Shown: piece by piece, positions 1 through 64,000 of the stretch | How the letters are laid out: the number at the start of each line of letters is the position of its first letter | How positions within the stretch are numbered: position 1 is the stretch's first letter | Virus record (IMG/VR): IMGVR_UViG_3300020048_000033 | Location: 21,156 to 85,155 of that record | Reading direction: 5' to 3' (one strand) | DNA from: a virus | Lineage: Duplodnaviria > Heunggongvirae > Uroviricota > Caudoviricetes | Length of the DNA stretch: 64,000 nt | Position numbers and translations under genes: made by a program | The notes under the pieces: generated by a model | What the model saw: only the letters and a program-made list of their open reading frames with translations | The model's database searches: none | Told to the model about the DNA's origin: nothing

Positions 1-28
1 CACCTCCGAAGAAATTACCCTCGATTCT

Positions 29-589
29 TTGAATCTTTCCGTAGAAGTTGCTTCTGCGGAAGATCGGGAACGGATTGCAAAAGAAACCGACTTCAAGGTT
101 GGTTCTCAGAAAATCTTTAAGGTTATCAACAAGGATACAGAAAAGGTTTTTGAATCAAAAGGTAAAACCAAGCTCCTGTATCATGGAAGCCGAAACGAAA
201 ACTATCTTTCCATCATGATGAATGGTTTGAAAGTTAATCCGGTCGGTGTCCAGATCAACGGTAAGATGTTTGGTTATGGAGTATACGCCGCAAACAAAGC
301 ACAGAAGTCCATTGGATATACCTCGCTGAGGGGTTCATGTTGGGCAACAGGTTCTTCCGACAAAGCCTATCTCGCAATTTTCGAGTTCAATCTAGGAAAA
401 ATGTGGGACATATTTGATGGTGGAAAACGCCATGATAGTTCCATGTGTTCTTTGAATGAGCAGAAGGTTAGCGCAAAAGGGTATGATTCGGTTTATGCAA
501 AAGGTGGTTATGATCTTCGTAACGATGAGTTCATTGTCTATCGTTCAACTCAATGTACTATCAAGTATCTTATAGAACTATCAAAATAA
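29..589 (+). CDS. PARP-like ADP-ribosyltransferase catalytic domain protein (N-terminus may lie upstream of the window)
   Basis: Protein carries the PARP catalytic signature in order: KLLYHGSRNENYLSIMMNGL (H-G-S), GKMFGYGVYAA (Y-G-x-G-x-Y-F-A), AYLAIFEFNLG, KGYDSVYAKGG and the C-terminal FIVYRSTQCTIKYLIEL, which resembles the PARP1 C-terminus. Confidence 0.55.
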   Translation: MNLSVEVASAEDRERIAKETDFKVGSQKIFKVINKDTEKVFESKGKTKLLYHGSRNENYLSIMMNGLKVNPVGVQINGKMFGYGVYAANKAQKSIGYTSLRGSCWATGSSDKAYLAIFEFNLGKMWDIFDGGKRHDSSMCSLNEQKVSAKGYDSVYAKGGYDLRNDEFIVYRSTQCTIKYLIELSK

Positions 590-756
590 ATTAAAGGGGG
601 AAAATATGTGGAGTGAAGTAGGTTATAACTGGTTTTCGCACAAACACAAACAAAGTAAATCCCGAGGCAAGAAATGCAAGGGATGCTTTGGTAACGGAAG
701 ACATTAAGTACACAATCTCTTCGGAGCTGTTTTTTTATTAGGATAGGAGAAATATT

Positions 757-1005
757 GTGGCAAAAGACAAAGATATGATTATGATCATAAAAGATGATGA
801 TGGTGATTGGCAGATTGCTGATGTAAAACAAAAGTTTGCAAGCTATGCTCTTGCCGAGTCTTATGCAGAAGGAATGATAGTTACCAGACGTGAATCTAAA
901 ATAAGTTTCAAGTTGGCAAAACTCACCTCAAACATTCTTTCAAATATTTCGAGAGAATCAAAATTTATCGAAGAAAAACTTCGTTCAAAAATGGAAGGAA
1001 TGTAG
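757..1005 (+). CDS. hypothetical protein
   Basis: ORF with start shortly after an AT-rich intergenic region. No recognisable motif. Confidence 0.3.
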   Translation: MAKDKDMIMIIKDDDGDWQIADVKQKFASYALAESYAEGMIVTRRESKISFKLAKLTSNILSNISRESKFIEEKLRSKMEGM

Positions 1006-1614
1006 ATGGTAAATCCTATAATACAAGATTACACAACAACTACCAAGTGGTATAAACTTCTTGGGATATTTTTTATTTTCTTCTTAGGATGGTTCATTAC
1101 CTGTTCAGTTATTATTACCGGTGCGTATTCTGGTCTATCAGGTGAAAGTCTCTCTATCGTCAATATGGACAGATTCGGTGGAATGCCCTTATGGGTTATC
1201 TTTGAAATTTATTTCTGTATTCCTTTTTCTCTTCTTGTAAGCCCTTTGTTTTATTTTTTGTATAAACCAAAGCCCTTTATTTTTGAGAAGTTTAAGATGG
1301 GGTATGTCCCTGTGAACTACCTTGACAAGGATTATGATTATCCAATAATTAATAATCTCCTTACTTTCAAGCCCAAGGACGTAAAGTGGATAAAAAACTT
1401 TTCTTTTGAAACAACCCTTAAATATTCCTCAACTAGGTATAACTACTTGCTGTTTCTTTCCGAGGATGGGGGAAAGTATCTATTTGATAAAACGTATTTT
1501 GCAGAAAATATTTTTCAAATAATGGAGCATGGTATAGTGAAGGAAACTTTCACATTTGATGTAAAGAGTAGTAGTCAGTATACTTTCACAATACTGCTCA
1601 AGGACTTGAAATAA
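1006..1614 (+). CDS. hypothetical membrane protein
   Basis: N-terminal half has two or three hydrophobic helices (LLGIFFIFFLGWFITCSVIITGAY; WVIFEIYFCIPFSLLVSPLFYFLY). Confidence 0.4.
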   Translation: MVNPIIQDYTTTTKWYKLLGIFFIFFLGWFITCSVIITGAYSGLSGESLSIVNMDRFGGMPLWVIFEIYFCIPFSLLVSPLFYFLYKPKPFIFEKFKMGYVPVNYLDKDYDYPIINNLLTFKPKDVKWIKNFSFETTLKYSSTRYNYLLFLSEDGGKYLFDKTYFAENIFQIMEHGIVKETFTFDVKSSSQYTFTILLKDLK

Positions 1615-1622
1615 GAGGACAT

Positions 1623-2042
1623 ATGGGAAACACTATTGTTAGAGAAAACTTGATGACAGAGAAAAACTACACCCCTTATTGTGGGTCTGAAACCTGTCGA
1701 TTAATGCCCAGAACAAACTTCAATGGAAGACAATTTGTGTGTCCTAATTGTGGATGGGTCTCAGAGTTCCCTTTGGAGTTTATTACTGAATATAAAAACA
1801 AATGGAATCTTTTAGATAAAAAAACATCCGAGCCTATAATCGTGAACGGAGGAGACTATACCCTTTATGTACGAGACCCAATTTCAGGTAAAGAGGTAAA
1901 GATTGTCCCTCGCCCCTGTTTAGTTCCTACAGGTACTCTCACAAGAACACTCACTCTTGAGTGTAGTCCTCCAGAGGATACTTTGGTAGAATTACCTAAG
2001 CCTTATACCAATGGTTCAAAATTTATGAGGAACAAAAAATGA
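1623..2042 (+). CDS. hypothetical zinc-ribbon protein
   Basis: CxxxC...CPNC cysteine pairs (CGSETC ... CPNCGW). Translationally coupled (ATGA overlap) to the downstream NMNAT gene. Confidence 0.4.
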   Translation: MGNTIVRENLMTEKNYTPYCGSETCRLMPRTNFNGRQFVCPNCGWVSEFPLEFITEYKNKWNLLDKKTSEPIIVNGGDYTLYVRDPISGKEVKIVPRPCLVPTGTLTRTLTLECSPPEDTLVELPKPYTNGSKFMRNKK

Positions 2043-2614
2043 AATTAGCTTTATTTGGTGGAACTTTTAATCCCATTCATAGGGGACATATCGAGATTGC
2101 AAAAAGGGTTCATGAAGAACTGGGATATGATAAAATAGTTTTCATGCCTAATAATAAGTCTCCCTTAAAGAATCCTTCCACAGGGTCAAGCAGTTTGGAT
2201 AGAATTGCTATGATAAATCTGGCAATAGGGGCTTATCCTTATATGAGTTTAAGTGAGTATGAGTCAAGGAAGAAAGGGGATTCCTTTACTATTGACACAA
2301 TTCAGTGGCTTCACCTAGTCTCGAATTTTGCAAGAATCCCTTACCAATTTGGTTTAATTATTGGAGAAGACCAAGCAAATGTTTTTGAACAGTGGAAAGA
2401 CTTCAAGGAAATCCTTGAACTTTCAGACATCATAATTGCAAATAGAGGTGAAAAAGAAATCACCTTCAAGTATCCGTATACCTCCTTGAAGAATGATTTT
2501 ATTAATATTTCTTCTACTGAGATTAGGCGTGATGTACTCGGACGTTCTGACGACCTAGATTTGAGTGTATTGAATTATATTTGTGATAACAGGCTTTATG
2601 GAGTTACTAAATGA
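2039..2614 (+). CDS. nadD: nicotinate/nicotinamide mononucleotide adenylyltransferase (NadD/NMNAT family)
   Basis: N-terminal LFGGTFNPIHRGH nucleotidyltransferase (H/T)xGH motif and ISSTEIR (ISST/SxT) motif typical of NMN adenylyltransferases. About 190 aa. Confidence 0.7.
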   Translation: MKLALFGGTFNPIHRGHIEIAKRVHEELGYDKIVFMPNNKSPLKNPSTGSSSLDRIAMINLAIGAYPYMSLSEYESRKKGDSFTIDTIQWLHLVSNFARIPYQFGLIIGEDQANVFEQWKDFKEILELSDIIIANRGEKEITFKYPYTSLKNDFINISSTEIRRDVLGRSDDLDLSVLNYICDNRLYGVTK

Positions 2615-2979
2615 AAATTACAATCCCGTTTTATATGTCCCAGTCCAGTAAAGAACGTGCTGAGTTTAAGCGACAAATGGTTGGACAGGGGATAAAGTTC
2701 CAGCTTCATGGGAAGGATGAGTTCCCTTATATTTGGAGCATGTATAATACTGAGGATTATGGTACAGAAGGGTCTGATATCTGCGTAATCACTTTTAATT
2801 CTGGTGTAAGAAAGGTAGATGCAAAAAAAAGGCTTCTTACTTTTCTTCAGGAAGAATGGCTTTGTATGAAACCAAGAAAATTTATGAATCTTATCAAAGA
2901 TCGGATTCTTTTGGAAGATCCTGAACAAGAGAATACTCTGTTTTTTAACTTTCATAGACTTGAAAAATTACTATACTAA
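2611..2979 (+). CDS. hypothetical protein
   Basis: ORF overlaps the upstream stop by 4 nt (operon-like). Confidence 0.4.
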   Translation: MKITIPFYMSQSSKERAEFKRQMVGQGIKFQLHGKDEFPYIWSMYNTEDYGTEGSDICVITFNSGVRKVDAKKRLLTFLQEEWLCMKPRKFMNLIKDRILLEDPEQENTLFFNFHRLEKLLY

Positions 2980-2985
2980 TTAATT

Positions 2986-3285
2986 ATGGAAAATAATTAT
3001 GAGAGAGATATTCGATTTTCTGAAATGATAGAAGATTTGGATGAACAGGACGAAAAAGATGCTCTCCTTAAAGTAGGAAAATATCTCTATACTGAATACC
3101 GTTATGTGTTTTCAGAGCTTGAAAAAGACTTAGCTATGGATTTTGAGGGTTTTATCGCAGATGCTTTAATGAAAGAGGATTCATTTGAACCTTTTGTTGA
3201 TGATGTTATGGTAGATATAAACTCAAATAAAAGAAGACACGCATCGTTAATTGCAACTATGCAAGTAGAAGAGATAGAGGAGTAG
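2986..3285 (+). CDS. hypothetical acidic protein
   Basis: ORF with Asp/Glu-rich composition. Confidence 0.35.
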   Translation: MENNYERDIRFSEMIEDLDEQDEKDALLKVGKYLYTEYRYVFSELEKDLAMDFEGFIADALMKEDSFEPFVDDVMVDINSNKRRHASLIATMQVEEIEE

Positions 3286-3290
3286 TAGTA

Positions 3291-3959
3291 ATGGACACAT
3301 TGAATGAGAGCGGGGAAGGTTCTATTAAGATTAAGAACTCCCTAAAAGGATTATCATTTTTCGCTGATTTGGATTTCTTTTTGAGAACCATAAGTGTTAA
3401 TGGGGATAAACGTGGATGTAGTGGATTCATTCAGAATATTGTGAATGGGAAAATTGCATATATCAGTACCGAACACAGTTACGTTTCAGGAAAGTCAGGA
3501 AAGTTTCTTATTCGAAGTGCAAAATCTTTGAAAGATTATACCGGTGGACAGAATATGTTTACTACATTGGAACAACTTCCTAAGTACATAACTGACCTTC
3601 TTTCCGACAAAGGTAAAGGAAGTTCCCTAGATTTTGATGGTGCTTTTGGTCAAGTGTATCGTGAAGCAGAAGAAAAACTTAAACCCCAGAGAGTTCAAAA
3701 GTCTTTCTATGGAAAGGCTCATGTGAACTCAAATGATGAAGCAGATGAAGGTAAATCAATAGTACTTAAATCTTACAGCACAAATGTTGCAGAAATTAAA
3801 GGTGACAAACTGTATGTGTATGGTTGGTATTCTTCTACAACCTGTCGTCATATAAATGAGTTTGCTTCCCAGAATGGTTTTTCTACTTTCTCCAAGAGAG
3901 ATATTGATGGAAAAACTACAGTATGGAATCACAGTGGCGAAGAAGTTTCTGATAATTAA
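3291..3959 (+). CDS. hypothetical protein
   Basis: 222-aa ORF, tightly packed with neighbours. Confidence 0.4.
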   Translation: MDTLNESGEGSIKIKNSLKGLSFFADLDFFLRTISVNGDKRGCSGFIQNIVNGKIAYISTEHSYVSGKSGKFLIRSAKSLKDYTGGQNMFTTLEQLPKYITDLLSDKGKGSSLDFDGAFGQVYREAEEKLKPQRVQKSFYGKAHVNSNDEADEGKSIVLKSYSTNVAEIKGDKLYVYGWYSSTTCRHINEFASQNGFSTFSKRDIDGKTTVWNHSGEEVSDN

Positions 3960-3970
3960 TTTTTCAGAAC

Positions 3971-4363
3971 TTGGAGGTTGTTTTTTTGGAACCCTTATAT
4001 ACCCCTAAACAAAGAACCTCTGTCGTAGTGGCAGGGGGTAGGGATTTTATACCCAACAGAAATCACATGAATTGGTTAATATCTATTATACAAAGTTTAA
4101 ATGCTGATGAGATTGTATCAGGTGGTGCCAAAGGCGCAGACCACTTCGGGGAACTTATCTGTGAAAAACTAAACTTAAAGTTAATAGTTTTTAAAGCTTA
4201 TTGGGACAAGTATGGAAAAAGAGCAGGTCATCTTCGCAATGAACAAATGGCTCGATATGGAACTCATGTCATTCTCTTTGAGGGTGGCAGAGGAACAGAC
4301 AATATGAGAATGAATGCTCATAAATATAAATTACCATTGTATGAATATAAGGACTCAAAATAA
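3971..4363 (+). CDS. SLOG/DUF2493-like Rossmann-fold protein (LOG/DprA-like superfamily)
   Basis: VVAGGRDF ... SGGAKGADHFGE motif pattern typical of phage DUF2493 / SLOG proteins. Confidence 0.45.
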   Translation: MEVVFLEPLYTPKQRTSVVVAGGRDFIPNRNHMNWLISIIQSLNADEIVSGGAKGADHFGELICEKLNLKLIVFKAYWDKYGKRAGHLRNEQMARYGTHVILFEGGRGTDNMRMNAHKYKLPLYEYKDSK

Positions 4364-4606
4364 ATGAACAATGAATACCGGACTTGTTATAACTATGCTA
4401 TTCAGGAAAAAGAATCTAAAGCAATGGGCAATATCCTCCAAAAATATGGGGAGATAGGTTTTAATTATCTAGTACTTTCCCAAGTAGCTGAAAGCGCATC
4501 TCAACTTACTGAGGAACAACTATCAACAAGTTCCTCAGATGTTCGAGCTATAATAGAAAAATTAATCGCAATTGATAAGTCGATAAAATGTGAAGGAAGA
4601 ATTTAA
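4364..4606 (+). CDS. hypothetical protein
   Basis: ORF. ATGA overlap to the next gene. Confidence 0.3.
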   Translation: MNNEYRTCYNYAIQEKESKAMGNILQKYGEIGFNYLVLSQVAESASQLTEEQLSTSSSDVRAIIEKLIAIDKSIKCEGRI

Positions 4607-4875
4607 TGATACCATCAAAAGAACTTTCAACAGAAACAAAAAACTATTTAGAATCAGTATTGAATGGAGTTCAGTCTTCAGAAGAAGACTATGACTTATC
4701 TGGATATAGTCCTAACACATTAATTACCTTCCTTGAATCCTTGGGAGCTGAACGTGGGGATATAGAAACAAATGGTTGGGATGTAGACTTCTGGATTCCT
4801 GTTAGTTATTTTGGAAGCTCATTTATGTTATCTGGTAGTTGGTACTATGGTACTTGTATCTTAACAAAGGGATAA
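4606..4875 (+). CDS. hypothetical protein
   Basis: ORF. Confidence 0.3.
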   Translation: MIPSKELSTETKNYLESVLNGVQSSEEDYDLSGYSPNTLITFLESLGAERGDIETNGWDVDFWIPVSYFGSSFMLSGSWYYGTCILTKG

Positions 4876-4888
4876 CAAAGGAATAAAA

Positions 4889-5437
4889 ATGGAAAAGAAT
4901 ACAAACACATATAAAATTATTCAATTTGGGGAAATTACTAAAAATAATATTCTCTATACAAAAGATTCACTAAAGGAACTGAATGAGTTGGTTCCAGTTA
5001 TTAGTAATTTATCTGAAACTAAAATTGTTGGAATGGCTTCAAATCTTAGAGTACTCGAAGACGGTTCTGTTTACATTGATATAGCCCTTACTAGCAAGGG
5101 TATTTCGGATAAAGATATTCGAAAGTATTTTAGGTTTTCTCCTTCTGGTACAGGAAATATGGAAGCTATTGATGGGTGCTACAAAATAACCAATTTTGAG
5201 CTTGACTCTGTAGAGATGTTTGAAAGAAACAATTTTGCTTTTAAGTTTGCATGTATTGTTGAATCCCTTGTTTCATTTATACCAAACATTTTTCAGTCCC
5301 TTAAGCATTGGATTGAAGTAGTAAAATACAGACGCTCAAAAGATGGAAGGGCATATCAGTCAGAACTTAGACGATTCCAGAATATCCCTACAATGAAGAA
5401 TGATTCAACCAATAGAAAAAGTGGAAAGGAGACTTAA
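4889..5437 (+). CDS. hypothetical protein
   Basis: 182-aa ORF. Confidence 0.4.
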   Translation: MEKNTNTYKIIQFGEITKNNILYTKDSLKELNELVPVISNLSETKIVGMASNLRVLEDGSVYIDIALTSKGISDKDIRKYFRFSPSGTGNMEAIDGCYKITNFELDSVEMFERNNFAFKFACIVESLVSFIPNIFQSLKHWIEVVKYRRSKDGRAYQSELRRFQNIPTMKNDSTNRKSGKET

Positions 5438-5836
5438 ATGGATACGTATGATGCTTATAGTGAGTTTGAGAGAAAACAAAGAAGGACAAGTTTCATAGTT
5501 AAAACTTGTGCATTGATAGGATTACTTTTAGTTGTTTGTTCAGCTATGGCAATCTATTTTAGTGTGAAATCAAAACCTGTTGATAAGCCTTATGAAAGAG
5601 GTCAATCCTTTGTTGAAAACGCAAAAAGCCTTGAGTCAGAGGATTCCCCTGCTAAAGAACTTCTTGACCTAATTAAGCTGAAAATGGAGTATGCCTATTT
5701 CGAGGGTCAGAAGGATGCTCTTAATGGTGATTTTAGAATTAAGAAGACCTATGAGGGCGTCTATGTTTGGGTGTCTTCCTGTTGGGATGAATCGTTAGAT
5801 CCAATGCTTTATGATCCCAGTGAAGAAGAAGAGTAA
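5438..5836 (+). CDS. hypothetical membrane-anchored protein
   Basis: One N-terminal TM helix (FIVKTCALIGLLLVVCSAMAIYF). Confidence 0.4.
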   Translation: MDTYDAYSEFERKQRRTSFIVKTCALIGLLLVVCSAMAIYFSVKSKPVDKPYERGQSFVENAKSLESEDSPAKELLDLIKLKMEYAYFEGQKDALNGDFRIKKTYEGVYVWVSSCWDESLDPMLYDPSEEEE

Positions 5837-6018
5837 TGGGTTCACAGGTATCAACCAGTATAGATTTTATTCGGGAGGATATTGAGGAAACTCAGAAGTT
5901 CCTTAATAGGAAATGTATGGGGAAAGAAGAAAACTACTTTCTGTCAAAGATGATTTCTGATGTAAATTATTTGCTTGGACTAACTGATATATTATTGGAG
6001 AACGCAAATGATAAATAG
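5836..6018 (+). CDS. hypothetical protein
   Basis: Short ORF coupled to the upstream gene. Confidence 0.3.
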   Translation: MGSQVSTSIDFIREDIEETQKFLNRKCMGKEENYFLSKMISDVNYLLGLTDILLENANDK

Positions 6019-6038
6019 AAAGGATTCATGCAATTAAA

Positions 6039-6251
6039 ATGATCTCTGCAACCTTGTCAGAAATCGAGACAAACTTTGTAGGTTTTTCGGATTCCTTGGT
6101 TAGTGTAATTAGGGAAGATAAGTCACCAGTTCTTATAGAAGTTACTGATAATGGTAAGTTCATAAGGTTTTTCGCTCAACCAGAGACTCAATCTCGGGAA
6201 GATATCTTGAAAATGCTAAAAGACCTGCTTTCCAAGCATCTGAAAAAATAG
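6039..6251 (+). CDS. hypothetical protein
   Basis: Short ORF. Confidence 0.3.
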   Translation: MISATLSEIETNFVGFSDSLVSVIREDKSPVLIEVTDNGKFIRFFAQPETQSREDILKMLKDLLSKHLKK

Positions 6252-6266
6252 TTAAAATAATGCAAA

Positions 6267-6313
6267 AAAGTTTTGAACTTTTCCTGAAAATCCTATATAT
6301 TATATATGTAGGG
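6267..6313 (+). promoter_or_regulatory. conserved phage promoter-like motif, class A (AAAAGTTTTGAACTTTTCCTGAAAATCCTATATATTATATA), copy 1
   Basis: Near-identical ~45-bp intergenic element present 7 times in the window. AT-rich TATATTATATA -10-like end. Here it precedes a roughly 400-nt non-coding tRNA-like region. Confidence 0.55.
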
Positions 6314-6613
6314 AAATACGGAACTACATTGGTAGTTTCAACTACAGAAGGGACAATCTGGTCTGCTACTTCCCTTCTGTGATAATAGACTTGATCAGCT
6401 TGAGATCACAGATTTCTGCCTGTTGCCTTTAATGGTATTGGTGGCACTTAGTCTGTCGGTTCCTTGCGGGTGGCTCCAGTGATCAAGTAGGTAAAGTTTG
6501 TCCTAGATACCCCAACTTATCTTCGGGTTATCCTGCTCTGGACAGTTAAAACCTCGTGGGTTTCCACATGGTCTTTACCAACCTACACCTCGCTCCTTTC
6601 TTTACCTTACTGG

Positions 6614-6689
6614 CAGGGTATTTATTCGAGATGGTCGAATAGTTTTCCGTATGGAGAACTCATAAAGGTTCGAATCCTTTTACCTTGAC
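6614..6689 (+). ncRNA. tRNA-like element (acceptor CAGGGTA/TACCTTG, T-arm AAAGG-TTCGAAT-CCTTT, atypical D and anticodon arms)
   Basis: Canonical T-loop and a pairing acceptor stem. D-arm is a 7-bp hairpin and the anticodon loop is non-standard (6 or 8 nt). Confidence 0.3.
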
Positions 6690-6715
6690 TAACTTAATTT
6701 ACGGGGAGGTTATCA

Positions 6716-7246
6716 ATGACTATATATACAGTGAAAGGGAAATTCTTTCAAGAAAAAGGATATTCTGATAATAACTTCTTCAAGGACTTTAAGTTGTTGA
6801 TTATGTTATATGATAGTATTGCTAAGGCAACAATACTTGAAACTTTACACGAAACTCACCCAGATGTAGGTAAGATAGATCCTGTTCTTAGAATACGAAA
6901 TGAACAGTCAATTGCTAGTGACCTGAAACATATGGATGTAATTAGTGAAAGACTTATTGAGTTCTTAGAATCTGCAAGAAAGAGCAATTACAATGATTTT
7001 GTTACAAACCAGAGCTTTAATACAAACGCTCAGGTTTCCCTTCATATTCATAATAATCTTGTTCGGGCTATAAAGTATCTTAAGGATGAAAAAGAAAAAG
7101 AGTTTTCCAAATCAACTGCAAAAGAGGCAGAAGATAAGATTATTGAAATAGTGGATTGGTTTAATGAGGAAGCATCTTCCTCCAAGCGAAGGTCTGAAAA
7201 GGATATCCGAGTTTTTATCAGTTTTAATTGGCCCGAGGAAACTTAA
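6716..7246 (+). CDS. hypothetical protein
   Basis: 176-aa ORF. Confidence 0.4.
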   Translation: MTIYTVKGKFFQEKGYSDNNFFKDFKLLIMLYDSIAKATILETLHETHPDVGKIDPVLRIRNEQSIASDLKHMDVISERLIEFLESARKSNYNDFVTNQSFNTNAQVSLHIHNNLVRAIKYLKDEKEKEFSKSTAKEAEDKIIEIVDWFNEEASSSKRRSEKDIRVFISFNWPEET

Positions 7247-8475
7247 GATTTTTCTGGTATAGTACCTGCTTTGGCTCAGGTGGAATAATATTGGGTTCGA
7301 ATCCCGAGTACCAGTTTAGAGTTATTATTTAATGTTAATATAACTCAAGGATTGAAATATTCAGTCAGTGAAAGCTGATAGTAATTGGAGTTGTTCACCA
7401 ATTATTGATTTGATAGCCTTCTTCCTTTGGCTAGACTAATCTGAAAATAATTTAAATCGAGTGTTGATTAGTTTCTTAGGGGGATACCCTTTGGATGGGA
7501 TGCAATTGCCCACAACGCTTTATACACGTACATGATAATGAAGTACTTGATGCTAACACATCCTTGATAAGCCTTCGACAGTGTAGAATGAAATCCTATG
7601 CCTCTAGTATGATGGGTGAGCATTGCAGATTAAAGAATTGGATGAGCAGTAATATCGTGATGATGCCAATTTTAGTCGGGAATAAAAGCAATGTATTAAA
7701 GGATGGAAATATAATAATAAATATACTTGACGACTAATCGGATGAGGGAAAGCCACCGCCTGAGACACCCCCAAGACTGATTTTTCCGTGACTAATAAAA
7801 TATTAAACTTAATCGGGTCGTATGATTTGTGTATGGAAACTATACAGAGGAAGTCCTTCGAGAGTCCCGCCCTTATAAAATTGCTAGGGTTAAGTAAAGT
7901 AAAATGGTACGCACGAATCTGGTAGTCACGTTAGAACCCTACCTTTAGTAAGAGTGTAAACAGCTCTGAAGTTTCGTAATGTCGAACATCTGAAATAGAG
8001 ATGGACAAGAAAACTTAAATATAGCTGAGATAAAGAAGGCTTAGAAAACTCCTCGTGTATTGTGGAGAATTGCCGGTTGAGTCTGACCGGATGAAAGTGT
8101 AACTGTTACGAGAGTGACGACGACTAGTATTTTGGTAGATACTAAAATAGTAGCGTAAGAGAAATACACGTACTAATCTTTCATTGGCTGACTGGTTAGT
8201 TTCCGATAATTGCATCTTCCACCCTCTTATAGATGTGATTGTGGTTGCCCTGCGAGAATAGGGTTTTCTTTTTTCTTAAAGTTCTAATATAAAACTTAAA
8301 TTATATTTTCTGAACTATACCCACTCAAAGCTACAAAACGATGAAGAGGGCCGGCTGTCTGTAGATGAAAATGACTGAAGGCTGGCGTAAGGGTATTGGA
8401 TTGCAAACATCGAAGTTCTGGTTTTCTCCGTATACACGGAGGTATTTCTGAGAAATAACCTGCATAATCCAAGTT

Positions 8476-8937
8476 TTGACATCGGGTAGCTCGTTGAGTC
8501 CGATGAGATTGTCGTACAAAGGAATTACAATGATATTAGCTTTTATCTTTTTACTCGTAGGTATTGTTCTTTTTGGTGTGGGTAGAGTTTTAGAAGTTTA
8601 TGCATCTTACTCTATTGTTTCCTTTTTAGGGCAAGTATTTGGAACAATTTCTTTTTTATTAATGCTTCTTTTCTTTTTAGTTTCTGCTGGTGTTAAATCT
8701 GAAAACAAAGAACTTTATACAAAGTATTTGGTACAGTATGAAACCTTTGATTTGATTCAATCAAACCTTGAAACGGTATCTATAAGGTTAAGAGCAGAAA
8801 CTTATGAAGCTTCCTTAAATAGTAATGAAGATATAGCTTTTGCTAGAAAGTTTAAGGGTACTGTTGTTCAAGACCTTTTTCATGATTATAAGTTTTATGA
8901 AAATGTATATCTCTTTGATCTTTCTAAATTAAACTAA
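8476..8937 (+). CDS. hypothetical membrane protein (paralog of 8948-9370)
   Basis: Two N-terminal TM helices. C-terminal ...HDYKFYENVYLFDLSKLN shared with the next ORF (...MHDAVLFDLTKIK). Confidence 0.4.
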   Translation: MTSGSSLSPMRLSYKGITMILAFIFLLVGIVLFGVGRVLEVYASYSIVSFLGQVFGTISFLLMLLFFLVSAGVKSENKELYTKYLVQYETFDLIQSNLETVSIRLRAETYEASLNSNEDIAFARKFKGTVVQDLFHDYKFYENVYLFDLSKLN

Positions 8938-8947
8938 AGGAATAAAA

Positions 8948-9370
8948 ATGAAACTGGTGATGTTATTTCTACAACTCGCAACAATTATTTTTTGTATGTC
9001 AGGTTTAATGTACCTTGTTTTTAAGGGTACAAGAAATTTCAACCTTGCAACTAAAGTAGGGATAAGTGGTGCTGTGTTAGGTTTTGTACTTCTTGTTATG
9101 AGTGGGTTTAGTCTCTTACTTTTGTATGTCAGTGAATCCGAGTTTAAGGGAGACTATGATACTTATGTTGCTAATACAGAAAACTATGAACTTATAGTTT
9201 CTAATCCTGAAGCGTCATTTGCTTTGAGGGCACAAATGTATAATATGGCAAGTTCTTACAATAAAACCATATTAGACTGTAGAGAGCATGAGTTCTCAAT
9301 TAATTCTGATTACTACAATCCCTATTTCATGCATGATGCAGTTTTGTTTGATCTTACTAAAATAAAATAA
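8948..9370 (+). CDS. hypothetical membrane protein (paralog of 8476-8937)
   Basis: Same architecture and C-terminal motif as the upstream ORF. Tandem duplication. Confidence 0.4.
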   Translation: MKLVMLFLQLATIIFCMSGLMYLVFKGTRNFNLATKVGISGAVLGFVLLVMSGFSLLLLYVSESEFKGDYDTYVANTENYELIVSNPEASFALRAQMYNMASSYNKTILDCREHEFSINSDYYNPYFMHDAVLFDLTKIK

Positions 9371-9409
9371 ATGTTAATATTACTAAGTAAAGACGTTAGA
9401 TAATTACTT

Positions 9410-9482
9410 GGCTCCGTAGCCCAAAGGCAGAGGCAAAGGACTTAAAATCCTTACAGTATGGGTTCGAGTCCCATGGGAGCTA
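9410..9482 (+). tRNA. tRNA, class I (short variable loop), anticodon UAA
   Basis: Acceptor GGCTCCG/GGGAGCT (one G-G mismatch at 7-66), T-arm ATGGG-TTCGAGT-CCCAT, anticodon stem AAGGA/TCCTT with loop CTTAAAA. Paralog of the tRNA at 16674. Confidence 0.45.
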
Positions 9483-9581
9483 TTAAAAATAATTGTGATA
9501 GAGTTTACTTTATTCGTTCTGGGAGATTCTTGTGTTTTTCTCTGTATACACAGAGGTGTTTCGGAAGAAAGTTCTGGTTGA

Positions 9582-9905
9582 GTGGCATTTGCGCCCATCC
9601 TTGTACATGTAGGTGGAAACCCTATCAATTATTTTTCTATTAATCAAAAAGGAATCCTCATGATTGACTCAGAAGACAAAGAATATCTTAATTCTTTAAG
9701 TTGTAATCTTATAGGAAAAACAAAGTCAGATTCTACTGCCGTACTTGATAAGGAAGTAGAACTTGGAAATATCAGCGAATATAGCCTTGACCATGGTGTA
9801 AGTACCTCCCTTAAAGTTAAGCTATCTCACACAATTGATTTTATAGAGGTTGTAATAAAAGGTAGAAGTGCCGTGATGAAAAGGACACCAGAAGATGCAA
9901 ACTAA
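9582..9905 (+). CDS. hypothetical protein
   Basis: ORF downstream of a conserved hairpin. Confidence 0.3.
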   Translation: MAFAPILVHVGGNPINYFSINQKGILMIDSEDKEYLNSLSCNLIGKTKSDSTAVLDKEVELGNISEYSLDHGVSTSLKVKLSHTIDFIEVVIKGRSAVMKRTPEDAN

Positions 9906-10089
9906 TTTAGAAAAGTTTAAATCCAATCAACTGAGAAAAACTTCTCAGGTTTTTGAGGACTGGAGTGTAAGCACTGTTGAGAAAAGTTTGTTTGATACCA
10001 TAAAAGCTCTTGTAAAGATTGTAGAAGACCAACAAAAAGAAATAAATACTATTAGGTCTATACTGGACAATAATACAGGTGGGTGTTGA
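9895..10089 (+). CDS. hypothetical protein
   Basis: Short ORF. Confidence 0.3.
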   Translation: MQTNLEKFKSNQLRKTSQVFEDWSVSTVEKSLFDTIKALVKIVEDQQKEINTIRSILDNNTGGC

Positions 10090-10331
10090 TGAGGGTTGAT
10101 AGAAATAAGGTACGGGATTTTCTTGCACTTGAATATGAAAAGGAAATCTCTGAGCTTGAATCTGATATTCTGGGATTATCAAATTTTATAGAAAAATATA
10201 TTCCACCTGATACAAATAGTCTTGATGGTAGTATGAATAGGTTTAATATGTATTGCGAAGAGGATTCAATGAGATTTTATTTAGAACTTAAAAAAAGTCG
10301 TCTTGCATATCTTAAAGAAAATTTATGTTAA
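10083..10331 (+). CDS. hypothetical protein
   Basis: Short ORF. Confidence 0.3.
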   Translation: MLMRVDRNKVRDFLALEYEKEISELESDILGLSNFIEKYIPPDTNSLDGSMNRFNMYCEEDSMRFYLELKKSRLAYLKENLC

Positions 10332-10354
10332 AGGTTTAGTGCAAAATTTTTTAT

Positions 10355-10437
10355 GCAGGTGTGGTGGAATGGTATACACAATAGTTTAAGAGGCTATCGC
10401 CCGTAAGGGCTTGGGAGTTCAAGTCTCCCCACCTGCA
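10355..10437 (+). tRNA. tRNA-Leu (class II, long variable arm; anticodon loop TTAAGAG, anticodon AAG)
   Basis: Acceptor GCAGGTG/CACCTGC perfect, T-arm GGGAG-TTCAAGT-CTCCC, variable-arm hairpin CGCCCGTAAGGGCT. 83 nt. Confidence 0.55.
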
Positions 10438-10457
10438 ATCTCTCGGAGGAATGTTAA

Positions 10458-10691
10458 TTGAAAAACTTTGGTTCACAAAATATCTTTAAGAAAATACTTA
10501 TAAAGATATGTCTTTCTATTCTTTGGAAACTGTCAGACGATGCTATAAGTAAAGTATCTAATCTAGGGGCTGAGTATGAAAACGTACCACTCCCATTAAT
10601 GTATGTTACCTCTTGGAAAGAAACCTTTTGGTTTTATAAATCAGAGGACTTTAAAGAAACTAAAAAATGGCTTAATGAAAAGGGGAATTGA
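10458..10691 (+). CDS. hypothetical protein
   Basis: Short ORF. Confidence 0.3.
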   Translation: MKNFGSQNIFKKILIKICLSILWKLSDDAISKVSNLGAEYENVPLPLMYVTSWKETFWFYKSEDFKETKKWLNEKGN

Positions 10692-11051
10692 ATGAAAAAT
10701 TTGATTGTTTTGATTGCGGTGTCTTTGTTGATGGTATCATGTGCTTATGTAACTTATTCTGATTTAGCTCCCGAAGATTATGGTAAGTATATTGAAACAG
10801 CAAGTTATTCTTTGGATAATGGTCCTTTAGCTTACAGTGTTATTAAGGGGGAGAACCCTGCTAATGAGTATAATTGGACTCAAGTAGTAGTTTCTTCTTC
10901 CTATAAACCAACCCCTTGGTTTACTATGTACTATAAAGGGGATAAAGCACTTCTTCTTAAGGGATACTTTCCTGATGCAGATTGTATCATGTCCTACCAA
11001 TTTAATTTCTACATTGGGTATAAAAGAGAAGTAAAGGATGAATTGAAATGA
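10692..11051 (+). CDS. putative lipoprotein
   Basis: Signal peptide with lipobox-like LMVSCAY. Confidence 0.45.
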   Translation: MKNLIVLIAVSLLMVSCAYVTYSDLAPEDYGKYIETASYSLDNGPLAYSVIKGENPANEYNWTQVVVSSSYKPTPWFTMYYKGDKALLLKGYFPDADCIMSYQFNFYIGYKREVKDELK

Positions 11052-11329
11052 TTCTTTCAAAAAGCGAAGCAGAAGATGTAATTTATGGAAACTCTGATAC
11101 TTTTACTGAAGCCTTAAAGGGGACAGTTCAGATAACTAACAACGGTAGATGGACTATTTCTAAAGAAGGGATTTTTCAGCACATCGAGTCTGGCAAGTTT
11201 TACAAGTTTGATTGGCATATAGGTGCAACTGAGTGTCAAGATCAAGAACCTTTTTATGAGGAAACTTATGAGCCAACTGAAGTTGAACTCAAAGAAGTAA
11301 CTGTTGAAAAATGGGTGGTAGTGAAATGA
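11048..11329 (+). CDS. hypothetical protein
   Basis: ORF coupled to the upstream gene. Confidence 0.35.
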   Translation: MILSKSEAEDVIYGNSDTFTEALKGTVQITNNGRWTISKEGIFQHIESGKFYKFDWHIGATECQDQEPFYEETYEPTEVELKEVTVEKWVVVK

Positions 11330-11625
11330 GTAGATTGCATCCGTGTGAAAATAGTCTCGCACATGGGGACGCATCCTTTGGTAAAGTTACCTATGAGTGC
11401 AAAATTGGCAATGAATGTAAAGGTTCTACCTTCCGGTGCAATAGCTTTCGTACCGCACCCGAACTTAAAGAACTTGAATTTCTTTGTGAACAAATGGATT
11501 CCTCTTTGTATTCAGGAGATTTATTTCTTGCAGAATCAGCAAGAGTGTTTCTTGAATGGTATATGGCTCGGTGGCAACGGAGCATGGAAGAAATGAGACT
11601 TGACCATCTGGAAGATTCAATCTAA
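11326..11625 (+). CDS. hypothetical Cys-rich protein
   Basis: In-frame ATG (MSRLHPCEN...) overlaps the upstream stop as ATGA. The alternative ORF 11345-11596 in another frame was rejected. Confidence 0.3.
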   Translation: MSRLHPCENSLAHGDASFGKVTYECKIGNECKGSTFRCNSFRTAPELKELEFLCEQMDSSLYSGDLFLAESARVFLEWYMARWQRSMEEMRLDHLEDSI

Positions 11626-11669
11626 TAAATCTCTTTTGAGATAAAACATACTAATTTAAGGGACATAAA

Positions 11670-12092
11670 ATGAAAGAGAAATTTGAATTGGGCGAATTTG
11701 TTAAATGTATTTCTACACCTAATATTGAAGGCGAAGTTAGAGGAATTAAGAGTTCTATAGATACGGAAACTATATATGACGTAGTATCAAGTGGAGTAAT
11801 TTTTAATATTCCTGTATGGGATCTTAAAAGTTATGACCACAGATATAAAGACAACAATATTGAAATTGTGGTTAAAGGTCGATTAGGTTCAGGAAAAACT
11901 ATCATTGAAGTATTGATTGCAGAATGTCTTTCTGAATACTACAATGTGGATATTAAACATCTTTCTGCTAAAGATTTTTATTTGACACAAGAGACTATCA
12001 ATTCTTATCTTGAAAAAAGACTTACAGAAAATTACAGTACAGTTAAGAAACAGAATGTAACTATTCGTTCTGAACAGCTTAACAGAAAATAA
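11670..12092 (+). CDS. hypothetical protein
   Basis: 140-aa ORF. Confidence 0.4.
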   Translation: MKEKFELGEFVKCISTPNIEGEVRGIKSSIDTETIYDVVSSGVIFNIPVWDLKSYDHRYKDNNIEIVVKGRLGSGKTIIEVLIAECLSEYYNVDIKHLSAKDFYLTQETINSYLEKRLTENYSTVKKQNVTIRSEQLNRK

Positions 12093-12154
12093 AGGGAAGT
12101 GAAAAATGAAGTACACATTCTATGGACATTAAGTAACCTTAAAGGGGGAACTTA

Positions 12155-12700
12155 ATGTACAGCACTTATGATACATCAAATGGAAATAGAATAACCTATG
12201 ATGGTTGGTGGGATTTAATCAGATGTATTAAATCCTATGGATATGAGCAATATATTGCTCATAATGAAAATGACTCTTTACCTTCTCGTGAGTCTACTTA
12301 TCTCCAAGACTATAATGTTTGGATTTCAAAAGCAGTCTACAAGAAACGAGATGTCTTTGTATATGATGACAATGTAATTGTTAATATATCAGAGATACGG
12401 GAAGCACTAAAGTCTTTTGATGAAAATCTCTCACCTGTAAAAAAATACAAGCACTCTTGGTCTAGAGACTGCTTATTTGAATACAGGAAAGAACCTGTCC
12501 CCTTTACTGGGAATGGAAGAAGAGCTAAGTACTATCGAAAGATACCCAAAAACAAGAACTATGTTCTCGGTGTTTTGAGTTATGTAAATGATGCAAGAAT
12601 TAGAGAAGCTTATGACCGAATTAATACTTGGTCTGACGACTTCCCTCCTCGATGCACACAAAGGTCTTGGAAAACTTTCCGAGATCACCAATATAAATAA
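12155..12700 (+). CDS. hypothetical protein
   Basis: 181-aa ORF. Confidence 0.4.
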   Translation: MYSTYDTSNGNRITYDGWWDLIRCIKSYGYEQYIAHNENDSLPSRESTYLQDYNVWISKAVYKKRDVFVYDDNVIVNISEIREALKSFDENLSPVKKYKHSWSRDCLFEYRKEPVPFTGNGRRAKYYRKIPKNKNYVLGVLSYVNDARIREAYDRINTWSDDFPPRCTQRSWKTFRDHQYK

Positions 12701-12705
12701 TTGGT

Positions 12706-12948
12706 ATGGAGGTCTTTATGTTTGCAGTATATGTTCTCGATTGGACTGAATCTGAAAGTGGTTGGGGTCAAAGACCTGATGGAACCACGTATCACAAAAC
12801 AAAACAGTTAGCACTTGATTACAAGAAAGAACATGATTTTAATGGGTGCCCTGAAATATATACTTTTTCTGGGCAACCCTACCTTCTCGAAGTCTCTAAA
12901 GAGATTTTTGATGAAGTTCAACTTAAGGATTTTATGTGGGCTAAATAG
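12706..12948 (+). CDS. hypothetical protein
   Basis: ORF. Confidence 0.35.
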   Translation: MEVFMFAVYVLDWTESESGWGQRPDGTTYHKTKQLALDYKKEHDFNGCPEIYTFSGQPYLLEVSKEIFDEVQLKDFMWAK

Positions 12949-12959
12949 GAGTAAATAAA

Positions 12960-13319
12960 ATGGATTCAGGAACTTTTGCGTCTATTAAGGATTACAAATC
13001 CTTAGCCTATGTTATGGATCAGATAAATAAAATGTTGGCATCAGATTCAGAAAAACATAACGCATATAAATTATCATTGTTTATTAATAAGTTTAATAAA
13101 GCTTGTATTCAGCTAGAAGTAATGAATGCTATCAATCACTTGGAAATAATTTTAAATGGTAGTTTTAATATACAACTTTTTGTTAACCTCATGTGGAAAG
13201 ACTATCAAGAAAAAATAGAAAAAGAACTAACATATATTAATGACCCAGTATTAATAAGTCACTTGAAAAATTTTATGTACACAAAATTAAAAGTTTCTGG
13301 TGGACTTATATCTTTGTGA
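12960..13319 (+). CDS. hypothetical protein
   Basis: ORF. Confidence 0.35.
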   Translation: MDSGTFASIKDYKSLAYVMDQINKMLASDSEKHNAYKLSLFINKFNKACIQLEVMNAINHLEIILNGSFNIQLFVNLMWKDYQEKIEKELTYINDPVLISHLKNFMYTKLKVSGGLISL

Positions 13320-13341
13320 AAATAAACCTTTGGAGGTTATT

Positions 13342-14340
13342 ATGAAAATTAAAGTGATTGGTTGCGGCGGAGCTTTCACCGAAGAACTTTATCATCAGTG
13401 TTTTATGCTTTCAGAAAATGGAAGAAACTTATTTATCGATTATGGACAACAGATTCAACCCTTTGCTCTTAAGAATGCAGGGTTAACTGTTAAAGATGTG
13501 GATGAAGTTATCATTACACATTGTCATGATGACCATGTTCTGTCCCTTGGAATGCTAGGGCTGAGACGGTATGACTTTATTAATAAACCTCAAAACTGTA
13601 AGGATACAAAGATTCCTTATGCGCCTAAATTGATTATTAATCATAACCTTTTATCGGAGATTAATGATATCACTAAGGGAAACTTTAGAACTATTGAAGG
13701 CTTTGTTTCTACACTTGATACTTTCTTTGATGTTAAGGTTCTCCAAGATAATGAGCCTTATTTTTTTGAGGGCTGGAAAGTAGATATGGTTCAACAGATT
13801 CATGTAATGACTGGATCAACCGTAATGTATTCCTATGGGGTATTTTTTGAAAAAGGGGATAAGTCCTTTTTAATTACCTCCGATACTCAATATTTTCAAC
13901 CTAGACAAGTACACTATTTTTATAAAAAAGCAAACTTAATTATCACAGATTGTGAAACAATTGGAACAAACTTTCAATTTCAAGAGGGTGAAAAGGTTTA
14001 CATTAAAGATGGAAAGCCCTATAGGTATCCTGTTCAAGCAGACGATCCCGATGGAATGAAATCTTTAGAAATTATGACTAAAGGATATGAAATAAAAGAT
14101 TGGGAATGTTTTAAGTTTATGTCTGGGGTTCATAGTTCCTATTGTGAGTTAGCTGGATATAAATCCGCTAATGCAATGATACTTTCCTCAGACATCAAAG
14201 ATAAGACCTGGTTATCCCATTATGGAGATCATGTTATTCATGGTGTTGATGCTTTCGGAAATAAAGTGGATTGGGACGCACAAGCTAAGAAAGATGGATT
14301 TGCAGGTTTTGTAAAACTTGGTCAGGTATTCGAAGTTTAA
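13342..14340 (+). CDS. metallo-beta-lactamase-fold hydrolase (RNase Z/PhnP-like)
   Basis: MKIKVIGCGGAF ... ITHCHDDH (HxHxDH zinc-binding motif) after the likely true start MKIKV at 13342. Confidence 0.55.
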   Translation: MKIKVIGCGGAFTEELYHQCFMLSENGRNLFIDYGQQIQPFALKNAGLTVKDVDEVIITHCHDDHVLSLGMLGLRRYDFINKPQNCKDTKIPYAPKLIINHNLLSEINDITKGNFRTIEGFVSTLDTFFDVKVLQDNEPYFFEGWKVDMVQQIHVMTGSTVMYSYGVFFEKGDKSFLITSDTQYFQPRQVHYFYKKANLIITDCETIGTNFQFQEGEKVYIKDGKPYRYPVQADDPDGMKSLEIMTKGYEIKDWECFKFMSGVHSSYCELAGYKSANAMILSSDIKDKTWLSHYGDHVIHGVDAFGNKVDWDAQAKKDGFAGFVKLGQVFEV

Positions 14341-14433
14341 TCCTTGTAAGTATCCCCCCCTATTCGTAGGGGTATTTTCTTTAAGATTTAAGATTTAAGT
14401 TTAAGTTAATATATCTATAGAGTTATTTCAATA

Positions 14434-15045
14434 TTGGATGTTAAAATGAAAAAAGATTTAGTAAAATATGAATGGATAGCACAACTCCCCTCAGACACTA
14501 CCTTTGTAGTTTTTGATACGGAGACAACAGGGTTATCTCCAAATGATAATCGAGTAATAGAAATCGGTGCAATACGTTTTCATTATAAGAAGGAATTGGA
14601 AGAGTTTGATTATCTGATTAATCCTGAGACAGTAATCCCTTATAATATTACTAAATTGACAAGCATTACAAATGATATGGTAAAGAATGCTCCGACCGCT
14701 AAGGATATCGTACCAAAGTTTTTAGAGTTTATTGGTGATGCAATATTGATTGCACATAATGCTTCTTTTGATATTAATTTTATTAATGCTGAGTTGGCAA
14801 GGTTATCCCTTCCTCCCCTGACTAATAAAGTAATTGATACCAGATACTTAGCACAAGCTTTATTCACAAAAGAAACTAATTATAAGTTACAGACTCTTGC
14901 TGAGAGTTTTAAGATCGAAGTACTTGCCGCACATAGAGCTAATGATGATTCTAGGGTATGTATGAAACTTTTTCTTATTTGTATTCGGGAATTATATAAA
15001 GAAATTAAACCTGTTCGCAAAGAGAAACTTAAGGAAGTTGTTTAA
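14434..15045 (+). CDS. DnaQ-like 3'-5' exonuclease (DEDDh family, Pol III epsilon-like)
   Basis: Exo I FVVFDTETTG, Exo II ILIAHNASFDINFI, Exo III HRANDDSRV motifs in correct order and spacing. Confidence 0.7.
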   Translation: MDVKMKKDLVKYEWIAQLPSDTTFVVFDTETTGLSPNDNRVIEIGAIRFHYKKELEEFDYLINPETVIPYNITKLTSITNDMVKNAPTAKDIVPKFLEFIGDAILIAHNASFDINFINAELARLSLPPLTNKVIDTRYLAQALFTKETNYKLQTLAESFKIEVLAAHRANDDSRVCMKLFLICIRELYKEIKPVRKEKLKEVV

Positions 15046-15059
15046 CAAAGGATTTTACT

Positions 15060-15332
15060 ATGGAAAAAGCATTAGATTTCGATTTTTTATTTGCAGAGCT
15101 TCAGTCGGATATTCTAATTGCTTTTTACTCAATTGAGTCACAAGCAGGGATGTTAAGAAAAGATCATCCTGAATTACGTAAGGGACAAGCAATCTACACA
15201 ATTGCAAGCGATCTTTTTCCCGCTACTACTAAACACTTAGATTCAGAGGTTGACTGTTTTTATGTTGACTCTAAAATAGAAATTTTCCTACACGCTTTAA
15301 GTGAACAACTAATTAAAGATAATAAGATGTAG
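15060..15332 (+). CDS. hypothetical protein
   Basis: ORF. Confidence 0.3.
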   Translation: MEKALDFDFLFAELQSDILIAFYSIESQAGMLRKDHPELRKGQAIYTIASDLFPATTKHLDSEVDCFYVDSKIEIFLHALSEQLIKDNKM

Positions 15333-15345
15333 GATTGGTTTTAAA

Positions 15346-16074
15346 TTGAGAAGATTAAATGAAGCTACTGATATTCAAAAGAAAAGAGACTCGGTACTTC
15401 AATCTATTCAGGATAAAGATGATTTAGTTGTTGCTTGGCATGGAACAACCCACTTTTGGTTGGTTTGGTTTTGTCTATATGGAATATCTGCTGATGTTGA
15501 ACCTCCCGCTAAATACTTGGGTAGAGGAAACATGACAACCGGATTTACCAAGATAAAAGATAATGGGTTGTATGTCTCTGCTAGGAAACTTTCTGGATTT
15601 GATTCCCATATTAAACTTGAAGTAGCCCCTTCTGAATTAGGAATTTCATTTGAAATGAAAGAGCGTGGTTATACTCAAGAGACTGTGTTAAAAACACTTC
15701 AAGCAGGTGATTGTATCATTGTGAAGAAACTTCCTGCAAAAAGAATTGTTAATATAGTATATATGGGTAAGGTGTATTCAAGAAAAACTTTCTTGGATAC
15801 AATTCCTGACCCCTATGAGTTTATAGATAAAAACTATAAAACACAGATGTATGATAATGGAAATCCTTTAAGATTAAATGCTGACTTAAACTCTTTATTT
15901 ATGGATATTAAGAAAGACTTTCTCCGTGGAAAGTCTCCTGAGGAAGAATTAGTAATTATTGAGGACTTTATTAAACATAAAGATTATCAGTATTCAGGTA
16001 TTTCCTTAGAAGATTCTATTAAGATTAGAGACTGGTTAATTACAAAAAGAGATAAAAGTGGAAGTAATCTGTAA
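15346..16074 (+). CDS. hypothetical protein
   Basis: 242-aa ORF. Confidence 0.4.
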   Translation: MRRLNEATDIQKKRDSVLQSIQDKDDLVVAWHGTTHFWLVWFCLYGISADVEPPAKYLGRGNMTTGFTKIKDNGLYVSARKLSGFDSHIKLEVAPSELGISFEMKERGYTQETVLKTLQAGDCIIVKKLPAKRIVNIVYMGKVYSRKTFLDTIPDPYEFIDKNYKTQMYDNGNPLRLNADLNSLFMDIKKDFLRGKSPEEELVIIEDFIKHKDYQYSGISLEDSIKIRDWLITKRDKSGSNL

Positions 16075-16124
16075 AAAGTGTGTAGCTAAAACACGATTTC
16101 AGTTTACCTACTAATTAATTAATA

Positions 16125-16165
16125 TGCGAGAGTGGTGGAAGTGGCAGACACGCTCGGAGAGTATA
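16125..16165 (+). pseudogene. tRNA 5'-half-like fragment (GCGAGAGTGGTGGAAGTGGCAGACAC...), no T-arm
   Basis: Matches the 5' acceptor and D-arm of the class II tRNA at 10355 (GCAGGTGTGGTGGAATGGTATACAC) but lacks anticodon and T arms. Lies immediately upstream of an HNH endonuclease gene. Confidence 0.3.
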
Positions 16166-16212
16166 CAATAAACTTTTCCATATGCTCCTACTAATTATAG
16201 TAGGAGTTTGGG

Positions 16213-16671
16213 ATGAAACTTAAATATACAAAAGAGTTACTGAGTAATGCTGTATTGGAGAGTACCACAGTATCTGAGGTTATTAGAAAACTTGGATTGA
16301 AAAGTGCGGGAGGAACACACTATCATATTGCTAATAAGATTAAGCTGTATGAAATTGACACCTCTCACTTCACAGGTAAAAGATCCAATTTGGGAAAATC
16401 ATCAGTAAACAAACATACTAAGGAGAGTTTTTTAGAGTCTTTAAAAAAAGACAACCCTCAGAATGGTTCAAGACTCCTTAAGAGATTAAAAGAATTTGGG
16501 ATAAAAGAGCATTGTTGTGAAAAGTGTAATAACAAATCTTGGATGGATGAAGACATTCCTCTTGAGGTTGATCATATTGATGGAGACCACCATAATAATG
16601 AAATTACTAACTTGAGAGTATTATGTCCCAATTGTCATGCACAGACTGAAAATTATTGTCGTAAAAATTAA
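16213..16671 (+). CDS. HNH homing endonuclease
   Basis: C-terminal CCEKCN...EVDHIDGDHHNNEITNLRVLCPNCHAQ HNH/zinc-finger motif. Flanked by a tRNA fragment and two tRNA genes. Confidence 0.75.
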   Translation: MKLKYTKELLSNAVLESTTVSEVIRKLGLKSAGGTHYHIANKIKLYEIDTSHFTGKRSNLGKSSVNKHTKESFLESLKKDNPQNGSRLLKRLKEFGIKEHCCEKCNNKSWMDEDIPLEVDHIDGDHHNNEITNLRVLCPNCHAQTENYCRKN

Positions 16672-16673
16672 AA

Positions 16674-16747
16674 GGCTCTGTAGCCCAACGGCAGGAGGCG
16701 AATGGCTTAGGACCATTACAGTGTCGGTTCGAATCCGACCCGAGCCA
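16674..16747 (+). tRNA. tRNA, class I, anticodon UAG (Leu-type anticodon; paralog of 9410)
   Basis: Acceptor GGCTCTG/CCGAGCC (one mismatch), T-arm GTCGG-TTCGAAT-CCGAC, anticodon stem AATGG/CCATT with loop CTTAGGA. Confidence 0.5.
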
Positions 16748-16754
16748 CAAACGT

Positions 16755-16827
16755 AGCAGGTTAGAGAAACGGCTAACTCACAAGCCTCATAAGCTTGAAA
16801 TAACTGGTTCGACTCCAGTATCTGCAT
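16755..16827 (+). tRNA. tRNA-Met/Ile2 (anticodon CAU)
   Basis: Anticodon stem CAAGC/GCTTG with loop CTCATAA, T-arm ACTGG-TTCGACT-CCAGT. Acceptor has one mismatch. Confidence 0.45.
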
Positions 16828-16830
16828 TAA

Positions 16831-17025
16831 ATGAGTAAAAGTAAATTAGAAATTTTAGAAGCTTTTAGGAATATTAACTTTAAGGAATTGGAAAATATTC
16901 CTTTATCTGAAGCCTATTGGAAAGCTGATGCAGAGCTTTGTAGAAAGCTTCATCAAAAAAGTAAAGAACTTCAAGACTCTCTTAAAATGAGTGATGAAAA
17001 ATTTCGCAAACCTTTTGACTTATAG
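16831..17025 (+). CDS. hypothetical protein
   Basis: Short ORF. Confidence 0.25.
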   Translation: MSKSKLEILEAFRNINFKELENIPLSEAYWKADAELCRKLHQKSKELQDSLKMSDEKFRKPFDL

Positions 17026-17104
17026 GGAGAAGGATATGAAGATTGACAGAGAAGCTATGCTTGTGTTTTTAGAGAAGTCCTTTGAAGAAAGAATAAATAT
17101 TGTG

Positions 17105-18490
17105 AACTAGTTCCACCTTAAAAGGTGGAATCTTCGTTTTTCGTTTCATCAAAACTGCTTTCAACTTTAGAAGATTCTAAAGCTAAAGAGGCAAGTTTCT
17201 CTACGGAGGCTTGTTCCAAGCACTCAGCTCTTTTAGTCGAGCCAAACAATTTCACATTCCTTGATGCATGAACATCCCGATCCTCGGTATATCCACAACT
17301 ACACTTATATGTCCTTTCACTTAACGGTATTGTATTCAACACTCCACAGCTTGGACAGTATTTCGTAGTTGGCATCCATTTACTGATTTTATAAGAACGA
17401 TCTGATTTCTCTAACTCAAGTAGCTTTGTTTTTACTCTTCCTAAATAGGAACTCTGAATAACTCTTGCAAACCCTTTGTTAGACTTCTTCCACTTTGACA
17501 ACTGCTCATCTTGAAAATATACTATATCATAGTCTTTCAGGAAATACGCAATCAGCTTGTTGGAATCATCTGTCTTCTTATTCGTTAAATGTTCGTACTC
17601 TTTCTTTATCTGTTTGAGACAATTATAGTATCGCTTTGACCCTTTTTCTTTCTTACTCAGCTTTCTTTGTAAGAACTTTAAATGGTCACTTTCTTGCACA
17701 CTACAATTGAATTTCTCTCCCTCAGATGTTGTTATGTTATCTTTAATTCCAAAGTCAAGTCCTACAGACTTACCTGTTTGTTCTCTCTTTTTAGAATCTT
17801 TTTCAATCATTATTGAAATGTTAATATATAATCCAGAAGCTTTTTTTATAAACTTGGCATTTGCTAATTCGTAGTTTGGATATTTCAGGAGCTGTTCCAG
17901 TCCGTACACTTTTAAATTTGCAAAGCCCGGTATTGTAATATGAGAGTTTCCACGAATTTTTAACCAAGGGCCAGTAATTATAGGAATACAATTAACTTCT
18001 TTTTTAAACTTAAGTCGTCCTACTTTGTTACCTTTCTTTTTAATTTTAGATAAAGTAACGATATCTTGTTTTTTTGATTGAACCAAAGCTCTGTGCATGA
18101 CAGAACTCAAAGTAATGTCTGAGATTACTTCATTTTTATCTTTATCGAAATGAGTTACTTTTTTATGTTCGAGATAATCATATTTGAAGATGTCAGTTGA
18201 ATTGAGCATATCATTTACAACCCACTTTGCTTGAGTGAAAGCGAAGTACATTTCAGATAATTTTTCTTTAGGGATTTGGTGAACATTGACTTTAAGTTCT
18301 AAGACTTTACAAGACTGATTTAGTCTACGGAGTTTAGTATTTTTAAGAGACTGTTTAATTTTATTGTTTGTATCTATTGATGACGGTCTCATATATTAAC
18401 TAACTCCTTATATTTAATTAGTTGTAGTTAATTAAAAGACTTATAGTTGGAAACTTCTTTATTCCACCTTAAAAGGATGGAATCTTACGA
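17105..18490 (-). mobile_element. IS200/IS605-family tnpB-only insertion element (IS1341-like)
   Basis: TnpB ORF is bracketed by near-identical subterminal hairpins in direct orientation (17109-17130 TTCCACCTTAAAAGGTGGAATC; 18462-18486 TTCCACCTTAAAAGGATGGAATC). No tnpA is present. Confidence 0.6.
17118..18392 (-). CDS. tnpB: TnpB (OrfB) RNA-guided endonuclease-like transposon protein
   Basis: C-terminal zinc finger CPSCG...CSCG followed by RuvC-III-like DRDVHASRNV. 424 aa. Confidence 0.75.
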   Translation of the reverse strand: MRPSSIDTNNKIKQSLKNTKLRRLNQSCKVLELKVNVHQIPKEKLSEMYFAFTQAKWVVNDMLNSTDIFKYDYLEHKKVTHFDKDKNEVISDITLSSVMHRALVQSKKQDIVTLSKIKKKGNKVGRLKFKKEVNCIPIITGPWLKIRGNSHITIPGFANLKVYGLEQLLKYPNYELANAKFIKKASGLYINISIMIEKDSKKREQTGKSVGLDFGIKDNITTSEGEKFNCSVQESDHLKFLQRKLSKKEKGSKRYYNCLKQIKKEYEHLTNKKTDDSNKLIAYFLKDYDIVYFQDEQLSKWKKSNKGFARVIQSSYLGRVKTKLLELEKSDRSYKISKWMPTTKYCPSCGVLNTIPLSERTYKCSCGYTEDRDVHASRNVKLFGSTKRAECLEQASVEKLASLALESSKVESSFDETKNEDSTF

Positions 18491-18765
18491 AGTTTCAAGA
18501 GTTTTTGTTAAAAAAGATATTGCTGATTCCATAGAAGAATGTATAGATTATCCTGAGGGATTGCCAATTGTGGAAGAACTTAAATTACGTTCTCAGGGAC
18601 TCCTTGCTTTAGAAATAAAGGAATAAACTTAGAGTCAATAAATAGAGAAAAATTGAGTTTAAGAAGATTTTAATTAAAATCGTCATTAATAGCTACTACA
18701 ACTAATTAAATATCAACAACTAATTAAAAGAATGTTAATATATAAAGGGTATAAAGGGTATAAAG

Positions 18766-19152
18766 ATGAAAAAGATATTTGTTAGTTCTGCAATCGCTAC
18801 AATTCATGAAGATTCCTATGAAGAGGGTGAAGGCAAATACTCAAATGAATTTGTAATGGATATTAAAGGAAAGACTTTTAGTTCCTATAAAGATTTTATA
18901 AAATCTTTATGTGATGAATTTTATTATGAAAATGGTTCTTCAACTTATGAAGATTTTCTTGAGATTGATGATCAAAATAATGAAGTTCTTTTTTATACAG
19001 ACTTCACATTAAACTCTGAAAATGTAATGCCAAGTGAAAATGAATTTGAGAGTTGGAAGAAAGGAAACTTAACTCTATATTCTGCAAGATGTTATTTTGA
19101 TCTTAAACTTGTGAGCGATATAAGTTCACTTGAAGAATTAAAGAACCTATAA
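18766..19152 (+). CDS. hypothetical acidic protein
   Basis: 128-aa ORF preceded by a GTTAATATA motif. Confidence 0.35.
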   Translation: MKKIFVSSAIATIHEDSYEEGEGKYSNEFVMDIKGKTFSSYKDFIKSLCDEFYYENGSSTYEDFLEIDDQNNEVLFYTDFTLNSENVMPSENEFESWKKGNLTLYSARCYFDLKLVSDISSLEELKNL

Positions 19153-19406
19153 ACAACAAAAAGTCTTTCTAAAAGACTCTAACTAATTAGATATCTTAAT
19201 AAAGGAAAAATACTATGGTAAAGAATACAGTTACGAAATCATTTAATGAATATTCTCATATTGAATCAGCATTTAATTATTCTGATTATAATACAGCCAG
19301 TATTGGGCCTAAAGGTTCCTTGAGCTGAATTAAGAAGATTGATGGGCGTTTTATACGGCTTCCAGATTCTTCTGGGAGCCTTTTTTATTTTACGAAATAA
19401 TTCGTA

Positions 19407-19453
19407 AAAAAGTTTTGAACTTTTCCTGAAAATCCTATATATTATATATGTAG
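19407..19453 (+). promoter_or_regulatory. class A promoter-like motif, copy 2 (upstream of the tRNA cluster)
   Basis: AATTCGTAAAAAAGTTTTGAACTTTTCCTGAAAATCCTATATATTATATA is identical to the other copies. Confidence 0.55.
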
Positions 19454-19740
19454 CGCAATCGGAAGAGGCACAAGACTCGGAAGATTCAGAAAAGGGTTGG
19501 ATATGAACCATAATAAAATATTCTAGTAGTGAAAGGGTTAGGTTACGCTTTTGCTAAAGTATATGTTATCCGTAGACATATGCGAATAACCTCCTTAGGC
19601 TAATACCTTTGGAAATTAAGGAACGGAAAAGCTTTTAGGTTTTAAATGTTTACCTACGTGTAAAGGTGAAAAACTGCCATTTTATTTCTTGTTGGGGTGG
19701 TACCCAACTTGAAGGATTTTGACAAGGGAAAGCGATTGGA

Positions 19741-19812
19741 TTTTCTATAAGCTCAGTGGATAGAGCTATGGTTTTTTAGCCGTGGTCGTTGGTTCGTGTC
19801 CAACTAGAAGAT
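19741..19812 (+). pseudogene. tRNA-like element with a degenerate anticodon arm (TTTTTT loop)
   Basis: Perfect D-arm GCTCAGTGGATAGAGC, T-arm GTTGG-TTCGTGT-CCAAC, acceptor TTTTCTA/TAGAAGA. No pairable anticodon stem. Confidence 0.3.
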
Positions 19813-20220
19813 TCCAGTGATGGTTTACAATTACCAATTGTGGCTATCTCCTTGTTATAAAGAACTTATTGCTAGGGTCAGGCTCCTCTATTGAGAGAGC
19901 GGAATAGTTGGTGTCGAAGCCAGCCTGACCAATAGAGGGGAAGTTCGAATGTCCCCTTGAATACGATATATTAAAGTATACGTTAATATATATTATCGAT
20001 ACCTATGAAGTTTTTTTGGAAAAACAGCGACTATAACGGTCGGAGACAGGGACGGTTCGATGCCCCCCTTAGGTAAAGGTTGATGACAAACCTTAAGTCA
20101 TTATAGAGAAATATTAAAAGGATGGATACAGATGAAACAGATCAAACGTATCCTCAAGAATACATAGCGGTTTTTAAGTCCGTGTATTTTTGAGGTAAAG
20201 CAAACACTTAAAAATATTAC

Positions 20221-20293
20221 GGACTTATAGCTCAATAAGTAGAGCAAGCGGCTTTTAACCGCTAGGTCGGCAGTGCAATTCTGCCTAGGTTCA
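20221..20293 (+). tRNA. tRNA-Lys (anticodon UUU)
   Basis: D-arm GCTCAATAAGTAGAGC, anticodon stem AGCGG/CCGCT with loop CTTTTAA, T-arm GGCAG-TGCAATT-CTGCC, acceptor GGACTTA/TAGGTTC (wobbles). Confidence 0.65.
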
Positions 20294-20337
20294 AATAAAT
20301 TAGTTTTTAATAAAAGCTATTTTTACTATATGTGTAT

Positions 20338-20410
20338 CGGGATGTTGCCTAGTGGCTAAGGCGTCTGGTTTGGGACCAGAAGATCGGAGGTTCAAATCCT
20401 CTCATCCCGA
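20338..20410 (+). tRNA. tRNA-Pro (anticodon UGG)
   Basis: Acceptor CGGGATG/CATCCCG perfect, anticodon stem TCTGG/CCAGA with loop TTTGGGA, T-arm GGAGG-TTCAAAT-CCTCT. Confidence 0.75.
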
Positions 20411-20511
20411 CTAAAGGTTTCGTTGAGACCTTCGAAGATGTGTGACAATTTAACGGGTTCATGGCTATAACAAGCGTTTGGAGGCGTCAACCATTTCACA
20501 TCTTCACTTTT

Positions 20512-20585
20512 GGAGTGTTAGCTCAGTTGGTTAGAGCGTCTGCCTGTTAAGCAGAATGTCCCAAGTTCGAATCTTGGACTCTCCG
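20512..20585 (+). tRNA. tRNA-Asn (anticodon GUU)
   Basis: D-arm AGCTCAGTTGGTTAGAGC, anticodon stem TCTGC/GCAGA with loop CTGTTAA, T-arm CCAAG-TTCGAAT-CTTGG. Confidence 0.75.
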
Positions 20586-20726
20586 TTCCCTCTTTTTTAG
20601 GGTGGATTGAAAGAAAATATAAGGAGAAAAGCTATGAGTAATTTTAAGTTTAGTATCCTCTCTAGTCTTGCTTAACTATTGAAGCTTGTACGTAGAGAGG
20701 TTAAAGAAAACCAATCAATAGTACAA

Positions 20727-20799
20727 GTGGCGGTAGCTCAAGAGGAAGTAGCGATGGACTGAAGATCCATTGATGGGATTTCGAGTATCCCCTGTCGCA
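20727..20799 (+). tRNA. tRNA-Phe (anticodon GAA)
   Basis: Anticodon stem ATGGA/TCCAT with loop CTGAAGA, T-arm GGGAT-TTCGAGT-ATCCC. Acceptor GTGGCGG/CTGTCGC has 3 G-U pairs. Confidence 0.55.
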
Positions 20800-20813
20800 C
20801 TAGAGGTAATTGT

Positions 20814-21068
20814 ATGAATATGAATATCAAAGACCATGTGTCTGATAACAAGAAAGTAAGGTTTGTGTATTTTAAGGAAGGTTCCTTATTTTATGAAACC
20901 GAACTTGGGCTAATTTTTGAGGTACCTTCCTCAGATACTGGAAATGGAACTTTTGGTTCTGTGGAAAAAGCCTTAAACTTTATGAGATGGATTCGTCCTC
21001 AAATAGAGAAAAATAGACTGGCTCAAGAACAAAGTGCCGAAGGATTATTACTTGCTTGTAAATGCTAA
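20814..21068 (+). CDS. hypothetical protein
   Basis: Short ORF between tRNA clusters. Confidence 0.25.
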   Translation: MNMNIKDHVSDNKKVRFVYFKEGSLFYETELGLIFEVPSSDTGNGTFGSVEKALNFMRWIRPQIEKNRLAQEQSAEGLLLACKC

Positions 21069-21309
21069 GAAGATTATAGGGAATATAAAGTATATGTATT
21101 ACAATGACGCAAAGTTTTGTAATAAATTATCTTCAAGTAATCTTACCTTAGAAGTATACATGGTAAGAGTTCTTAGTGATAAAAGTTGGTATAAGGTTTA
21201 TAAAGAAACTTTTAGGGAGTTTAAGAAAACCATGAAGGTTTCCATAAAACTTGCTTTGAGAAAAATTAAAGAGCTTAGTAAAGAAAATAATGTTATTTGC
21301 AGTTTGTAA
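21034..21309 (+). CDS. hypothetical protein
   Basis: Short basic ORF. Confidence 0.25.
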   Translation: MPKDYYLLVNAKKIIGNIKYMYYNDAKFCNKLSSSNLTLEVYMVRVLSDKSWYKVYKETFREFKKTMKVSIKLALRKIKELSKENNVICSL

Positions 21310-21476
21310 AAACTGTTAATATATAAAAGACCAGTCCAGACCCTCGTAAGAGGAAAATCACTAATGGAGTTTCGATTCTCCTAAACAAAAAAAAGGATTA
21401 GTGAGGGACAGACGAACTTCAACCCGTACAGTTGACAGGAGAGCATTATAATGTTCGATGCTCGGTCTTTATTTTT

Positions 21477-21547
21477 GGATGTATTGTATATGGGTATTAC
21501 ACCTGCCTGTCGAGCAGGATAACTGGGTTCGAGTCCCAGTATGTCCG
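21477..21547 (+). tRNA. tRNA-Asp (anticodon GUC)
   Basis: Anticodon stem CCTGC/GCAGG with loop CTGTCGA, T-arm CTGGG-TTCGAGT-CCCAG, acceptor GGATGTA/TATGTCC. Confidence 0.6.
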
Positions 21548-21691
21548 TGGGCTTTATATGAACACTGTGAATTGCTGACTCTGGAAATCTCGCTGATTAC
21601 AGAAAGACCGACATGTTTGTAAGCTAACTTATCAGTTGCCGATAGGTAAAAAAGTTGAGGAAAGTTAACAAGTACTCAGCTTTGTTTTTAA

Positions 21692-21778
21692 CGAAGTTTC
21701 GTCCAGTGGTAAAAATGATGCATCATTAGGACAACACCTTAGGTGGTGGAAACATGGGTTCGATTCCCGTAGCTTCGA
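21692..21778 (+). ncRNA. tRNA-like gene with a palindromic hairpin (AATGATGCATCATT) inserted in the D-loop; anticodon loop ambiguous (CTTAGGT)
   Basis: Acceptor CGAAGTT/AGCTTCG and T-arm ATGGG-TTCGATT-CCCGT are canonical. Body is 87 nt with the insertion. Confidence 0.35.
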
Positions 21779-21785
21779 GATTATT

Positions 21786-21887
21786 GGGAGGGCGACGACG
21801 ATGGCGGTGTCGTTACAGATTAGAAGTCATGACCTGTGAATCTGTACCTTTAGGGAAAACAAGTTGGTTCGAATCCAACTCCACCCA
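21786..21887 (+). ncRNA. long tRNA-like gene (102 nt) with extended anticodon-region hairpin containing palindrome GTCATGAC
   Basis: Acceptor GGGAGGG/TCCACCC, D-arm ACGAC..GTCGT, T-arm GTTGG-TTCGAAT-CCAAC. The anticodon could not be assigned. Confidence 0.3.
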
Positions 21888-22400
21888 CTAAGTTGTTAGG
21901 TCAACTAAAAAAGAATATGCGTCAGTAACCAAATCTAGCAATGGAGCGGTCTGTAAAACCGTGGACTTCGGTCATAGTAGGGGCAGCACCTATCTGGCGC
22001 AAAGGGTTAAAGATTAGTCTTTAACTTTTAATTAAGGAACAAAATATCTGGTAGGTATATTCCTTAATAAATAAATAAACTGGACATCTACCTGTACCAA
22101 AGTAGTATAACGTCTTACTTTGAATACACCAAAAATAATAAACCAAAACGTTTCTGATAGAGTAGGGCCTGATCAGTTTACTCTGTTTGCATAGTAAGGA
22201 ATTATGCCCCCTTAAACAAGGGAAAACTTAAAGAAAACTTCGTAGAGTAATGACGAAGACAAAAGTGCAAAGCATACTCGGCAAGCTTTGTGACTTCATT
22301 CGATTTGCGTAATGAAGCGGAAAACTAAAAGCAACATTACAGTAAGAGCTATTCCCTCTGGAAACATAGAATAGTTCAGGTCTTACTAAAAGAGATTCCT

Positions 22401-22473
22401 GCTTTGATAGACTAGTGGTAAGTCTCCCATCTTTTTTGATGGGAAAACAGAGGTTCGATTCCTCTTTAAGGCT
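22401..22473 (+). ncRNA. tRNA-like gene with poly-U anticodon loop (stem CCCATC/GATGGG, loop TTTTTT)
   Basis: D-arm GACTAGTGGTAAGTC, T-arm AGAGG-TTCGATT-CCTCT, acceptor GCTTTGA/TTAAGGC (2 wobbles). Possibly a UUU anticodon in a 6- or 8-nt loop. Confidence 0.35.
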
Positions 22474-22485
22474 TCTTAGATTTTT

Positions 22486-22557
22486 GGAGTATTCGTCCAG
22501 TGGTTAGGACAACGGCTTTTCATGCCGTTAACGAGGGTTCAATTCCCTCATACTCCT
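22486..22557 (+). tRNA. tRNA-Glu (anticodon UUC)
   Basis: Acceptor GGAGTAT/ATACTCC perfect, D-arm GTCCAGTGGTTAGGAC, anticodon stem ACGGC/GCCGT with loop TTTTCAT, T-arm GAGGG-TTCAATT-CCCTC. Confidence 0.7.
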
Positions 22558-23388
22558 TTTTTATTGCAGGTAAGGTGTTGATGGACACATGTGAGTTTTC
22601 CAAACTTGAGTACTGAGATCGTTACTCAGTACCTGCTTGAAAAGAAGGGTGGTTTAGAAAGTCTCTGGTAGGACTTCTGGATTGATCTTCGTTCGGGGTT
22701 TATGTTTACCAGAACATATATTTCTGAATAGACTTTATAGCTCAGGGGTAGAGCACCGATACACGGGGGGGCGCAGGTTCGAGTCCTGTTGGAGTTAGAT
22801 TTTTGTGGGTCGAAAGATTTGGTGATCCGTGGTTCCTCGATGGAGTTGCAACCAGAGAAGGTAGGACGGGTGGGTACTATGAAGACCCTATCCAAGGTAT
22901 GCAAAATGCAACCCTCATACCCCACAAATTTTAAGTGGTCAACACACTATGACACATCGGATAGACGATGGAAGAATATGTTTTTGTTAATATATTCTCT
23001 GGACACGGTGTTGTACGAACCTTAAGGGATTTAGGTGACTTAGTTTTTCAGAGCAAAAACATGTTTGGTAAGTCTAGCCGATACAAAGTATCGGAGGTGG
23101 GTGTAGAGATACAACCAAATAGAACGTTCAACTCGTTCATAGACTATGTTTTTGGGGTTTTGTTTGGTACCTTGTCTGGTATCGAGAAAAACTTCCCGTC
23201 TCAAGTAGCAATAGCTGTTTGAGCATCATAGGCACCTTGAATAAGTGAGTCAACCTTTGAACCTCCTAGGGACTATTCACCTTAGGAGTTTTTATGCCAT
23301 TATAGCCACACCTTTTATAGTGTGGATTAGAATATGTTTTAAATTGAACTTACCTCCAAGCTTTAATTAATAGCTCTACTAATTAATT

Positions 23389-24252
23389 ATGAGTAAAACA
23401 GAAGCTTGGTACTTAGCTATGGCTAAGAGAAAGGGTAATGGAACAAATCAATTTACTAAAGCAAAGAAATTAGGTTTAGATAAACCTGTAGTTTCAGAAA
23501 ATACTAGAAAAAAGCTTAGTATAGTAGCTACGGGAAGGATACACTCGGAAGACACTAAAAAAAGAATGTCTGAAACCCATAAAAAGAATGGATTGAGTGG
23601 TGGAATTAGACCTCATAAATCAGGATTTGGAATAAAAGGGTACTACGATAATATTTTTTTTGATTCATCTTGGGAATTAGCTTATTATTTGTACTGTAAA
23701 AATAATAATTCTAATATTATAAGAAATACTGACAAGTTCAGATATGAGTATAATGGGGTAAGTCATAATTATACTCCAGATTTTATTGTAGATGGGGTTT
23801 ATGTTGAAATTAAAGGCTATGAAAATGATCAAATGAGGGCTAAGTATTTATCCGTCCCTTCTTTAATTGTTCTTCATAAAAAAGAAATGATGCCAATTAT
23901 AGAACTTGTAAAGAAGGTTTTTGGTGAAAATTTTGTAGAGTTATTTAAAACTGACGTAACAGAAAACTTAAAAAATGTAAGATTGAAACATTTATCTGAG
24001 TTAGTTGAAGCTAAAGAACTTGGAAAACTAGATAAGAATGGAAATATAAGTTTTAAGAAATTGGGGGTTATGGATATATCTTATAGGATTAATCTAGTAT
24101 TATCTTCTAATATAGATTTTTCTAAGTTCGGTTGGGTGAGTAGAGTATCTGAGATACTTAATTTGTCCCACTCCCAAGTACGAAGATTTATGATAGAAAA
24201 TATGGAAAGTTTTTATAAAGAAAAATGTTTTCATAGAAGTTTGCCCGTTTAG
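23389..24252 (+). CDS. homing-endonuclease-like protein (NUMOD-type DNA-binding repeats + PD-(D/E)xK-like nuclease; shares a C-terminal domain with 60688-61752)
   Basis: Repeated SENTRKKLS / SEDTKKRMSETHK motifs, then YTPDFIVDGVYVEIKG (PD..E.K). C-terminal ...NIDFSKFGWVSRVSEILNLSHSQVRRFMIENMESFYKEKCFHRS parallels the C-terminus of ORF 60688. Confidence 0.5.
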   Translation: MSKTEAWYLAMAKRKGNGTNQFTKAKKLGLDKPVVSENTRKKLSIVATGRIHSEDTKKRMSETHKKNGLSGGIRPHKSGFGIKGYYDNIFFDSSWELAYYLYCKNNNSNIIRNTDKFRYEYNGVSHNYTPDFIVDGVYVEIKGYENDQMRAKYLSVPSLIVLHKKEMMPIIELVKKVFGENFVELFKTDVTENLKNVRLKHLSELVEAKELGKLDKNGNISFKKLGVMDISYRINLVLSSNIDFSKFGWVSRVSEILNLSHSQVRRFMIENMESFYKEKCFHRSLPV

Positions 24253-24313
24253 TATAATGGTATTATTCCTGTTTTGTAATCAGGAGACAGGGGTTCGATT
24301 CCTCTAATCGGCA
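24243..24313 (+). ncRNA. tRNA-like gene with 9-nt anticodon loop (TTTTGTAAT); overlaps the stop of the upstream CDS
   Basis: Acceptor GCCCGTT/AATCGGC (one mismatch), T-arm AGGGG-TTCGATT-CCTCT, anticodon stem TCCTG/CAGGA. Confidence 0.35.
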
Positions 24314-24319
24314 GTATTA

Positions 24320-24372
24320 AAGATGCACACAGCGAGTAAAATCAATTTTTGTTTGAAAAACCTTGCATCTTG
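24320..24372 (+). repeat. hairpin + ACAGCGAGTAA motif element (stand-alone copy between tRNAs)
   Basis: AAGATGCA-CACAGCGAGTAAAATCAA...-TGCATCTT. The same ACAGCGAGTAA core recurs at 25104, 26128, 30894 and (variant) 32650. Confidence 0.4.
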
Positions 24373-24378
24373 TTTTTT

Positions 24379-24452
24379 GGGGATATAGCTCAGTTGGTTA
24401 GAGCATCGGTTTTGCAAATCGAGGGTCAGGGGTTCGAATCCCCTTTTCTCCA
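24379..24452 (+). tRNA. tRNA-Ala (anticodon UGC)
   Basis: G3-U70 wobble in acceptor GGGGATA/TTTCTCC, D-arm GCTCAGTTGGTTAGAGC, anticodon stem TCGGT/ATCGA with loop TTTGCAA, T-arm AGGGG-TTCGAAT-CCCCT. Confidence 0.8.
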
Positions 24453-24460
24453 TCATTTTT

Positions 24461-24547
24461 GGAACGATGTTCGAGAGGTTTAAGAAAACAGTTTGCTAAA
24501 CTGTCGTATGTGAAAGCATACCGCTGGTTCAAATCCAGCTCGTTCCG
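24461..24547 (+). tRNA. tRNA-Ser (anticodon GCU), class II
   Basis: Acceptor GGAACGA/TCGTTCC perfect, anticodon stem ACAGT/ACTGT with loop TTGCTAA, long variable arm, T-arm CTGG-TTCAAAT-CCAG. Confidence 0.8.
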
Positions 24548-25043
24548 TAAGGTTGGATACACAATCTAAACCGTGTACCATGTTCTCTCTGGACAATGCA
24601 AGTCGTTGTTCCTTTGGAATGGGGTGGCTGTTGAACTCAGCTAGTGTATTCAATGTATTGATTAAGAAGAAGAACTTGGCTTATGATAGTGAAGCTATCA
24701 CTCTTCGCAACCGAGAGTGAAACGTTATCTTAAAAGGCATGGTTAGAAATCCAGTACGAGATATGGTACCTATCGTAGACTATTGGAGAGTTTCAGTTAA
24801 GTTTTTCTTTTTTATTATTGCGGGTGTATCCCCTCACTCTGATAAGGTGTAGAAAGGGTATCCGGTTACAGGGTGGTTCAAGTCCACCGACCCGCACTTC
24901 TTGTTTTAGCTTAGAGGTAGAGCGACTGGGATGACAGTGAGACGGTGTATCGAAACCGCCAAACAGGATTACAAAAATTGTTTCCCACCTTAAGGAAGAA
25001 GAGTTGTCCAGCTCTTGATTCTTATAAAACAATTTTATTTTTT

Positions 25044-25162
25044 GGGGCGGTAGCTTAGTTGGTAGAGCAACAGTATGTAACAAAAGAGGTTTGTAAAAAT
25101 CTCATACAGCGAGTAATAACAATTGGAACTGTGTGTCGGTGGTTCGAATCCACCCTGCCCCA
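25044..25162 (+). ncRNA. tRNA-like gene interrupted by a ~50-nt insertion carrying the ACAGCGAGTAA motif
   Basis: Acceptor GGGGCGG/CTGCCCC, D-arm GCTTAGTTGGTAGAGC, T-arm GGTGG-TTCGAAT-CCACC. Anticodon stem halves ACAG...CTGT are separated by CAAAAGAGGTTTGTAAAAATCTCATACAGCGAGTAATAACAATTGGAA. Confidence 0.4.
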
Positions 25163-25384
25163 TCTCATTAAGAATTTACAGGAGTAAGTTGAAATGCAAA
25201 TGTTTGACAAAGTTAAACTTAATTTTGACCACAATAGACTTTTAACTGATGATATGATTTCTTGGATGGAAGAACATAAAACTTCAATCTTTAAGATTGA
25301 AAAAATATCTGATGAATCTGTTAAACTTTTCAAGATAAACTTTTGGATTACCAAAGATTTGTTAATCTTACTGTAGAATTACTT

Positions 25385-25457
25385 GCCTTGTTATTTCAGT
25401 AGTTAGAATGAGATCCTTACACGGTCTAGGTCGTAGGTGCGAATCCTACACAAGGTA
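25385..25457 (+). tRNA. tRNA-Val (anticodon UAC)
   Basis: Acceptor GCCTTGT/ACAAGGT, anticodon stem AGATC/GGTCT with loop CTTACAC, T-arm GTAGG-TGCGAAT-CCTAC. Confidence 0.55.
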
Positions 25458-25611
25458 TTATGGAAAATGATAAAGAGATAAAATGTTCAGTATGTGAAGA
25501 TTCAGGTTGGGTTCTACATCAAGTATTCCAAGACCTTATACACGCAGATATGAGTGTATTCGTTCATAAGCTTTATGTTGAATGTGTTTGTAAGAAAGAG
25601 AAGAAGACTGC

Positions 25612-25938
25612 ATGAAGAAATTAATTGTTCTTGGTTTAGTATTAGCTATATGTTTTCAAACTTATGGTCAACAAGTAGAAAGTTCTGGAACTATTATTCT
25701 TACTTCTAAACGTCTTGATTGGACTGAATATGAACTTAAGATTATTACAGAAGTGCCGGTAATTGTTGACTATACAACGCTTTGTGAAACTTCCTTGAAC
25801 GAATTAAATTCTTCAGTGAAAAAATACATTGCTATGGGATGGCAACCCTACGGGGGAGTAACTTTTAGTTTGACTAATGGAAGCACCTATACAAATACCC
25901 ATTTGTATGTCCAAGTACTAGTAAAGTATAAGAAATAG
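25612..25938 (+). CDS. hypothetical secreted protein
   Basis: N-terminal signal peptide MKKLIVLGLVLAICFQTYG. Confidence 0.35.
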   Translation: MKKLIVLGLVLAICFQTYGQQVESSGTIILTSKRLDWTEYELKIITEVPVIVDYTTLCETSLNELNSSVKKYIAMGWQPYGGVTFSLTNGSTYTNTHLYVQVLVKYKK

Positions 25939-26064
25939 ACTTTCAAAGAGTTTTCAGACTTTTTAACACTGAATATTTGAGAGATAGAAACTCTTAAGAA
26001 GGGTGGACTTCAAATAGCTCATGAACTTTTACTAACGATTGAAAGCGTCAAGTAAAAGTTTCTT

Positions 26065-26186
26065 GCTCCTTTAACTCAGCGGTAGAGTCCGAAAAAACAA
26101 AATGAACTTTGAAAAAAGTTCACACAGCGAGTAACAAAAATACCCATTTAAGGTCGTGGTCGTAGGTTCGATTCCTACAGGGAGCT
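26065..26186 (+). ncRNA. tRNA-like gene interrupted by a ~45-nt insertion (hairpin GAACTTTGAAAAAAGTTC + ACACAGCGAGTAAC)
   Basis: Acceptor GCTCCTT/AGGGAGC, D-arm ACTCAGCGGTAGAGT, T-arm GTAGG-TTCGATT-CCTAC. 122 nt overall. Confidence 0.4.
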
Positions 26187-26566
26187 GAAAATAACTTTGT
26201 GTGATGGAAGGGAATCATCCGGCAGTGCGTAAGTCCGAAATGTACAAAGGTCGAGGTACTGAGAAGCCTAGGGGCGAAGCTTATGAAATAGGCTAATGTG
26301 AAGAGTTCGAGTCTCTTCGAAAGTTATTTTTCTTTTGTTTATCTAAGGTTGAAAAAGCCTTTTATAATATTTTATGTTCTGGCTAGAGTGGAAAAGGGGC
26401 AAGGCGATAGAGCTTTATTCTTAACTGGATAATAGTAGTCTTAGGTAATCCCAAACCTCTTAGTCAACATGGTGGATGTTGGGGAGTAGACAAACCCAGT
26501 TGCCTGTGGAGCAACTATTGTAATGATTTCGACAGTGCAAATCTGTTCATCCACCCTTTCTGTTAT

Positions 26567-26640
26567 GCTGAATTAGAAAAGAGGTTTAATTCAATCGGCT
26601 CATATCCGGTCATGCGTAGGTTCGATTCCTACATTCAGCA
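26567..26640 (+). tRNA. tRNA-Met/Ile2 (anticodon CAU)
   Basis: Acceptor GCTGAAT/ATTCAGC perfect, anticodon stem ATCGG/CCGGT with loop CTCATAT, T-arm GTAGG-TTCGATT-CCTAC. Confidence 0.75.
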
Positions 26641-26772
26641 AAGTTGTGAATAATTAAGGCTACAACTAATTATCTATAAAGGAGAACACATGAAGTAGAT
26701 TTTTACATTAGGACCTTGAAGTAAATTGTTTTATTTTCTAAAAACATTTTTACACAATTCAAGGAGCAATTT

Positions 26773-27267
26773 ATGAACGCACAAGCAACAGAGACTAAAA
26801 CATTCAATGAAGTAGTATACGCTACTGATCGTACAACCTTTCTTTCAATGAAAGCACAACAAAAAGAAATATTTTCCGAGAGAAGAACTCATTCTTTAGA
26901 ACAGGAAAATACACGTCTTTGGAATGATTGGGTTTCAAAGAAACCTGTAGAGGTTGATCAATTCATTCAACATAAATGTGATATGGGACACTATCACAGT
27001 ATAACGAACCCTGACTACAAAGATTATAAAGTTATTCATGATTCTTGGAGAGCTTTAAAACCTTGTATTACAAACGGTGAGATATATACAAAGTCCTATG
27101 CAAGAAACTTTAACATTGTATACAGTATGATTAGAGGTAGAACTTACAAGCAGGTTGAATCAAAGGTTAGAGAAAACAATAAACCTGATTTGTACGAGAT
27201 AAAAAGAATTATAAAGGCTTTTAACTTAGATGAAACATTCTTTTTTGAGAATGGCGGTCTTAAATAA
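26773..27267 (+). CDS. hypothetical protein
   Basis: 164-aa ORF. Confidence 0.35.
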   Translation: MNAQATETKTFNEVVYATDRTTFLSMKAQQKEIFSERRTHSLEQENTRLWNDWVSKKPVEVDQFIQHKCDMGHYHSITNPDYKDYKVIHDSWRALKPCITNGEIYTKSYARNFNIVYSMIRGRTYKQVESKVRENNKPDLYEIKRIIKAFNLDETFFFENGGLK

Positions 27268-28352
27268 TGGCTGATTTAATTTCACAAAAAATAATTGTTA
27301 ACCTTCAAGCAAATATGCCTCAAGGTATAAATTACTCTCTACTAATTAATAGAGAGGAACTTATGGATATTTATAAGTTAACTAGTCCTTCAGGAAAAGT
27401 TTATATTGGAAAAGCTAAAGATGCAAATAATAGATGGAAAGGTCATTTAGCTAATTCTAAAAAAGAGGCTTGTAAAAGTCATCTTTGTTTAGCAATAAAA
27501 AAGTATGGTTTTGATTCTTTTAAAAAAGAAATAATCGACTTTGCTGAAACCGCTGAAGACTTAAATATAAAGGAACAATTTTGGATATCTTTTTTTGAAA
27601 GTAATAATAAAGAAAAAGGTTATAATTGTACAAAAGGTGGTGATGGTGGAGATACTTGGTCATATCTTACACCAGAACAAAAAGCTTTAGCTATTGCAAA
27701 AAGACCTCCTATGTCTAATGAAACTAAATTGAAACTCTCGGTTATACTTACAGAAAAATATAAACAGGTTAGTCATCCTAGTTGTGGAAAACCTTCTTGG
27801 AACAGCGGCCTAAAATCTGAATCTATACCGTGGAATAAAGGACAAACTTATTCAACTGGACCTAGGAGTGAAGAAACTTGTAGAAATATAAGTGAAAGCT
27901 TAAAAGGAAAACAGCTTTCAGAAGAACATAAATTAAGAATAAGTAATACACTAAAAGGAAGAATAAGGACAACTGAATCAATTGAGAAATCAAGTAAAGC
28001 ACATTGTGGTATTCCATTATCTGAAAGTCATAAAAAATCAATAAGTATTTCGTGTACTGGACGTGTAGTTTCAGAAGAAACTAGAAAAAAACAAAGTGAA
28101 TCAGCAATAGGAAGAGAACCTTGGAATAAAGGACTTAAAACTAACAAACAGTCTTGGAATAAAGGATTAGTTGTTGGAAATAGTACTCATTTTAAGATTA
28201 AAATCAAGTGTTTAGAAACTGATGATATTTTTAATTCAATTAAAGAAGCCGCAGAAAAATTAGATTCAAGTAGTAGTATGATAAGTATGCAACTTAGTGG
28301 AAAAAGAAAAAGTGCAAATGGCTTTCATTTTATAAAAGTGGAGGACAATTAA
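27267..28352 (+). CDS. GIY-YIG homing endonuclease with NUMOD3 DNA-binding repeats; first ~13 codons duplicate the start of the downstream gene
   Basis: GIY-YIG core DIYKLTSPSGKVYIGKAKDANNRWKGH ... FWISFFESNN. Repeated SEEHKLRISNTLKG / SEETRKKQSES motifs. N-terminal MADLISQKIIVNL is near-identical to the start of ORF 28353 (MADLISQKIVLNL). The true start is probably MDIYKL at 27363. Confidence 0.7.
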   Translation: MADLISQKIIVNLQANMPQGINYSLLINREELMDIYKLTSPSGKVYIGKAKDANNRWKGHLANSKKEACKSHLCLAIKKYGFDSFKKEIIDFAETAEDLNIKEQFWISFFESNNKEKGYNCTKGGDGGDTWSYLTPEQKALAIAKRPPMSNETKLKLSVILTEKYKQVSHPSCGKPSWNSGLKSESIPWNKGQTYSTGPRSEETCRNISESLKGKQLSEEHKLRISNTLKGRIRTTESIEKSSKAHCGIPLSESHKKSISISCTGRVVSEETRKKQSESAIGREPWNKGLKTNKQSWNKGLVVGNSTHFKIKIKCLETDDIFNSIKEAAEKLDSSSSMISMQLSGKRKSANGFHFIKVEDN

Positions 28353-28724
28353 ATGGCTGATTTAATTTCACAGAAAATAGTGCTTAATCTAAATACAACT
28401 TTTTCATTGGGGAGGCTTTCAGCCCAAAGCGCACATGCCAGTTGGATATCAGTTCTTGATCAAGGATATTGGGATAGTAATGATAATTTTGTCATTCCTT
28501 GTAAAACCAAACCTGAATTAAAGAGTTGGCTTTCTGGACAGTTTACAAAAGTTATGTTAAGAGGTTGGGGTGATGATATGCTTTTATCTTTAAGAGATAA
28601 GGCAGAAGAGAATGGAATCCCCTTTGGTTTAATGTCGGAGGATGGTTTTCATACTGCCCTTTCGATAGGTCCGGCTCTTACTAAAGACATCGATTTAACC
28701 ATCGGTAAATTACTCTTGTTATAA
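28353..28724 (+). CDS. peptidyl-tRNA hydrolase, PTH2 family-like
   Basis: GRLSAQSAHAS resembles the PTH2 G-K-I-A-A-Q-C-S-H-A-A active-site motif. C-terminal TALSIGPALTKDIDLTIGKL matches the PTH2 ...LGIGPGP..LID..TG.L end. Confidence 0.5.
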   Translation: MADLISQKIVLNLNTTFSLGRLSAQSAHASWISVLDQGYWDSNDNFVIPCKTKPELKSWLSGQFTKVMLRGWGDDMLLSLRDKAEENGIPFGLMSEDGFHTALSIGPALTKDIDLTIGKLLLL

Positions 28725-28740
28725 AATAAAATCGGGCTGT

Positions 28741-28762
28741 ATATATTTTTATATACAGCTCA
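28741..28762 (+). terminator. stem-loop (GCTGTATATA-ttttt-TATATACAGC) immediately after the PTH2-like gene
   Basis: Perfect 10-bp inverted repeat with a T-rich loop. No downstream T-tract, so it may be a processing signal rather than an intrinsic terminator. Confidence 0.35.
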
Positions 28763-28767
28763 CATAA

Positions 28768-28839
28768 GCCCCTATGGTGAAGAGGTATCATTTCGGAATC
28801 TAAATCTGATAGTCGAAGGTTCGATTCCTTCTAGGGGCA
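28768..28839 (+). tRNA. suppressor-type tRNA, anticodon CUA (reads UAG amber)
   Basis: Acceptor GCCCCTA/TAGGGGC perfect, T-arm GAAGG-TTCGATT-CCTTC, anticodon stem TCGGA/TCTGA with 7-nt loop ATCTAAA (U33 and A37 present). Anticodon C-T-A at 28800-28802. Confidence 0.65.
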
Positions 28840-28999
28840 GATGGCTATGGACGCATAGAACGTAAAACAGTAACGCCTCTTAACAAAGCGTACCATACTG
28901 GTGCATTTAATTTGTTCGGAAGTATTGCATTTCCCAAAGAACTTATTATTAACGTAAGGCACAATCGTCTGCGGAGATTAACAGCAGAGAACATTAAGG

Positions 29000-29545
29000 G
29001 TGGTGATTCGAGGGCAAGGTTCCGACCACTCTGTTTTAAATAAAGAAACTTTTGAACTTATCTGGAAGTTTCTATATATTATATATGAATCTAAGGAATT
29101 GTTATTGGAACAAGAGATATCAATTGGGGAAGCTGAAATAATAAAGCAACTTGATTTGGAAAAAGTTGTTTATGAAACAGAAAAAACCTTCAAGAATTTT
29201 ACAGCACCAGATGGTCAACATTATACCTTTGATTTCTACTTACCGAATTCGGAAGTATTAATTGAATGTCAAGGACATCAGCACTATAAAGCGGCTACTA
29301 AAGACCCTAAAGAGGTTAAACGGTTTGATCGTACTGTTAAAAGAGATGACTTAAAAGTTCGTTGGTGTAAGGAACAAGGATACAAATTAATTTGTATAAA
29401 GTCTGGAAGATTAGCTCATTCAGAGATTTTGGGATTGCTTAAATACTATCCTGAGATGTTCTCAATTAAGAGATCCTCTGATTTTTATAGAAAATTAATT
29501 CGATTTATTCGACGGAAGTTTCCATTGTTTGTTAATATAATATGA
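29000..29545 (+). CDS. DUF559/Vsr-like PD-(D/E)xK endonuclease domain protein (true start probably internal)
   Basis: HYTFDFYLPNSEVLIECQGHQHY matches the DUF559 FDF...IE.DG..H motif. A class A promoter-like motif lies inside the annotated 5' end (29041-29090), so translation likely starts further downstream. Confidence 0.45.
   Translation: MVIRGQGSDHSVLNKETFELIWKFLYIIYESKELLLEQEISIGEAEIIKQLDLEKVVYETEKTFKNFTAPDGQHYTFDFYLPNSEVLIECQGHQHYKAATKDPKEVKRFDRTVKRDDLKVRWCKEQGYKLICIKSGRLAHSEILGLLKYYPEMFSIKRSSDFYRKLIRFIRRKFPLFVNII
29041..29090 (+). promoter_or_regulatory. class A promoter-like motif, divergent copy 3
   Basis: AAAGAAACTTTTGAACTTATCTGGAAGTTTCTATATATTATATATG. Confidence 0.4.
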
Positions 29546-29693
29546 GTACAGGTTGCTGTTGAACCATAAAATCATTTGAAGTTTTCCCCGTAAACATGGG
29601 GGTGTTTCTGTGACTCGATCTTCGAAGTTGAGTTAAATGAAAATAAATGGTGTCAACTTTCGGAGGTTCAAATCCTCCATTCCTGATTTTATT

Positions 29694-29778
29694 GGAGCGG
29701 TATGTTAGTGGCTATACAGGCGGCTTTGAATACCGTTTATACCGTGAGGTATCGTGAGTTCGAGTCTCACCCGCTCCG
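29694..29778 (+). tRNA. tRNA-Ser (anticodon UGA), class II
   Basis: Acceptor GGAGCGG/CCGCTCC perfect, anticodon loop TTTGAAT, variable-arm hairpin ATACC-GTGA-GGTAT, T-arm GTGAG-TTCGAGT-CTCAC. Confidence 0.6.
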
Positions 29779-29858
29779 TAGTTTATAACTAAAGGACATA
29801 ACTCTTTTAGAGTTACTTCTACTAATTAAGTATCTTTTTAATTGGTAGGTAGTCCGAA

Positions 29859-30548
29859 ATGGTATGTGAAAATTGTGAAAAAGAGTTTTTAGTAGAATTA
29901 GGTACTTCTAAAAGATTCTGTTCTATGTTTTGTTCAAGAGCTTATTCTAATAAGTTTGATAATAAAACTGAAACAAAATCTTGTGTTTGTATAGATTGTA
30001 AAACTACTTTTAATGTGAATAAAAGAGCAAATGCTAAAACGAGCCGGTGTGAAAAATGTAAAAACTTACATCTATCTCCCTCTAAGCTTAAAAGAAAAGA
30101 ACTTTGTAAACCCAAAGTTATAAAAGAAAGGAAAGTTTTATTTTGTCTATGTTGTGGAAAAGAGACAGGAATAACTAAGTATTGTGATTTACAATGCAAA
30201 AAAGAACTTTACCGTAAACTTAAATATGATTACTTTTTAAGTAATCCTAAGGAACTGCAAGTAGCCAGTTATATACCAAGAGTATTATTTTATAATATTT
30301 TTCTTAAAGAACAGCAGGGTTTATGTGATATTTGTGGATGTGGTACGATACATAATGAGAAACCTTTAGTATTTGTTTGTGATCATATTGATGGGGACGC
30401 AACACATAATACTAGGGATAATTTAAGGCTTATATGCTCTAACTGTGATAGTCAACTTCCTACTTTTAAGAGTAAGAATAAAAACTCTACACGCTCGGAT
30501 CTAAGAAAAAAGCAACTTATAAGTAAAATATTAAAAGATATTAAATAA
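29859..30548 (+). CDS. HNH endonuclease with N-terminal Cys-rich zinc-binding region
   Basis: VCDHIDGDATHNTRDNLRLICSNCDSQ is a paralog of the HNH motif of ORF 16213. Many CxxC pairs N-terminally. Confidence 0.6.
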   Translation: MVCENCEKEFLVELGTSKRFCSMFCSRAYSNKFDNKTETKSCVCIDCKTTFNVNKRANAKTSRCEKCKNLHLSPSKLKRKELCKPKVIKERKVLFCLCCGKETGITKYCDLQCKKELYRKLKYDYFLSNPKELQVASYIPRVLFYNIFLKEQQGLCDICGCGTIHNEKPLVFVCDHIDGDATHNTRDNLRLICSNCDSQLPTFKSKNKNSTRSDLRKKQLISKILKDIK

Positions 30549-30563
30549 TAATTAGGAGGCATA

Positions 30564-30800
30564 ATGAACTTTGTAGAAGCTTTAAAATTAGTAATGCAAG
30601 GAAAAAAAGTAATCTTGAAGAGCGTTCAGGATCAAGTAAATAAAATGGAGCTTAGAGGTCTATTATTTATTAGATTGTCTGACAATAAGGACTGCTTAGT
30701 TGCAGAATCTAAGCAAGGCTATATACAACCTTGGCCCTTTGAAGGTTGTACTAATCTTTTAAACTGGTATATAGCTGAAGATTGGATTGAAGTGGATTGA
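30564..30800 (+). CDS. hypothetical protein
   Basis: 78-aa ORF. Confidence 0.3.
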   Translation: MNFVEALKLVMQGKKVILKSVQDQVNKMELRGLLFIRLSDNKDCLVAESKQGYIQPWPFEGCTNLLNWYIAEDWIEVD

Positions 30801-30809
30801 AGTGGAGTG

Positions 30810-30843
30810 AAAGGTACCGTGGGTTCGAATCCCACCCGCTCCG
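30810..30843 (+). pseudogene. tRNA 3'-half fragment (T-arm GTGGG-TTCGAAT-CCCAC + acceptor strand CCGCTCC)
   Basis: Identical acceptor 3' strand to tRNA-Ser(UGA) at 29694. No 5' half is present. Confidence 0.35.
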
Positions 30844-31065
30844 TACATTAAAATGATATTTGATTCTTTAGTTTTATCTTAAAGACAAATACAGCGAGTA
30901 AAACACTATGAATTGGTGAATAGATTCGTCTATTTCCTTGGTTTTGACTTTACCTACAAACAAAAGTTGAGCGGTGGCTTTTCCATCGATGAGGTAAGAA
31001 CAACCAATAACAGAAATGTCGTGTTGGAATATCGGATACATTTTAAGTTGTCTTGTTTTCTTTGG

Positions 31066-31138
31066 GAAGTAGCTCATTGTGTAGAGTACCCTGCATTTGG
31101 TGGGGAGGTAGGTGGTTCAATTCCATCCTTTCCAATTT
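31066..31138 (+). ncRNA. tRNA-like element (T-arm GGTGG-TTCAATT-CCATC, acceptor TGGGAAG/CTTTCCA), anticodon arm not resolvable
   Basis: D-arm GCTC...GAGT and T-arm are canonical. The middle region does not fold into a standard anticodon stem. Confidence 0.3.
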
Positions 31139-31205
31139 CTTATTTCATTTTCAGTTTTCTCGACTAATTTAATAATCAGGTAATCTTGATTTAGGAGATT
31201 TATTT

Positions 31206-31484
31206 ATGGGAATTAATTTTGATGGTATGGAAGAGTTTGCCGATTCTTCTTGTTTTGGAGAAGCCAGACATCTTGCTTCTGAGTATCATGGCGGTCAGTG
31301 GTCTGACCTTTATAAGCTTTCCTGTGGAAAGTGGGATGCGTGGGAACGCTCAGATGTAGAAGGTATGATTCTTGAATTTGAAAAATGCAAAGAGTTTGCT
31401 TCTGCTGAGGATGAATCAAATATAGATGAAGCACTTGATTGCTTACTATCTGCACTTGAGTTTTATCCAGAGGAAGAAGAATAG
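31206..31484 (+). CDS. hypothetical acidic protein
   Basis: 92-aa ORF. Confidence 0.3.
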   Translation: MGINFDGMEEFADSSCFGEARHLASEYHGGQWSDLYKLSCGKWDAWERSDVEGMILEFEKCKEFASAEDESNIDEALDCLLSALEFYPEEEE

Positions 31485-31514
31485 TTTTTATTATAGTCAG
31501 AAGATTATATATTT

Positions 31515-32507
31515 TTGGAGGTGCTAATGCAAAATCGTTATGAAGAAACTTCGTCAATGGATACGAAGGCAATTGTGAAGTTGGTTAAGAAGGTAGCTAT
31601 TGGTTTGGGAATTATTCTCCTTGCCCTTATTCTTAATCCCGTTTCTTGTGTAGGAAAAAGTGAGAGAGGTATTAAACTTCGTCTCGGAGCAGTACAGGAT
31701 GGAGTTTTGTTGCCGGGTGTGGCACTTAAGATTCCGGTAATCGAGTCCATTGATACCTACAGCATTGTTCCTAACAAGGAGATAATTTCAATTCCTGTGG
31801 GAAACGAAGGGGCTATCACTACTGACAACCAAACAATTGGCGCAACCTTCGAGGTATACTGGAAATACAAAGATACTCGTATTGCAGAAATTGCTCGTGA
31901 ATACACGAACGCCCGTCTTACTGAACTTATCAGTACAAATACGAAAGCGGCAATTAAATCTACAATTGGTTCCTATACAATTTTTGATCTTGCCAGTAAG
32001 CAAACCATTATCACTTCTGGTGTACTTAATATTCTTAAAGAAAATACTGCTAAGTATCCTGTAGAAATCGTTGAAGTTCGTAATACAAACTATACATGGT
32101 CAGACGATTTTGATAAGGCAATTAAAGAAACCCAGAAGATGAAGCAGGAAGTATTGCAGAAGGAACAGGAAGTTTCAAAAGCAACCCTTGAGTTCTCCAA
32201 GCAGGTTGCAGAAGCAGATGCCAAGCGCAAGGTAACTGAAACCCAAGCAGAAGCAAAAATGAATGCAACTATTATTGAAGCTAGGGGAGCACTTGAATCT
32301 GCAAAGCTTAACAAGCAAGCGAAGATTGAAGAAGGTCTTGGTATTAAGTCATTCAATGAATCACTTGCCGCCAACCTTTCGACTGAACTTAAACTTCGTG
32401 AGTTGTCCAATGAACTTGCAAGGATTGAAAAGTGGGACGGAAAATATGTATCTGTTCAGAATTATACCCCTATCCCAATTCAACAGGGTTCACTTCTCGG
32501 AAAGTAA
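31515..32507 (+). CDS. SPFH/band-7 (prohibitin/HflK-like) domain protein with N-terminal TM helix and C-terminal coiled coil
   Basis: TM segment VAIGLGIILLALILNPV followed by an SPFH-like region (GIKLRLGAVQDGVLLPGVALKIPVIESIDTYSIVP...) and a long EQEV/AEAK coiled coil. Confidence 0.45.
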   Translation: MEVLMQNRYEETSSMDTKAIVKLVKKVAIGLGIILLALILNPVSCVGKSERGIKLRLGAVQDGVLLPGVALKIPVIESIDTYSIVPNKEIISIPVGNEGAITTDNQTIGATFEVYWKYKDTRIAEIAREYTNARLTELISTNTKAAIKSTIGSYTIFDLASKQTIITSGVLNILKENTAKYPVEIVEVRNTNYTWSDDFDKAIKETQKMKQEVLQKEQEVSKATLEFSKQVAEADAKRKVTETQAEAKMNATIIEARGALESAKLNKQAKIEEGLGIKSFNESLAANLSTELKLRELSNELARIEKWDGKYVSVQNYTPIPIQQGSLLGK

Positions 32508-32690
32508 ACACTTCTTAATTTAAGAAGATTAGGTTGATAAAGGTCAAATCTTTATCAACTTTTAGATTAAAGATTCTTACAGCAATTAAAATTACCCTTC
32601 AATGGATAACCATTTTTTAGAATCTTGTCTTCAAAAAGAATAAAAGGTCACACAGCAAACTAACAACACTTTAAATGTTAAAAACGAACT

Positions 32691-34214
32691 TTGTATTTTG
32701 GAGGAATTATTATGGAAACAGTAGCAAAATTTTTGAGGAACGTACCGGACTCAAAAACAGAAAATGGGGCAGATACTTTTAGTACGTCTCTTAATGCAAA
32801 TTTAGATTTATTTGCAATGGGTGGAGCACTTCGTTCACGTAGCGAAAGTGATGTAAAAGAACTTGTATTTAAAGCATTTATGGAAGATCCTAAATTGGCA
32901 ATAAAAAATCTTTTTCGAATTCGGGATGCTCGTGAGGGCTGTGGCGAGAGAAATACTTTCCGAATTGCTCTCAACAAACTCGGTAATGAGAAACTTTTTA
33001 AGACTTCGGTATTAGAAAACTTTCTTGGAAATACTGACAAGCTTCGTCTTATTGCAGAATACGGGCGTTGGGATGATCTATTTTCACTTTTTGGTACTCA
33101 GTATGAATCCAAAGTCTTCGCTCTGATTAAATCTCAATTGCTTGAAGATATAAGTGAAATGAATATCAAGGGTGAGAAAGCGAAGATTTCCCTTCTTGGT
33201 AAGTGGCTTCCTTCTATCAATGCTTCTAATGTGGAAACACGTAAGCTTGCATTTAAGATTGAAAAGGCTCTTGACTTAAATCATAAGACCTATCGTCAGA
33301 CACTTTCACGTCTTCGGGACCAGTTGAATGTTCTCGAAAGGAACATGTCAGCAAAAGACTATGACGCAATTGAATATCACAAGGTTCCTTCAATGGCTTT
33401 CTTAAAACACATGAAAGCATTCAAGACTCATGATGCCACAAAGTTTTCTAGCTTTATGGAAAAGGTAGCAAAGGGAGAAGCTAAGGTAAATACTGGTGTA
33501 CTTTTCCCTTCTGATATCGTCCACAAACTTACCGATGGAGACCCTTGGAATTGCAGAAGTACTCCAAGCTCAGAAGTTGCAGAACTCTCTTTGCTTTGGG
33601 ATAATCTTCCAAACTATTTGGGTGATGCCGGTGAGCAAGCCTTGGTAATCGCAGATACCTCTGGTTCTATGTCGGGTACACCGATTGAAGTAGCTCTATC
33701 TCTTGCAATGTATTATGCAGAACGTAATCTTGGCCCTTGGAAAGATTATTTCATCTCCTTCTCTGCAAGACCTACGTTGCAACACATCTCGGGTTCAAAC
33801 CTGCTTGAGAAGTTTAGAAATATGGCTAATACTGGATGGGACTCGAATACCAATGTTGAGTTGGCTTTCAAACTTATTCTTGATATCGCTATTAAGAATA
33901 AACTTACGCAGGATGAACTTCCTAAGAAGTTGTATATCGTTTCGGATATGGAATTTGATTCCTGCTGTGGTACCAACTATTCCAATGCAAAGGAATTGTT
34001 TGAAGCTCAGGGCTATAAACTTCCTACCGTTGTTTTCTGGAATGTAGATGCAAGAAGTGACCAAAGCCCTGTAAGGTTTGATGAACAGGGGACAATGTTG
34101 GTATCTGGGTATTCTGCATCCGTTTTCAGGAATCTTGTAGGTAAAGAGGAATGCACTCCGGTTTCTTTGATGCTTGAAGTTCTGAATGGACCTCGGTATA
34201 ACGATATTATTTAA
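32691..34214 (+). CDS. DUF2828 / TROVE-like + von Willebrand factor A (MIDAS) domain protein (Ro60-like architecture)
   Basis: C-terminal vWA MIDAS motif LVIADTSGSMSG. 507 aa. N-terminal region has a TROVE-like pattern. Overall architecture resembles Ro60/Rsr. Confidence 0.45.
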   Translation: MYFGGIIMETVAKFLRNVPDSKTENGADTFSTSLNANLDLFAMGGALRSRSESDVKELVFKAFMEDPKLAIKNLFRIRDAREGCGERNTFRIALNKLGNEKLFKTSVLENFLGNTDKLRLIAEYGRWDDLFSLFGTQYESKVFALIKSQLLEDISEMNIKGEKAKISLLGKWLPSINASNVETRKLAFKIEKALDLNHKTYRQTLSRLRDQLNVLERNMSAKDYDAIEYHKVPSMAFLKHMKAFKTHDATKFSSFMEKVAKGEAKVNTGVLFPSDIVHKLTDGDPWNCRSTPSSEVAELSLLWDNLPNYLGDAGEQALVIADTSGSMSGTPIEVALSLAMYYAERNLGPWKDYFISFSARPTLQHISGSNLLEKFRNMANTGWDSNTNVELAFKLILDIAIKNKLTQDELPKKLYIVSDMEFDSCCGTNYSNAKELFEAQGYKLPTVVFWNVDARSDQSPVRFDEQGTMLVSGYSASVFRNLVGKEECTPVSLMLEVLNGPRYNDII

Positions 34215-34279
34215 GAAATTAAATACAAGGACAGGCTGAAAAGCTTGTCCTTTTTATTTTAATGTGTTAATATAGTTGT

Positions 34280-36091
34280 ATGAGTAATTTAGAAAATAAA
34301 CAAAAAATAGAACAGCAATGTAAAGATTGGACAGCAAAGAATATAAGTCCTGAGTTTACCTTTAGGGAGCATCAACTGGAATACATCGTTGATGTTATCA
34401 TAGATATCCTTGAAGAGAATATAAAGACAAATGCTGTAGAAGCACCGACAGGTTCTGGTAAAAGTCTCATAGCAATAATCACTTGTGGTGTCCTTTGGAA
34501 TTACTATAATAAGCGTTCATATATTCTTGTATCAGATTTAGGTCTTATCGAACAATACACAAAAGATATAACAGATTATGGTTTGGACTGGGGAATAATT
34601 ATTGGGCAAGATAATTATAAGTGTACCAGAAATGATAATGTTTTTAGTCAAGGTGAATGTAAGCTGAACATGGTTCCGTATTATGTTTTACAAGACAATA
34701 AACTTTGCATAGGTGCAGGATATGATTGTGCATTTAATTGTAAATATATTCAAGCTAGAAAAAAAGCTATGAGTTCCCCTGTCACCTTAATGACCTATCA
34801 ATTCTTTTTAATCCAAAGAAATTATATTGCAAGTATTTCAGAAGAGGATAAAGAACCTTTTGGAAAACGAGATCTGGTAGTATGTGATGAAGCTCATAAG
34901 CTTAATGAAATAATTCAGTCCCAGTATTCTCCTGTCATAGATGACGAAAATGCTACCAAAATCGATATGCTATTAAAGTATGCGGAAGCATATGGGTTAT
35001 ATCCATCAGCAGAAACAATTGCTCAGTATAAGTTTAGAGATAAAGTATTTCCTGAACTTCATGATTTTGGAAAAGTTTCTAAACTTATTTCTACTCTAGA
35101 AGACACTCAGACAATTTATAATGCGCTTATAATTTATTTGAAACACTTAAATTATCTTGCAGATATAAATCAACAACTTCTTGATATAGTAAAAGAAAGC
35201 GACCCTGAGTTAAGGAAGACTTTCAAGAAACAATTATTTTTTGGGGCATGGGCAAATGAACTTCATAATAAGTTTAAAGATTATATTGAACTTATTGGGG
35301 AAGTTGGTCATAAGTATATCATAAAAAATGGAACACCAGAAAAGATAACCCTCAATTGTATTTATGAGGATAGAATGGTTGACAAGTATTTTCATAAAGT
35401 AAGTGGAAATGAATTATTGATGTCGGCAACTTTAGGTAATCCCGAGGTGTATAAGAGATCAATTGGTGCTTCAAACTTTAAGCATGTTAAGATTCCGAGT
35501 ACTTTTGATTTTACTAAGTCACCCATTTATTTTCTTAATAAATATAAGATGTCATATAAAGAGAAAGAAGCAAGTTTACCTCATGTTTGTAATCAGATAG
35601 AAAAGATTTGTAAAGGACATAAAAAACACAGAGGAATAATTCAAACAGGTTCGTATGATTTTATGCACAAGCTTTATAAGAGCTTATCTGTAGAAACAAA
35701 AAAACGTATCTTTATGTATTCTGAATCCTCAGAAAAAAATGATGTTCTTAAAAAGTTTAACAATAGTGAAAATGGTGTATTGATTGGACCTACCTTGCTT
35801 GAGGGCTTAAACTTTCCTGACAGTATGTGTAGATTTATCATTTGTATGAAACTTCCCTATGCCAGTTTAGGGGACAAATTAGTAAAAGCAAAGTTGAGTT
35901 ATCTTAAGGGCTGGTATGAAGCAAATGTTTGTTCTAAATTGGAGCAGGGTATTGGTAGAGGGGTTAGACATAAATCTGACTGGTGCATTACCTATATTTT
36001 GGATGCCTGTTTTAATGATATCCTAACCAGAAGTCGTACAAACCTTTCGAGTGAATCCCTTGCCAGAATAACTCTGATAGAAGAGTTGTGA
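34280..36091 (+). CDS. DinG/XPD (Rad3)-like superfamily 2 DNA helicase
   Basis: Walker A EAPTGSGKSL, DEAH box VVCDEAHKL, and C-terminal helicase motifs (GPTLLEGLNFPD ... GIGRGVRHKSDWC). Cys cluster in the N-lobe. Preceded by a GTTAATATA motif. Confidence 0.6.
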   Translation: MSNLENKQKIEQQCKDWTAKNISPEFTFREHQLEYIVDVIIDILEENIKTNAVEAPTGSGKSLIAIITCGVLWNYYNKRSYILVSDLGLIEQYTKDITDYGLDWGIIIGQDNYKCTRNDNVFSQGECKLNMVPYYVLQDNKLCIGAGYDCAFNCKYIQARKKAMSSPVTLMTYQFFLIQRNYIASISEEDKEPFGKRDLVVCDEAHKLNEIIQSQYSPVIDDENATKIDMLLKYAEAYGLYPSAETIAQYKFRDKVFPELHDFGKVSKLISTLEDTQTIYNALIIYLKHLNYLADINQQLLDIVKESDPELRKTFKKQLFFGAWANELHNKFKDYIELIGEVGHKYIIKNGTPEKITLNCIYEDRMVDKYFHKVSGNELLMSATLGNPEVYKRSIGASNFKHVKIPSTFDFTKSPIYFLNKYKMSYKEKEASLPHVCNQIEKICKGHKKHRGIIQTGSYDFMHKLYKSLSVETKKRIFMYSESSEKNDVLKKFNNSENGVLIGPTLLEGLNFPDSMCRFIICMKLPYASLGDKLVKAKLSYLKGWYEANVCSKLEQGIGRGVRHKSDWCITYILDACFNDILTRSRTNLSSESLARITLIEEL

Positions 36092-36132
36092 AATGTAGAA
36101 AGTTTTAAAATGTGACATACTAATTTAAGATT

Positions 36133-36537
36133 ATGGATGAATTAAAACAATTTCTAATCGACTCTGGATTCTATGGCTACATTAAACCCTCAATAATTAC
36201 CTTCACCCTTACAATGGGTGCTGTGTATGCGTCTGGGAGAATGTTGGATAAAGTTAAAACTAGACAAGGAAAAAACTCTGTAGCCTTATTGGTAATCATA
36301 GTTTTTGGACCACTCCTTACTATGGGTTTTATTCCTAAAGGAATAGAGGATAGCCTTATGATTGTCGGGATTGGTATTCTTTCTTATACACTTATTGGTA
36401 TGAGGTTGTTTAGTCGGGTAGATAAAATTCAGGATGCTAAGTTAGGGGAAGATGACCCTGATGAAGACCTTCCTGTGGTAGTTACAAAAGCTAAACCAAA
36501 AACTAGAAAGGTTCCGGTGAAAGCAAAAAAAACTTAA
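36133..36537 (+). CDS. hypothetical membrane protein with Lys-rich C-terminus
   Basis: Three predicted TM helices. Confidence 0.35.
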   Translation: MDELKQFLIDSGFYGYIKPSIITFTLTMGAVYASGRMLDKVKTRQGKNSVALLVIIVFGPLLTMGFIPKGIEDSLMIVGIGILSYTLIGMRLFSRVDKIQDAKLGEDDPDEDLPVVVTKAKPKTRKVPVKAKKT

Positions 36538-36564
36538 AGAATTAAGTTTAATTGGAGGTTAGTT

Positions 36565-36831
36565 ATGATTCGTGTCTCAAAAGTTATCAACATTAAAAAT
36601 GTTGCGGTTATTGCAAAATTCGAGAAGAAGTCTTTTGTGAAGATGTATTTTGGTCAAATGGGAATTAAGCTGTCAGGAACCGTCCCAAAAGAGATTTTTA
36701 ATGAGTTTTCTCAGGAATTTCATAAAGTGTATAATGTGTGGAAAGTACTTGATGCTTCTCGAAAAGCAACACCAGAAGACTTAGCAGTCAAAACTCTCGA
36801 AAGTTGGAAAAAATTATCAATAAAGTTTTGA
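36565..36831 (+). CDS. hypothetical protein (paralog of 36884-37141)
   Basis: Shared C-terminal ...VWKVLDASRKATPEDLAVKTLESWKKL vs ...VWEPTEEDYGVLSQKTLESWEKI. Confidence 0.35.
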   Translation: MIRVSKVINIKNVAVIAKFEKKSFVKMYFGQMGIKLSGTVPKEIFNEFSQEFHKVYNVWKVLDASRKATPEDLAVKTLESWKKLSIKF

Positions 36832-36866
36832 ACTTTTCCTGAATATCCTATATATTATATATGTTA
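36823..36866 (+). promoter_or_regulatory. class A promoter-like motif, copy 4
   Basis: AAAGTTTTGAACTTTTCCTGAATATCCTATATATTATATA between two paralogous genes. Confidence 0.5.
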
Positions 36867-36883
36867 TGATATAGGAGCACAAG

Positions 36884-37141
36884 ATGGTTAAAGTTACAAG
36901 AAAAGAGAATACTGCCTCAATCTGGACAAAAGCTCAATTCGATGATGGAACTTTTGTTAAAGTCACCATTAGCCCTCGTTCGGGAATAGTCATTTCTGGG
37001 ACATGTTCCGAAGAAACTTTTAAGACATATGCTAATTCCTTTACCAAGGTGCATGATGTATGGGAGCCTACCGAAGAGGATTATGGTGTTCTCTCTCAGA
37101 AAACTCTCGAAAGTTGGGAAAAAATAAAAATTCCTGCCTAA
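36884..37141 (+). CDS. hypothetical protein (paralog of 36565-36831)
   Basis: See the paralog. Confidence 0.35.
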   Translation: MVKVTRKENTASIWTKAQFDDGTFVKVTISPRSGIVISGTCSEETFKTYANSFTKVHDVWEPTEEDYGVLSQKTLESWEKIKIPA

Positions 37142-37263
37142 TCACTAATTCTCCTCAAATAAGACTTTCCTGTTAATCTATAATAGGAAGTCTTTTGTAA
37201 AGTCTCTGCTTCCACTAGTAAAGTGGATATAAATATCTGTGCATCAAAAAAAAGGGGAAACAT

Positions 37264-37461
37264 TTGCTACAAAACAAAACCGAATCAGCTCCCAAGCTAT
37301 TCCTTTCTTTCAATGATTCTTGTCCTTACTGTAAAAAACCAGTAACTCGGGCAACTACAACTTTTAAGAATTCTGATGGTGTCATGGTATATACCCATGA
37401 ATGCAATCAAACTTTCAATGAACTGGCAAATGGAAAACTTTGCACCAGTCTGGCACAGTGA
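37264..37461 (+). CDS. hypothetical small zinc-ribbon protein
   Basis: CPYC ... HECNQ pairs. Confidence 0.25.
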   Translation: MLQNKTESAPKLFLSFNDSCPYCKKPVTRATTTFKNSDGVMVYTHECNQTFNELANGKLCTSLAQ

Positions 37462-37511
37462 AAATCCCTCTTAGGAAGGGTTAACTATAATTCAAGTATT
37501 TCATAAAAAAC

Positions 37512-38051
37512 TTGAAAACAACATTTGGAGGTCTCACTATGAAGACTAAAATTGGAAAAGACACAGTGATTTTTGAGTATCTGCGCCGTGGAGCAGGGGA
37601 ACCCGATGATTTCGTTGACGAAAATGGAATTTCTTACTCCCGTGTTCGCTTTGCCACTGAACTCGATTCAACCGGAAAAATCGTACTCAAGTACGATGCA
37701 GACGGAAAACCCCTCACAGTTCGCAATCGTGGAAAAAAAGTCGGGGTAATCCTCGCTCTGAAAGACGGTCGCATTGGTTGGAGTCATCTCGATGATGAAG
37801 ACTATTTCATGACCTATCCCTTCGGTCTTATGTTCAACAAGACCTTCGCTATTGCCCTCGCATACAAGAACGCCTTCTTGAGCGAAGAGGAAAAAAAGGC
37901 TTCTCCTATTCCTACCAAGTTCCGGTACGATTACAAGTGCATGTTGGATCGTTCCTTCCGCTACTTCGGGAAGAATGAAGATAATGAAGACGGGGTTTAT
38001 CAGGAAGTAATTTCTGGAGTTATTTATAACGAACCCCAGACAAAGGCTTAA
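37512..38051 (+). CDS. hypothetical protein
   Basis: 179-aa ORF. Confidence 0.4.
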   Translation: MKTTFGGLTMKTKIGKDTVIFEYLRRGAGEPDDFVDENGISYSRVRFATELDSTGKIVLKYDADGKPLTVRNRGKKVGVILALKDGRIGWSHLDDEDYFMTYPFGLMFNKTFAIALAYKNAFLSEEEKKASPIPTKFRYDYKCMLDRSFRYFGKNEDNEDGVYQEVISGVIYNEPQTKA

Positions 38052-38307
38052 TTTCTAATGGGGCTGAGGGGGTAATTCCTCAGCTCCTACTATTACGATT
38101 GCTTGGTGGAATTGGTAGACACACCCCTATTAACTGGGGAGGTAGAAACGTGAAACGTAAAGAACTAAAATTTCTTTGGAGTAATTGACCATAGGAGGTT
38201 TTAGGTGATAACTAAAAACAGTTTCAAATATTTTATTAAGAACTATAGATAACTTAATGGGTATTCCATTTGAGGGTTCGATACCTTCAGCAGTCATTTT
38301 TTGTTTT

Positions 38308-38388
38308 GGCGAGATGGTGTAATTGGTAGCCACGGGGGTCTTAAAAACCCCTCCTTTTAGGGTGGGGGTTCGAGTCCCCTTCTTGCCA
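38308..38388 (+). tRNA. tRNA-Leu (anticodon UAA), class II
   Basis: Acceptor GGCGAGA/TCTTGCC, D-arm GTGTAATTGGTAGCCAC, anticodon stem GGGGT/ACCCC with loop CTTAAAA, variable arm, T-arm GGGGG-TTCGAGT-CCCCT. Confidence 0.7.
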
Positions 38389-38507
38389 TGTTTAATACTT
38401 GGGGCTTTGCTGAAATTGGAAAACAGGTTTGGAGTTTTATCCAGATGGGTGGCACGACTTTCTTTGAATGTCAGTCCAGCTTTACGGTTTCAAATCCCGT
38501 AAGTTTC

Positions 38508-38554
38508 CAAGTATTAATCTTTTGGTCTTCCAGATTTTGGAAGTGGATTGAAAC
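38508..38554 (+). repeat. solitary variant CRISPR repeat unit (GGTCTTCCAGATTTTGGAAGTGGATTGAAAC) with AT-rich promoter-like lead-in
   Basis: Shares the 11-nt type I-C 5'-handle TGGATTGAAAC with the array repeat. The hairpin is replaced by CTTCCA/TGGAAG, preceded by GTATTAATCTTT. Confidence 0.55.
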
Positions 38555-38683
38555 GGCTGAATAAGTCCTGTCCTAATTCTAGGTCAAACCAGAAAAGGTC
38601 GCTATGAAATTAAATCCTAATGATTAGGTAATAGGTTTTTAACAAGTTAAAAGACTCTTAACTAATTTAAAAAGGATAATAAA

Positions 38684-39337
38684 ATGATATATAATTTTGG
38701 TAGAGTGTATGAGAGGGCAATTAGAGAAAGATATTCAGAAGGATTCGATTTAAAAGATTTGGAAGGTTTATCCTCGTTCACCAAAAGATTAGACTATGTT
38801 TCTTCTAAGTTGGCACGTATTGCCGCTGGTAGTAGTAGAATTGTATATGCAGTAGATGAAGAGAAAGTTCTCAAGGTTGCTAAAAACTCAAAAGGGTTAG
38901 CTCAGAACCTTGAGGAAATATCAGTAGGTTCGGATTATATTTCCCCTGATATCTTAGCAAAGGTTTTTGATTCATCTGAGGACGGAAAGTTTCTTGAGAT
39001 GGAAAGGGCAGATAAGATTACAGCAAAAGATTTTGAGAGACTTGTTGGAGTATCCTTAGAAAAAACTACTGAGTATCTCAGATATATTTCTTATGAGGTT
39101 CTTGGTCAACAGAAGAATAGAGGATTCCGTATTTCTAAACCTGAAAATATTGAAGAACTTGATAATAATGAGTTCCTTTGTGATTTAGTAGAGTTGGGTG
39201 GTAGCTGGAACTTCCCTTTGCCGGGCGATTTTTCAAGACTCTCTACCTATGGAAAAGTAATAAGAGATGGAATAGAACAAGTTGTAGTAATTGATTATGG
39301 TTATCGTGGGGATGTAGTTTCTCTATATGGACACTAA
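38684..39337 (+). CDS. hypothetical protein
   Basis: 217-aa ORF. Confidence 0.4.
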   Translation: MIYNFGRVYERAIRERYSEGFDLKDLEGLSSFTKRLDYVSSKLARIAAGSSRIVYAVDEEKVLKVAKNSKGLAQNLEEISVGSDYISPDILAKVFDSSEDGKFLEMERADKITAKDFERLVGVSLEKTTEYLRYISYEVLGQQKNRGFRISKPENIEELDNNEFLCDLVELGGSWNFPLPGDFSRLSTYGKVIRDGIEQVVVIDYGYRGDVVSLYGH

Positions 39338-39354
39338 ACAAGGAAAAGGTCGCT

Positions 39355-39582
39355 ATGAAATTAAAAGAATATTTGTCTGAGCTTAATGCTATGGTAGCAA
39401 ACGACTCTTCCATTCTTGAAATGGAAGTGGTAATGTCTAGTGATTCTGAGGGAAACTCTTTTCATAAAGTTGGATATACCCCAACTATAGGACATTTTTC
39501 CCGAGGGGATTTCCTCCCAAGTTCTCAATTTGAGGAAGAGGAAAGACCTATGACAGATGTTAATTCTATCTGCCTAAACTAA
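39355..39582 (+). CDS. hypothetical protein
   Basis: Start region AAAAGGTCGCTATGAAATTAAA is duplicated at 38586-38608, where a truncated MKLNPND* copy occurs. Confidence 0.3.
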   Translation: MKLKEYLSELNAMVANDSSILEMEVVMSSDSEGNSFHKVGYTPTIGHFSRGDFLPSSQFEEEERPMTDVNSICLN

Positions 39583-39597
39583 AAGAGGATTGTATAA

Positions 39598-40275
39598 ATG
39601 GGAAAACCTTTGGAACACGCAGGTCAATTTGAGATTTCAGAAATAATTCCTCTTATACTCAACAAGCCCTCAAGGGCTATCTTAAACGGATATAGTGTTG
39701 GTGTGAACTCAGTGAGACTTCGTACTTTTGCAAACAAGGGATGTACCTGTATTCGATGCGGATTAAAGGCTTCTTATTTTCAATTAGACTATATGGATAC
39801 CTTTTCTGATAAACCTCACTTAAATCTGTATGGTATCTCTAATGGAAAACCTGTCCTCTTCACAAAAGACCACATTATCCCTGCCTCAAAAGGTGGGTCA
39901 ACAACTTTGAAAAATCTTCAAACAATGTGTGAGGACTGTAATCAGATGAAAGGAAATAAGAGGGAGTATTTTTTCACTCCCCTGTATTACCGTATTAAAG
40001 CACAACTTAGACTACTCGATGATTTTTTTGTACGAACATGGTTCACTATAATTACCACTAAAATAAGGGGTTATGTATGTATGAAAAGGAAAGTCTACAA
40101 TACAATTGAGCATACTTGCGAAGTCTGCAAAAAAAGAACCTCCCTTCCTACCGAAAAAAATAATCCCGTAATACTTACAACTATTCCTGCCATGCTTGAT
40201 GAAGGAGAGGAACCCGATTTGTCAAAACACTGGATTTGTGAAAATTGTTTAAATACTATTAGAGAAGAGTTTTGA
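39598..40275 (+). CDS. HNH endonuclease
   Basis: FTKDHIIPASKGGSTTLKNLQTMCEDCNQMKGN (H-N-N with CxxC). Additional CxxC pairs. Confidence 0.6.
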   Translation: MGKPLEHAGQFEISEIIPLILNKPSRAILNGYSVGVNSVRLRTFANKGCTCIRCGLKASYFQLDYMDTFSDKPHLNLYGISNGKPVLFTKDHIIPASKGGSTTLKNLQTMCEDCNQMKGNKREYFFTPLYYRIKAQLRLLDDFFVRTWFTIITTKIRGYVCMKRKVYNTIEHTCEVCKKRTSLPTEKNNPVILTTIPAMLDEGEEPDLSKHWICENCLNTIREEF

Positions 40276-40299
40276 CTAATTATTTTGGTGGTAACATAA

Positions 40300-41682
40300 A
40301 TGAAATATATAAAGATTAAAGAACAAACCGAGAATGAAATACCTATTGATGAAGTAATGGTTTTGTATAGTGAATTCAACCAAAAGTATTTTAACAATGA
40401 ACTTCCAGAAAATATTAAAGTTTATTACAATAAGCTTGCACAGCATAGCTTGGGTCGTGCTAAGATAGTTTTTGATAAAGAAATCTATTCCATAATGTTG
40501 TCCTACAGTATCAGTAATAACCTCAATACTATTAGAGATGTACTCGCCCATGAGATGATTCATATCTGGCAATACATGATGGATATTAAAGAAGGTTGCA
40601 GGAAATATTCTGCCCCTAATTTGATTGAGATTATGCTTAGATCAGAGGATAAAGGTCATAATAAATATTTTAAAAATTGGATGGCAGAACTTAATACCAA
40701 GGGATTTCATATCACTGTTACAGTAGATGATTTCCTTGATATCGAAATGGATAGTCCCATGTACGCAATCTATATGGTATCAGGTTCTAATGAAACAGTT
40801 CTATGGAATAACAAGCCTTTAGACGTACAACTTATCCTGTCACAATTCAGAGAAAGATTCTTTGAGGATATTGATAGTTATGAATATTTTGAAACCTTCA
40901 ATGAGAACATTCTATTATGTACCAGACTCGCAGGTACTGGCATAAGAAAAAACTCCAAGAATATTTGGTTGGATAAACATTTTATCCTTAGCCTTTTTGA
41001 TAAGATTGGAAAGGTTTATGCCAAAGAAACACTTGAAAAAACAGAAGACACAAATAGTGAACTGAAACATAAGATTGAATCAGTTTTACTTGGATTTCAT
41101 AAGTATGCAGGAAAGCTTTCATTTGATAGGGACTCTTATGGGTATCTTTCTCAGGTTATGATAAACGTAGATGGTTCTTATGGACGCATGAAGTCTAAAG
41201 ATATTATTCCTGCAATAAAAGAAAAAACCCCAAAGGCTTTGATAGACCTTATTCGCAGAGACTGGTTACAGGTAACAGAAAAAGATATTATAAAAACTAA
41301 AACCCTTGAGAGTGATTGTATGTATCTCATGGGTGAAGCTCTGGAACATAAACTAAATACAAACACTATCGGAAACTTAGGGTATAGTTTTTTACGCTCA
41401 GGAATAATAGAAAGATATGATACCCCTGAGGATGTATACAGTATCCTTGTTAGTTCCATGGCAAAATATATTAAGGATTATGTAAAAAAACATAAAGTTG
41501 ATATTGGTGCATTTGGTGTACCAGATTCCAGTGCTATAGATAATAATGAAGAAAAAATAGCTATCAAACTTTTGAGTCAATTTAAGCCTGAGATTATTGC
41601 TGAGATAGAAAAACGCTTTCAAGGAGTTCCGGTTAAGGAAGTTCCTATAGATGACATAGACGAAGAGGAATATTATAAATGA
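40300..41682 (+). CDS. SprT-like zinc metalloprotease domain protein
   Basis: VLAHEMIHIWQ HExxH motif in an N-terminal SprT-like context. 460 aa. Confidence 0.45.
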   Translation: MKYIKIKEQTENEIPIDEVMVLYSEFNQKYFNNELPENIKVYYNKLAQHSLGRAKIVFDKEIYSIMLSYSISNNLNTIRDVLAHEMIHIWQYMMDIKEGCRKYSAPNLIEIMLRSEDKGHNKYFKNWMAELNTKGFHITVTVDDFLDIEMDSPMYAIYMVSGSNETVLWNNKPLDVQLILSQFRERFFEDIDSYEYFETFNENILLCTRLAGTGIRKNSKNIWLDKHFILSLFDKIGKVYAKETLEKTEDTNSELKHKIESVLLGFHKYAGKLSFDRDSYGYLSQVMINVDGSYGRMKSKDIIPAIKEKTPKALIDLIRRDWLQVTEKDIIKTKTLESDCMYLMGEALEHKLNTNTIGNLGYSFLRSGIIERYDTPEDVYSILVSSMAKYIKDYVKKHKVDIGAFGVPDSSAIDNNEEKIAIKLLSQFKPEIIAEIEKRFQGVPVKEVPIDDIDEEEYYK

Positions 41683-42074
41683 ACAAAGTTCCTACCGAAG
41701 CAGAAATTGAAATATATAAAGGAAATAACTTTCAAATCTACTGTGTAAACTTTCAGTGTCCTAATTGGGAATTGGTTGATCGATATGGGTGTAAAAAGTT
41801 TGGTCATGGAATCATAGCCTGTAAGGATTACATCCCTCATGTTAGTACTAAGGTTTATCCTCCTATTGAAGAGATTATAAAAGACGCTGAAAAAACTTAT
41901 CCGTTCTATGGAAAGGTGTTCTTTTCAAATGAACCTCATGAAGAACTTCCTGAGTATTTTACTTATGCAAAAACAAGTGAAGAAGCTGAGGAAATATTCA
42001 AGGCATGGGCTTTCAAGAAATACTCGAAAATGTATTTTGAGTTTTCTGAAGCGTATCTTGTAGAAAAGGAATAG
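41679..42074 (+). CDS. hypothetical protein
   Basis: ORF coupled to the upstream gene. Confidence 0.35.
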   Translation: MNKVPTEAEIEIYKGNNFQIYCVNFQCPNWELVDRYGCKKFGHGIIACKDYIPHVSTKVYPPIEEIIKDAEKTYPFYGKVFFSNEPHEELPEYFTYAKTSEEAEEIFKAWAFKKYSKMYFEFSEAYLVEKE

Positions 42075-42238
42075 TTTATTGGAGGTTGTATGTTTGTGAT
42101 TAAAAGAAAGGGTGAATACCTTTGTTACTTCACCTTTCGTCAAGGTTTTGATTATCGCCCCAAATCGGCTTTAACTGCTTTTTCTCACATCTATGGAGAA
42201 CAAACTATTACTCCAGAGATGCAAGAACTTGAAAAAAC

Positions 42239-42457
42239 TTGGGACGGAAAAATCGTACAAATCTAAGGAATGAAAATATGAATGCATGTAGAAGTGAAGT
42301 GAAAGACCCCGAGAACAGATGCTCTACAAAAGGTTGCTGTTGCGGTGGACATAACCTTAATAATGTTAAAAAGAATAAACACCATCACTCAACTATGGTA
42401 CGGCTTGCCCGAAAGCTTATCAGAAGAAGAAACAAGCTTCTTAATAGTGAGGAATGA
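42239..42457 (+). CDS. hypothetical basic protein
   Basis: Short Arg/Lys-rich ORF. Confidence 0.25.
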   Translation: MGRKNRTNLRNENMNACRSEVKDPENRCSTKGCCCGGHNLNNVKKNKHHHSTMVRLARKLIRRRNKLLNSEE

Positions 42458-42460
42458 GCT

Positions 42461-42646
42461 ATGAAAAAATTTTTTATATTTGGAGAAAATCCTACCTGTC
42501 ATACTCCTGAGCAGGTCGTGGTTATCACCAGTGAATATGTTTTTGGAGAGGAAGCCGCTAATAGACTGCTTGAAGTCTATGAAGAAAAGTATTGTGAAAC
42601 CATGGTAAGCTTTTATATTGCGGAAGTTCATTCAGGAAAAGTTTGA
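42461..42646 (+). CDS. hypothetical protein
   Basis: Short ORF. Confidence 0.25.
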   Translation: MKKFFIFGENPTCHTPEQVVVITSEYVFGEEAANRLLEVYEEKYCETMVSFYIAEVHSGKV

Positions 42647-42853
42647 ATTGTGTACTCTCTTGATAAGAGTTTAAACTTTAAGTTTTAAAACCCTAAAGGG
42701 GTGTAACTAACATATAACTAGAACTTTTTGTCCCCTCCCTACTTTAGGGAGGGTTTTATTTTAAACTTATCTTTGAATATTAATTAAGGTGTTTCTTAGA
42801 AGGTAGCTAATTTATTTTCAATACAACATATATATTTTGTTAATATAGTATCT

Positions 42854-45283
42854 ATGAATTCTATTAAACCTACTTATTTATTTCCTGAGTTAGTGGCACA
42901 CCCTCCATCAAATGACAATCCTGTTAGTCAGTCTTTAGAAGAACACTTACAAGGGACTAATGAATATGCTTTATCCTTTTGTCAAAGTGAAACAGACAAG
43001 GCTTTAGTGTCTCCAATAGCTCTTGGACATGACATTGCAAAAACAACAACTTGGGTTAAAGAACATTTATGTCCTAGCTGTTGGTCTAAAAATAAAGACT
43101 TAAACCGATGTAAAGGGTGTGGATTAAAAAACCCTACTGGAAAGGATAGCCGACAAATATATCATTCACCTTATGGGGTTTTATATATGTTACTTAATTC
43201 TGTAACATCAGAGGGAAAAAAAATATTTGATATAAATCGTCTCAGAACGGAAGAGTGGGTATATTATAATATTGTGGGAGGACACCATGGAGGTTTAATG
43301 GATACTGACACTATTCAACAGAGAGTTCTTGAGATGATGTCAGATCCTAACACCCCAAATATTTTGAAAGAGATAGATTCTTTTGTAAAGTCTACAAATA
43401 TTTCTACTTCTCCAACAATTAAGTTTCCTTATAATAGGGATGATACCTTCTTTGATTTCTTTATAAAAATTAAAGAGGTATTTTCAATTCTTTGTGATGC
43501 TGACTCTTTAGATACTGAGGGACACAGTTCTCCTTCTAAAAAAGATTTTAGAAAACCCCCTAAAATTGAATGGACAAACCTTTTACAATGCTTAGATGAA
43601 TATTATTTAACTCTTTCTTTGGATGAAAACGGTAAACAAAAAAAGAGTAAGTGGAAACAAAAAAAACTTAATAAGCTTAGAAATGAATTAAGAGTGTATT
43701 CCGATAAAATTGCTTCTGCTTTTTCAAGAGGATATTTTTCAATGGAGTTTCCTACAGGGTTTGGTAAAACACTGGCAAGTATTTCTTTTGCTCTTAATCA
43801 TGCAATAAATATTGAAAAGAGAGGTGAAAGACCCATTAAAAGAATTATTTATGTCCTCCCCTTTTTGACAATAACTGCACAGACCACAAATGTACTTAAA
43901 GAGGTTTTTGGTGACGATATTAACATTTTAGAGCATCACACAGGGGCAGAATATGCTCTTAATGGTGATGATAGGAAATCTGAATATGAGCAAGCAACTT
44001 CTGATAAGGATAAAAGAAAAATACTGGCAACAGAGAATTGGGATTACCCTATAATTGTTACCACGGATGTTCAATTTTTTGAATCCGTTATGTCTGCTAA
44101 TAGAGGTTCTTCTCGTAAGATTCATAACATAGCTGATTCTATTGTTATCCTAGATGAAATACAAGTTATCTCTAACTCACTTTGGGCACCCACAATTGAA
44201 ATTCTTAAATCACTTAACAAAGTTTTAAATACTTCTATACTTTTTACTTCTGCTACTATGCCAGCATTTTCTTGGGAAAACCAGAAGTTAAAGTTTGATG
44301 GAGTTACCTCTTTAGTTGAAGATAAACAAACTCTTTATAGAAACAGCGTTCGAGTAAAATACCATGTACTTAACAATCTAAAGCCTCTTACCATTAATGA
44401 ATTAAGTACAAGGATTTTTAAGGAAAAGGGTTCCACTTTATTGGTGCTTAATACTAGGAGAACAGCTTTTGGGGCATATAGAGAACTGTGTAAGTTAAAC
44501 TCTAATAATAAATGGGATAAAATAATTTATTTAAATACCGTATTAAACTCTAAGCATCGTATGAACCTTATTAATTCTATTAAAAAAATACTGAAAGATG
44601 ATAAGTTAAAAATATTGGTTGTATCTACTCAACTGATTGAAGCCGGTGTAGATTTAGATTTTTATAATGTTTTTCGTAAAATAGCCCCATTAGAATCCCT
44701 TATTCAAAGCTCAGGAAGATGCAATAGAGAGTGGAAATATCCTTATGGGAATGTTTACATTTTTGATATTATTGATACTTTTAAGTGTGATCCTTGGTCA
44801 GACAGCTACATAGAGAGAATAGCAATAGTAGTTAATTTACTAAGAAGAACAAACTTTCTTAAATATTTTAGCCCCTTTGATTTAGGTAAATTACATAAGA
44901 GTGATATCTATGAGGAATATCATAAAAAATGCTTTTCTATTATGAGTTCTGATAAAAATAAGGTTCTAACTTCCATAAAAGCTTGCAACTTTAAAACAGC
45001 ATCTAATAATTATAAAATAATAGATTCTGAGACATCAGGGGTTGTAGTACCTTATGGAGACCTAACTTTAGATGAATATGAATATTATAGAAATAAAGAA
45101 ACAATCACAAGGGCAGACCTTAGACGACTTCAACCATATATGGTTTCTTTATTTGAGGGTGACTTAAAGAAGGTAGAAGGGATACAAATTGTAAGGACTG
45201 TAGGGAATTTATTAATGCTCAGTAAAAACCATTTGAATTGTTATAGTGAGGAAACAGGCTTATCTAATTTAATTTTTAATTAG
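42854..45283 (+). CDS. cas3: Cas3 (HD nuclease + SF2 helicase), type I
   Basis: N-terminal HD domain (HPPS...LEEHL...ALGHDIAKTT...GGHHGG), helicase motif I FPTGFGKT, motif II VILDEIQ, motif III TSATMP, C-terminal helicase lobe. 809 aa. Preceded by TTGTTAATATAGT. Confidence 0.85.
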   Translation: MNSIKPTYLFPELVAHPPSNDNPVSQSLEEHLQGTNEYALSFCQSETDKALVSPIALGHDIAKTTTWVKEHLCPSCWSKNKDLNRCKGCGLKNPTGKDSRQIYHSPYGVLYMLLNSVTSEGKKIFDINRLRTEEWVYYNIVGGHHGGLMDTDTIQQRVLEMMSDPNTPNILKEIDSFVKSTNISTSPTIKFPYNRDDTFFDFFIKIKEVFSILCDADSLDTEGHSSPSKKDFRKPPKIEWTNLLQCLDEYYLTLSLDENGKQKKSKWKQKKLNKLRNELRVYSDKIASAFSRGYFSMEFPTGFGKTLASISFALNHAINIEKRGERPIKRIIYVLPFLTITAQTTNVLKEVFGDDINILEHHTGAEYALNGDDRKSEYEQATSDKDKRKILATENWDYPIIVTTDVQFFESVMSANRGSSRKIHNIADSIVILDEIQVISNSLWAPTIEILKSLNKVLNTSILFTSATMPAFSWENQKLKFDGVTSLVEDKQTLYRNSVRVKYHVLNNLKPLTINELSTRIFKEKGSTLLVLNTRRTAFGAYRELCKLNSNNKWDKIIYLNTVLNSKHRMNLINSIKKILKDDKLKILVVSTQLIEAGVDLDFYNVFRKIAPLESLIQSSGRCNREWKYPYGNVYIFDIIDTFKCDPWSDSYIERIAIVVNLLRRTNFLKYFSPFDLGKLHKSDIYEEYHKKCFSIMSSDKNKVLTSIKACNFKTASNNYKIIDSETSGVVVPYGDLTLDEYEYYRNKETITRADLRRLQPYMVSLFEGDLKKVEGIQIVRTVGNLLMLSKNHLNCYSEETGLSNLIFN

Positions 45284-45335
45284 CCCCTTATTTATCTATA
45301 TTTCTTGTTCCAGAAACTGCTAAAATAATTAGTGA

Positions 45336-45382
45336 AAAAGTTTTGAACTTTTCCTGAATATCCTATATATTATATAGGTAGA
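45336..45382 (+). promoter_or_regulatory. class A promoter-like motif, copy 5 (between cas3 and cas5c)
   Basis: AAAAAGTTTTGAACTTTTCCTGAATATCCTATATATTATATAGG. Confidence 0.5.
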
Positions 45383-45481
45383 GTTCTATTGAATATTAAA
45401 CCTCAATACACTTAATTAAACAAATGTACTTGTCAAAAATATGTCAAGTACATTATACACTCTAAAAAGGATTAAACTTAA

Positions 45482-46156
45482 ATGAATGCAATATCCTCAA
45501 AATATGGTGCTCTTAAATCAAGGGTAGAGCTTGTGGCTTATGGAGAAAACGCTTGCTTTAAGGACCCAGTATGGAAAACAGAGGGTCTTACCTACCCATG
45601 TATCACCCCATCGGCTTCAAGAGCTATACTAGAGTCGGTGTTTTGGCATCCTCCGATGTATTATGATATTGTGTCAATAGAGGTTTTAAAGCCTATAATA
45701 AAAACACTGACCTGTGTAGTTGAACCCAATACCTATGGTATAGACGGAGTTTTGAGACACTATATGTATCTAAGAGATGTATCCTATCATATTGTTGCTG
45801 ATATAGTTATGAAGAATGGTGTCACAATAGATGAAAATAAAAATGCAATAAAGTATATGAGTATTTTTAATAGGAGACTACAGAAAGGTCAAACTTTTAA
45901 GGCTCCTTTCCTCGGAATAAGTCAATGCTTATGTGATGTTAGGGAATATGTTCCTCTTGAGGATATCCCTACAAAAGAAAATTATTATATAGGAAATATG
46001 CTATTAGAGATGAATCATAAAAAATCTGGGGTAGAGCCAATATTTATGGATGAGGCTCAAATAAAAAATGGCGTACTTTGTAATGGGGAACAGTCCCTTG
46101 AAGACGCCATACTAGAAAAAACATCTTATAGAAAAGAGGAAGTGTATATTGCGTGA
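45482..46156 (+). CDS. cas5c: Cas5c (Cas5d) crRNA-processing subunit, type I-C
   Basis: Family-conserved blocks VELVAYGENACFKDP, ASRAILESVFWHP, HYMYLRDVSYHIVADI, FKAPFLGISQC align with Cas5d. Confidence 0.8.
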   Translation: MNAISSKYGALKSRVELVAYGENACFKDPVWKTEGLTYPCITPSASRAILESVFWHPPMYYDIVSIEVLKPIIKTLTCVVEPNTYGIDGVLRHYMYLRDVSYHIVADIVMKNGVTIDENKNAIKYMSIFNRRLQKGQTFKAPFLGISQCLCDVREYVPLEDIPTKENYYIGNMLLEMNHKKSGVEPIFMDEAQIKNGVLCNGEQSLEDAILEKTSYRKEEVYIA

Positions 46157-48128
46157 ACTTTATGATTTTTACAAGGTGTATTCCACTACTGAAACTTTCA
46201 AGGAAAATTACGACAGTAGTATTTGGTTTGATAGAGGTACGCCCTCAGCAATTATTGATATTGATAAGAACCATAAGACTACCTTCCTACCACTTGGAGG
46301 AGACTCAGCTAAACTTCATCGTAGAGAATTCTTCCCGGGGAAAGGTACAAGATTTTCATTAGATGCTACTAAAAGGGTTTTAGGTGGTATTGAGGTTAAT
46401 GACAAGGACGGTTCTTTTACTTTTGAAGAAAACTTTGGGTCGGAAGTTTTATCTCAGGTAACAGCTATATTAAAGTATAAAAATTATTTCTTAGATAATC
46501 TTTCTCTTTTTACAAAAAAAGAAGTTTTAGTAGCACAGGAAATTTTTGATGCAATACTTTCAATATATGTAAGTCCTAAGTGTAAAGATTTTTCTGATAT
46601 TAAGGTTTCAAAAACCTTAAAGAAACTAAGAAAAGATTTCTGCACCCATTTTAAGGATGATAAAAATGTTGAAGGTAAACTTATAGGTATCTCTTATCAA
46701 GGAGAGCTAATTCTTGAAAATAAAGTAATTTCCAAGATTGTAGAGAGTTTTAAAGAGTATGAGTTGGGTCTTATAAATAAGAAAACTCCTTTTAGAAATT
46801 GTCCCATTTGTAAAAAAAACACAAACCTTTATAATATTAATTCCTATGGGGCTATAAGAAAAAGTTTACTAGGTGGAAGTATTAATGGGTGTTTTCCCAT
46901 TAGTTACAATGAACCACAATTTGAGTCTTATGGAATGAAAGGTAACTTAAACTCATCAATTTGTTATGATTGTGGAAAAAAAATTGTAAGGTCTTTAGAA
47001 ATACTTTGTGGGATAGACAAAATATATGTCCCCTTCAAGAACTCTAAAGGTGAAGACAAGTTAAAGCCCTCATTTAAGGAGACTCGTTTCAGATTGGATG
47101 TCCGTGGCGCAAATGAATATGCTATTCTGGTATATGCGACAGATGCTAATGGGAGAGTCTTGGATATGACTAAAGAAATATCCTTAGATACTGTTAGAGA
47201 AGTTGATTTGAAATTAGATGAGTCCTCTATTATTTCTTCCTATAAAAGTTTAAATGATAGTAGTTCTTCCAGTGAAGCAATAATCCCACTTAATATTACA
47301 GCCAATATTCTTGTGGTAGCATCAAATAGTGCAAGAATGGTAATAAGAGATCATTGTTGTATTAATCTTAATAGCTTAAGGAGTTCCATTTCTCGTTGGA
47401 GGGAAGCTACCCAAGGACAAACCTTTGAGGGATATGTTGATGCTAAAGGAAACCAAAAATGGAGGGCTATAAAATATTATCCTTCACTTAATACTATCTT
47501 AGAAAACTTAGGTGCTTTTGGTAAAAATGATAAAGTTTATTATTCTGTAATAGATACAGTTCAACAAATGGTGTTTCGTGGAATAACTGAAAATATTTCT
47601 TTTAAGGATACAATACTTAATAACATTCAATCCTCTTTCTTTACAAGAGGGGATAGACAGTATGAAATATCTAAGGATTCATTCTGTGTTGTACGTTTGG
47701 TTTATAATGCGGGTAAGAATAAGGAGAGTTTGATGAGTCCGAGTCTTGATGAGACTAATGAAAAAATGGGGTATCTTTTTGGGAGAGCTTTTTCTATAGC
47801 ATCTTCTATTATGTATCATGTAAATGATAAAGATACTTATGGTATTGATTCTCTTTATGATCAATGTTTGTCACAACCTAAATTGGCTATAGAAAACATA
47901 ACCAGTTCTTTAATGTATTATGTATCTAAGGGTAAAAAAGACCCTGATATAGGATTTTTTATTGTATCCCTTCACAATAAGTATATGGAACTTATTTCTA
48001 AAGCATTGCAGGTGGGAGTTCCTATCATAATGAAACAGGACGATAAACTACTTTTTATTGGTGGAATGTGTTCACAAAATATGTATAATAAAACTGGTGG
48101 AAAAACCACTAAAGTAAAGGAAGACTAA
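46149..48128 (+). CDS. cas8c: Cas8c (Csd1) large subunit, type I-C
   Basis: 659-aa ORF overlapping the cas5c stop by 8 nt, in the position and with the size expected for Cas8c. Internal CxxC...CxxC zinc-finger-like pairs. Confidence 0.65.
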   Translation: MRELYDFYKVYSTTETFKENYDSSIWFDRGTPSAIIDIDKNHKTTFLPLGGDSAKLHRREFFPGKGTRFSLDATKRVLGGIEVNDKDGSFTFEENFGSEVLSQVTAILKYKNYFLDNLSLFTKKEVLVAQEIFDAILSIYVSPKCKDFSDIKVSKTLKKLRKDFCTHFKDDKNVEGKLIGISYQGELILENKVISKIVESFKEYELGLINKKTPFRNCPICKKNTNLYNINSYGAIRKSLLGGSINGCFPISYNEPQFESYGMKGNLNSSICYDCGKKIVRSLEILCGIDKIYVPFKNSKGEDKLKPSFKETRFRLDVRGANEYAILVYATDANGRVLDMTKEISLDTVREVDLKLDESSIISSYKSLNDSSSSSEAIIPLNITANILVVASNSARMVIRDHCCINLNSLRSSISRWREATQGQTFEGYVDAKGNQKWRAIKYYPSLNTILENLGAFGKNDKVYYSVIDTVQQMVFRGITENISFKDTILNNIQSSFFTRGDRQYEISKDSFCVVRLVYNAGKNKESLMSPSLDETNEKMGYLFGRAFSIASSIMYHVNDKDTYGIDSLYDQCLSQPKLAIENITSSLMYYVSKGKKDPDIGFFIVSLHNKYMELISKALQVGVPIIMKQDDKLLFIGGMCSQNMYNKTGGKTTKVKED

Positions 48129-48129
48129 A

Positions 48130-49191
48130 ATGGCAAAAGCAAAAGCAAAAGAACCTGAACAGGAAGTTGAAATACTTAAAGATGAAGAGTTTTTCGCCAC
48201 CAATGGAGAACTTGTAAACAACCGGTATGATATTATGATTTTAGTGGAAGCTATTAACTCAAATCCAAGTGGTGACCCCGGTAATGGAGGGAAACCTCGT
48301 ATAGACCATAACGGTCGTGGAGAATGGGAGAATACTTCTTTAATTTATAAAATAAAGACAAGGATAGAAATCCTTGCAGAACAGAAAGGTTGGAAAGGTT
48401 TTAATCGCCTTGTAAAAAAAGGTAGTATTATTTCTGAGGGTTTGAAGCAATTCTCAAAATATGGCTCAGATATAAATCTTCAACAGCGCAAAGTGGTAGA
48501 TACCTTTTTTGATATAAGGATGTTCGGAGGTATGCTCAGAACAAAGGATGGAAAATCTTCTACTCCAGAGGACAAAACTTCCGAAATTAAAAAAGAAGAT
48601 TCTGGTAAAAAAACTGTAGAAAAGGGTGGACAGGGTTGCGGTACCTTAACTGGTTCAATCCATTTCTGCAAAGGTGTTTCTATTGATCCAGTGATTGTAA
48701 AAACTACCCGTATTACTCGGGTATGTGCTTCAAATCCTGAAAGGCTAAGAGGAATCAGAAAAGAGGATTATACTGAGATGGGTGAAAACTCTGTAGTTCA
48801 TTATGGTCTTTATCAATTTAAGGGTAGTATCGATCCTATTCAGTCCCAAAAAAGCTTTTTTACTAAAAAAGATTGCAAAATCTTTTTTAGAAGTTGTGCC
48901 TCTTTTACAAAGCACGATGCAAGTTCTATTAGAGGGGAGCTTAATATTCGTAGAGTTATTATCTGGAAACATGATAGTATCTTAGGTAGTACTCCTAAAA
49001 ATCAGAACTTTAATAGACTTAAAATTGCCCTCAAGGATGGAATTGATTCTCCTGAAAAGTATGAGGACTATAATATAGCTCTCGATCTTGAGAACCTTAG
49101 CCCCCATCTTAGTGTCATTGATATCAATGATAAAGAGATTGCGGAAGCTTGGGATGATGAAACTCTTGACTTTGATAAAAACTTTATGTAA
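48130..49191 (+). CDS. cas7c: Cas7c (Csd2) backbone subunit, type I-C
   Basis: NRYDIMILVEAINSNPSGDPGNGGKPRIDH matches the Cas7/Csd2 N-terminal glycine-rich signature. 353 aa. Confidence 0.85.
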   Translation: MAKAKAKEPEQEVEILKDEEFFATNGELVNNRYDIMILVEAINSNPSGDPGNGGKPRIDHNGRGEWENTSLIYKIKTRIEILAEQKGWKGFNRLVKKGSIISEGLKQFSKYGSDINLQQRKVVDTFFDIRMFGGMLRTKDGKSSTPEDKTSEIKKEDSGKKTVEKGGQGCGTLTGSIHFCKGVSIDPVIVKTTRITRVCASNPERLRGIRKEDYTEMGENSVVHYGLYQFKGSIDPIQSQKSFFTKKDCKIFFRSCASFTKHDASSIRGELNIRRVIIWKHDSILGSTPKNQNFNRLKIALKDGIDSPEKYEDYNIALDLENLSPHLSVIDINDKEIAEAWDDETLDFDKNFM

Positions 49192-49203
49192 CTTTTTGAG
49201 TAA

Positions 49204-49256
49204 ATTGGAGTTATTTTTATTAAGTGCGAACCTACTGTTACCAGAAAATCCCTTGG
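49204..49256 (+). promoter_or_regulatory. leader-region stem-loop (GTGCGAACC...GGTTCGCAC) between cas7c and the array
   Basis: 9-bp inverted repeat. A second GAGGTTCGCACTAAG copy lies 70 nt downstream. Could be the cas-operon terminator/attenuator or a leader structure. Confidence 0.3.
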
Positions 49257-49367
49257 AGGTTCGCACTCCTTGCCCTGTATAGACTTAGGTGATTTTATAT
49301 TAAAAAACTTGGTTACAAACTATCATAATTCTGAGGTTCGCACTAAGTATAGGGTAAGTCTATATCA

Positions 49368-49389
49368 TGTAAGGGTTTATATATTAGTA
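49368..49389 (+). promoter_or_regulatory. array promoter-like element (AAGGGTTTATATATTAGTA) abutting repeat 1
   Basis: Same GGTT(A/T)ATATA..TTAGTA motif that precedes every variant-repeat unit. Confidence 0.4.
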
Positions 49390-50956
49390 GTCACTCCCCG
49401 TGCGGGGGTGTGGATTGAAACTTTTGAGGTAGCACTGACAGAACCAATTAGAGATGTCACTCCCCGTGCGGGGGTGTGGATTGAAACCTTGCTAATACAT
49501 TCAACTTTTCAACATCAAGTGTGTCACTCCCCGTGCGGGGGTGTGGATTGAAACAAGCTGTCCAACTTTGCCCTCATCCTTTGTTGGTCGTCACTCCCCG
49601 TGCGGGGGTGTGGATTGAAACTTGGGTGGTATTGGTTCAGCAATCGGCGCTTTGTGTCACTCCCCGTGCGGGGTGTGGATTGAAACTAAAAAGAAATGGA
49701 AAACCCGTTGACACCACAGAGTCACTCCCCGTGCGGGGGTGTGGATTGAAACTTTCAGGAACAAGACCCACAAGGTACGATTGGAAAAGTCACTCCCCGT
49801 GCGGGGGTGTGGATTGAAACTAACTCTCACCTTTTTTCAGCCGGTTTCACAATTGGTCACTCCCCGTGCGGGGTGTGGATTGAAACTCATACAGTGTTGC
49901 TCTGGTTGCACCTCTACACACAGTCACTCCCCGTGCGGGGGTGTGGATTGAAACAAGGAACTGAAAAATGACTTTCGAGATTTGAGGGCGTCACTCCCCG
50001 TGCGGGGGTGTGGATTGAAACCTTGGGGCAAAGTATTTCCCTTGTAGCGATTGAAAGTCACTCCCCGTGCGGGGGTGTGGATTGAAACGTGTATCACTCG
50101 AAAGTACAACATGGTTGTGTAAGTCACTCCCCGTGCGGGGGTGTGGATTGAAACTGAAATGGGTGGACTCGGGGAAATACTCACTAAAGTCACTCCCCGT
50201 GCGGGGGTGTGGATTGAAACGAGTAAGTAGCAGGACAGGGGTTTTCTTTTGTGTAAGTCACTCCCCGTGCGGGGGGTGTGGATTGAAACGAGTTTGACAC
50301 CGACCTAGTTACCCTTGAACTCACGTCACTCCCCGTGCGGGGGTGTGGATTGAAACAACTCGAATCCCCGTTTGTATTTGGATTTTAGCAAGTCACTCCC
50401 CGTGCGGGAGTGTGGATTGAAACTACTCAGTTGATGGACTCTATTGGCAAGGTACTCGTCACTCCCCGTGCGGGAGTGTGAGAGCTGAGTAATAAAACTA
50501 AGTGTTAATATAATATTAGTACTGGTCTTCCTAATTTTGGAAGTGGATTGAAACCCTTTAAGTTCCCCATGCATCATACAAATAAACATGTCACTCCCCG
50601 TGCGGGGGTGTGGATTGAAACCACTACAAAGACGGGCGAGTCAGACAGAATCCGGTGTCACTCCCCGTGCGGGGGTGTGGATTGAAACTAAGTAGTTATT
50701 GGATTCCGCTTAGAATCATTAATGTCACTCTCCGTGCGGGAGTGTGGATTGAAACCGAATATCAGGTATGGATATCATCGAGGCATTAGTGTCACTCCCC
50801 GTGCGGGGGTGGGGATTGAAACCAAGCCGTTGTTCAAGCTTTGCAGGATTCCAAGGTGTCACTCCCCGTGCGGGAGGTGTGGATTGAAACATGACTGGTT
50901 TAGCTGTAATTAATGGGTCGAAGAGTCACTCCCCGTGCGGGAGTGTGGATTGAAAT
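49390..50956 (+). CRISPR. type I-C CRISPR array, 23 repeats (GTCACTCCCCGTGCGGGGGTGTGGATTGAAAC, 31-33 nt) and 22 spacers of 33-36 nt; repeat 17 (50448-50554) interrupted by a 73-bp promoter + variant-repeat insertion
   Basis: Repeat starts at 49390, 49456, 49523, 49590, 49656, 49721, 49789, 49856, 49923, 49990, 50057, 50123, 50189, 50257, 50325, 50392, 50448 (split), 50590, 50657, 50724, 50791, 50858, 50925. Terminal ATTGAAAC is typical of I-C repeats. Distal repeats accumulate variants (GGGAGTG, CTCCG, TGGGG, terminal GAAAT). Confidence 0.9.
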
Positions 50957-50992
50957 GTAATATCAGAGGATAGTCTGTAATATTTTCTTAAT

Positions 50993-51020
50993 CACCACAA
51001 TCCTCTTGGGATTGTGGTGA
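50993..51020 (+). terminator. perfect 10-bp stem-loop (CACCACAATC-ctcttgg-GATTGTGGTG) after the last array repeat
   Basis: Inverted repeat seen directly in the sequence. No strong T-tract follows. Confidence 0.3.
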
Positions 51021-51054
51021 AGATGTGTAAGTGAAATTAAAATTAGGGTTAATA

Positions 51055-51420
51055 TAATATCAGTATTGGTCTTCTAGAAATTAGAAGTGGATTGAAACAG
51101 TACACAAGTCTACAAGAGTCTATTCTTCATTGTCACTTCCCGTGCGGAAGTGTGGAATTAAAATTAGTATTAATATAATATTAGTACTGGTCTTCCAGAA
51201 TTTGGAAGTGGATTGAAACGAGGCAAATACTCAACTTATATCTGGGACTGTGCGTCACTCCCAGTGGTGGAGTGTGGATTGAAACGATGCCATGGTCAAC
51301 AAAATGGATTTAGACCTGAGTCACTCCCCCCGTGAGGGAGTGTGGATTTTAATACGATATAATGAATCAGATAGGGTGCTAATGATAAGTCACTCCCGTG
51401 CGGGAGTGACGTTAATCAAA
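51055..51420 (+). CRISPR. two degenerate mini-arrays, each starting with a promoter-like element and a variant repeat, followed by spacers and decayed canonical repeats
   Basis: Unit A: promoter TTAGGGTTAATATAATATCAGTA, variant repeat at 51078-51108, spacer, degenerate repeat GTCACTTCCCGTGCGGAAGTGTGGAATTAAAAT at 51142-51174. Unit B: promoter TTAGTATTAATATAATATTAGTA, variant repeat at 51189-51219, then degenerate repeats at 51254, 51320 and 51389. Confidence 0.65.
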
Positions 51421-51462
51421 GCAATTCACATTAGGGTTAATATAGTTTTATAGGAGTACATA

Positions 51463-51789
51463 ATGGAAGGTTACTTAGGTGATAAATTAATTCCGGTCGC
51501 ACAGACCCCCTATGCAGGATATTCAAAAGAAGACTGGATATTATACTGGATAGGAAGTTATGGTCAAATAGATGGAAGTCACCACAAACAGTGGTTGATA
51601 GACCAAGTGGCTCAAATTTGTAATGGCGTAGAAATAATTATTAAGCAAGCATCTTGGTCGAATGGGCAAACCGAATGGAGAATTTCATTGGGTGATGAAA
51701 ATGACCCCTATAAAAAATGGGTTCATCAGATGAAGGTTAATGAAGACGGTGAAGAAGAATATGATTATGATACAGGGGTAGCACCATAA
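51463..51789 (+). CDS. hypothetical protein
   Basis: 108-aa ORF preceded by a TTAGGGTTAATATAG motif. Confidence 0.35.
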   Translation: MEGYLGDKLIPVAQTPYAGYSKEDWILYWIGSYGQIDGSHHKQWLIDQVAQICNGVEIIIKQASWSNGQTEWRISLGDENDPYKKWVHQMKVNEDGEEEYDYDTGVAP

Positions 51790-51978
51790 ATGGAACAATT
51801 ATCAATTGATGTAAGATATGATTTGGAACATATGGAAGTCACCCTAAGTATTTCAGATTGGCAGAAGTTATTAAAGGCTTTTGAAACTCATAATCCTGTG
51901 ATACAGAATTGGGAAAATAACTCTCCACAAATTCTAGAAGAGTTTAAACAAAAAGTAACTCTTAATTCCACTTGTTAG
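51790..51978 (+). CDS. hypothetical protein
   Basis: Short ORF coupled to the upstream gene. Confidence 0.3.
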   Translation: MEQLSIDVRYDLEHMEVTLSISDWQKLLKAFETHNPVIQNWENNSPQILEEFKQKVTLNSTC

Positions 51979-51989
51979 AAGGATGAGAC

Positions 51990-52169
51990 ATGGCAAAAAT
52001 AGGAATAATTGAAAATTGCGATTGCTGTAATAATTTTGATAATTCATATTGGGGTTATGAGGAAAAATGTAAATTACTTAACCGAAGAATACCTCAGAAA
52101 AATTTAGGTAATCCTCATGATATTCCAAGCGACTGTCCACTTGAAGATGCTCCAAAAGTAAAGGAATAG
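51990..52169 (+). CDS. small zinc-ribbon protein (paralog of 52173-52340; both end in DAPKVKE)
   Basis: Not in the supplied ORF track (59 aa). MAKIGIIENCDCCNNF...SDCPLEDAPKVKE. Confidence 0.3.
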   Translation: MAKIGIIENCDCCNNFDNSYWGYEEKCKLLNRRIPQKNLGNPHDIPSDCPLEDAPKVKE

Positions 52170-52172
52170 AAA

Positions 52173-52340
52173 ATGTCAAGTTATAGAAAACCTACAGAAT
52201 ATGTATGCCCTGAATGTGGCATCAAAAATATGGATGATACTTGTGATGGATTTTTCGAGTGTGATGAATGTGGAAATATTATTTCTGCACCAGACAATTT
52301 CCAACTACAAGTTCAAGATGCCCCAAAAGTAAAGGAATAA
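52173..52340 (+). CDS. small zinc-ribbon protein (paralog of 51990-52169)
   Basis: 55 aa. MSSYRKPTEYVCPECG...CDECGN...QDAPKVKE. Confidence 0.3.
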   Translation: MSSYRKPTEYVCPECGIKNMDDTCDGFFECDECGNIISAPDNFQLQVQDAPKVKE

Positions 52341-52343
52341 TAG

Positions 52344-52664
52344 ATGAAAGGTTTTGTGAGTTTAACCCAATTAGCAATTGCATTTGGAAAGTATATTATA
52401 GGATACAGACCGGATGATGATGGTTGGAGTCCTGAAGATCAAGAAGCACATGATTTTGTTTTGTACGATAGAGTATATGATTTTGAGGAAAAACCTTCTG
52501 TAGAAAAACGTCTTAGAGATTATCAAATTGACAGTATAAGAATTAGTGAGGATGGTTTTAATCTGAATGGTCCGTACACCTGCTCATTTTTTGGAAAAAC
52601 TATTGAGGATGCATTAGAGACTGTTGATAGGGAATTGAAAAATGCGAAAAATAAAAAAGCCTAA
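52344..52664 (+). CDS. hypothetical protein
   Basis: 106-aa ORF. Confidence 0.35.
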   Translation: MKGFVSLTQLAIAFGKYIIGYRPDDDGWSPEDQEAHDFVLYDRVYDFEEKPSVEKRLRDYQIDSIRISEDGFNLNGPYTCSFFGKTIEDALETVDRELKNAKNKKA

Positions 52665-52887
52665 AATTGGTGAGTATGTACTTGTTACAAAATACTCTGA
52701 CAAAGACCCAAATGACAGATGGTACGTATCGACGATAGAGTCTATTACTACAACCATTTCTGGGACTACCTGCCGAGTAGATGGTTCCAAACTCGATTGG
52801 AAACATATTTATCGAATCTCAAAAGAAGAGGGTGAAGCATGGTTGAAACTCAATGGATATATACAGCTTAGAAGTGAAGCTTATTGA
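52642..52887 (+). CDS. hypothetical protein
   Basis: 81-aa ORF overlapping the upstream gene end. Confidence 0.3.
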   Translation: MRKIKKPKIGEYVLVTKYSDKDPNDRWYVSTIESITTTISGTTCRVDGSKLDWKHIYRISKEEGEAWLKLNGYIQLRSEAY

Positions 52888-53097
52888 GGACGCATTGGAC
52901 ACAGCAGATAGGGAGTTAAATAATGGCAAAGTTTAAGGTTGATGTAGAAAAGATGACTGAATCACAAGTTAGGGAGACGCTTCAAGAGATTATCAAGGAA
53001 CTTGATACACTCGACGGAGAAGATTTTTTTGGAACCGAGGGATGGAAACATTTCATGGGTTTTGAGGACTAGGAATTGTTGAAACTCTGGGGGATAT

Positions 53098-53373
53098 ATG
53101 CTTGAGTTTTTAAAAAAGAAAAAGAAAATTATACCTGTGAGAAGTGGAGCCTATTGTAGATGTAGTATATGCACTCATGTAGGATATGCGTATGGCATTG
53201 CTTCAAGTGAAGTAGGGGTGAGTCATCCAAGTTGCGCTGTATGTGGATTTAACATGGGACTTGTTCAAATTCAACCCTTTCAAGAGTGTACATGCAAATC
53301 CTGCAAGTTGAAAAAGAAACTTAGGGTTAATATAAGTATCTGTCTTCCAGAAATTGGAAGTGGATTGAAATGA
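53098..53373 (+). CDS. hypothetical Cys-rich protein (3' end runs into a solitary repeat unit; boundary uncertain)
   Basis: Multiple CxxC pairs. The ORF stop lies inside the variant repeat at 53343-53371. Confidence 0.2.
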   Translation: MLEFLKKKKKIIPVRSGAYCRCSICTHVGYAYGIASSEVGVSHPSCAVCGFNMGLVQIQPFQECTCKSCKLKKKLRVNISICLPEIGSGLK

Positions 53374-53476
53374 TAGAGCAAGAAGAACTTGGGCAGAAGA
53401 ATTAATGAACAAGGATATTGTGGTTGCACATTATTAATGAACGTGAGTCACTCCTGTGCGGGAGTGAGGGTTGAAA
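53322..53476 (+). repeat. solitary mini-array: promoter-like TTAGGGTTAATATAAGTATCT + variant repeat (53343-53371) + 74-nt spacer-like segment + degenerate canonical repeat (53446-53476, GTCACTCCTGTGCGGGAGTGAGGGTTGAAAT)
   Basis: Direct sequence match to the array repeat 5'-handle and hairpin. Confidence 0.55.
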
Positions 53477-53588
53477 TAGCACAGCGACTGGACAGTAAAG
53501 AAACTGGACCGGCACAAACCAATCTGATGCTCCTTACAAAAAATGTAACCGTCTGTCCCGAGTATGTTAGATTAAAAGGAATTACCGT

Positions 53589-54056
53589 ATGAGTAAAGGA
53601 AGTAGTAGAGAATCTACACTAGAGCATAAGCGTATTGTTGTAGAGTTGATGACATCAGTTGTTACAGAATTGTTGCAACGTGCCTTGGTACATGACAATA
53701 CAAAAATGGAAGATCCAGAACTATCTTTGTTTGATGAGTTCACTCCGAAACTGGCGAATTGTACATATGGGTCAGACACTTACAATTCCTTTCTTGAAGG
53801 ATTAAAACCTGCGTTAGACCATCATTATGCAAGGTATCGTCATCATCCAAATCATTTTAAACGTGGATGCAAAGATATGAACTTAATTGATATCATGGAA
53901 ATGCTGGTGGATTGGAAAGCGGCTACCCTTCGTCACAATGATGGGAATCTTCTAAAGAGTCTTGAGTTCAATAGAACAAGATTTGAGTTAGAGGAAGTAA
54001 CTCTTTATGATATTTTATGTAATACTTCGGAATTATTTGAAAAACACAATACTTGA
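53589..54056 (+). CDS. hypothetical protein (His-rich, possible metal-dependent hydrolase)
   Basis: HDNTKMEDPE ... DHHYARYRHHPNHF. Family not confidently recognised. Confidence 0.35.
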   Translation: MSKGSSRESTLEHKRIVVELMTSVVTELLQRALVHDNTKMEDPELSLFDEFTPKLANCTYGSDTYNSFLEGLKPALDHHYARYRHHPNHFKRGCKDMNLIDIMEMLVDWKAATLRHNDGNLLKSLEFNRTRFELEEVTLYDILCNTSELFEKHNT

Positions 54057-54090
54057 AAAAAGTTTGTTAATATAATAGTGAGGAGACAAC

Positions 54091-54309
54091 ATGAAAGAAA
54101 CTTTGACAACCATTGATAATTTTAAGTCTAAGCATATTGGAAATCTTGAAGTAAGTTTTTTAGTTACCAAGGAAAATACAAGTATACGAATTGTGCACTT
54201 GGCTACTGGTGATATAGTAAATAAAAGTTTCACCAAAGAATCTATCAATACAGGAAGTATAAACGTTATTCAAGTATGGTTTGATGAGATTGAAAAAAAG
54301 TTGGAATAG
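54091..54309 (+). CDS. hypothetical protein
   Basis: 72-aa ORF preceded by a GTTAATATAAT motif. Confidence 0.3.
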   Translation: MKETLTTIDNFKSKHIGNLEVSFLVTKENTSIRIVHLATGDIVNKSFTKESINTGSINVIQVWFDEIEKKLE

Positions 54310-54508
54310 ATTAATGGGGATGACGTAGGGTTCGATCTTAAGTGAAGTAACAGGATGCAAATGCACTAGAAAAAACGTCTTGAGTAGCTTAAGAGACTCG
54401 GGGGCAGTTCCCGACATCTCCAAATAGGGTATGATGAAAATTGTCAGATAAAAACTGATGTGGTAAACATGGAACGCAAAACGTGCTCCGTCATTAATAA
54501 TAAAACTT

Positions 54509-54556
54509 AAGGTAATATTAGTACGGGTCTTCCAAAAATTGGAAGTGGATTGAAAT
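54509..54556 (+). repeat. solitary variant CRISPR repeat unit with promoter-like lead-in (TAAGGTAATATTAGTA + GGTCTTCCAAAAATTGGAAGTGGATTGAAAT)
   Basis: Same hairpin/handle architecture as the variant repeats in the mini-arrays. No downstream repeat. Confidence 0.5.
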
Positions 54557-54658
54557 AATGATAATAATACCCATGAAATTGAATGGTATAGACATCACAA
54601 ACTGTATCTTGAAAATTTAAAACTTAAGATGACAAATACTAAAGAAGAGGAATGACAA

Positions 54659-55150
54659 ATGACCCGAGATGAAATACTTGCTAAAAAGTGTGATGAGAAG
54701 TATGAAGATTTGATAAAGGTAAACTCAGCAACCTGCTGGGTAGTAGATACAAATAGAATAGAAATTAAAGAATATGCAGTAATGGGGTATGGAAGAACCT
54801 GTGTAGGAATAACCACCTCAACTAGTTCTGTTTCCAATAAGGTAACAGAGTCAAAAGTGTATGAATATCTTTTTACTGTTATTTCACTGGAAGAAGAAAC
54901 CTTTGGTCTTGAGAGTTTTGTTAGCTACGATAAAATTTTTCTCAATAAGAAATTTGCACTTATTCAATTACTGAATTCAATGATAGCAAATCTTACGTAT
55001 GAATCAAACTCAGATAAATTGTCAATTCTAACTAAGATAGGACATAGTAAACTTAACGTACTTGATGAACTTAGAGAGATTGACGACTTTGATAAAGAAG
55101 GGTTTGATACCTATTTTTATGAAAAATTAAATATAATAGAAACTGTATAA
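54659..55150 (+). CDS. hypothetical protein
   Basis: 163-aa ORF. Confidence 0.4.
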   Translation: MTRDEILAKKCDEKYEDLIKVNSATCWVVDTNRIEIKEYAVMGYGRTCVGITTSTSSVSNKVTESKVYEYLFTVISLEEETFGLESFVSYDKIFLNKKFALIQLLNSMIANLTYESNSDKLSILTKIGHSKLNVLDELREIDDFDKEGFDTYFYEKLNIIETV

Positions 55151-55168
55151 CATACAAGGAATAAAAAA

Positions 55169-55480
55169 ATGAAACAAATAAGCTATTCACAGTTCGAGAG
55201 TTATTTTCAGGTAATATTTGATTATCGTCAGAGGTCTACTGAAATTTCTGATGCAGTACATATTCTTTTTGGGAATACGAGTACAGGGTTTAATGAGAGT
55301 GCTGACAAACTCTGTGATGCACACGTGGATCTTATACAGGATTACCTTGATATTAAAACTCCAGAAATACTTTCATGGTTCATCTATGAAAATGACATTG
55401 GGTATAATGAGCTTTCTCTGAATGATATTGAGATAACTTGCCTTGAAGACCTTTATAATTATTTGGTAAAAAATGACTAA
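55169..55480 (+). CDS. hypothetical protein
   Basis: 103-aa ORF. Confidence 0.35.
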   Translation: MKQISYSQFESYFQVIFDYRQRSTEISDAVHILFGNTSTGFNESADKLCDAHVDLIQDYLDIKTPEILSWFIYENDIGYNELSLNDIEITCLEDLYNYLVKND

Positions 55481-55907
55481 CAAGCCTCTACCCCCTTATG
55501 GAACTATTCATGTAGAATCTGTCTTCGGAGACTATATTCTTTCCCCTCCACCGTGTGATAGGGATTCACCTTTTAATAAAAAGTTATCTTCCATTAAAAG
55601 TGCAGTTAGGAAGAAACTTTATATAGAAGAAGTCATGTTATTGTCAGAAGAAGATAGGTATAAGCTATGTTCCTCCTCAAAGCGAGACTTGTGTGAAAAC
55701 TCAGTAGTTATCTTTGAGGAAAACGGTAAGAAGATACTTGGAAGAATTATGACTGATACAGAGGTGGGAATAATATTTCCCGATTTTGATAATACTGCTC
55801 TTTTAAATTATGAGTATGTAGAAAGTCTTTTATGTAATCAGCATCGTTTTATGATTGAGAGTAAGTTGGTAACTAAGTTGGGAGATTATGATGAGTTCTT
55901 CAAATGA
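55473..55907 (+). CDS. hypothetical protein
   Basis: 144-aa ORF. Confidence 0.4.
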   Translation: MTNKPLPPYGTIHVESVFGDYILSPPPCDRDSPFNKKLSSIKSAVRKKLYIEEVMLLSEEDRYKLCSSSKRDLCENSVVIFEENGKKILGRIMTDTEVGIIFPDFDNTALLNYEYVESLLCNQHRFMIESKLVTKLGDYDEFFK

Positions 55908-56217
55908 GTTTTCTGTAGGAAGTACCTGCCATTTTTTTAAGAATGATGAAATACATATTTCTGTTGGGTTTTATTCTGGAACTATATTTTCAATAAAAAC
56001 TTTAAGTTTTGAGATAAAGTTGGAAGATGGAACTATAGTTGAGGAGTATCAGGAATATTGCTTTCACTCGTTTGATGAAGCTAAAGAGGGTTTGAAAAAA
56101 GCCTACACTGAGATTCATTCTGGTTATATCGAGAGTGCAAGAAAAAATTATGAGTCTGAAATAAATGATTTGAAAAGAGTCTTAGCCATTGTTGAAAATG
56201 TGAAAGACCTTGCTTAA
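55888..56217 (+). CDS. hypothetical protein
   Basis: 109-aa ORF. Confidence 0.35.
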   Translation: MMSSSNEFSVGSTCHFFKNDEIHISVGFYSGTIFSIKTLSFEIKLEDGTIVEEYQEYCFHSFDEAKEGLKKAYTEIHSGYIESARKNYESEINDLKRVLAIVENVKDLA

Positions 56218-56230
56218 AATAATTCGTTAG

Positions 56231-56272
56231 AAAGTTTTGAACTTTTCCTGAAAATCCTATATATTATATAAG
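56231..56272 (+). promoter_or_regulatory. class A promoter-like motif, copy 6
   Basis: AATTCGTTAGAAAGTTTTGAACTTTTCCTGAAAATCCTATATATTATATA. Confidence 0.5.
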
Positions 56273-56340
56273 TAAGATAATGCATGTAGTTGTATCAATT
56301 TTACAAAATCAAATTATAGTACAAATAGGAAGGTCTCAGG

Positions 56341-56973
56341 ATGGCAAAACGGGAAGTTAGTTTAATTGGTATGAAAGAGTATATTGATAATGGTGCATTC
56401 AACTCCCAGATGACCCGAGTAATAAAAGCTCTCTCACCGGAGTTTAATAAAGTGTTGAAAGGAAGTCTCCATTCTAGGGGGAAATCCGGTGCGATATATT
56501 TTCACAATTACGCATCTGGAATTCTATTAAAAACTTTTTCCAACCTTTCTCTTAAACAAAAAAAGAAAACCTCAAAAACTGAATTGTTCCTCAATGATGG
56601 AAATAAACAGTATTTGATTCGATTTCATTTTTCAGATAATTGTGTAGGCAGTCCTAATGTAGGCTCTCCTAATGAGGTTATAGGAAATATGGATACGGGA
56701 TTCTGTGATGATTATTTTCATATTTTCATGAATGGATTTGAAAATGATAAAATACTGGAATGCGCTGGTACCACCCTAACCGCCTTGGCGAAAAGCGGAT
56801 TAATTCGATATCCAAATAGCTTGACATCAAATCAATATCAGTTAATTAAATCCAAAGATATAGACAATGTTCGTAAGGTAAAAGCACAGGTTTCTAAAAA
56901 TAAAGTTAATATGTTATTAGGTCTTCTTCCTGATAGAAAAGTTCTTGAAATCAGGGAAAACATGGGGATTTAA
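56341..56973 (+). CDS. hypothetical protein
   Basis: 210-aa ORF. Confidence 0.4.
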   Translation: MAKREVSLIGMKEYIDNGAFNSQMTRVIKALSPEFNKVLKGSLHSRGKSGAIYFHNYASGILLKTFSNLSLKQKKKTSKTELFLNDGNKQYLIRFHFSDNCVGSPNVGSPNEVIGNMDTGFCDDYFHIFMNGFENDKILECAGTTLTALAKSGLIRYPNSLTSNQYQLIKSKDIDNVRKVKAQVSKNKVNMLLGLLPDRKVLEIRENMGI

Positions 56974-56989
56974 AGGTTCGTGGATGTGA

Positions 56990-58528
56990 ATGAGAAGTAA
57001 GAGAGACAGGAGTTCTAAACAGCAATTAGGGCAGTTTATGACTCCTGATGTCTTAGCTACAAGTTTGATAGCTTCAATAGACATAAAGAAATACCAGAAA
57101 ATATTAGAGCCTAGCTTTGGAGAAGGCTCTTTTATTTTTGCCCTTATTGAAAAATTGTGTCCTTCTGTTTATTCAAGTGTCGATGAACTATTTGAGTATC
57201 TGTATGGAGTAGAACTTGACACGGAACTTTACAACAAGTTTTGTGCAAAGATTATTGATAAATATGGAAAGCTTCCTAAAGTTTTTAATTTTTTCAATTC
57301 AGACTTTTTTGATGTAGAGTTTTCCGACATAGACTTGGTTATAGGAAATCCTCCTTTCGGCGGTACAGTAAGTCCCGATATCAATAAAGAAGATCAACTG
57401 GATAATAAATATGGAAAAAGACATGGGCTTAAAATAAAAAAAGAGACTTACAGTTTTTTTTGTCTAAAGTGCATTGAGTCTTTAACTCCTACAGGTAAAT
57501 TATTTTTTATCTGTTCTGATACCTTCCTAACCGTAGCAACCCACAAGGGTTTACGTAATTATTTTATGGTGGAAGGGTTCATAGACATTAAACAATTGTC
57601 TTACTTTTCAACTGAAACTGATTATGGAATGGTTTGGTTAAACTTTAATCGAGGCGAACAAAAAGACTCAGTAATAATTAATGAGATTTCCGTTTCACTT
57701 AAAAGCATTTATTCTACTCCCAACTTGAGCTATTCAACCTCAGATTTAATAAAGTATTTTAATTCTGATTTGTTATCAAAATATCTTATATGTTCCAGTG
57801 GAATGACTATCGGAGATAACGCACTTTTTCTAAAACATAATGTTGATGGAAAGATAAACGAACAATATGAGTATGAGGTTGTGTTAGAACCTACTACCTT
57901 AGATGAAGAGATGTATAAATCAAGAACGGGTAAACTCAGTTCTGGAATTCTAAAGTCTATCTCTGACCAAGTTCCTGTCAAAAAACTTAAAGTTCTTGGG
58001 ACTGAAAAGATAATTACTTTACCACATCCTGATTATTTCCCCTATAATAAAATGGGTAAAGAATCTGGTGTAGTTGTAAACCCTACTACCTACATCTATT
58101 GGAAGGATGATGGTGATGCCGTTAAGACTTTTAAGAGAAATGGTAAATGGTATCTTCATGGCATTGGTGGAGAAAAGTTTTTCAAACGAGAGGGTTTGAC
58201 TTGGAATCTTATTTCAAGTAAGTTTGAGATTAAATATTTACCTGAGGGATTTATTTTGGATTCTGGTAGACCTTGTGCTTTCTTGAAAAGTGGTGTACCT
58301 AAGGATGAAATCTATTATATTTTTGCTTGGCTTAGTTCTGATTTGTGTAGGAAAATACTCAAAGAGGTTATAAACCATACAAGAAATATTCAGTCAAAAG
58401 ATATAGAAAGACTTCCCTATATTGTAAGTCCTTCTAAGCAAGAAATTATTGATAAAACCAAACAATTGTTTTCTGGATTACTTGAACAAAAAGATTATTT
58501 CATATACATTAATGAAACCTTTTACTGA
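56990..58528 (+). CDS. N6-adenine DNA methyltransferase (gamma-class, Eco57I/TaqI-like), no partner endonuclease evident
   Basis: LGQFMTP (FxTP), motif I PSFGEGSF, motif IV VIGNPPFGG (NPPF). 512 aa. Confidence 0.65.
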   Translation: MRSKRDRSSKQQLGQFMTPDVLATSLIASIDIKKYQKILEPSFGEGSFIFALIEKLCPSVYSSVDELFEYLYGVELDTELYNKFCAKIIDKYGKLPKVFNFFNSDFFDVEFSDIDLVIGNPPFGGTVSPDINKEDQLDNKYGKRHGLKIKKETYSFFCLKCIESLTPTGKLFFICSDTFLTVATHKGLRNYFMVEGFIDIKQLSYFSTETDYGMVWLNFNRGEQKDSVIINEISVSLKSIYSTPNLSYSTSDLIKYFNSDLLSKYLICSSGMTIGDNALFLKHNVDGKINEQYEYEVVLEPTTLDEEMYKSRTGKLSSGILKSISDQVPVKKLKVLGTEKIITLPHPDYFPYNKMGKESGVVVNPTTYIYWKDDGDAVKTFKRNGKWYLHGIGGEKFFKREGLTWNLISSKFEIKYLPEGFILDSGRPCAFLKSGVPKDEIYYIFAWLSSDLCRKILKEVINHTRNIQSKDIERLPYIVSPSKQEIIDKTKQLFSGLLEQKDYFIYINETFY

Positions 58529-58576
58529 CCGTTTTAACGCCTTTTATTCTAGACTTAGATAAAAATAATTCGTATA

Positions 58577-58620
58577 AAAGTTTTGAACTTTTCCTGAAAA
58601 TCCTATATATTATATAGGTA
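58577..58620 (+). promoter_or_regulatory. class A promoter-like motif, copy 7
   Basis: AATTCGTATAAAAGTTTTGAACTTTTCCTGAAAATCCTATATATTATATA. Confidence 0.5.
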
Positions 58621-58634
58621 AACAGGAAAACACT

Positions 58635-59231
58635 TTGGGGAGATTACAAATGTATGCAGTCTATGAACTTAAAATAAGGTCCATTGCTTTTGAAAAGTCG
58701 CAAACTACCTACCATAACTCAAAAGAGCTTATGGACAAGTATATAGCCTACTTTTGTAAACAGATAAAGGTAATTTCGTTTGATATCATTGAAGTAAGCA
58801 AAGAACTTATGGAGTTGGTATCTCAGGAAGGCTCGATAACTCTTGAGCAGTTAAATGAAATTCAATCAAAGAGGTATTCCTATTTGGTTGGAACTCTGAT
58901 GAATAAGGAACTCCTTGGACTTCCAATTATCTATGCAGGGGAGTTAAAAGCCCCAAACATTTTTCTGGCAGTAAAGTCATATTATTCTCCATCAAAAGAG
59001 GGAGAAGAGGCTTATCTAAGTTATACTCCTTTTGATATTGAACCCATCACGTTAAATCTAGGGGGTTTACTTAATAAAGCTTATAATCGGATATTTTGTC
59101 CTTTTTCAGACTTCGAATATATGATTGACTATTGCAAGAATGACTGGGATACGAGAATAGCTTTTCAACAGGCTAGAGGAAATATATTTGATAAACTTAA
59201 TCCTTGGGTTTTCCCTTTGACTACTAAATAA
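58635..59231 (+). CDS. hypothetical protein
   Basis: 198-aa ORF. Followed by inverted repeat TTGATGATGAT...ATCATCATCAA at 59250-59297. Confidence 0.4.
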   Translation: MGRLQMYAVYELKIRSIAFEKSQTTYHNSKELMDKYIAYFCKQIKVISFDIIEVSKELMELVSQEGSITLEQLNEIQSKRYSYLVGTLMNKELLGLPIIYAGELKAPNIFLAVKSYYSPSKEGEEAYLSYTPFDIEPITLNLGGLLNKAYNRIFCPFSDFEYMIDYCKNDWDTRIAFQQARGNIFDKLNPWVFPLTTK

Positions 59232-59702
59232 GCAAGTTCACTCTCTACAGTTGATGATGATGGTATCCCCTCCCTCCCATATTGTCATCATCAACTGTTT
59301 TTTAAGAAACCTTTATTCAAAAACCTAACTGGAGCTGTAAATGAAAATGTATCTATTTTTTATTATCCTATCTGTAGGATTCCTGTTTATCGAAGATATT
59401 ACCAAGATATCACCAATCGAATTCACCTCAGAATATGTTCTCTTTGTTGAAAGAAAATACGTTCTAATCTAAAAGTATTGTTAATATAATTGTATATCAT
59501 TCCAATGTAATGTTGGGTTGAAATAGTGTTCGCAATTCTCGCCCAGTTAAGTTTGGACGATTGAGCACAAAATAATACTACACCAGTCCTAGGAAACCTG
59601 TAGTTGCTTGTGGAAAGAGACAAATACGTTCGGAGTAATTGCCAAACTAATAGTTTCAAGAAGGATGTTAAAATCCGACCTCAGCGTAGTTGCGAATTAT
59701 TG

Positions 59703-59775
59703 CGAGGGTAGCTCAGTTGGTTAGAGCAGAAATCTTATAAGTTTAAGGTCGATGGTTCAATTCCATCCTCTCGCA
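59703..59775 (+). tRNA. tRNA with anticodon UAU (Ile-type), anticodon region contains palindrome CTTATAAG
   Basis: Acceptor GCGAGGG/CTCTCGC, D-arm GCTCAGTTGGTTAGAGC, loop CTTATAA, T-arm GATGG-TTCAATT-CCATC. Anticodon stem has only 4 of 5 pairs. Confidence 0.5.
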
Positions 59776-59964
59776 TCAGGTGTTTTGCAGTATCAAATAA
59801 CTGCACGAGTTTCCCTGCGAAGTTGGACGGGTTCTTTAAGATGTTTTCGTTGTCGTTAGGAAGGAAAACTCACTAAGCCGATTATTCAGAGTCTTTGCAA
59901 GGACTAGCTTAAAAGAGTTTAGGATATTGGTAGCAGTAGATACTGAGTCGAGACTATCACTGAT

Positions 59965-60036
59965 GCGCTTATCATATAGCGGATATTATGTCGGTTTACG
60001 AAACCGATCACGTTGGTTCGATTCCAGCTAGGCGCA
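59965..60036 (+). tRNA. tRNA-Arg (anticodon ACG)
   Basis: Acceptor GCGCTTA/TAGGCGC, anticodon stem TCGGT/ACCGA with loop TTACGAA, T-arm GTTGG-TTCGATT-CCAGC. Confidence 0.6.
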
Positions 60037-60060
60037 ATTTCAAAAAGGAGTTTCTTGAAC

Positions 60061-60465
60061 ATGATCAAACAGGTACTAATTGTAAACAAGAAATTGGGTA
60101 TGGGGCGTGGAAAAGTTGGGTCACAATGCGGTCACGGAGCAACAAAAGTTTTTTTCGACCGAGGAACTATCACAGAAGTAAAGGATAATGTAGAAGCACC
60201 TTACATGATGCACATTCCTCTTACCAAAGAAATGCACGAATGGGTTAAGGGTATTTTTACCAAAATTGTTTTGTATGTAAACTCCGATGAAGAACTTCGT
60301 GAATTGAAAAGACGGGCTGATGAAATGGGGATTGTAAATGCTATCATTGAGGATTGTGGTCTTACTGCATTTCATGGTATACCTACAAGAACTGTTCTTG
60401 CAATTGGCCCAGACAATGCAACTAGGATTGATTCGTTGACCAGTGGACTTCCACTTCTCAACTAA
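60061..60465 (+). CDS. peptidyl-tRNA hydrolase, PTH2 family
   Basis: GMGRGKVGSQCGHGA matches the PTH2 G-M-G-K-G-K-I-A-A-Q-C-S-H-A active-site motif. C-terminal TVLAIGPDNATRIDSLTSGLPL matches the PTH2 end. Start placed at MIKQVLIV, because the longer ORF overlaps the tRNA-Arg. Confidence 0.6.
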   Translation: MIKQVLIVNKKLGMGRGKVGSQCGHGATKVFFDRGTITEVKDNVEAPYMMHIPLTKEMHEWVKGIFTKIVLYVNSDEELRELKRRADEMGIVNAIIEDCGLTAFHGIPTRTVLAIGPDNATRIDSLTSGLPLLN

Positions 60466-60482
60466 TTATATTTAAGTAAGAT

Positions 60483-60554
60483 GGGTTTATAATTTAACGG
60501 ATAGAATATCTGTCTTCTAAACAGAGTATCTGGGTTCGATTCCCGGTAGACCCA
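60483..60554 (+). tRNA. tRNA-Arg (anticodon UCU)
   Basis: Acceptor GGGTTTA/TAGACCC, anticodon stem TCTGT/ACAGA with loop CTTCTAA, T-arm CTGGG-TTCGATT-CCCGG. Confidence 0.75.
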
Positions 60555-60687
60555 ATAGTATTTGTAGGACATATGGTTGATGCCATTTGATTAGAAAAAT
60601 AACCTTTCTATTCTAACTACTTATACTAATTATTTATCTTTCGTTGCATCAACAACGAAGTAAATCTAAAGGTAAAAGAAGGTTATT

Positions 60688-61752
60688 ATGGAAAAGTTTA
60701 AGGAATGGAAATGTATTCAATGTAATGAAATTTTTAAAACAAGACTCCTATTACAAAATCATAAGAGAGTAATTCATAATGTATCAAGGTCTAAAAAGGG
60801 TGGATGGAAATGTAGTAAGTGTAATGAGATTCTTAAAACAAGAGTTTCCTTAAAAACCCATAAGAGACTATCACATGGCATAATTACAACTATTGGATAT
60901 CAGGAACAAGAAACGAAATTGTATAAGTGTAAGTTTTGTAATAGGGAAAAGCTTACCAAAATAAGTGGAAATACCTTCCATGAAAACTCCTGTAAATTAA
61001 ATATAAATAGAGAAGAAAGAATAGGAAGAAAACATTTAATAGAGACTAAACAAAAGATTTCTAATGGCATGATACTAGCTCATAAAGAGGGTAGGGCTTG
61101 TGAATGGACAAGAAGTATATCTCATTTTAATAAAAGCTATGCAGAACAGATGTTTGAAAAAATAATTTTAAATGAGTTTACTGACAAAGACTATAAGACT
61201 GAACTTCATTGTGGAAGATATTGGATTGATTTTGCGTGGACTCACAAAATGTTTGCCATAGAAATAGATGGAAAACAGCATTTAGAGAGCAAAGCTAAGG
61301 AACATGACCTTGAACGTGATCTTTTTTTAACTGAACAAGGTTGGACGATTATTAGAATTTTGTGGACAGACTTTTTTAATAATACTGCTTTTTATATAAG
61401 TAGTTTAAATGATGCTATTAATAAAGCAGAAATCAGTTCTCAACTTAAAGTTTCATTAGAAAGTGCATATAGAATAAAAGAAGAAAACCTTCTAAGAAGG
61501 GAAGAAATGATTAAAAAGGGGCAAATAGATTCTATAGGAAGGGTAAGTAAGTCAATATTGTCAAGTTCTACTATTGAGTCCAAAATAAAGGCTTTGTTAG
61601 ATTCTGATATAGATTTTACTAAGTGGGGTTGGGTAGTAAAAACCTCTAGAATATTAGGCGTTTCCAGTACTCAAGTAACTAAATTTATGAAGAAAAATAT
61701 GAAAGATTTTTATGAAAATAAATGTTTCCACAGAAGACGTGAAATAAGGTAA
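60688..61752 (+). CDS. homing-endonuclease-like protein: N-terminal C2H2 zinc fingers + DUF559/PD-(D/E)xK nuclease + C-terminal domain shared with ORF 23389
   Basis: WKCIQCNEIFKTRLLLQNHKRVIH and WKCSKCNEILKTRVSLKTHKRLSH (C2H2). RYWIDFAWTHKMFAIEIDGKQH (DUF559-like). C-terminal DIDFTKWGWVVKTSRILGVSSTQVTKFMKKNMKDFYENKCFHRR parallels ORF 23389. Confidence 0.5.
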   Translation: MEKFKEWKCIQCNEIFKTRLLLQNHKRVIHNVSRSKKGGWKCSKCNEILKTRVSLKTHKRLSHGIITTIGYQEQETKLYKCKFCNREKLTKISGNTFHENSCKLNINREERIGRKHLIETKQKISNGMILAHKEGRACEWTRSISHFNKSYAEQMFEKIILNEFTDKDYKTELHCGRYWIDFAWTHKMFAIEIDGKQHLESKAKEHDLERDLFLTEQGWTIIRILWTDFFNNTAFYISSLNDAINKAEISSQLKVSLESAYRIKEENLLRREEMIKKGQIDSIGRVSKSILSSSTIESKIKALLDSDIDFTKWGWVVKTSRILGVSSTQVTKFMKKNMKDFYENKCFHRRREIR

Positions 61753-61946
61753 AGTATGTACAATAAAAGAATTGTTGACGATCTTAAAAGGGTTTTTCCT
61801 AGGATGACTTTTAGGAATGAAGGTTTTCAAGATGATAATCTGAATGACTATTATCCCCCTGAGGATTTTGATTGGGAGAGTTTTATAACTCTTATGGATA
61901 AACAAGGTTTTGAAATAAAACGAAATTAGTTTAGGAGATTAACTGA

Positions 61947-62309
61947 ATGAGCTTATATGAAGAATTAACCTTAGCTCGAACTAAGGAAACTGCTAGTTAC
62001 AGTGAAAATTTACTTTCATATACGGCTTCAATAATGAAAGACTTATTTGAGAAGTCCCTTAAGAAAACTATTAGTGAAGTAAACCATACTAAATCAAGGT
62101 TTGCAACATGTGAAGTTATGATTACAAAAGACATAATGAGGGACATTAGAAAGTATAGAAATGTTGCTACAACAAATCAGGATTTTTCGGATATTATTTT
62201 ACTGGCAAGTACACGATTGATTGTTTCTTTTGGATTTGTCCCTGAGTCCTATTATATTTATGTATCATTAAATAGTAGAGACTCTGCCAGAGTAACAATA
62301 ACAATTTAA
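61947..62309 (+). CDS. hypothetical protein
   Basis: 120-aa ORF. Confidence 0.35.
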   Translation: MSLYEELTLARTKETASYSENLLSYTASIMKDLFEKSLKKTISEVNHTKSRFATCEVMITKDIMRDIRKYRNVATTNQDFSDIILLASTRLIVSFGFVPESYYIYVSLNSRDSARVTITI

Positions 62310-62493
62310 GGAAGATGAGATGGAACATGTTTTTGAGTATCATGAGAAGTCCTTAGTTGGATTACTAACGAGATACAATAGAATGAGTAATGAAGAATAT
62401 GAGAGAATATTTAATAATGCCTTGGATTATCATCCAACAAAATCTATTGTCCAGAATAAAGAAAAAAGAAAGGTTGTGAAAACAAAATAACTT

Positions 62494-62576
62494 TGCGGTG
62501 TCGTCTAGGGGTTATGACAGCGGTTTTTGAAACCGTGGAACGAAAGTTCTCGAAGGTTCAAATCCTTCCACCGCAT
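62494..62576 (+). tRNA. class II tRNA (long variable arm GGAACGAAAGTTCTC) with anticodon UUG
   Basis: Acceptor TGCGGTG/CACCGCA perfect, anticodon stem GCGGT/ACCGT with loop TTTTGAA, T-arm GAAGG-TTCAAAT-CCTTC. UUG is normally a class I tRNA-Gln anticodon. Confidence 0.5.
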
Positions 62577-62627
62577 TAAATCTCTTTAGTGAACTAATTG
62601 TTTTATTAGAAAAAAGACTTAATACTT

Positions 62628-62698
62628 TCGGATGTATTTTAACGGTAGAAAAGTGGGTTTTGATCCCACCAGTGAGGGTTCGATTCCTTCCATCCGAG
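62628..62698 (+). tRNA. tRNA-Gln (anticodon UUG), class I
   Basis: Acceptor TCGGATG/CATCCGA perfect, D-arm TTTTAACGGTAGAAAA, anticodon stem GTGGG/CCCAC with loop TTTTGAT, T-arm GAGGG-TTCGATT-CCTTC. Confidence 0.7.
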
Positions 62699-62749
62699 TA
62701 CAAAAATTCCTTATATCCCTTTATAAGGTGGAAAGAAATAGGAGATAGG

Positions 62750-63223
62750 ATGTGGGTAAAAAGATTATTTTTATTTTTTGTATGTGTATGCTGTTTTTTT
62801 CCTGTAAGACCACAGGAAAACCTACAGAAAGCAGTAACACTATTGGACAGAGCGGAGAAGCTATCACTCCAATTGAAGTTCGAGTTGCAGAACCTCAAGT
62901 GGAAAGTGAAGGATCTGGAATTGAAATTGAAGCAACAGATAGAATTGAGGTCACAAGAAAGGAATCAACACCTTTTGGAAATGGAACAAGTGAAGAATCA
63001 ATTGACGAACTCATCAGACTTATCAGAGAAGCTAGAGACGAAATCTCAGCAAGTATTTCTGGAACTTCAGATAGCTAACAAAGAAAAATTGAATGCAGAA
63101 GTCATAAGTAACTTGTACCTTCAGCTTCTACTTATAAGTGTTGTTGTGACAATAATTTCTATCCTATTAGGAATAGTTTTAATAAGACAAAAAAATAATT
63201 TGAAAATAAATCCCCAGTTTTAA
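62750..63223 (+). CDS. hypothetical secreted/membrane coiled-coil protein
   Basis: ATG at 62750 gives signal-like MWVKRLFLFFVCVCCFFPV, a long coiled coil and a C-terminal TM helix. Followed by hairpin CCCCAGTTTTAAACTGGGG (63215-63237). Chosen over the overlapping GTG-initiated alternative frame 62752-63078. Confidence 0.35.
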   Translation: MWVKRLFLFFVCVCCFFPVRPQENLQKAVTLLDRAEKLSLQLKFELQNLKWKVKDLELKLKQQIELRSQERNQHLLEMEQVKNQLTNSSDLSEKLETKSQQVFLELQIANKEKLNAEVISNLYLQLLLISVVVTIISILLGIVLIRQKNNLKINPQF

Positions 63224-63249
63224 ACTGGGGTTCTTCATAAGGTATCTAC

Positions 63250-63756
63250 ATGAATACAACCCCAGTTAAGTCTAAAAAAGCAACTAAGCCTAAATATGAG
63301 TTTAAGGTTAAATTAGACCACTATGAAAGCTATTTTAATGTATACATATATGAGAATCGTCAATCTATTGCAAAAGGTATTATCAACTATTGTAGAAATA
63401 TATTAGGTGAGAAAAGTTTTAACTTAGAGGGCGAAATATATGGAATTGTTTTAGGTATTCCTGCGGTTAAGGGGAAGGATGATTTTGGTCTTTATCGGTC
63501 TGATTGTTTTGCCTCAATGTTTCTGAATGAGGAAGACCTTGATGTATATACCATATTTCATGAATGTTTACATACAGCACTTATGAATGAGAGTAAGATT
63601 TTAAGATTTGATTGTCAGTATATTGATGAGAATAATTCCTTTTTTGGCGAGAATGATGAAGAGAGACTCACCTATAAACAGAATGATTATGCAATGAAAA
63701 TTATTGATTTTCTTTTAGATAAGGGGATTAATGTCTCTCTGAAACGAAACTACTAA
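63250..63756 (+). CDS. hypothetical protein with HExxH motif (possible zinc metallopeptidase)
   Basis: FHECLHTALMNE. Confidence 0.35.
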   Translation: MNTTPVKSKKATKPKYEFKVKLDHYESYFNVYIYENRQSIAKGIINYCRNILGEKSFNLEGEIYGIVLGIPAVKGKDDFGLYRSDCFASMFLNEEDLDVYTIFHECLHTALMNESKILRFDCQYIDENNSFFGENDEERLTYKQNDYAMKIIDFLLDKGINVSLKRNY

Positions 63757-64000
63757 TTGTATTGAGTAGAAGCATGTAACATTCATGTCGGGTTTCCTCA
63801 CATAGATTAGAGCATACTGTAGGTGAAACTCCTGCACCATAAGCCGTTCTAACTGCTATAGGCATAGGCTGAGTTGGTCACTATGGTCCGTTAGCAATTG
63901 AAGGTATCCAATCCTTCCTACTCATTTATTAAAAAATTTCAGAATTAAGTTTAATTATTTTTCTATTTAAAATTTCAATTTTCTCATAAACTTTTTTTAA

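What the first reader, a model, noticed from the sequence alone, without database searches (positions are those of the whole stretch)
24320..26150. Recurrent hairpin + ACAGCGAGTAA element, twice inserted inside tRNA-like genes
The core (C)A(C/T)ACAGCGAGTAA(A/C)A occurs at 24330, 25104, 26128, 30894 and as a variant at 32650. Each is preceded by a short hairpin. Two copies sit inside the anticodon region of otherwise canonical tRNA bodies (25044-25162 and 26065-26186), giving 119-122-nt genes. One is free-standing between tRNAs. The copies are too short for group I introns. It could be a mini-intron/processing cassette, a mobile micro-element targeting tRNA anticodon loops, or a shared RNase recognition signal.
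Basis: seen in the sequence. Interest (0 to 1): 0.65.

Follow-up and report, generated by a model that had tools for sequence, protein, structure and literature searches.

The report
Conserved mini-introns inside phage tRNA genes
Two tRNA genes of this large phage are interrupted by 46-50-base inserts (a hairpin followed by a C-N-G-C motif) of a conserved type that also sits in tRNA genes of several other phage groups, where it has been annotated as "pseudo-tRNA"; it looks like an undescribed kind of small tRNA intron, but splicing has not been shown.

Summary
ACAGCGAGTAA occurs exactly four times, all on the + strand (24329, 25106, 26124, 30891); about 0.5 matches are expected at one mismatch or fewer. 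Two copies lie inside full-length tRNA matches. One is tRNA-Tyr(GUA), 25044-25162, with a 46-nt insert in the anticodon loop. The other is a Lys(UUU)-like tRNA, 26065-26186, with a 50-nt insert in the 5' strand of the anticodon stem.

Both inserts share one architecture: an A-rich linker, a 7-8-bp hairpin with a GNNA tetraloop closed by U-A, 2-3 nt, then C-N-G-C. The same module interrupts tRNA genes in:
- KVP40-like vibriophages (annotated "tRNA-Pseudo")
- Aeromonas phages Aeh1 and Ahp1
- a Synechococcus phage
- a 735-kb uncultured phage
- a relative of this phage

All 7 hairpin pairs covary. There are 13 G·U pairs and no A·C mismatches, so the fold is in the RNA. Removing the inserts in silico restores canonical tRNAs.

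The inserts are not group I introns, not bulge-helix-bulge introns, and match no Rfam ribozyme. The best reading is a new class of protein-dependent tRNA intervening sequences. Splicing is inferred, not shown. The two free-standing copies lack the family hairpin. One has positional counterparts in relatives, so the motif also acts, or persists, outside tRNAs.

The parts
25044..25162 (+). Interrupted tRNA-Tyr(GUA) gene, 119 nt. Exon 1 is 25044-25080, the intervening sequence 25081-25126, exon 2 25127-25162. The boundary is ambiguous by 1 nt (37/38 or 38/39).
   Evidence: Rfam tRNA model 53.8 bits, full length, with the insert in the anticodon loop. ARAGORN in intron mode calls Tyr gta i(38,46). 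The in-silico spliced form is a canonical tRNA-Tyr.
25081..25126 (+). 46-nt intervening sequence: linker CAAAA, hairpin 25086-25103 (7 bp, GUAA loop), AU, then ACAGCGAGUAA at 25106-25116, then a 10-nt tail.
   Evidence: Family model R1 scores 36.8 bits at 25080-25115. The sequence was in the training alignment A2.
26065..26186 (+). Interrupted Lys(UUU)-like tRNA gene, 122 nt. Exon 1 is 26065-26092, the intervening sequence 26093-26142, exon 2 26143-26186. The insert lies in the 5' strand of the anticodon stem.
   Evidence: Rfam tRNA model 40.4 bits. Joining 26092 to 26143 restores the stem CGACC/GGUCG with loop CAUUUAA, and ARAGORN calls Lys ttt. Other junctions give other anticodons, so the identity is uncertain.
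26093..26142 (+). 50-nt intervening sequence: linker AAAAACAAAA, hairpin 26103-26122 (8 bp, GAAA loop), C, then ACAGCGAGUAA at 26124-26134, then CAAAAAUA.
   Evidence: R1 scores 38.4 bits at 26098-26133. The sequence was in training alignment A2.
24320..24371 (+). Free-standing copy between tRNA-Thr (ends 24314) and tRNA-Ala (starts 24378). The motif (24329-24339) lies inside a stem, AAGATGCA paired with TGCATCTT, that is followed by a T-run.
   Evidence: Exact motif; fold; no R1 hit at E <= 10. It shares TTAAAGA-N5-CACACAGCGAGTAAAA with the other copies (read from the sequence).
30865..30903 (+). Free-standing copy: hairpin 30865-30885 (7-nt loop, not GNNA) followed by CAAATACAGCGAGTAAAA. It lies downstream of a duplicated tRNA-Ser 3' end (30815-30845) and upstream of tRNA-Lys (31062).
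   Evidence: R1 gives only 8.9 bits. Positional counterparts downstream of tRNA-Ser(tga) in relatives: L196:8234 tcACAGCAAGCAAaaacc and L197:4122 tcACAGCGATCAAcaaac.
32649..32664 (+). Weak variant CACACAGCAAACTAAC, 48 nt upstream of the start codon of the Ro60-like gene.
   Evidence: R1 14 bits, E 0.42. Its status is uncertain.

Best explanation
The two tRNA-embedded copies are RNA-level intervening sequences (mini-introns) of a conserved, so far uncharacterised phage family.

Architecture. Each insert is 39-51 nt long. It has an A-rich 5' linker, a 7-8-bp hairpin capped by a GNNA tetraloop closed by U-A, a 2-3-nt spacer, an invariant C-N-G-C (here CAGC within ACAGCGAGUAA), and a variable tail. 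The inserts sit in the anticodon arm, either in the 5' strand of the stem (28/29 or 29/30) or in the loop.

Proposed mechanism (inferred, not shown):
1. The precursor folds as a normal tRNA, with the insert protruding from the anticodon arm.
2. A phage or host protein recognises the hairpin/CNGC module. The tRNA body, rather than a fixed distance from the module, fixes the two cut sites, because the distance from CNGC to the 3' junction varies from 9 to 19 nt.
3. An RNA ligase reseals the anticodon stem or loop, giving a functional tRNA. Plausible ligases are of the kinds these phages and their hosts carry: Rnl-type, LigT/57B-type or RtcB.

The free-standing copies share only the 3' part (TTAAAGR-N4-5-ACAGCRA..AA). 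They are either the same protein-recognition signal used outside tRNAs or relics of inserts.
For: Shown:
- Motif recurrence is far above chance.
- Both hosts are full-length tRNA matches.
- The same module interrupts tRNAs in KVP40, F86, phi-ST2, VS1, nt-1, V07 and 1.081.O; in Synechococcus phage BUCT-ZZ01; in Aeromonas phages Aeh1 and Ahp1; in the 735-kb phage LR756501; and in relative L197.
- In the 19-sequence alignment all 7 hairpin pairs show compensatory changes. 95.5% of cells are paired against 69% in shuffles. The covariation score is 0.72 against 0.22 shuffled and 0.02-0.13 when the partners are slid.
- Wobble pairs are 13 G·U against 0 A·C, so the fold is specific to the tRNA sense strand, i.e. 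to the RNA.
- Model R1 finds members outside its training set: Ahp1 43.9 bits, Aeh1 32.6 and 22.8, additional KVP40-group copies 30-31, LR756501 18.3. The best score in 701 kb of unrelated DNA is 22 bits.
- In-silico excision gives ARAGORN-canonical tRNAs in 11 cases: Tyr, Lys, Asn x5, Ala, Met, Arg. This includes a restored perfect 5-bp anticodon stem for every stem-located insert.
- The host tRNAs differ in sequence but keep compensated acceptor and anticodon stems across phages of cyanobacteria, Vibrio and Aeromonas. That argues against decaying pseudogenes.
- ARAGORN calls no other tRNA-Tyr in this window.

Inferred: the excision itself, the enzymes involved, and the role of CNGC as a recognition element.
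Against: - There are no RNA data. Splicing is not demonstrated for any member, and the genome papers read here (phi-pp2/KVP40, phiGrn1/phiSt2, Aeh1) list tRNA 'pseudo-forms' or pseudogenes and describe no such insert.
- No endonuclease or ligase candidate was found among the roughly 40 window ORFs scanned.
- Some restored anticodon loops lack the near-universal U33: window CAUUUAA and KVP40 CAUGCAC.
- Some paralogues in KVP40-like phages would have 8-nt loops.
- KVP40 also has an uninterrupted tRNA-Asn, so the interrupted copies are not strictly needed.
- The intron idea does not explain the free-standing copies, one of which is positionally conserved in relatives.
- The two window copies were in the training set of R1, and the alignment members were chosen by requiring at least 6 of 7 pairs. 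This inflates the 'percent paired' figure, though not the diversity of pair types.
Confidence: 0.5

Rival explanations
1. Selfish DNA micro-element. A small mobile insertion has landed in tRNA genes and inactivated them; the interrupted genes are pseudogenes, as annotated, and the hairpin serves transposition or homing at the DNA level.
For: The same module is found in different tRNAs and at different positions. Cores are near-identical within one genome: the two BUCT-ZZ01 copies and the 16-mer in the window. The tRNA region is crowded with homing-endonuclease-like genes. Public annotation calls them pseudo-tRNAs.
Against: The hairpin shows 13 G·U and 0 A·C, which is strand-specific and expected for RNA, not for duplex DNA or a cruciform. 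No terminal inverted repeats, no target-site duplication and no second subterminal hairpin were seen in the sequences read. Exons stay canonical, with compensated stems, across very distant phages. Anticodon stems are exactly restorable in all stem-located cases.
Confidence: 0.15
2. Not spliced. The interrupted tRNAs are tRNA-like scaffolds carrying a protein-binding module. They could be Y-RNA-like partners of the phage Ro60-like protein (DUF2828/DUF7788), or decoys for host anticodon nucleases.
For: Every element-bearing lineage where the gene was looked for encodes the Ro60-like protein: the window at 32712-34214, its relative L197, KVP40.0300, Aeh1 ORF154c, Ahp1_171, and BUCT-ZZ01, where it ends 85 nt before the tRNA cluster that includes the two interrupted tRNAs. 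The predicted fold matches Ro60 over its full length (pLDDT 88; Foldseek 1yvr E 3.5e-8, TM about 0.56). Bacterial and phage Ro60 partners (YrlA) are tRNA-like RNAs encoded next to the gene (PMC4201824).
Against: The Ro60-like gene is in 701 phage records. Its neighbourhoods in wV8 (including the whole tRNA cluster), GAP32, Bacillus 2S-4, L196 and L198 have no R1 element. YrlA has the opposite topology, with the ends in the Ro-binding stem, and there is no Rfam YrlA match above threshold. Intact anticodons and restorable stems would be unnecessary for a scaffold.
Confidence: 0.15
3. The ACAGCGAGTAA box, with the upstream TTAAAGR, is a transcription signal of this phage lineage: a promoter for a phage-specific factor, or a boxB/boxA-like antitermination site for long untranslated tRNA operons. 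It happens to be carried inside two introns.
For: All copies are on the transcribed strand in non-coding DNA, upstream of tRNAs or operons. The copy downstream of tRNA-Ser sits after terminator-like hairpins in L196 and L197 and upstream of the Band7/Ro60-like/helicase operon. The order hairpin with GNRA-like loop, then a conserved about 11-nt box ending in UAACAA, resembles rrn boxB-boxA (my own recollection, not tested).
Against: In KVP40-, Aeh1- and BUCT-ZZ01-type phages the module was found only inside tRNA anticodon arms, and only C-N-G-C is conserved there. The sigma-70-type scan shows no enrichment and no site at the motif. There are only 4-5 copies in 64 kb. RNA-level covariation of the hairpin is not expected for a duplex promoter.
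Confidence: 0.1

Closest known systems
'tRNA-Pseudo-3/4/5' of vibriophage KVP40 and the equivalent pseudo-tRNAs of phi-pp2, phi-ST2/phi-Grn1, Aeh1 and Ahp1
   Same: Same object. These are 113-124-nt tRNA genes with a 39-51-nt insert in the anticodon arm that has the same hairpin (UGNNAA apex) + N3 + CNGC module. R1 scores are 30-46 bits.
   Different: Outside C-N-G-C the motif differs (AUUCUGCAAUC or AUGCUGCAAAC against ACAGCGAGUAA here). No free-standing copies were seen in those loci. The literature read here treats them as pseudogenes and describes no insert family.
'Enigmatic' tRNA introns of Lak megaphages (Devoto et al., bioRxiv 10.1101/356790)
   Same: Short inserts in tRNA genes of huge phages, including tRNA-Tyr(GTA). 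They are highly conserved and their splicing mechanism is unknown.
   Different: The 50-kb tRNA cluster of Lak-B1 that I scanned has no R1 element (best 14 bits). The Lak intron sequences themselves were not available, so any relationship is untested.
Archaeal non-canonical tRNA introns (bulge-helix-bulge, cut by EndA, joined by RtcB)
   Same: Small, protein-spliced introns at canonical (37/38) and non-canonical positions in the anticodon arm. The tRNA body helps to define the junctions.
   Different: No consistent bulge-helix-bulge can be drawn at the junctions of 10 members, even allowing shifts of 3 nt either way. No splicing endonuclease was found in the window. The hosts are bacteria.
Bacterial group I introns in tRNA genes (cyanobacterial tRNA-Leu/fMet, Azoarcus tRNA-Ile, Patescibacteria)
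   Same: Located in the anticodon arm of bacterial-type tRNA genes.
   Different: At 39-51 nt against 200 nt or more, there is no room for the P3-P9 core. There is no Rfam Intron_gpI match.
Bacterial and phage Y RNAs (YrlA) partnered with Ro60
   Same: A tRNA-like RNA with an extra protein-binding module, encoded near a Ro60-type gene, also in phages.
   Different: The topology is permuted relative to YrlA, there is no YrlA model match, and the elements here keep complete anticodon stem-loops.

Membership tests
Phage tRNA hairpin-CNGC intervening sequences (family defined here; includes the KVP40 pseudo-tRNA inserts) | Insert lies within the anticodon arm of an otherwise full-length tRNA gene, on the sense strand | tested here: met
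   Rfam tRNA model 1-71/71 at 25044-25162 and 26065-26186, with 48 and 61 nt skipped
Phage tRNA hairpin-CNGC intervening sequences (family defined here; includes the KVP40 pseudo-tRNA inserts) | A 7-bp hairpin with a GNNA tetraloop closed by U-A, an A-rich linker 5' of it, and C-N-G-C starting 3 nt after the 7-bp stem | tested here: met
   Fixed-register alignment A2. R1 scores 38.4 and 36.8 bits, against 22 bits or less in 701 kb of control DNA. Caveat: both window copies were in the training set.
Phage tRNA hairpin-CNGC intervening sequences (family defined here; includes the KVP40 pseudo-tRNA inserts) | Removing the insert restores a canonical anticodon stem-loop and a tRNA that a standard finder recognises | tested here: met
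   Tyr gta (25080|25127) and Lys ttt (26092|26143). The second has A33 and an ambiguous junction.
Phage tRNA hairpin-CNGC intervening sequences (family defined here; includes the KVP40 pseudo-tRNA inserts) | The free-standing copies (24329, 30891, 32652) carry the same module | tested here: not met
   No R1 hit for 24329; 8.9 bits for 30878-30900; 14 bits for 32632-32661. They share only the 3' box.
Group I intron | Conserved catalytic core (P3-P9, G-binding site in P7), usually 200 nt or more | tested here: not met
   The inserts are 46 and 50 nt. There is no RF00028 match at gathering threshold or at E <= 10.
Archaeal/eukaryal protein-spliced tRNA intron | Bulge-helix-bulge: two 3-nt bulges holding the splice sites, separated by a 4-bp helix | tested here: not met
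   Script over 10 members with all junction shifts from -3 to +3. Only 3 reach 4/4 pairs, at inconsistent shifts; both window members reach at most 3/4.
Archaeal/eukaryal protein-spliced tRNA intron | A splicing endonuclease (EndA/Sen) is encoded or available | tested here: inconclusive
   None found among about 40 window ORFs scanned with Pfam. The rest of the 163.8-kb contig or longer, and the host, could not be examined.
Known small self-cleaving ribozymes (hammerhead, twister, twister-sister, pistol, hatchet, HDV-like, hairpin) | Match to the family covariance model | tested here: not met
   cmscan against all Rfam 15 families over 24200-26700 at E <= 10 gives only tRNA and chance-level hits. 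The same holds for the KVP40 and BUCT-ZZ01 loci at E <= 0.01.
Y RNA (YrlA) | tRNA-like domain plus a Ro-binding stem formed by the 5' and 3' ends, encoded next to a Ro60 orthologue | tested here: not met
   A Ro60-like gene is present, but it starts about 6.5 kb downstream of the second interrupted tRNA. There is no YrlA match in the window and only a 29.8-bit partial hit in KVP40 against a threshold of 69. The topology differs.
MITE / IS200-IS605-type palindrome-associated element | Terminal inverted repeats or two subterminal hairpins, and a target-site signature | tested here: not met
   A single hairpin, no inverted termini and no consistent flanking duplication in the 12 insert sequences read. 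The G·U-only asymmetry points to RNA.
Functional intron (any class) | Exons are joined in the RNA in vivo | not testable with these tools
   No transcriptome or tRNA-seq data were available.

The most novel reading that the evidence does not exclude
Tailed phages of several lineages (KVP40-like, Aeh1-like, a T4-like cyanophage, and huge uncultured phages including this one) carry a third kind of bacterial-world tRNA intron. It is neither self-splicing group I/II nor bulge-helix-bulge. It is 39-51 nt long and is defined by a covarying GNNA hairpin plus a C-N-G-C box. It is removed by a dedicated protein pathway and resealed by phage or host RNA ligases, whose natural substrates (for example for Rnl2 and 57B/LigT-like enzymes) have been unclear. 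The 'pseudo-tRNAs' annotated since the early T4-like phage genome papers would then be working, regulated tRNA genes.
Probability: 0.4. Interest if true: 0.85.

Novelty: new variant of a known kind. Interest (0 to 1): 0.7.

Why it matters
Bacterial and phage tRNA introns are textbook-limited to self-splicing group I (rarely group II) introns. Small enzyme-spliced tRNA introns are considered an archaeal and eukaryal trait.

A conserved, structured insert of about 45 nt, maintained in canonical tRNA bodies across phages of cyanobacteria, Vibrio, Aeromonas and unknown hosts, would mean one of two things. Either there is a new splicing or processing pathway in bacterial cells, or there is a new class of tRNA-derived regulatory or decoy RNAs.

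Several consequences follow:
- Genes long annotated as 'pseudo-tRNAs' in well-known culturable phages (KVP40, Aeh1) would be reinterpreted. Because these phages can be grown, the question is directly testable.
- Phage RNA ligases and the widespread Ro60-like protein next to phage tRNA clusters would gain candidate natural substrates.
- tRNA gene finders could be improved for phage genomes.

Tried and rejected
- Exact scans for CAYACAGCGAGTAANA. IMG/VR gave 61 hits, all in unrelated, mostly coding-looking contexts without the hairpin.
- Close relatives of the phage through neighbouring proteins in IMG/VR: none. The 287-aa neighbour is a mobile endonuclease-like protein and so is not syntenic. 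The only other contig with it, L062, is 100% identical to the window.
- Lak-B1 tRNA cluster: no family element. The Lak intron table is not held.
- Bulge-helix-bulge, group I and known ribozymes: rejected.
- Pairing of the CNGC box with exons, with the 5' linker or with the D arm: inspected by eye in 12 members, and no consistent partner was found.
- Type I-C CRISPR repeat (50656-50890, GTCACTCCCCGTGCGGGGGTGTGGATTGAAAC): unrelated to the motif.
- Specific association with the Ro60-like DUF2828 gene. It co-occurs in every element-bearing lineage checked. The gene is far more widespread, however, and its neighbourhoods elsewhere lack the element, so I did not adopt it as the partner.
- Sigma-70 promoter and terminator scan: uninformative.
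- Anticodon of the second tRNA: it cannot be fixed. Lys UUU is the most parsimonious; UAA and UUA are possible with other junctions.
- Literature searches for a description of these inserts: none found. The KVP40 genome paper itself is not held.
Full report
**Context**

The window is AT-rich phage-like DNA with about 30 tRNA genes on the + strand. It also carries:
- a suppressor tRNA(CUA)
- a type I-C CRISPR-Cas system (Cas3, Cas5, Cas8c, Cas7 and an array at 50656-50890)
- a TnpB gene
- several homing-endonuclease-like genes inside the tRNA region

The source contig is at least 163.8 kb. It has no close relative in the GenBank phage collection or in IMG/VR.

**Checking the observation**

ACAGCGAGTAA occurs exactly at 24329, 25106, 26124 and 30891, always on the + strand. 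At one mismatch or fewer there are 4 matches against 0.5 expected, and no shuffle reaches 4. The 16-mer CACACAGCGAGTAAAA recovers the same four sites. At two mismatches the count equals chance, so the 'variant' near 32650 has no statistical support of its own.

The Rfam tRNA model aligns end to end to 25044-25162 (53.8 bits) and to 26065-26186 (40.4 bits), each with a large insertion in the anticodon arm.

The first is tRNA-Tyr:
- anticodon stem ACAGU/ACUGU
- loop starting AUGUAA, i.e. anticodon GUA
- a 46-nt insert after position 37 or 38

ARAGORN in intron mode gives the same call.

In the second, only CGA/UCG of the anticodon stem flanks the insert. Joining 26092 to 26143 restores a perfect CGACC/GGUCG stem with loop CAUUUAA. 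The insert is therefore in the 5' strand of the stem, not in the loop. ARAGORN then calls Lys(UUU), but other junctions give other anticodons and the loop has A33.

Hairpins precede the motif at 25086-25103, 26103-26122 and 30865-30885. The copy at 24329 instead sits inside a larger stem followed by a T-run.

**The element belongs to a family**

A BLAST search with the interrupted tRNA-Tyr gave one hit spanning the insert, in Vibrio phage F86. That locus has annotated 120-121-nt tRNAs with inserts of the same build. Following this lead, the same module was found in:
- all KVP40-like vibriophages examined; KVP40 has five copies, three of them annotated tRNA-Pseudo-3/4/5
- Synechococcus phage BUCT-ZZ01, in tRNA-Met/Ile(CAU) and tRNA-Asn
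- Aeromonas phages Aeh1 and Ahp1
- the 735-kb uncultured phage LR756501, in tRNA-Arg(UCU)
- L197, a syntenic relative of the window phage. Its interrupted tRNA (433-548) has a GUAA hairpin followed by UACAGCGGAAAAAAC, the same ACAGCG box as here

In a fixed register, the consensus reads as follows:
1. an A-rich linker
2. a 7-bp stem
3. a GNNA loop closed by U-A
4. three nucleotides
5. C-N-G-C, usually followed by R-A

**Structure evidence**

On the 19-sequence alignment:
- all seven stem pairs show changes on both sides
- 95.5% of cells are paired, against 69% in shuffles
- the covariation score is 0.72, against 0.22 in shuffles and 0.02-0.13 when partners are slid by 1-3 columns

The sequences were picked by requiring at least 6 of 7 pairs. 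This inflates the paired fraction but not the variety of pair types.

Wobble pairs are 13 G·U against no A·C. The helix therefore exists on the tRNA sense strand only, as expected for RNA and not for duplex DNA.

The covariance model R1 finds members that were not used to build it:
- Ahp1 at 43.9 bits
- Aeh1 at 32.6 and 22.8 bits
- extra KVP40-group copies at 30-31 bits
- LR756501 at 18.3 bits, which falls below the best control score

The best score in 701 kb of unrelated DNA is 22 bits. In the window only the two tRNA-embedded copies score (38.4 and 36.8 bits). The free-standing copies do not.

**What the inserts do to the tRNAs**

Insert positions differ. They are at 28/29 or 29/30 in the 5' strand of the anticodon stem, or in the loop at 31/32 or 37/38-38/39:
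- stem: the window Lys-like tRNA, KVP40 p3, both BUCT-ZZ01 tRNAs, Ahp1, Aeh1, LR756501
- loop: window Tyr, KVP40 p4 and p5

Deleting the insert restored a canonical tRNA in the 11 cases that ARAGORN typed. These comprise Tyr, Lys, Asn x5, Ala, Met and Arg, and every stem-located insert leaves a perfect or near-perfect 5-bp anticodon stem. A twelfth, L197:433-548, gave no standard anticodon with the junction I tried.

The host tRNAs differ widely in sequence between phages but keep compensated stems. This is hard to reconcile with decaying pseudogenes.

The distance from CNGC to the 3' junction ranges from 9 to 19 nt. The junctions therefore appear to be set by the tRNA fold, not measured from the module.

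Within a genome the cores are very similar: identical in BUCT-ZZ01, and a shared 16-mer in the window. The host tRNAs nevertheless differ, which implies spread or conversion between tRNA genes.

**What it is not**
- Not a group I intron. It is 46-50 nt with no core, and there is no Rfam match.
- Not a bulge-helix-bulge intron. No consistent BHB can be drawn in 10 members, even with junction shifts.
- Not any Rfam ribozyme or other family at E <= 10.
- Not related to the phage's CRISPR repeat.
- No inverted termini or target duplications of a DNA transposon were seen.

The genome papers I could read mention only 'pseudo' tRNAs. The Lak megaphage paper reports 'enigmatic' tRNA introns, but the Lak-B1 tRNA cluster has no R1 element. 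Five literature searches found no description of this family. The original KVP40 paper could not be read.

**Free-standing copies**

All window copies share more than the 11-mer: T[T/G][T/A]AAA[G/A], then 4-5 nt, then CA[C/T]ACAGCGAGTAA. In the introns the upstream box is the loop and 3' strand of the hairpin.

The copy at 30891 has positional counterparts in the two syntenic relatives, about 100 nt downstream of tRNA-Ser(UGA) and upstream of the Band7/Ro60-like/helicase operon:
- L196: TAAAGGCAATCACAGCAAGCAAAAACC
- L197: TAAAGGCACTCACAGCGATCAACAAAC

In the window, an endonuclease-like insertion (29859-30800) with a duplicated tRNA-Ser 3' end (30815-30845) separates the tRNA from the motif.

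The box therefore has a life outside tRNAs in this lineage. It could be a recognition site for the same factor, a processing site or a transcription signal. I cannot tell which.

**A candidate partner that I did not adopt**

The gene at 32712-34214 (DUF2828 + DUF7788; PHROG 850 'RNA-binding protein') has homologues in every element-bearing lineage where I looked for it. These are KVP40.0300, Aeh1 ORF154c, Ahp1_171, L197 and BUCT-ZZ01. Four of them match the window protein at 29-37% identity (E 1e-73 to 1e-100); the L197 copy matches at 57%. In BUCT-ZZ01 the gene ends 85 nt before the tRNA cluster.

Its predicted structure (pLDDT 88) matches Ro60 over the full length. Ro60 partners in bacteria and phages are tRNA-like Y RNAs.

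However, the gene is present in 701 phage records. Its neighbourhoods in wV8 (including the whole tRNA cluster), GAP32, Bacillus phage 2S-4, L196 and L198 lack the element. The link is to phage tRNA clusters in general. A Y-RNA-like role for the interrupted tRNAs is kept as a rival.

**Conclusion**

It is one lineage-specific version of a conserved, RNA-level insert in phage tRNA genes.

The most likely function is a small intervening sequence that is excised by proteins and resealed by an RNA ligase. The hairpin/CNGC module would serve as the recognition element and the tRNA fold would set the junctions.

Excision, the enzymes and the role of the free-standing copies are all inferred. Culturable members make the decisive experiments straightforward.

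Noticed in passing
window 32712-34214 (operon 31515-36091): A Ro60-like protein (DUF2828 + DUF7788; AF2 pLDDT 88; Foldseek Ro autoantigen E 3.5e-8) lies in a conserved Band7 / Ro60-like / DinG-type helicase operon. Homologues are in 701 phage records. They often sit directly next to tRNA clusters (wV8, BUCT-ZZ01) or next to an RNA ligase (GAP32). No Y-RNA partner is known for this phage family.
   Followed up: partly
window 29859-30845: An endonuclease-like insertion (ORFs 29859-30548 and 30564-30800) is followed by a duplicated 3' end of tRNA-Ser(UGA) (30815-30845; compare 29749-29779). This looks like a homing event that regenerated the tRNA end. A 10-nt tandem repeat TGGATTGAAG x2.9 lies at 30783-30811.
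   Followed up: partly
window 26187-26335: A long closing stem (GAAAATAACTTT...AAAGTTATTTTTC) encloses a T-arm-like hairpin (GAAGAG-TTCGAGT-CTCTTC). It is a tRNA-like or tmRNA-like RNA with no Rfam match. In relative L197 a tmRNA-model hit (28.8 bits, threshold 47) lies at 4257-4381, between the free-standing motif and the Band7 gene.
   Followed up: no
window 24549-24968 and 26336-26471: Long non-coding stretches lie between tRNAs. Odd tRNA-like genes are at 24820-24897 (acceptor and T arm intact, aberrant core; tRNA-Sec model 16.5 bits) and 24900-24968 (tRNA model 31.2 bits, 4-bp anticodon stem with a 6-nt loop). ARAGORN also reports tRNAs with 6- and 8-nt anticodon loops at 19740 and 22401.
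   Followed up: no
window 28768-28839: A suppressor tRNA with anticodon CUA (reads UAG), next to a PTH2 peptidyl-tRNA hydrolase gene (28353-28724). This suggests possible stop-codon reassignment in this phage. Relative L197 has the same tRNA at 3210-3280.
   Followed up: no
window 42854-50890: A phage-encoded type I-C CRISPR-Cas system: Cas3 42854-45283, Cas5 45482-46156, Cas8c 46149-48128, Cas7 48130-49191, and an array of about 3.5 repeats at 50656-50890.
   Followed up: no
window 17118-18392 (-): A TnpB/Cas12f-like gene (OrfB_IS605 + TNB domain) at the edge of the tRNA region.
   Followed up: no
window 13300-15045: A metallo-beta-lactamase-fold protein (RNase Z / Apyc1-like, 13300-14340) is followed by an RNase T-family exonuclease (14434-15045). 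Both could take part in tRNA end processing. A PARP-like domain (29-589) and an NMNAT-like cytidylyltransferase (2039-2614) are also present.
   Followed up: no
L196:2382-2482: A relative of the window phage has a 101-nt tRNA (tRNA model 51.8 bits) with a different insert of about 30 nt in the anticodon loop. The insert has no CNGC box, so more than one kind of short insert exists in this lineage.
   Followed up: no
L064 2100-2620; L063 2480-2980; L067 1126-1627: KVP40-like phages carry 2-3 paralogous interrupted tRNAs sharing the 5' part GGUGUAGUGG.AGCACACGUAGCA. Their restored anticodon stem CGAUC/GAUCG would enclose different loops, some of 8 nt (AUUCAUAA, AUUUCCAA, AUAGGGA). Several restored loops in the family have A rather than U at position 33.
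   Followed up: partly

What the first reader, a model, noticed from the sequence alone, without database searches (positions are those of the whole stretch)
28768..28839. Suppressor-type tRNA with anticodon CUA (amber reader)
A well-folding 72-nt tRNA (perfect acceptor GCCCCTA/TAGGGGC, canonical T-arm, 5-bp anticodon stem, 7-nt loop ATCTAAA with U33/A37) carries anticodon CTA. Large phages that recode TAG (for example to Gln) in late genes carry such tRNAs. Alternatively it could be a nonsense suppressor used to manipulate host translation termination. Genes in this window look intact under the standard code, so any recoding would be confined to genes outside this window.
Basis: partly seen in the sequence, partly recalled or inferred. 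Interest (0 to 1): 0.8.

Follow-up and report, generated by a model that had tools for sequence, protein, structure and literature searches.

The report
Phage amber-suppressor tRNA with hydrolase partner
A large phage carries a genuine, evolutionarily conserved tRNA that reads the stop codon UAG, a known phage trick for changing the genetic code, and in most related sequences found here it sits next to an unusual peptidyl-tRNA-hydrolase-like gene, a pairing I found no report of.

Summary
Window 28768-28839 (+) is a canonical 72-nt tRNA with anticodon CUA (ARAGORN; Rfam tRNA 59.9 bits, E 2e-10). It is not a pseudogene. Versions at the same gene position or linked to the same neighbour gene exist in eight other phage contigs. 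Across these, 18 of 21 stem pairs show compensatory changes, while CUA, A37, A38, G1-C72 and discriminator A73 never vary.

The window is part of a 163.8-kb phage contig at 35% GC. It carries about 31 tRNAs, a type I-C CRISPR-Cas system and two PTH2 genes. I could not test whether late genes of this genome contain in-frame TAG, because the rest of the contig is not retrievable. More distant relatives include standard-code, TAG-recoded (TAG=Gln) and TGA-recoded lineages.

The new element is a cassette: a divergent PTH2 paralogue ("PTH2-A"), then a strong hairpin, then the tRNA(CUA). PTH2-A has Arg in place of the catalytic Lys and an 8-residue deletion in the catalytic loop. The tRNA accompanies 8 of the 9 distinct PTH2-A loci with enough flanking sequence, down to 33% protein identity.

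The acceptor stem is not Gln-like, so the inserted amino acid is unresolved. Verdict: a known kind (phage suppressor tRNA) in a previously undescribed conserved context.

The parts
28768..28839 (+). tRNA with anticodon CUA (amber suppressor type). Canonical type I cloverleaf, A37 A38, discriminator A73, no encoded CCA.
   Evidence: ARAGORN. Rfam 59.9 bits. Related tRNAs in L007, L010, L011, L079, L228, L229, L230 and L311, with 18 of 21 pairs showing compensatory changes.
28734..28761 (+). 12-bp hairpin (GGGCUGUAUAUA UUUU UAUAUACAGCUC) between the PTH2-A stop codon and the 5' end of the tRNA, with no U tract on the + strand.
   Evidence: RNAfold gives -16.6 kcal/mol, the strongest of all 31 tRNA 5' flanks in the window. 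Hairpins of different sequence occupy the same position in L007, L010, L011, L079, L229 and L230. The terminator-like call is on the minus strand only.
28353..28724 (+). PTH2-A: a divergent peptidyl-tRNA hydrolase 2 paralogue (123 aa). Arg replaces the conserved Lys of the G-K-x-x-A-Q-x-x-H-A motif, and about 8 residues are deleted in the D-x-G-x-T loop.
   Evidence: Pfam PF01981, E 1.2e-11. Profile matches archaeal Pth2 structures 2zv3, 1wn2 and 1xty. The signature is conserved in all 7 aligned PTH2-A sequences. Small subfamily: 24 representatives at E<=1e-10 among 1.84 billion.
27267..28352 (+). GIY-YIG homing endonuclease inserted at the 5' end of PTH2-A. Its first 8 residues (MADLISQK) duplicate the PTH2-A N-terminus. 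It is absent from L010 and L011.
   Evidence: Pfam GIY-YIG, NUMOD3 and I-HmuI NUMOD-like domains. tblastn self-hit. Translation. Gene order in L010 and L011.
60061..60465 (+). PTH2-B: a second PTH2 gene with the canonical motifs (G-K and full loop), lying between tRNA-Arg(ACG) and tRNA-Arg(UCU).
   Evidence: Pfam PF01981, E 2.6e-25. Located by phmmer. Aligned. Orthologues in L007 and L011.

Best explanation
The locus encodes a functional phage amber-suppressor tRNA.

Expression. The tRNA lies in a tRNA-rich region written in the standard code, which I take to be expressed before the late genes. It most likely lies on one transcript with the upstream PTH2-A gene. RNase P cleavage at the tRNA 5' end would then leave the PTH2-A mRNA ending in the conserved hairpin. 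That step is inferred.

Charging. A host aminoacyl-tRNA synthetase would charge the tRNA, since no synthetase is encoded in the window. A host CCA-adding enzyme would add the CCA end, since none is encoded.

Function. The tRNA competes with release factor 1 and inserts an amino acid at UAG. The most likely purpose is the one known from code-15 phages: to allow translation of TAG-containing late genes elsewhere in the genome, so that these are made only once the tRNA has accumulated.

Partner protein. PTH2-A accompanies this tRNA family in nearly every locus I could examine. I infer it is a dedicated accessory acting on the acylated 3' end of tRNA(CUA). It could recycle peptidyl-tRNA(CUA) that drops off, or remove a wrong or blocked aminoacyl group. 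Its altered catalytic residues leave open whether it hydrolyses or only binds.

Shown versus inferred.
- Shown: the tRNA is real, is conserved under purifying selection together with its CUA anticodon, and is linked to PTH2-A and a hairpin.
- Inferred: co-transcription, suppression in vivo, recoding of late genes, the amino acid inserted, and the role of PTH2-A.
For: tRNA reality and selection:
- Predictor and Rfam calls.
- Nine sequences found by synteny or through PTH2-A, not through the tRNA itself. They keep CUA, A37, A38, G1-C72, C4-G69 and A73, while 18 of 21 pairs change compensatorily. The same picture holds in a set of 14 sequences.
- Hosts span 35-55% GC.

Linkage to PTH2-A:
- PTH2-A relatives retrieved with protein patterns alone all have tRNA(CUA) 30-770 nt downstream. 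These are L102 (same contig as L079) and L228, L229, L230, confirmed.
- The same holds in the window, L010 and L011.
- In L311/L312 the tRNA is 32 nt from the PTH2-A stop but on the opposite strand.
- More distant PTH2 genes that lack this close similarity have no CUA tRNA next to them (L103-L107).

Hairpin.

PTH2-A signature.

Context fits known code-change biology:
- Suppressor tRNAs in recoded phages are encoded in standard-code regions (Borges et al., bioRxiv 10.1101/2021.08.26.457843).
- The helicase-defined wider lineage contains TAG-recoded loci, with TAG aligned to Gln.
- Intron-bearing tRNAs, reported as typical of alternatively coded jumbo phages (PMC13037316), occur in the window (25044-25162).
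Against: - No in-frame TAG was found in any convincing gene in about 75 kb of this phage, or in the early regions of relatives that carry the tRNA.
- TAG is used as a real stop, for example by Cas3 and the DNA polymerase.
- There is no enrichment of back-up stops after TAG (p 0.32).
- No RF2, glutaminyl-tRNA synthetase or theta ribozyme was found.
- The nearest relatives whose late genes I could read are standard-code: the L009 type (helicase 46% identical), L099 and L100. I do not know whether they carry the tRNA.
- Three relatives are 50-55% GC, which is atypical for recoded phages.
- PTH2-A lacks residues that I recall as catalytic in archaeal Pth2, so it may be inactive.
- L007 keeps the tRNA without PTH2-A, though its copy has C33 and two stem mismatches. 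One PTH2-A locus (L314) has no tRNA within 242 nt.
Confidence: 0.55

Rival explanations
1. The phage uses the standard code throughout and still carries a working suppressor. The tRNA gives low-level UAG read-through, either of host genes or of the phage's own TAG-terminated genes. Alternatively it is the pre-adaptive stage that Borges et al. propose precedes recoding. No late gene depends on it.
For: - All sequence of this phage that could be read is standard-code, and TAG serves as a true stop.
- The late-gene loci of the nearest relatives that could be read are standard-code.
- GC-rich relatives keep the tRNA.
- Standard-code relatives that have acquired a suppressor tRNA are described in the Borges preprint, there for TGA.
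Against: - Strict conservation of CUA, A37 and A38 across lineages whose PTH2-A proteins are only 33% identical argues for a selected decoding role rather than a transient intermediate.
- Read-through of TAG-terminated early genes shows no compensating back-up stops.
Confidence: 0.33
2. The tRNA and PTH2-A form a counter-defence or ribosome-rescue module rather than a code-change device. PTH2-A would clear peptidyl-tRNA or N-blocked aminoacyl-tRNA generated by host tRNA-targeting defences. The CUA tRNA would rescue ribosomes or escape a nuclease, as proposed for other phage tRNAs.
For: - PTH2 is widespread in jumbo phages and has been interpreted as a ribosome-rescue factor after tRNA cleavage (Iyer et al. 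2021, PMC7824862).
- The window is rich in conflict systems: CRISPR-Cas I-C, a PARP-like protein and an Apyc1-like metallo-beta-lactamase.
- Other PTH2 genes sit in tRNA arrays.
Against: - A CUA anticodon has no sense codon to serve, so nuclease escape does not explain it.
- The specific pairing is with the non-canonical PTH2-A, not with the canonical PTH2-B.
Confidence: 0.08
3. The gene is a decaying or mis-called tRNA: a pseudogene, a tRNA-Pyl, or an Arg tRNA with a shifted anticodon loop. It would have no suppressor function.
For: - ARAGORN labels it Pyl.
- The acceptor and D arm resemble phage tRNA-Arg(YCU). My pattern scan picked up 30 Arg tRNAs with the same acceptor.
- The L007 copy has C33 and two stem mismatches.
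Against: - It has a canonical cloverleaf with G18 G19, T-loop, 5-bp anticodon stem and 5-nt variable loop, unlike tRNA-Pyl.
- The register of CUA at positions 34-36 is fixed by the stems in all copies.
- It lacks A20 and C35, which I recall as the Arg identity elements.
- There is strong compensatory covariation (18 of 21 pairs).
Confidence: 0.03

Closest known systems
Suppressor tRNA(CUA) of stop-codon-recoded gut phages: crAss-like, Lak and the 'gemstone' clades, genetic code 15 (Borges et al. 2021/22; Peters et al. 2022)
   Same: A phage-encoded tRNA with anticodon CUA, lying in a standard-code, tRNA-rich part of a large low-GC phage. The wider lineage, defined by helicase and prohead protease, includes Lak-like TAG-recoded phages.
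   Different: Recoding is not demonstrated for this genome. No RF2 was found. The acceptor stem and discriminator (G1-C72, A73) are not those of a Gln tRNA. The tRNA is linked to a PTH2-like gene, and none of the recoding papers I searched mentions a peptidyl-tRNA hydrolase.
'Code change module' of Jade phages: suppressor tRNA, TrpRS and RF1 upstream of the lysis cassette (Borges et al.)
   Same: A suppressor tRNA physically clustered with a translation-factor gene, all written in the standard code.
   Different: The partner here is a divergent PTH2 paralogue, not a synthetase or a release factor. The stop codon is UAG, not UGA. No lysis genes are nearby.
Theta (minimal HDV-like) ribozymes at the 3' end of phage suppressor tRNAs (Kienbeck et al. 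2024, PMC10879173)
   Same: A conserved cis element abuts a phage tRNA(CUA) that lacks an encoded CCA.
   Different: The element here is a simple hairpin on the 5' side. No HDV-like hit or P1 pairing is present 3' of the tRNA.
PTH2 of jumbo phages (Iyer et al. 2021, PMC7824862)
   Same: A Pfam PF01981 fold family encoded among phage tRNA genes. PTH2-B in this window fits that description.
   Different: PTH2-A has Arg for the conserved Lys and a shortened catalytic loop. It forms a small subfamily, with about 16 representative clusters showing the signature. It is specifically adjacent to tRNA(CUA).
Laboratory amber suppressors derived from E. coli tRNAs (supE Gln; Lys-inserting CUA derivatives of Arg, Ile, Thr tRNAs). 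Recalled from Normanly, Kleina, McClain and colleagues, not checked here.
   Same: A type I tRNA body with a CUA anticodon. U35 and A73 are the main LysRS determinants, and U35 is also a GlnRS determinant.
   Different: This is a natural, conserved phage gene. The host synthetase rules are unknown.

Membership tests
tRNA (Rfam RF00005), canonical type I elongator | Cloverleaf with 7/4/5/5-bp stems and the conserved core (U8, A14, G18 G19, U33, G53 T54 T55 C56, A58, C61) | tested here: met
   Comparative support.
Phage amber-suppressor tRNA of code-15 phages | Anticodon CUA at positions 34-36 in a phage genome | tested here: met
   Phage-like gene content.
Phage amber-suppressor tRNA of code-15 phages | In-frame TAG at sense positions of conserved (late) genes of the same genome | not testable with these tools
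   No in-frame TAG in real genes in the window or in L002/L003. The rest of the 163.8-kb contig is not retrievable.
Phage amber-suppressor tRNA of code-15 phages | Glutamine identity of the tRNA body | tested here: inconclusive
   The anticodon and T arms resemble phage tRNA-Gln (Acibel004, 80% over positions 6-66). But G1-C72 and A73 differ from the window's Gln tRNA at 62627-62699, which reads U1-A72 with G73. No isotype model was available.
Phage amber-suppressor tRNA of code-15 phages | Accessory RF2 and/or a dedicated synthetase (present in some members only) | tested here: not met
   No RF or aminoacyl-tRNA synthetase domain among the 82 proteins scanned from the window.
Theta-ribozyme-associated suppressor tRNA | Minimal HDV-like ribozyme with its cleavage site within 5 nt of the tRNA 3' end | tested here: not met
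   No HDV-like Rfam hit at E<=1. No 7-bp P1 candidate in the window or in most relatives. The authors' own descriptor was not run.
tRNA-Pyl | 6-bp anticodon stem, 3-nt variable loop, small D loop without G18 G19, non-canonical T loop (recalled from memory) | tested here: not met
   Sequence read shows a 5-bp stem, 5-nt variable loop, G18 G19 and TTCGA.
PTH2 (Pfam PF01981), applied to PTH2-A | Significant match to the family profile over its full length | tested here: met
   45.2 bits against a cutoff of 23, positions 3-115 of 115. Matches to solved Pth2 structures.
PTH2 (Pfam PF01981), applied to PTH2-A | Conserved Lys of the G-K-x-x-A-Q motif and an intact D-x-G-x-T-x loop. I recall these as catalytic in archaeal Pth2. 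| tested here: not met
   Arg in all 7 aligned PTH2-A sequences and an 8-residue gap relative to PTH2-B and to a recalled Sulfolobus solfataricus Pth2 sequence. The same region is gapped against solved archaeal Pth2 chains. The top database hits share the signature.

The most novel reading that the evidence does not exclude
PTH2-A and tRNA(CUA) form a minimal, mobile two-gene 'amber-decoding cassette'. PTH2-A would be a re-specialised PTH2-fold protein that acts specifically on the acylated end of the suppressor tRNA. It could edit a mis-attached amino acid, recycle dropped-off peptidyl-tRNA(CUA), or gate when suppression switches on. It would thereby determine the fidelity or timing of UAG reassignment. 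That would be a new protein component of natural genetic-code switching.
Probability: 0.3. Interest if true: 0.8.

Novelty: new variant of a known kind. Interest (0 to 1): 0.5.

Why it matters
Phage suppressor tRNAs are the known route by which gut phages switch an infected cell to another genetic code. Two questions remain open: how the tRNA gets charged with the right amino acid, and how the timing of the switch is controlled.

A small PTH2-like protein with altered active-site residues almost always travels with one family of amber-suppressor tRNAs. This holds across phages from 35 to 55% GC, in either gene orientation, and with its own conserved hairpin. That makes it a concrete, testable candidate for a missing protein factor.

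The tRNA itself conserves A73 and G1-C72. This questions the default assumption that TAG means Gln in such phages. It also offers a natural orthogonal-looking suppressor pair for synthetic biology.

If the genome turns out to use the standard code throughout, the locus would be a well-conserved example of suppression without recoding. That would also be informative for models of how recoding evolves.

Tried and rejected
1. Retrieving the rest of the genome. Look-ups of window proteins return only short Logan fragments (L001-L003), and the 163.8-kb contig is never shown. The tRNA is absent from IMG/VR and from the JGI collection.
2. Close relatives in GenBank phages. None by megablast. DNA polymerase hits are at most 27% identical. 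Two other CUA tRNA types are also absent there.
3. The word-based protein search with PTH2-A found only the query itself.
4. Host identification from the CRISPR repeat. There was no exact hit. A 4-N degenerate pattern hit 120+ arrays in many phyla, which is uninformative.
5. An all-against-all search for in-frame TAG aligned to sense codons was swamped by shadow-frame matches. No real case emerged in the window's close relatives.
6. Back-up stop codons after TAG are not enriched (p 0.32). Two TAG stops are in frame with the next gene (742-1005 into 1006-1614; 31206-31484 into the SPFH gene). This is no more than chance, and the arrangement is not conserved.
7. The prohead-protease route to late genes gave good positive controls (Lak-like, recoded) and standard-code relatives. 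None of these contigs is one known to carry this tRNA.
8. IMG/VR has no helicase more than 47% identical to the window's.
9. A tmRNA-like element next to the cassette exists in L010 but not in the window. The window has a 3' half of a Ser tRNA instead.
10. The 'tRNA-SeC(UCA)' in L010 is a Glu-like tRNA with an abnormal loop, not a clean opal suppressor.
11. My first tRNA pattern was too strict, and the second also caught tRNA-Arg(YCU).
12. Structure prediction was not attempted. Only the single window sequence could be submitted, and a single-sequence model was judged unlikely to be reliable.

Full report
**1. The observation**

ARAGORN finds 28 tRNAs in the window. One lies at 28768-28839 (+) and has anticodon CTA. 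Rfam's tRNA model matches the same coordinates end to end at 59.9 bits (gathering score 29, E 1.9e-10). Rfam also adds three tRNAs that ARAGORN misses.
- a 7-bp acceptor GCCCCUA/UAGGGGC
- a 5-bp anticodon stem
- the loop AUCUAAA with U33 and A37
- a canonical T arm

It further shows A38, G18 G19, a 5-nt variable loop, discriminator A73 and no encoded CCA. The 'Pyl' label is only ARAGORN's name for the anticodon. The structure is that of an ordinary type I tRNA, not of tRNA-Pyl.

**2. The setting**

The window is 35% GC, and nearly all its genes are on the + strand. Pfam and PHROGs identify the following:
- homing endonucleases
- an SPFH protein, a DUF2828/DUF7788 protein and a Rad3-like helicase
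- a TnpB gene
- a PARP-like protein
- two PTH2 peptidyl-tRNA hydrolases
- a type I-C CRISPR-Cas effector set (Cas3, Cas5, Cas8c, Cas7) followed by an array of about 28 repeats

The source is a 163,769-bp contig held by JGI, ENA and Logan. Nothing similar exists among GenBank phages.

The helicase and the prohead protease place the phage in a broad lineage of large gut and environmental phages. This lineage includes common ~297-kb human-gut phages and Lak-like megaphages.

**3. Is TAG recoded?**

Under the standard code, 97 non-overlapping ORFs cover the window apart from RNA genes and small gaps. Their stop codons are TAA 54, TGA 26 and TAG 17. Among genes of at least 100 aa the counts are 42, 12 and 4.
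- Treating TAG as sense lengthens ORFs no more than treating TGA or TAA as sense does.
- TAG-terminated genes include Cas3 and the DNA polymerase.
- The 10 kb downstream and 1.6 kb upstream of the window, recovered from Logan fragments, are equally intact.
- No release factor or aminoacyl-tRNA synthetase domain occurs in the 82 window proteins scanned.
- Back-up stops after TAG are not enriched.

The remaining roughly 88 kb of the contig could not be reached, so recoding of late genes is untested.

My coverage test does detect recoding where it exists:
- Lak-like loci jump from 0.55 to 0.86 coverage only when TAG is read as sense. Their TAG codons align with Gln.
- Late-gene loci of the L009 type, L099 and L100 are standard-code.
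- Helicase-defined relatives in IMG/VR are a mixture of standard, TAG-recoded and TGA-recoded loci.

This matches the mixed-code clades described by Borges et al..

**4. The tRNA is conserved and under selection**

Relatives found through the helicase (55-57% identical) have the same gene order in this region. Each has a tRNA(CUA) at the same place:
- L010 7861-7935, Rfam 68.5 bits
- L011 3210-3280, Rfam 61.1 bits
- L007 5225-5296, Rfam 43.6 bits, missed by ARAGORN, with C33 and two stem mismatches

The three phages are 50-55% GC, against 35% here.

Further copies were found through the neighbouring protein rather than the tRNA: L079, L228, L229, L230 and L311. In the resulting nine-sequence alignment, 18 of 21 stem pairs show compensatory double changes. 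G1-C72, C4-G69, C34 U35 A36, A37, A38 and A73 are invariant. A 14-sequence set gives 15 of 21 pairs. This excludes a pseudogene and shows selection on the amber anticodon itself.

**5. Amino-acid identity is unresolved**

The anticodon and T arms resemble phage tRNA-Gln. The acceptor and D arm resemble phage tRNA-Arg(YCU).

The tRNA lacks A20 and C35, which I recall as the Arg determinants. It also lacks the U1-A72 and G73 seen in the window's Gln tRNA at 62627-62699. From memory of E. coli identity rules, a CUA tRNA with U35 and A73 tends to be charged by LysRS or GlnRS. Only aligned in-frame TAG positions or mass spectrometry can settle which amino acid is inserted.

**6. The conserved partner**

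Directly upstream lies a 123-aa PTH2-family protein, PTH2-A (28353-28724; Pfam E 1.2e-11).

In L010 and L011 the same gene sits 26-28 nt before the tRNA.

Searches with a PTH2-A protein alignment were blind to the tRNA. They returned L102 (the same contig as L079) from IMG/VR, and L228, L229 and L230 from JGI metagenomes. These are 61%, 39% and 33% identical to the window protein. All have a tRNA(CUA) 30-770 nt downstream.

A representative found by exhaustive HMMER search (P0222, 44% identical) has the tRNA 32 nt from its stop, but on the opposite strand behind a shared hairpin. Of three further loci, two are too short to judge and one has no tRNA within 242 nt.

Five more distant PTH2 genes have no CUA tRNA beside them. 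Three CUA tRNAs with different acceptor stems in other relatives have no PTH2 gene nearby.

All seven aligned PTH2-A sequences carry Arg where PTH2-B and archaeal Pth2 have Lys in the G-K-x-x-A-Q-x-x-H-A motif. All lack about eight residues of the D-x-G-x-T loop. The subfamily is tiny. It has 24 representatives at E<=1e-10 among 1.84 billion, and the best ~16 share the signature.

The window also encodes a canonical PTH2-B (60061-60465) between two Arg tRNAs.

**7. The hairpin and the homing endonuclease**

Between the PTH2-A stop and the tRNA lies a 12-bp hairpin (28734-28761, -16.6 kcal/mol). It is the strongest structure in any of the 31 tRNA 5' flanks of the window. Hairpins of unrelated sequence, often with GNRA or UUCG loops, occupy the same position in L007, L010, L011, L079, L229 and L230. 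There is no U tract on the coding strand.

I therefore infer one transcript. RNase P cleavage would leave an mRNA ending in a protective stem-loop.

In the window, a GIY-YIG homing endonuclease has been inserted at the 5' end of PTH2-A and duplicates its first eight codons. In L007 a related endonuclease sits at that position and PTH2-A is missing.

No theta ribozyme follows the tRNA. Theta ribozymes are the known cis partner of phage suppressor tRNAs (PMC10879173).

**8. Interpretation**

The best-supported reading is a functional amber suppressor that belongs to a conserved cassette: PTH2-A, hairpin, tRNA(CUA). By analogy with code-15 phages, the tRNA most likely enables stage-specific translation of TAG-containing genes elsewhere in the genome. 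The main rival is suppression without recoding.

PTH2 genes in jumbo phages are known (PMC7824862). Suppressor tRNAs in recoded phages are well documented. I found no paper linking the two. 'Peptidyl' occurs zero times in the two recoding papers I searched directly, and 'peptidyl-tRNA hydrolase' occurs zero times in the phage recoding papers listed.

**9. Verdict**

The tRNA is a new member of a known kind. The conserved pairing with a re-specialised PTH2 paralogue and a 5' hairpin makes the locus a new variant worth an experiment.

My confidence by step:
- about 0.9 that the tRNA is functional
- about 0.5-0.55 that this genome uses TAG as a sense codon
- about 0.6 that PTH2-A is functionally coupled to the tRNA
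- about 0.3 that PTH2-A acts specifically on tRNA(CUA)

Noticed in passing
window 42854-51350: A phage-encoded type I-C CRISPR-Cas effector set: Cas3 42854-45283, Cas5 45482-46156, Cas8c/Csd1 46149-48128, Cas7 48130-49191. It is followed directly by an array of about 28 repeats (GTCACTCCCCGTGCGGGGGTGTGGATTGAAAC). No Cas1, Cas2 or Cas4 was seen. The relative L007 lacks this whole insertion.
   Followed up: partly
window 50486-51219: Three copies of a 69-nt AT-rich unit, each ending in GTGGATTGAAAC, lie at 50486, 51030 and 51151. They are interspersed in the distal, degenerate part of the CRISPR array and look like duplicated leader or hybrid repeat units.
   Followed up: no
window 25044-25162 and 21692-21778: Two tRNAs found only by Rfam carry insertions. 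One is a 119-nt type I tRNA with anticodon GUA (Tyr-like) and about 46 extra nt just 3' of the anticodon, which looks like an intron. The other is an 87-nt tRNA with an insertion in the D loop. Intron-bearing tRNAs are reported as typical of alternatively coded jumbo phages (PMC13037316).
   Followed up: partly
window 19740-19816 and 22401-22473: Two tRNAs have anticodon loops that are not 7 nt long (ARAGORN anticodons 'tt' and 'tttt'). They may be frameshift-type or degenerate Lys-like tRNAs.
   Followed up: no
window 9409-9483 and 16674-16748: Two similar 75-nt tRNAs have Leu anticodons (UAA, UAG) but short variable loops (type I). This is unlike bacterial tRNA-Leu, so their identity is unclear.
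   Followed up: no
window 60061-60465: A second, canonical PTH2 gene (PTH2-B) is wedged between tRNA-Arg(ACG) and tRNA-Arg(UCU). The same arrangement, beside an Arg tRNA, occurs in L007 and L011.
   Followed up: partly
window 27267-28352: A GIY-YIG/NUMOD homing endonuclease begins with the first 8 residues of PTH2-A (MADLISQK). This suggests it homes into the 5' end of the PTH2-A gene. A related endonuclease sits at the PTH2-A position in L007, where PTH2-A is missing.
   Followed up: partly
L002 2020-5040 (just downstream of the window): The family A DNA polymerase is split into two adjacent same-frame ORFs in permuted order. A 294-aa ORF matching the C-terminal part of the polymerase precedes a 707-aa ORF with the exonuclease domain and the N-terminal part of the polymerase. 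The same arrangement is seen in L007.
   Followed up: no
window 30800-30843: An orphan 3' half of a tRNA (T arm plus acceptor CCGCUCC-G) matches the 3' end of tRNA-Ser(UGA) at 29693-29779. It looks like a remnant of a tRNA duplication or rearrangement.
   Followed up: partly
L010 9024-9149: A 126-nt element matches both ends of the Rfam tmRNA model (51 bits, above the gathering score) with only 55 nt in between. It appears to be a mini tmRNA-like tRNA-like domain, lying about 1.1 kb downstream of the tRNA(CUA), directly after tRNA-Ser(UGA). There is a weak equivalent in L007 (21 bits) and none in the window.
   Followed up: partly
window 29-589, 13300-14340, 17118-18392(-): Three other conflict-type genes are present: a PARP catalytic-domain protein (E 7e-24), a metallo-beta-lactamase-fold protein with a sub-threshold match to anti-Pycsar Apyc1, and a TnpB/OrfB gene, one of the few sizeable ORFs on the minus strand.
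   Followed up: no
L231-L310 (IMG/VR loci around helicase homologues): The helicase-defined wider lineage mixes genetic codes. Several loci are clearly TAG-recoded (for example L246, L249, L281 and the Lak-like L247-L252). Others are TGA-recoded (L294-L298, L303, L304). Most are standard-code.
   Followed up: partly
L013-L080 (IMG/VR): At least a dozen distinct phage tRNA(CUA) sequences share the acceptor GCYCC.../...GGGGC with A73. The same acceptor is typical of phage tRNA-Arg(UCU/CCU). This hints that this suppressor type arose from an Arg tRNA by change of the anticodon loop.
   Followed up: partly

What the first reader, a model, noticed from the sequence alone, without database searches (positions are those of the whole stretch)
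38508..38620. Solitary promoter + variant-repeat unit far from the array (38.5 kb), followed by a duplicated gene-start fragment
GGTCTTCCAGATTTTGGAAGTGGATTGAAAC has the same variant hairpin and exact 5'-handle as the mini-array repeats. It sits alone 11 kb upstream of cas3. It is followed ~35 nt later by AAAAGGTCGCTATGAAATTAAA, a duplicate of the RBS/start of gene 39355 that gives a truncated MKLNPND* ORF. It would yield an RNA beginning with a Cascade-binding handle but without a downstream repeat. That could be a crRNA-like regulatory guide, a decoy, or a recombination scar. Two further solitary units are at 53322-53476 and 54509-54556.
Basis: partly seen in the sequence, partly recalled or inferred. 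Interest (0 to 1): 0.75.

Follow-up and report, generated by a model that had tools for sequence, protein, structure and literature searches.

The report
Orphan CRISPR repeat in a phage

Summary
The repeat is real. GGTCTTCCAGATTTTGGAAGTGGATTGAAAC at 38524-38554 is one of six copies of a variant repeat: a 6-bp AT-rich hairpin plus the exact 11-nt type I-C handle. An independent assembly confirms both junctions. The 23-nt duplication is also real, and it brackets one inserted gene.

Three details of the finding are wrong. There is no recognisable promoter (7/11 to the phage motif, which is background level). cas3 lies 4.3 kb away, not 11 kb. The 53.3 kb unit still has a degenerate second repeat.

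The cas genes are cas3-cas5c-cas8c-cas7, with no adaptation genes after cas7. Three variant units head promoter-driven mini-arrays, and three are dispersed. The two truly solitary ones (38.5 and 54.5 kb) bracket a lineage-specific, compositionally ameliorated CRISPR island that relatives lack.

In all copies, substitutions avoid the stem and handle, whereas terminal standard repeats decay. This argues for maintenance as a Cas5c cleavage and handle module.

The 38.5 kb unit lacks a promoter, a 3' hairpin and any detectable target, unlike a textbook bacterial I-C crlRNA found as a comparator.

Best reading: an orphaned mini-array first repeat that makes a handle-tagged RNA by read-through. It is possibly crlRNA-like and possibly only a remnant.

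The parts
38524..38554 (+). Solitary variant type I-C repeat unit (u38524). Hairpin CTTCCA-GATTT-TGGAAG at 38527-38543; 11-nt handle TGGATTGAAAC at 38544-38554.
   Evidence: independent assembly.
38555..38591 (+). Spacer-like sequence after the handle. No second repeat, no significant 3' hairpin or terminator, no detectable target.
38592..38614 (+). Copy 1 of an exact 23-nt direct repeat (RBS plus ATGAAATTAAA). It opens the 7-codon ORF MKLNPND* (38604-38627).
39343..39365 (+). Copy 2 of the 23-nt direct repeat: the true RBS and start of gene 39355-39582. Together the two copies bracket gene 38684-39337.
38684..39337 (+). The gene enclosed by the 23-nt repeats (phrog_4301). It has distant homologues in jumbo phages, some annotated as protein kinase.
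38307..38389 (+). tRNA-Leu(UAA), upstream of the unit and a likely source of read-through transcription.
38392..38517 (+). tRNA-like structured element closed by a 13-bp stem. Neither ARAGORN nor Rfam calls it.
42854..45283 (+). cas3 (HD nuclease motifs present, plus helicase), preceded by the GTTAATATAGT promoter motif at 42839.
45482..46156 (+). cas5c/cas5d, the type I-C pre-crRNA endonuclease.
46149..48128 (+). cas8c/csd1. Very divergent: the nearest database relative is 25% identical.
48130..49191 (+). cas7/csd2. It is followed directly by the array, with no cas4, cas1 or cas2 in the canonical position.
49390..50485 (+). Main array: 17 standard repeats (GTCACTCCCCGTGCGGGGGTGTGGATTGAAAC) plus a degenerate terminal repeat.
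50504..50956 (+). Mini-array 1: promoter GTTAATATAAT, variant repeat 50524-50554, then 6 standard repeats.
51048..51163 (+). Mini-array 2: promoter, variant repeat 51068-51098 (compensatory stem CTTCTA/TAGAAG), one spacer, degenerate standard repeat.
51169..51417 (+). Mini-array 3: promoter, variant repeat 51189-51219, then standard repeats that decay towards the end.
53326..53477 (+). Decayed mini-array: promoter motif 10/11 at altered spacing, variant repeat 53341-53371, a 75-nt gap, degenerate standard repeat 53447-53477.
54509..54556 (+). Second truly solitary variant unit (54526-54556), with a degenerate promoter (8/11) and no second repeat. It lies at the right edge of the island.

Best explanation
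The 38.5 kb element is an orphan copy of this phage's own 'first-repeat module'. That module is a 6-bp AT-rich hairpin followed by the canonical 11-nt type I-C handle. In three mini-arrays it sits directly behind a phage promoter and supplies the 5' handle of the first crRNA.

The copy at 38.5 kb has lost, or never had, both the promoter and the downstream repeat. It sits 15 nt after a tRNA-Leu/tRNA-like block, at the left edge of the lineage-specific CRISPR-Cas island.

Most likely mechanism (inferred, not shown):
1. The unit is transcribed by read-through from the tRNA block.
2. The phage Cas5c cuts at the 3' base of the hairpin.
3. The downstream RNA then begins with UGGAUUGAAAC and can nucleate Cas5c/Cas7. 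This gives a crRNA-like RNA without a 3' repeat, the architecture reported for SRU-derived crlRNAs of bacterial I-C systems.

What that RNA targets, if anything, is unknown. The 23-nt duplicated gene start downstream is a separate event: the footprint of the insertion of gene 38684-39337 between the unit and gene 39355.
For: Identity:
- Exact handle, and the same hairpin geometry as the array repeats (stem ends in G immediately before TGGATTGAAAC).
- The cas genes are type I-C. Cas5c is above the NCBIfam cut-off and matches solved pre-crRNA endonucleases at E=3e-22. The Cas3 HD motifs are present.

Maintenance:
- Across the six copies the only variable columns are loop positions, the first base, the last base (C/T) and one compensatory stem pair. 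Four stem pairs and handle positions 1-10 are invariant.
- By contrast, the terminal standard repeats in the same locus have mutated handles (GTGAGAGC, GGAATTAAAA, GGATTTTAAT, GGGTTGAAAT).
- All three dispersed units are of the variant type, although standard repeats outnumber variant repeats roughly 9:1.
- In the decayed mini-array at 53.3 kb the variant unit is intact while its standard partner is degenerate.
- The island has the phage's own G+C content (0.30-0.37), so it is old and an unselected copy should have decayed.

Precedent:
- I-C SRUs yield 48-50 nt crlRNAs with an 11-nt handle cut by Cas5c and no canonical second repeat (bioRxiv 10.1101/2024.12.27.630466).
- A bacterial example with the same stem type was recovered here (L002).

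Not an artefact.
Against: - No promoter motif (7/11, background level) and no sigma-70-like site just upstream.
- No significant structure or terminator downstream (z = -0.6). The bacterial comparator L002 has a strong 3' hairpin (z = -4.2) and a 16/17 self-target next to its promoter.
- No target for the spacer-like 35 nt in the roughly 75 kb of the phage available, in IMG/VR, in INPHARED or in 120 I-C loci.
- Absent at the syntenic site in the nearest relative.
- It differs from u51189 by one base, so a recent copy or gene conversion could explain its intactness without selection.
- The neighbouring 23-nt duplication shows the site is recombinationally active.
- No expression data exist.
Confidence: 0.45

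Rival explanations
1. Non-functional remnant or recombination scar. A former mini-array (promoter, variant repeat, spacer, standard repeat) at the edge of the CRISPR island lost its promoter and second repeat through rearrangements. The unit is intact only because the event, or a gene conversion from the array copies, is recent.
For: - No promoter, no second repeat, no 3' hairpin and no target.
- It sits exactly at a synteny breakpoint and is missing from the closest relative.
- An exact 23-nt duplication 38 nt downstream and an HNH endonuclease gene 1 kb away point to local rearrangement.
- It differs by only 1 nt from u51189.
- Promoter quality declines in the dispersed units (11, 11 and 10 of 11, against 10 with altered spacing, 8 and 7).
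Against: - Substitutions in all dispersed copies avoid the stem and handle. Terminal standard repeats of the same locus do decay in the handle.
- Only variant units are found as orphans, never standard ones.
- The homology with the other copies starts within about 2 nt of the unit's 5' end, which is odd for a random breakpoint.
- The island is compositionally old.
Confidence: 0.33
2. Racr-like decoy. The solitary units are transcribed as repeat mimics that soak up the Cas5c/Cas7 of a host or competitor type I-C system, since all I-C systems share this handle. They would form aberrant complexes, as shown for RacrIF1 and RacrIC1.
For: - Viral SRUs placed just downstream of promoters are the defining picture of Racrs, and a I-C Racr has been validated (PMC10651486).
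- u53342 and u54527 do have phage-type promoters.
- The standard repeat is closest to I-C repeats found mostly in Lachnospiraceae MAGs, so a host I-C system with the same handle is plausible.
Against: - The phage encodes its own Cas5c and Cas7, which use the identical handle, so a decoy would poison its own system.
- The same variant unit heads normal mini-arrays with 33-35 nt spacers, so it acts as a productive first repeat.
- The 38.5 kb unit has no promoter.
- No acr-like neighbours could be recognised.
Confidence: 0.1
3. Island-end repeats. The two truly solitary units (38524 and 54526, in direct orientation) are the recombination ends through which the 16-kb CRISPR-Cas island was gained or can be lost. 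They need not have an RNA function.
For: Compared with relatives L132 and L130, gene order is shared up to g37512 plus tRNA-Leu and resumes at g55169. The region between them has no counterpart. It holds the unit, the kinase-like gene, HNH, SprT, cas3-5-8-7, the arrays and u53342, and it is flanked by u38524 and u54527.
Against: - The relatives are distant (55-60% identity in the helicase), and the right boundary is only located to within about 0.9 kb.
- The island is fully ameliorated in G+C.
- The two units differ at 4 of 31 positions, which is poor substrate for homologous recombination.
- No island-less junction was seen.
Confidence: 0.1

Closest known systems
SRU-derived crRNA-like RNAs (crlRNAs: CreR, CreA and the 'CRISIS' regulators) of bacterial type I-C systems
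   Same: A solitary repeat-like unit with a hairpin and the conserved 11-nt handle. Cas5c is expected to cut it 3' of the hairpin. There is no canonical second repeat. It is encoded in a genome that also encodes the matching Cascade (the L002 example).
   Different: Known crlRNAs have their own promoter, a 3' hairpin that sets a 48-50 nt product, and a partly complementary PAM-flanked target at a nearby promoter. The 38.5 kb unit shows none of these. Also, the system here is phage-encoded rather than chromosomal.
Viral solitary repeat units / RNA anti-CRISPRs (Racrs, e.g. RacrIC1)
   Same: A single CRISPR repeat mimic in a phage genome, away from any array, with conserved hairpin and handle.
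   Different: Racr-bearing viruses are described as lacking cas genes, and their SRUs sit just downstream of a promoter. This phage has a full I-C interference module and arrays, and the 38.5 kb unit has no recognisable promoter.
Viral mini-arrays and Cracr arrays (viral crlRNA arrays)
   Same: Short promoter-driven arrays in a phage. The three mini-arrays at 50.5-51.4 kb fit this picture, and the solitary unit is the same module as their first repeat.
   Different: Those elements use host Cas proteins and host-identical repeats. Here the first repeat is a phage-specific hairpin variant that forms no array in the collections scanned (no hit in IMG/VR, two solitary hits in JGI metagenomes), and the Cas proteins are the phage's own.
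CRISPR-Cas systems of large phages that lack adaptation modules
   Same: A large tRNA-rich phage (contig of at least 143 kb) with cas3-cas5-cas8c-cas7 plus an array and no cas1, cas2 or cas4 at the locus.
   Different: The features of interest here are dispersed orphan first-repeat units and promoter-fused variant repeats. I did not find either described in the papers I read.

Membership tests
Type I-C CRISPR repeat-derived unit | The 11-nt 5' handle (U)GGAUUGAAAC immediately 3' of a stem-loop. | tested here: met
   Exact TGGATTGAAAC follows a 6-bp stem with a 5-nt loop. The geometry matches the array repeats.
Type I-C CRISPR repeat-derived unit | A cognate Cas5c processing endonuclease and Cascade genes in the same genome. 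| tested here: met
   cas3, cas5c, cas8c and cas7 lie at 42.9-49.2 kb. Cas5c scores 108.8 bits against an 85-bit cut-off and matches PDB 8g9t at E=3e-22.
crlRNA (CreR/CreA/CRISIS-type regulatory RNA) | Its own promoter, or demonstrated transcription. | tested here: not met
   7/11 to the phage promoter motif, which is background. No sigma-70-like site directly upstream. Read-through from tRNA-Leu is possible but untested.
crlRNA (CreR/CreA/CRISIS-type regulatory RNA) | A psi-spacer partly complementary (PAM-proximal) to a promoter of cas or associated genes. | tested here: not met
   No match above shuffled controls in the window plus about 10 kb, with a TTC PAM or with any PAM. The rest of the phage genome and the host are not available. 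The comparator L002 shows a 16/17 match.
crlRNA (CreR/CreA/CRISIS-type regulatory RNA) | A 3' hairpin or psi-repeat that defines the 3' end. | tested here: not met
   No standard repeat downstream (p about 0.94). The downstream fold has z = -0.6, against z = -4.2 in L002.
Racr (RNA anti-CRISPR) | A solitary repeat unit in a virus or MGE that mimics a CRISPR repeat. | tested here: met
Racr (RNA anti-CRISPR) | A promoter within about 250 bp upstream, and no associated cas genes. | tested here: not met
   No promoter motif. The cas operon is 4.3 kb downstream in the same genome.
Racr (RNA anti-CRISPR) | Inhibits CRISPR interference by sequestering Cas proteins. | not testable with these tools
   This needs plaque or transformation assays and pull-downs.
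CRISPR mini-array | At least two repeats flanking a spacer of normal length. | tested here: not met
   There is no second repeat after u38524 or u54527. u53342 has one, but after a 75-nt gap.

The most novel reading that the evidence does not exclude
The phage uses a dedicated, phage-specific 'launch module' (AT-rich Cas5c hairpin plus I-C handle) at three dispersed sites as well as at the head of mini-arrays. There it would convert read-through transcripts or mRNA leaders into RNAs loaded onto the phage's own Cascade. That would make a virus-encoded crlRNA regulon, serviced by virus-encoded Cas proteins, which represses host or competitor genes without cleavage. The two outermost modules might also serve as ends of a mobilisable CRISPR island.
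Probability: 0.15. Interest if true: 0.7.

Novelty: new variant of a known kind. Interest (0 to 1): 0.45.

Why it matters
Solitary repeat units in viruses are currently read as tools that exploit or poison host Cas proteins (Racrs, Cracrs). Regulatory crlRNAs, in turn, are known from cellular CRISPR loci. In this phage both ingredients are viral: a complete, very divergent I-C interference module and dispersed orphan repeat units of a phage-specific hairpin type.

If the units are expressed and loaded, this would be a virus running its own Cascade-based regulatory RNAs. It would also show that a mini-array can evolve into an SRU by losing its 3' repeat while keeping the handle-donating repeat.

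If they are only remnants, they still record how phage mini-arrays are built (a phage promoter fused directly to a repeat) and how they turn over. The variant hairpin is also a natural test of what Cas5c needs for cleavage: structure and handle, rather than stem sequence.

Tried and rejected
1. Self-targeting or autoregulation. I ran full-length ungapped matches, TTC-PAM seed matches and PAM-free seed matches of all psi-spacers against the window plus about 10 kb. Nothing exceeded shuffled controls. An unfiltered blastn-short run gave only 8-14 nt chance hits.

2. Targets elsewhere:
- IMG/VR exact seed patterns for the three psi-spacers: 0 hits.
- INPHARED blastn: only chance hits for the SRU region and only repeat-based hits for the arrays.
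- 120 bacterial I-C loci: nothing.

3. Relatives carrying the unit:
- The variant and standard repeat patterns gave 0 hits in IMG/VR.
- The gene next to the unit, Cas7 and the helicase have no close relatives in IMG/VR.
- The nearest Cas8c relative is 25% identical.
- Three helicase relatives were fetched (L130, L132, L133); none has a handle or unit.

4. Assembly break as evidence of heterogeneity. I first thought the Logan contig L001 starting at GTGGATTGAAAC marked a repeat-induced graph branch. I rejected this. L134 overlaps L001 by 26 nt and runs through the unit, and a similar short-overlap break occurs at an unremarkable site (36832-36851). These are coverage gaps.

5. A decayed second repeat hidden in the duplicated RBS (GTCGCT...GAAATTAAAT). 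Local alignment to the standard repeat is at background level.

6. CreT-like toxin reading of the MKLNPND* mini-ORF. It has no rare codons and no CreA-type target, and it is explained by the 23-nt duplication.

7. Rfam. Nothing significant at 38380-38700 or 54250-54700.

8. Three 'phage' records with I-C Cas7 (MT836291, MT836695, MT838203). The two that carry arrays (MT836291, MT838203) have ordinary ones without variant first repeats; MT836695 shows only a single repeat at its contig end.

9. Host identification by repeat. The repeat family is too widespread to be decisive. The closest subtype is mostly in Lachnospiraceae MAGs, and there is no exact match.

10. Walking along the source contig.

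Full report
CONTEXT

The window is a piece of a large phage genome.
- Almost all ORFs are on the + strand, there are 28 tRNA genes, and G+C is 35%.
- The source contigs are 143 kb (JGI) and 164 kb.
- It encodes a minimal type I-C interference module: cas3 42854-45283, cas5c 45482-46156, cas8c 46149-48128 and cas7 48130-49191 (Pfam; NCBIfam).
- Cas5c passes its curated cut-off and matches solved pre-crRNA endonucleases at E=3e-22. The Cas3 N-terminus keeps the H, HD, H, HH and D motifs.
- cas7 is followed directly by the array. No cas4, cas1 or cas2 sits in the canonical place.
- The proteins are very divergent: the best non-self Cas8c hit is 25% identical.

THE REPEAT LANDSCAPE

The main array (49390-50485) has 17 standard repeats, GTCACTCCCCGTGCGGGGGTGTGGATTGAAAC, plus a decayed terminal one.

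Three mini-arrays follow, starting at 50504, 51048 and 51169. Each begins with the motif GTTAATATAAT. Nine bases later comes a variant repeat, GGTCTTCCnnnnnTGGAAGTGGATTGAAAC, then a spacer of 33-35 nt and standard repeats.

GTTAATATAAT is a genuine phage promoter class.
- It recurs in intergenic positions in front of genes and tRNAs, including cas3 at 42839.
- It is conserved at the same place upstream of the helicase gene in relatives whose G+C is 50-55%.

The variant repeat keeps the geometry of the standard one. The stem ends in G directly before the 11-nt handle UGGAUUGAAAC, but the stem sequence is entirely different and AT-rich.

The predicted transcription start lies 3-5 nt before the variant repeat. 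The repeat's only job in a mini-array would therefore be to let Cas5c create the 5' handle of the first crRNA (inference).

The variant repeat forms no array in the public collections scanned. There were 0 hits in IMG/VR and two unrelated solitary hits in the JGI metagenomes.

CHECKING THE OBSERVATION

What holds:
- The unit at 38524-38554 is exact, and the family has six members against 0 expected.
- Two independent Logan contigs reproduce it and both of its junctions.
- The 23-nt duplication (38592-38614 and 39343-39365) is exact, and the first copy opens MKLNPND*.

What needs correcting:
- The promoter motif scores 7/11 upstream of this unit, which is background. The AGTATTAA string belongs to a 13-bp stem closing a tRNA-like element at 38392-38517, directly after tRNA-Leu(UAA).
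- cas3 is 4.3 kb away. It is the array that lies 10.8 kb away.
- The 53.3 kb unit retains a degenerate standard repeat at 53447-53477 after a 75-nt gap. Only the 38.5 and 54.5 kb units are truly solitary.

EVIDENCE THAT THE UNIT IS MAINTAINED

- In the alignment of the six units, variable columns are confined to the loop, the first base, the last base (C/T, a known natural I-C variation) and one compensatory pair (C-G to U-A in u51068). Four stem pairs and handle positions 1-10 never vary.
- In the same locus the terminal standard repeats, whose handles are not used, have clearly decayed handles.
- All three dispersed units are of the variant type, although standard repeats are about nine times more numerous.
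- At 53.3 kb the variant unit is intact while its standard partner is degenerate.
- The island has the phage's own base composition, so it is not a recent import.
- Together this suggests that the handle-donating unit is kept while the 3' repeat is dispensable. That is the architecture reported for I-C SRU-derived crlRNAs: 48-50 nt, an 11-nt handle cut by Cas5c, and a 3' end in a hairpin loop (bioRxiv 10.1101/2024.12.27.630466).

EVIDENCE AGAINST A DEDICATED RNA GENE AT 38.5 KB

- There is no promoter, no significant downstream structure (z = -0.6) and no second repeat.
- No target was found for the handle-proximal 35 nt in any of these:
  - the roughly 75 kb of the phage I could read;
  - IMG/VR;
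  - INPHARED;
  - 120 bacterial I-C loci.
- A bacterial comparator recovered by the metagenome scan (L002) shows what a working I-C crlRNA looks like:
  - its own sigma-70-type promoter;
  - a solitary unit with the same CTTC...GAAG stem type;
  - a psi-spacer matching 16/17 a TTT-flanked site 100 nt upstream, next to the promoter;
  - a strong 3' hairpin (z = -4.2);
  - a position about 170 nt upstream of cas3.
- The 38.5 kb unit has only the first half of that design.
- Expression is still plausible, because it lies 15 nt behind a tRNA/tRNA-like block on the coding strand. This is inference.

GENOMIC PLACEMENT

The nearest relative by helicase (L132, 60% identity, G+C 35%) shares the genes up to g37512, a tRNA-Leu (interrupted there by a roughly 330-nt insert) and a tRNA-like element. 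After that it diverges, with no unit.

In L130 the order is helicase, then a g37512 homologue, about 2 kb of unrelated genes, a g55169 homologue, PTH2 and DNA polymerase A.

Window 38.1-55.1 kb has no counterpart in these relatives. That stretch holds:
- the unit;
- a kinase-like gene;
- the HNH and SprT-like genes;
- the cas operon and all the arrays;
- u53342 and u54527.

The two truly solitary units, in direct orientation, therefore bracket the lineage-specific island. The left boundary is tight: the unit starts 16 nt after the tRNA-like element, the last feature with a counterpart in L132. The right boundary is only located to within about 0.9 kb. This could mean island-end recombination sites, or simply that mini-arrays once flanked the cas genes.

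THE DUPLICATED GENE START

The 23-nt repeats bracket exactly one gene, 38684-39337 (phrog_4301). It has distant homologues in jumbo phages, some annotated as protein kinase. An HNH endonuclease gene lies just downstream.

The simplest reading is that a gene cassette inserted between the unit and gene 39355, duplicating the ribosome-binding site and the first four codons. The 7-codon ORF is a by-product. Before the insertion, the handle would have been about 50 nt upstream of the start of gene 39355.

VERDICT

The element is a bona fide solitary type I-C repeat unit, of the same phage-specific variant type that heads the mini-arrays.

- I favour, at about 0.45, that it is a maintained Cas5c-cleavage/handle module. 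It would give a crRNA-like, 3'-repeat-less RNA through read-through transcription.
- A plain remnant of a mini-array is nearly as likely (about 0.33).
- A Racr-type decoy (about 0.1) fits poorly, because the phage's own Cascade uses the same handle.
- Island-end repeats (about 0.1) remain possible and are not exclusive of the other readings.

It is a new variant of a known kind (viral SRU / crlRNA) in an unusual setting: a phage with its own Cascade.

Noticed in passing
window 7334-7440: The promoter motif GTTAATATAAC is followed after 4 nt by GGATTGAAAT, with no 5' hairpin. The predicted transcription start therefore falls inside the handle, which suggests a possible processing-independent handle. 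A 9-bp hairpin (UAAUUGG...CCAAUUA) follows within about 50 nt of the handle, which resembles I-C crlRNA architecture. It sits just after a tRNA-like fragment at about 7255-7318. No target was found.
   Followed up: partly
window 6262-6300, 45330-45370, 56224-56264: Three copies of a roughly 41-nt element, AAAAAGTTTTGAACTTTTCCTGAAAATCCTATATATTATATA, which looks like a canonical sigma-70 promoter (TTGAAC, 17 nt, TATATT). One copy lies between cas3 and cas5c. cas3 (GTTAATATAGT motif) and cas5c-cas8c-cas7 may therefore be driven by different promoter classes.
   Followed up: no
window 34266, 42839, 51436, 54066, 59480 and others; L130 9984, L131 1613, L133 9987: GTTAATATAAT/GT is a recurrent intergenic promoter motif. 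It is conserved upstream of the helicase gene in relatives with very different G+C (35% against 50-55%), which suggests a phage-specific transcription signal.
   Followed up: partly
window 30783-30813: A tandem TGGATTGAAG TGGATTGAAG TGGAGTGAAAG, each unit 2 mismatches from the 11-nt I-C handle, at the end of ORF 30564-30800. A tRNA 3'-half-like sequence (GGTACCGTGGGTTCGAATCCCACC) follows immediately.
   Followed up: no
window 38392-38517 and 54315-54424: Two elements of about 110-125 nt, each with an acceptor-like closing stem and a T-arm-like hairpin, lie upstream of the two truly solitary units (15 nt and 100 nt away). Neither is called by ARAGORN or reaches Rfam thresholds (tRNA 12.7 bits; tmRNA T-arm 15.9 bits).
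   Followed up: partly
L132 4570-4980: In the closest relative, the tRNA-Leu(UAA) gene at the syntenic position is split by a roughly 330-nt insert in the anticodon region, which looks like a group I-type intron. The window's tRNA-Leu (38307-38389) is uninterrupted.
   Followed up: no
L002 428-640 (ERZ1033729 contig): A bacterial type I-C locus has a solitary unit, GTCTTCtataataagGAAGTGGATTGAAAA, upstream of cas3. Its first 17 spacer-like nt match 16/17 a TTT-flanked site beside its own promoter, and a strong hairpin follows. This is an apparent autoregulatory crlRNA next to a divergent HTH gene.
   Followed up: partly
window 38604-38614, 39355-39365, 54573-54583: ATGAAATTRAA occurs only three times in the window: the two duplicated gene starts, and 17 nt downstream of the 54.5 kb solitary unit. 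This is not significant once the duplication is discounted (expected 0.72).
   Followed up: partly
window 42854-43150 (Cas3 N-terminus): The Cas3 HD domain carries a Cys-rich insert (CPSCWSKNKDLNRCKGCG) between HD motifs II and III. This may be a zinc ribbon, which as far as I recall is not typical of I-C Cas3.
   Followed up: no
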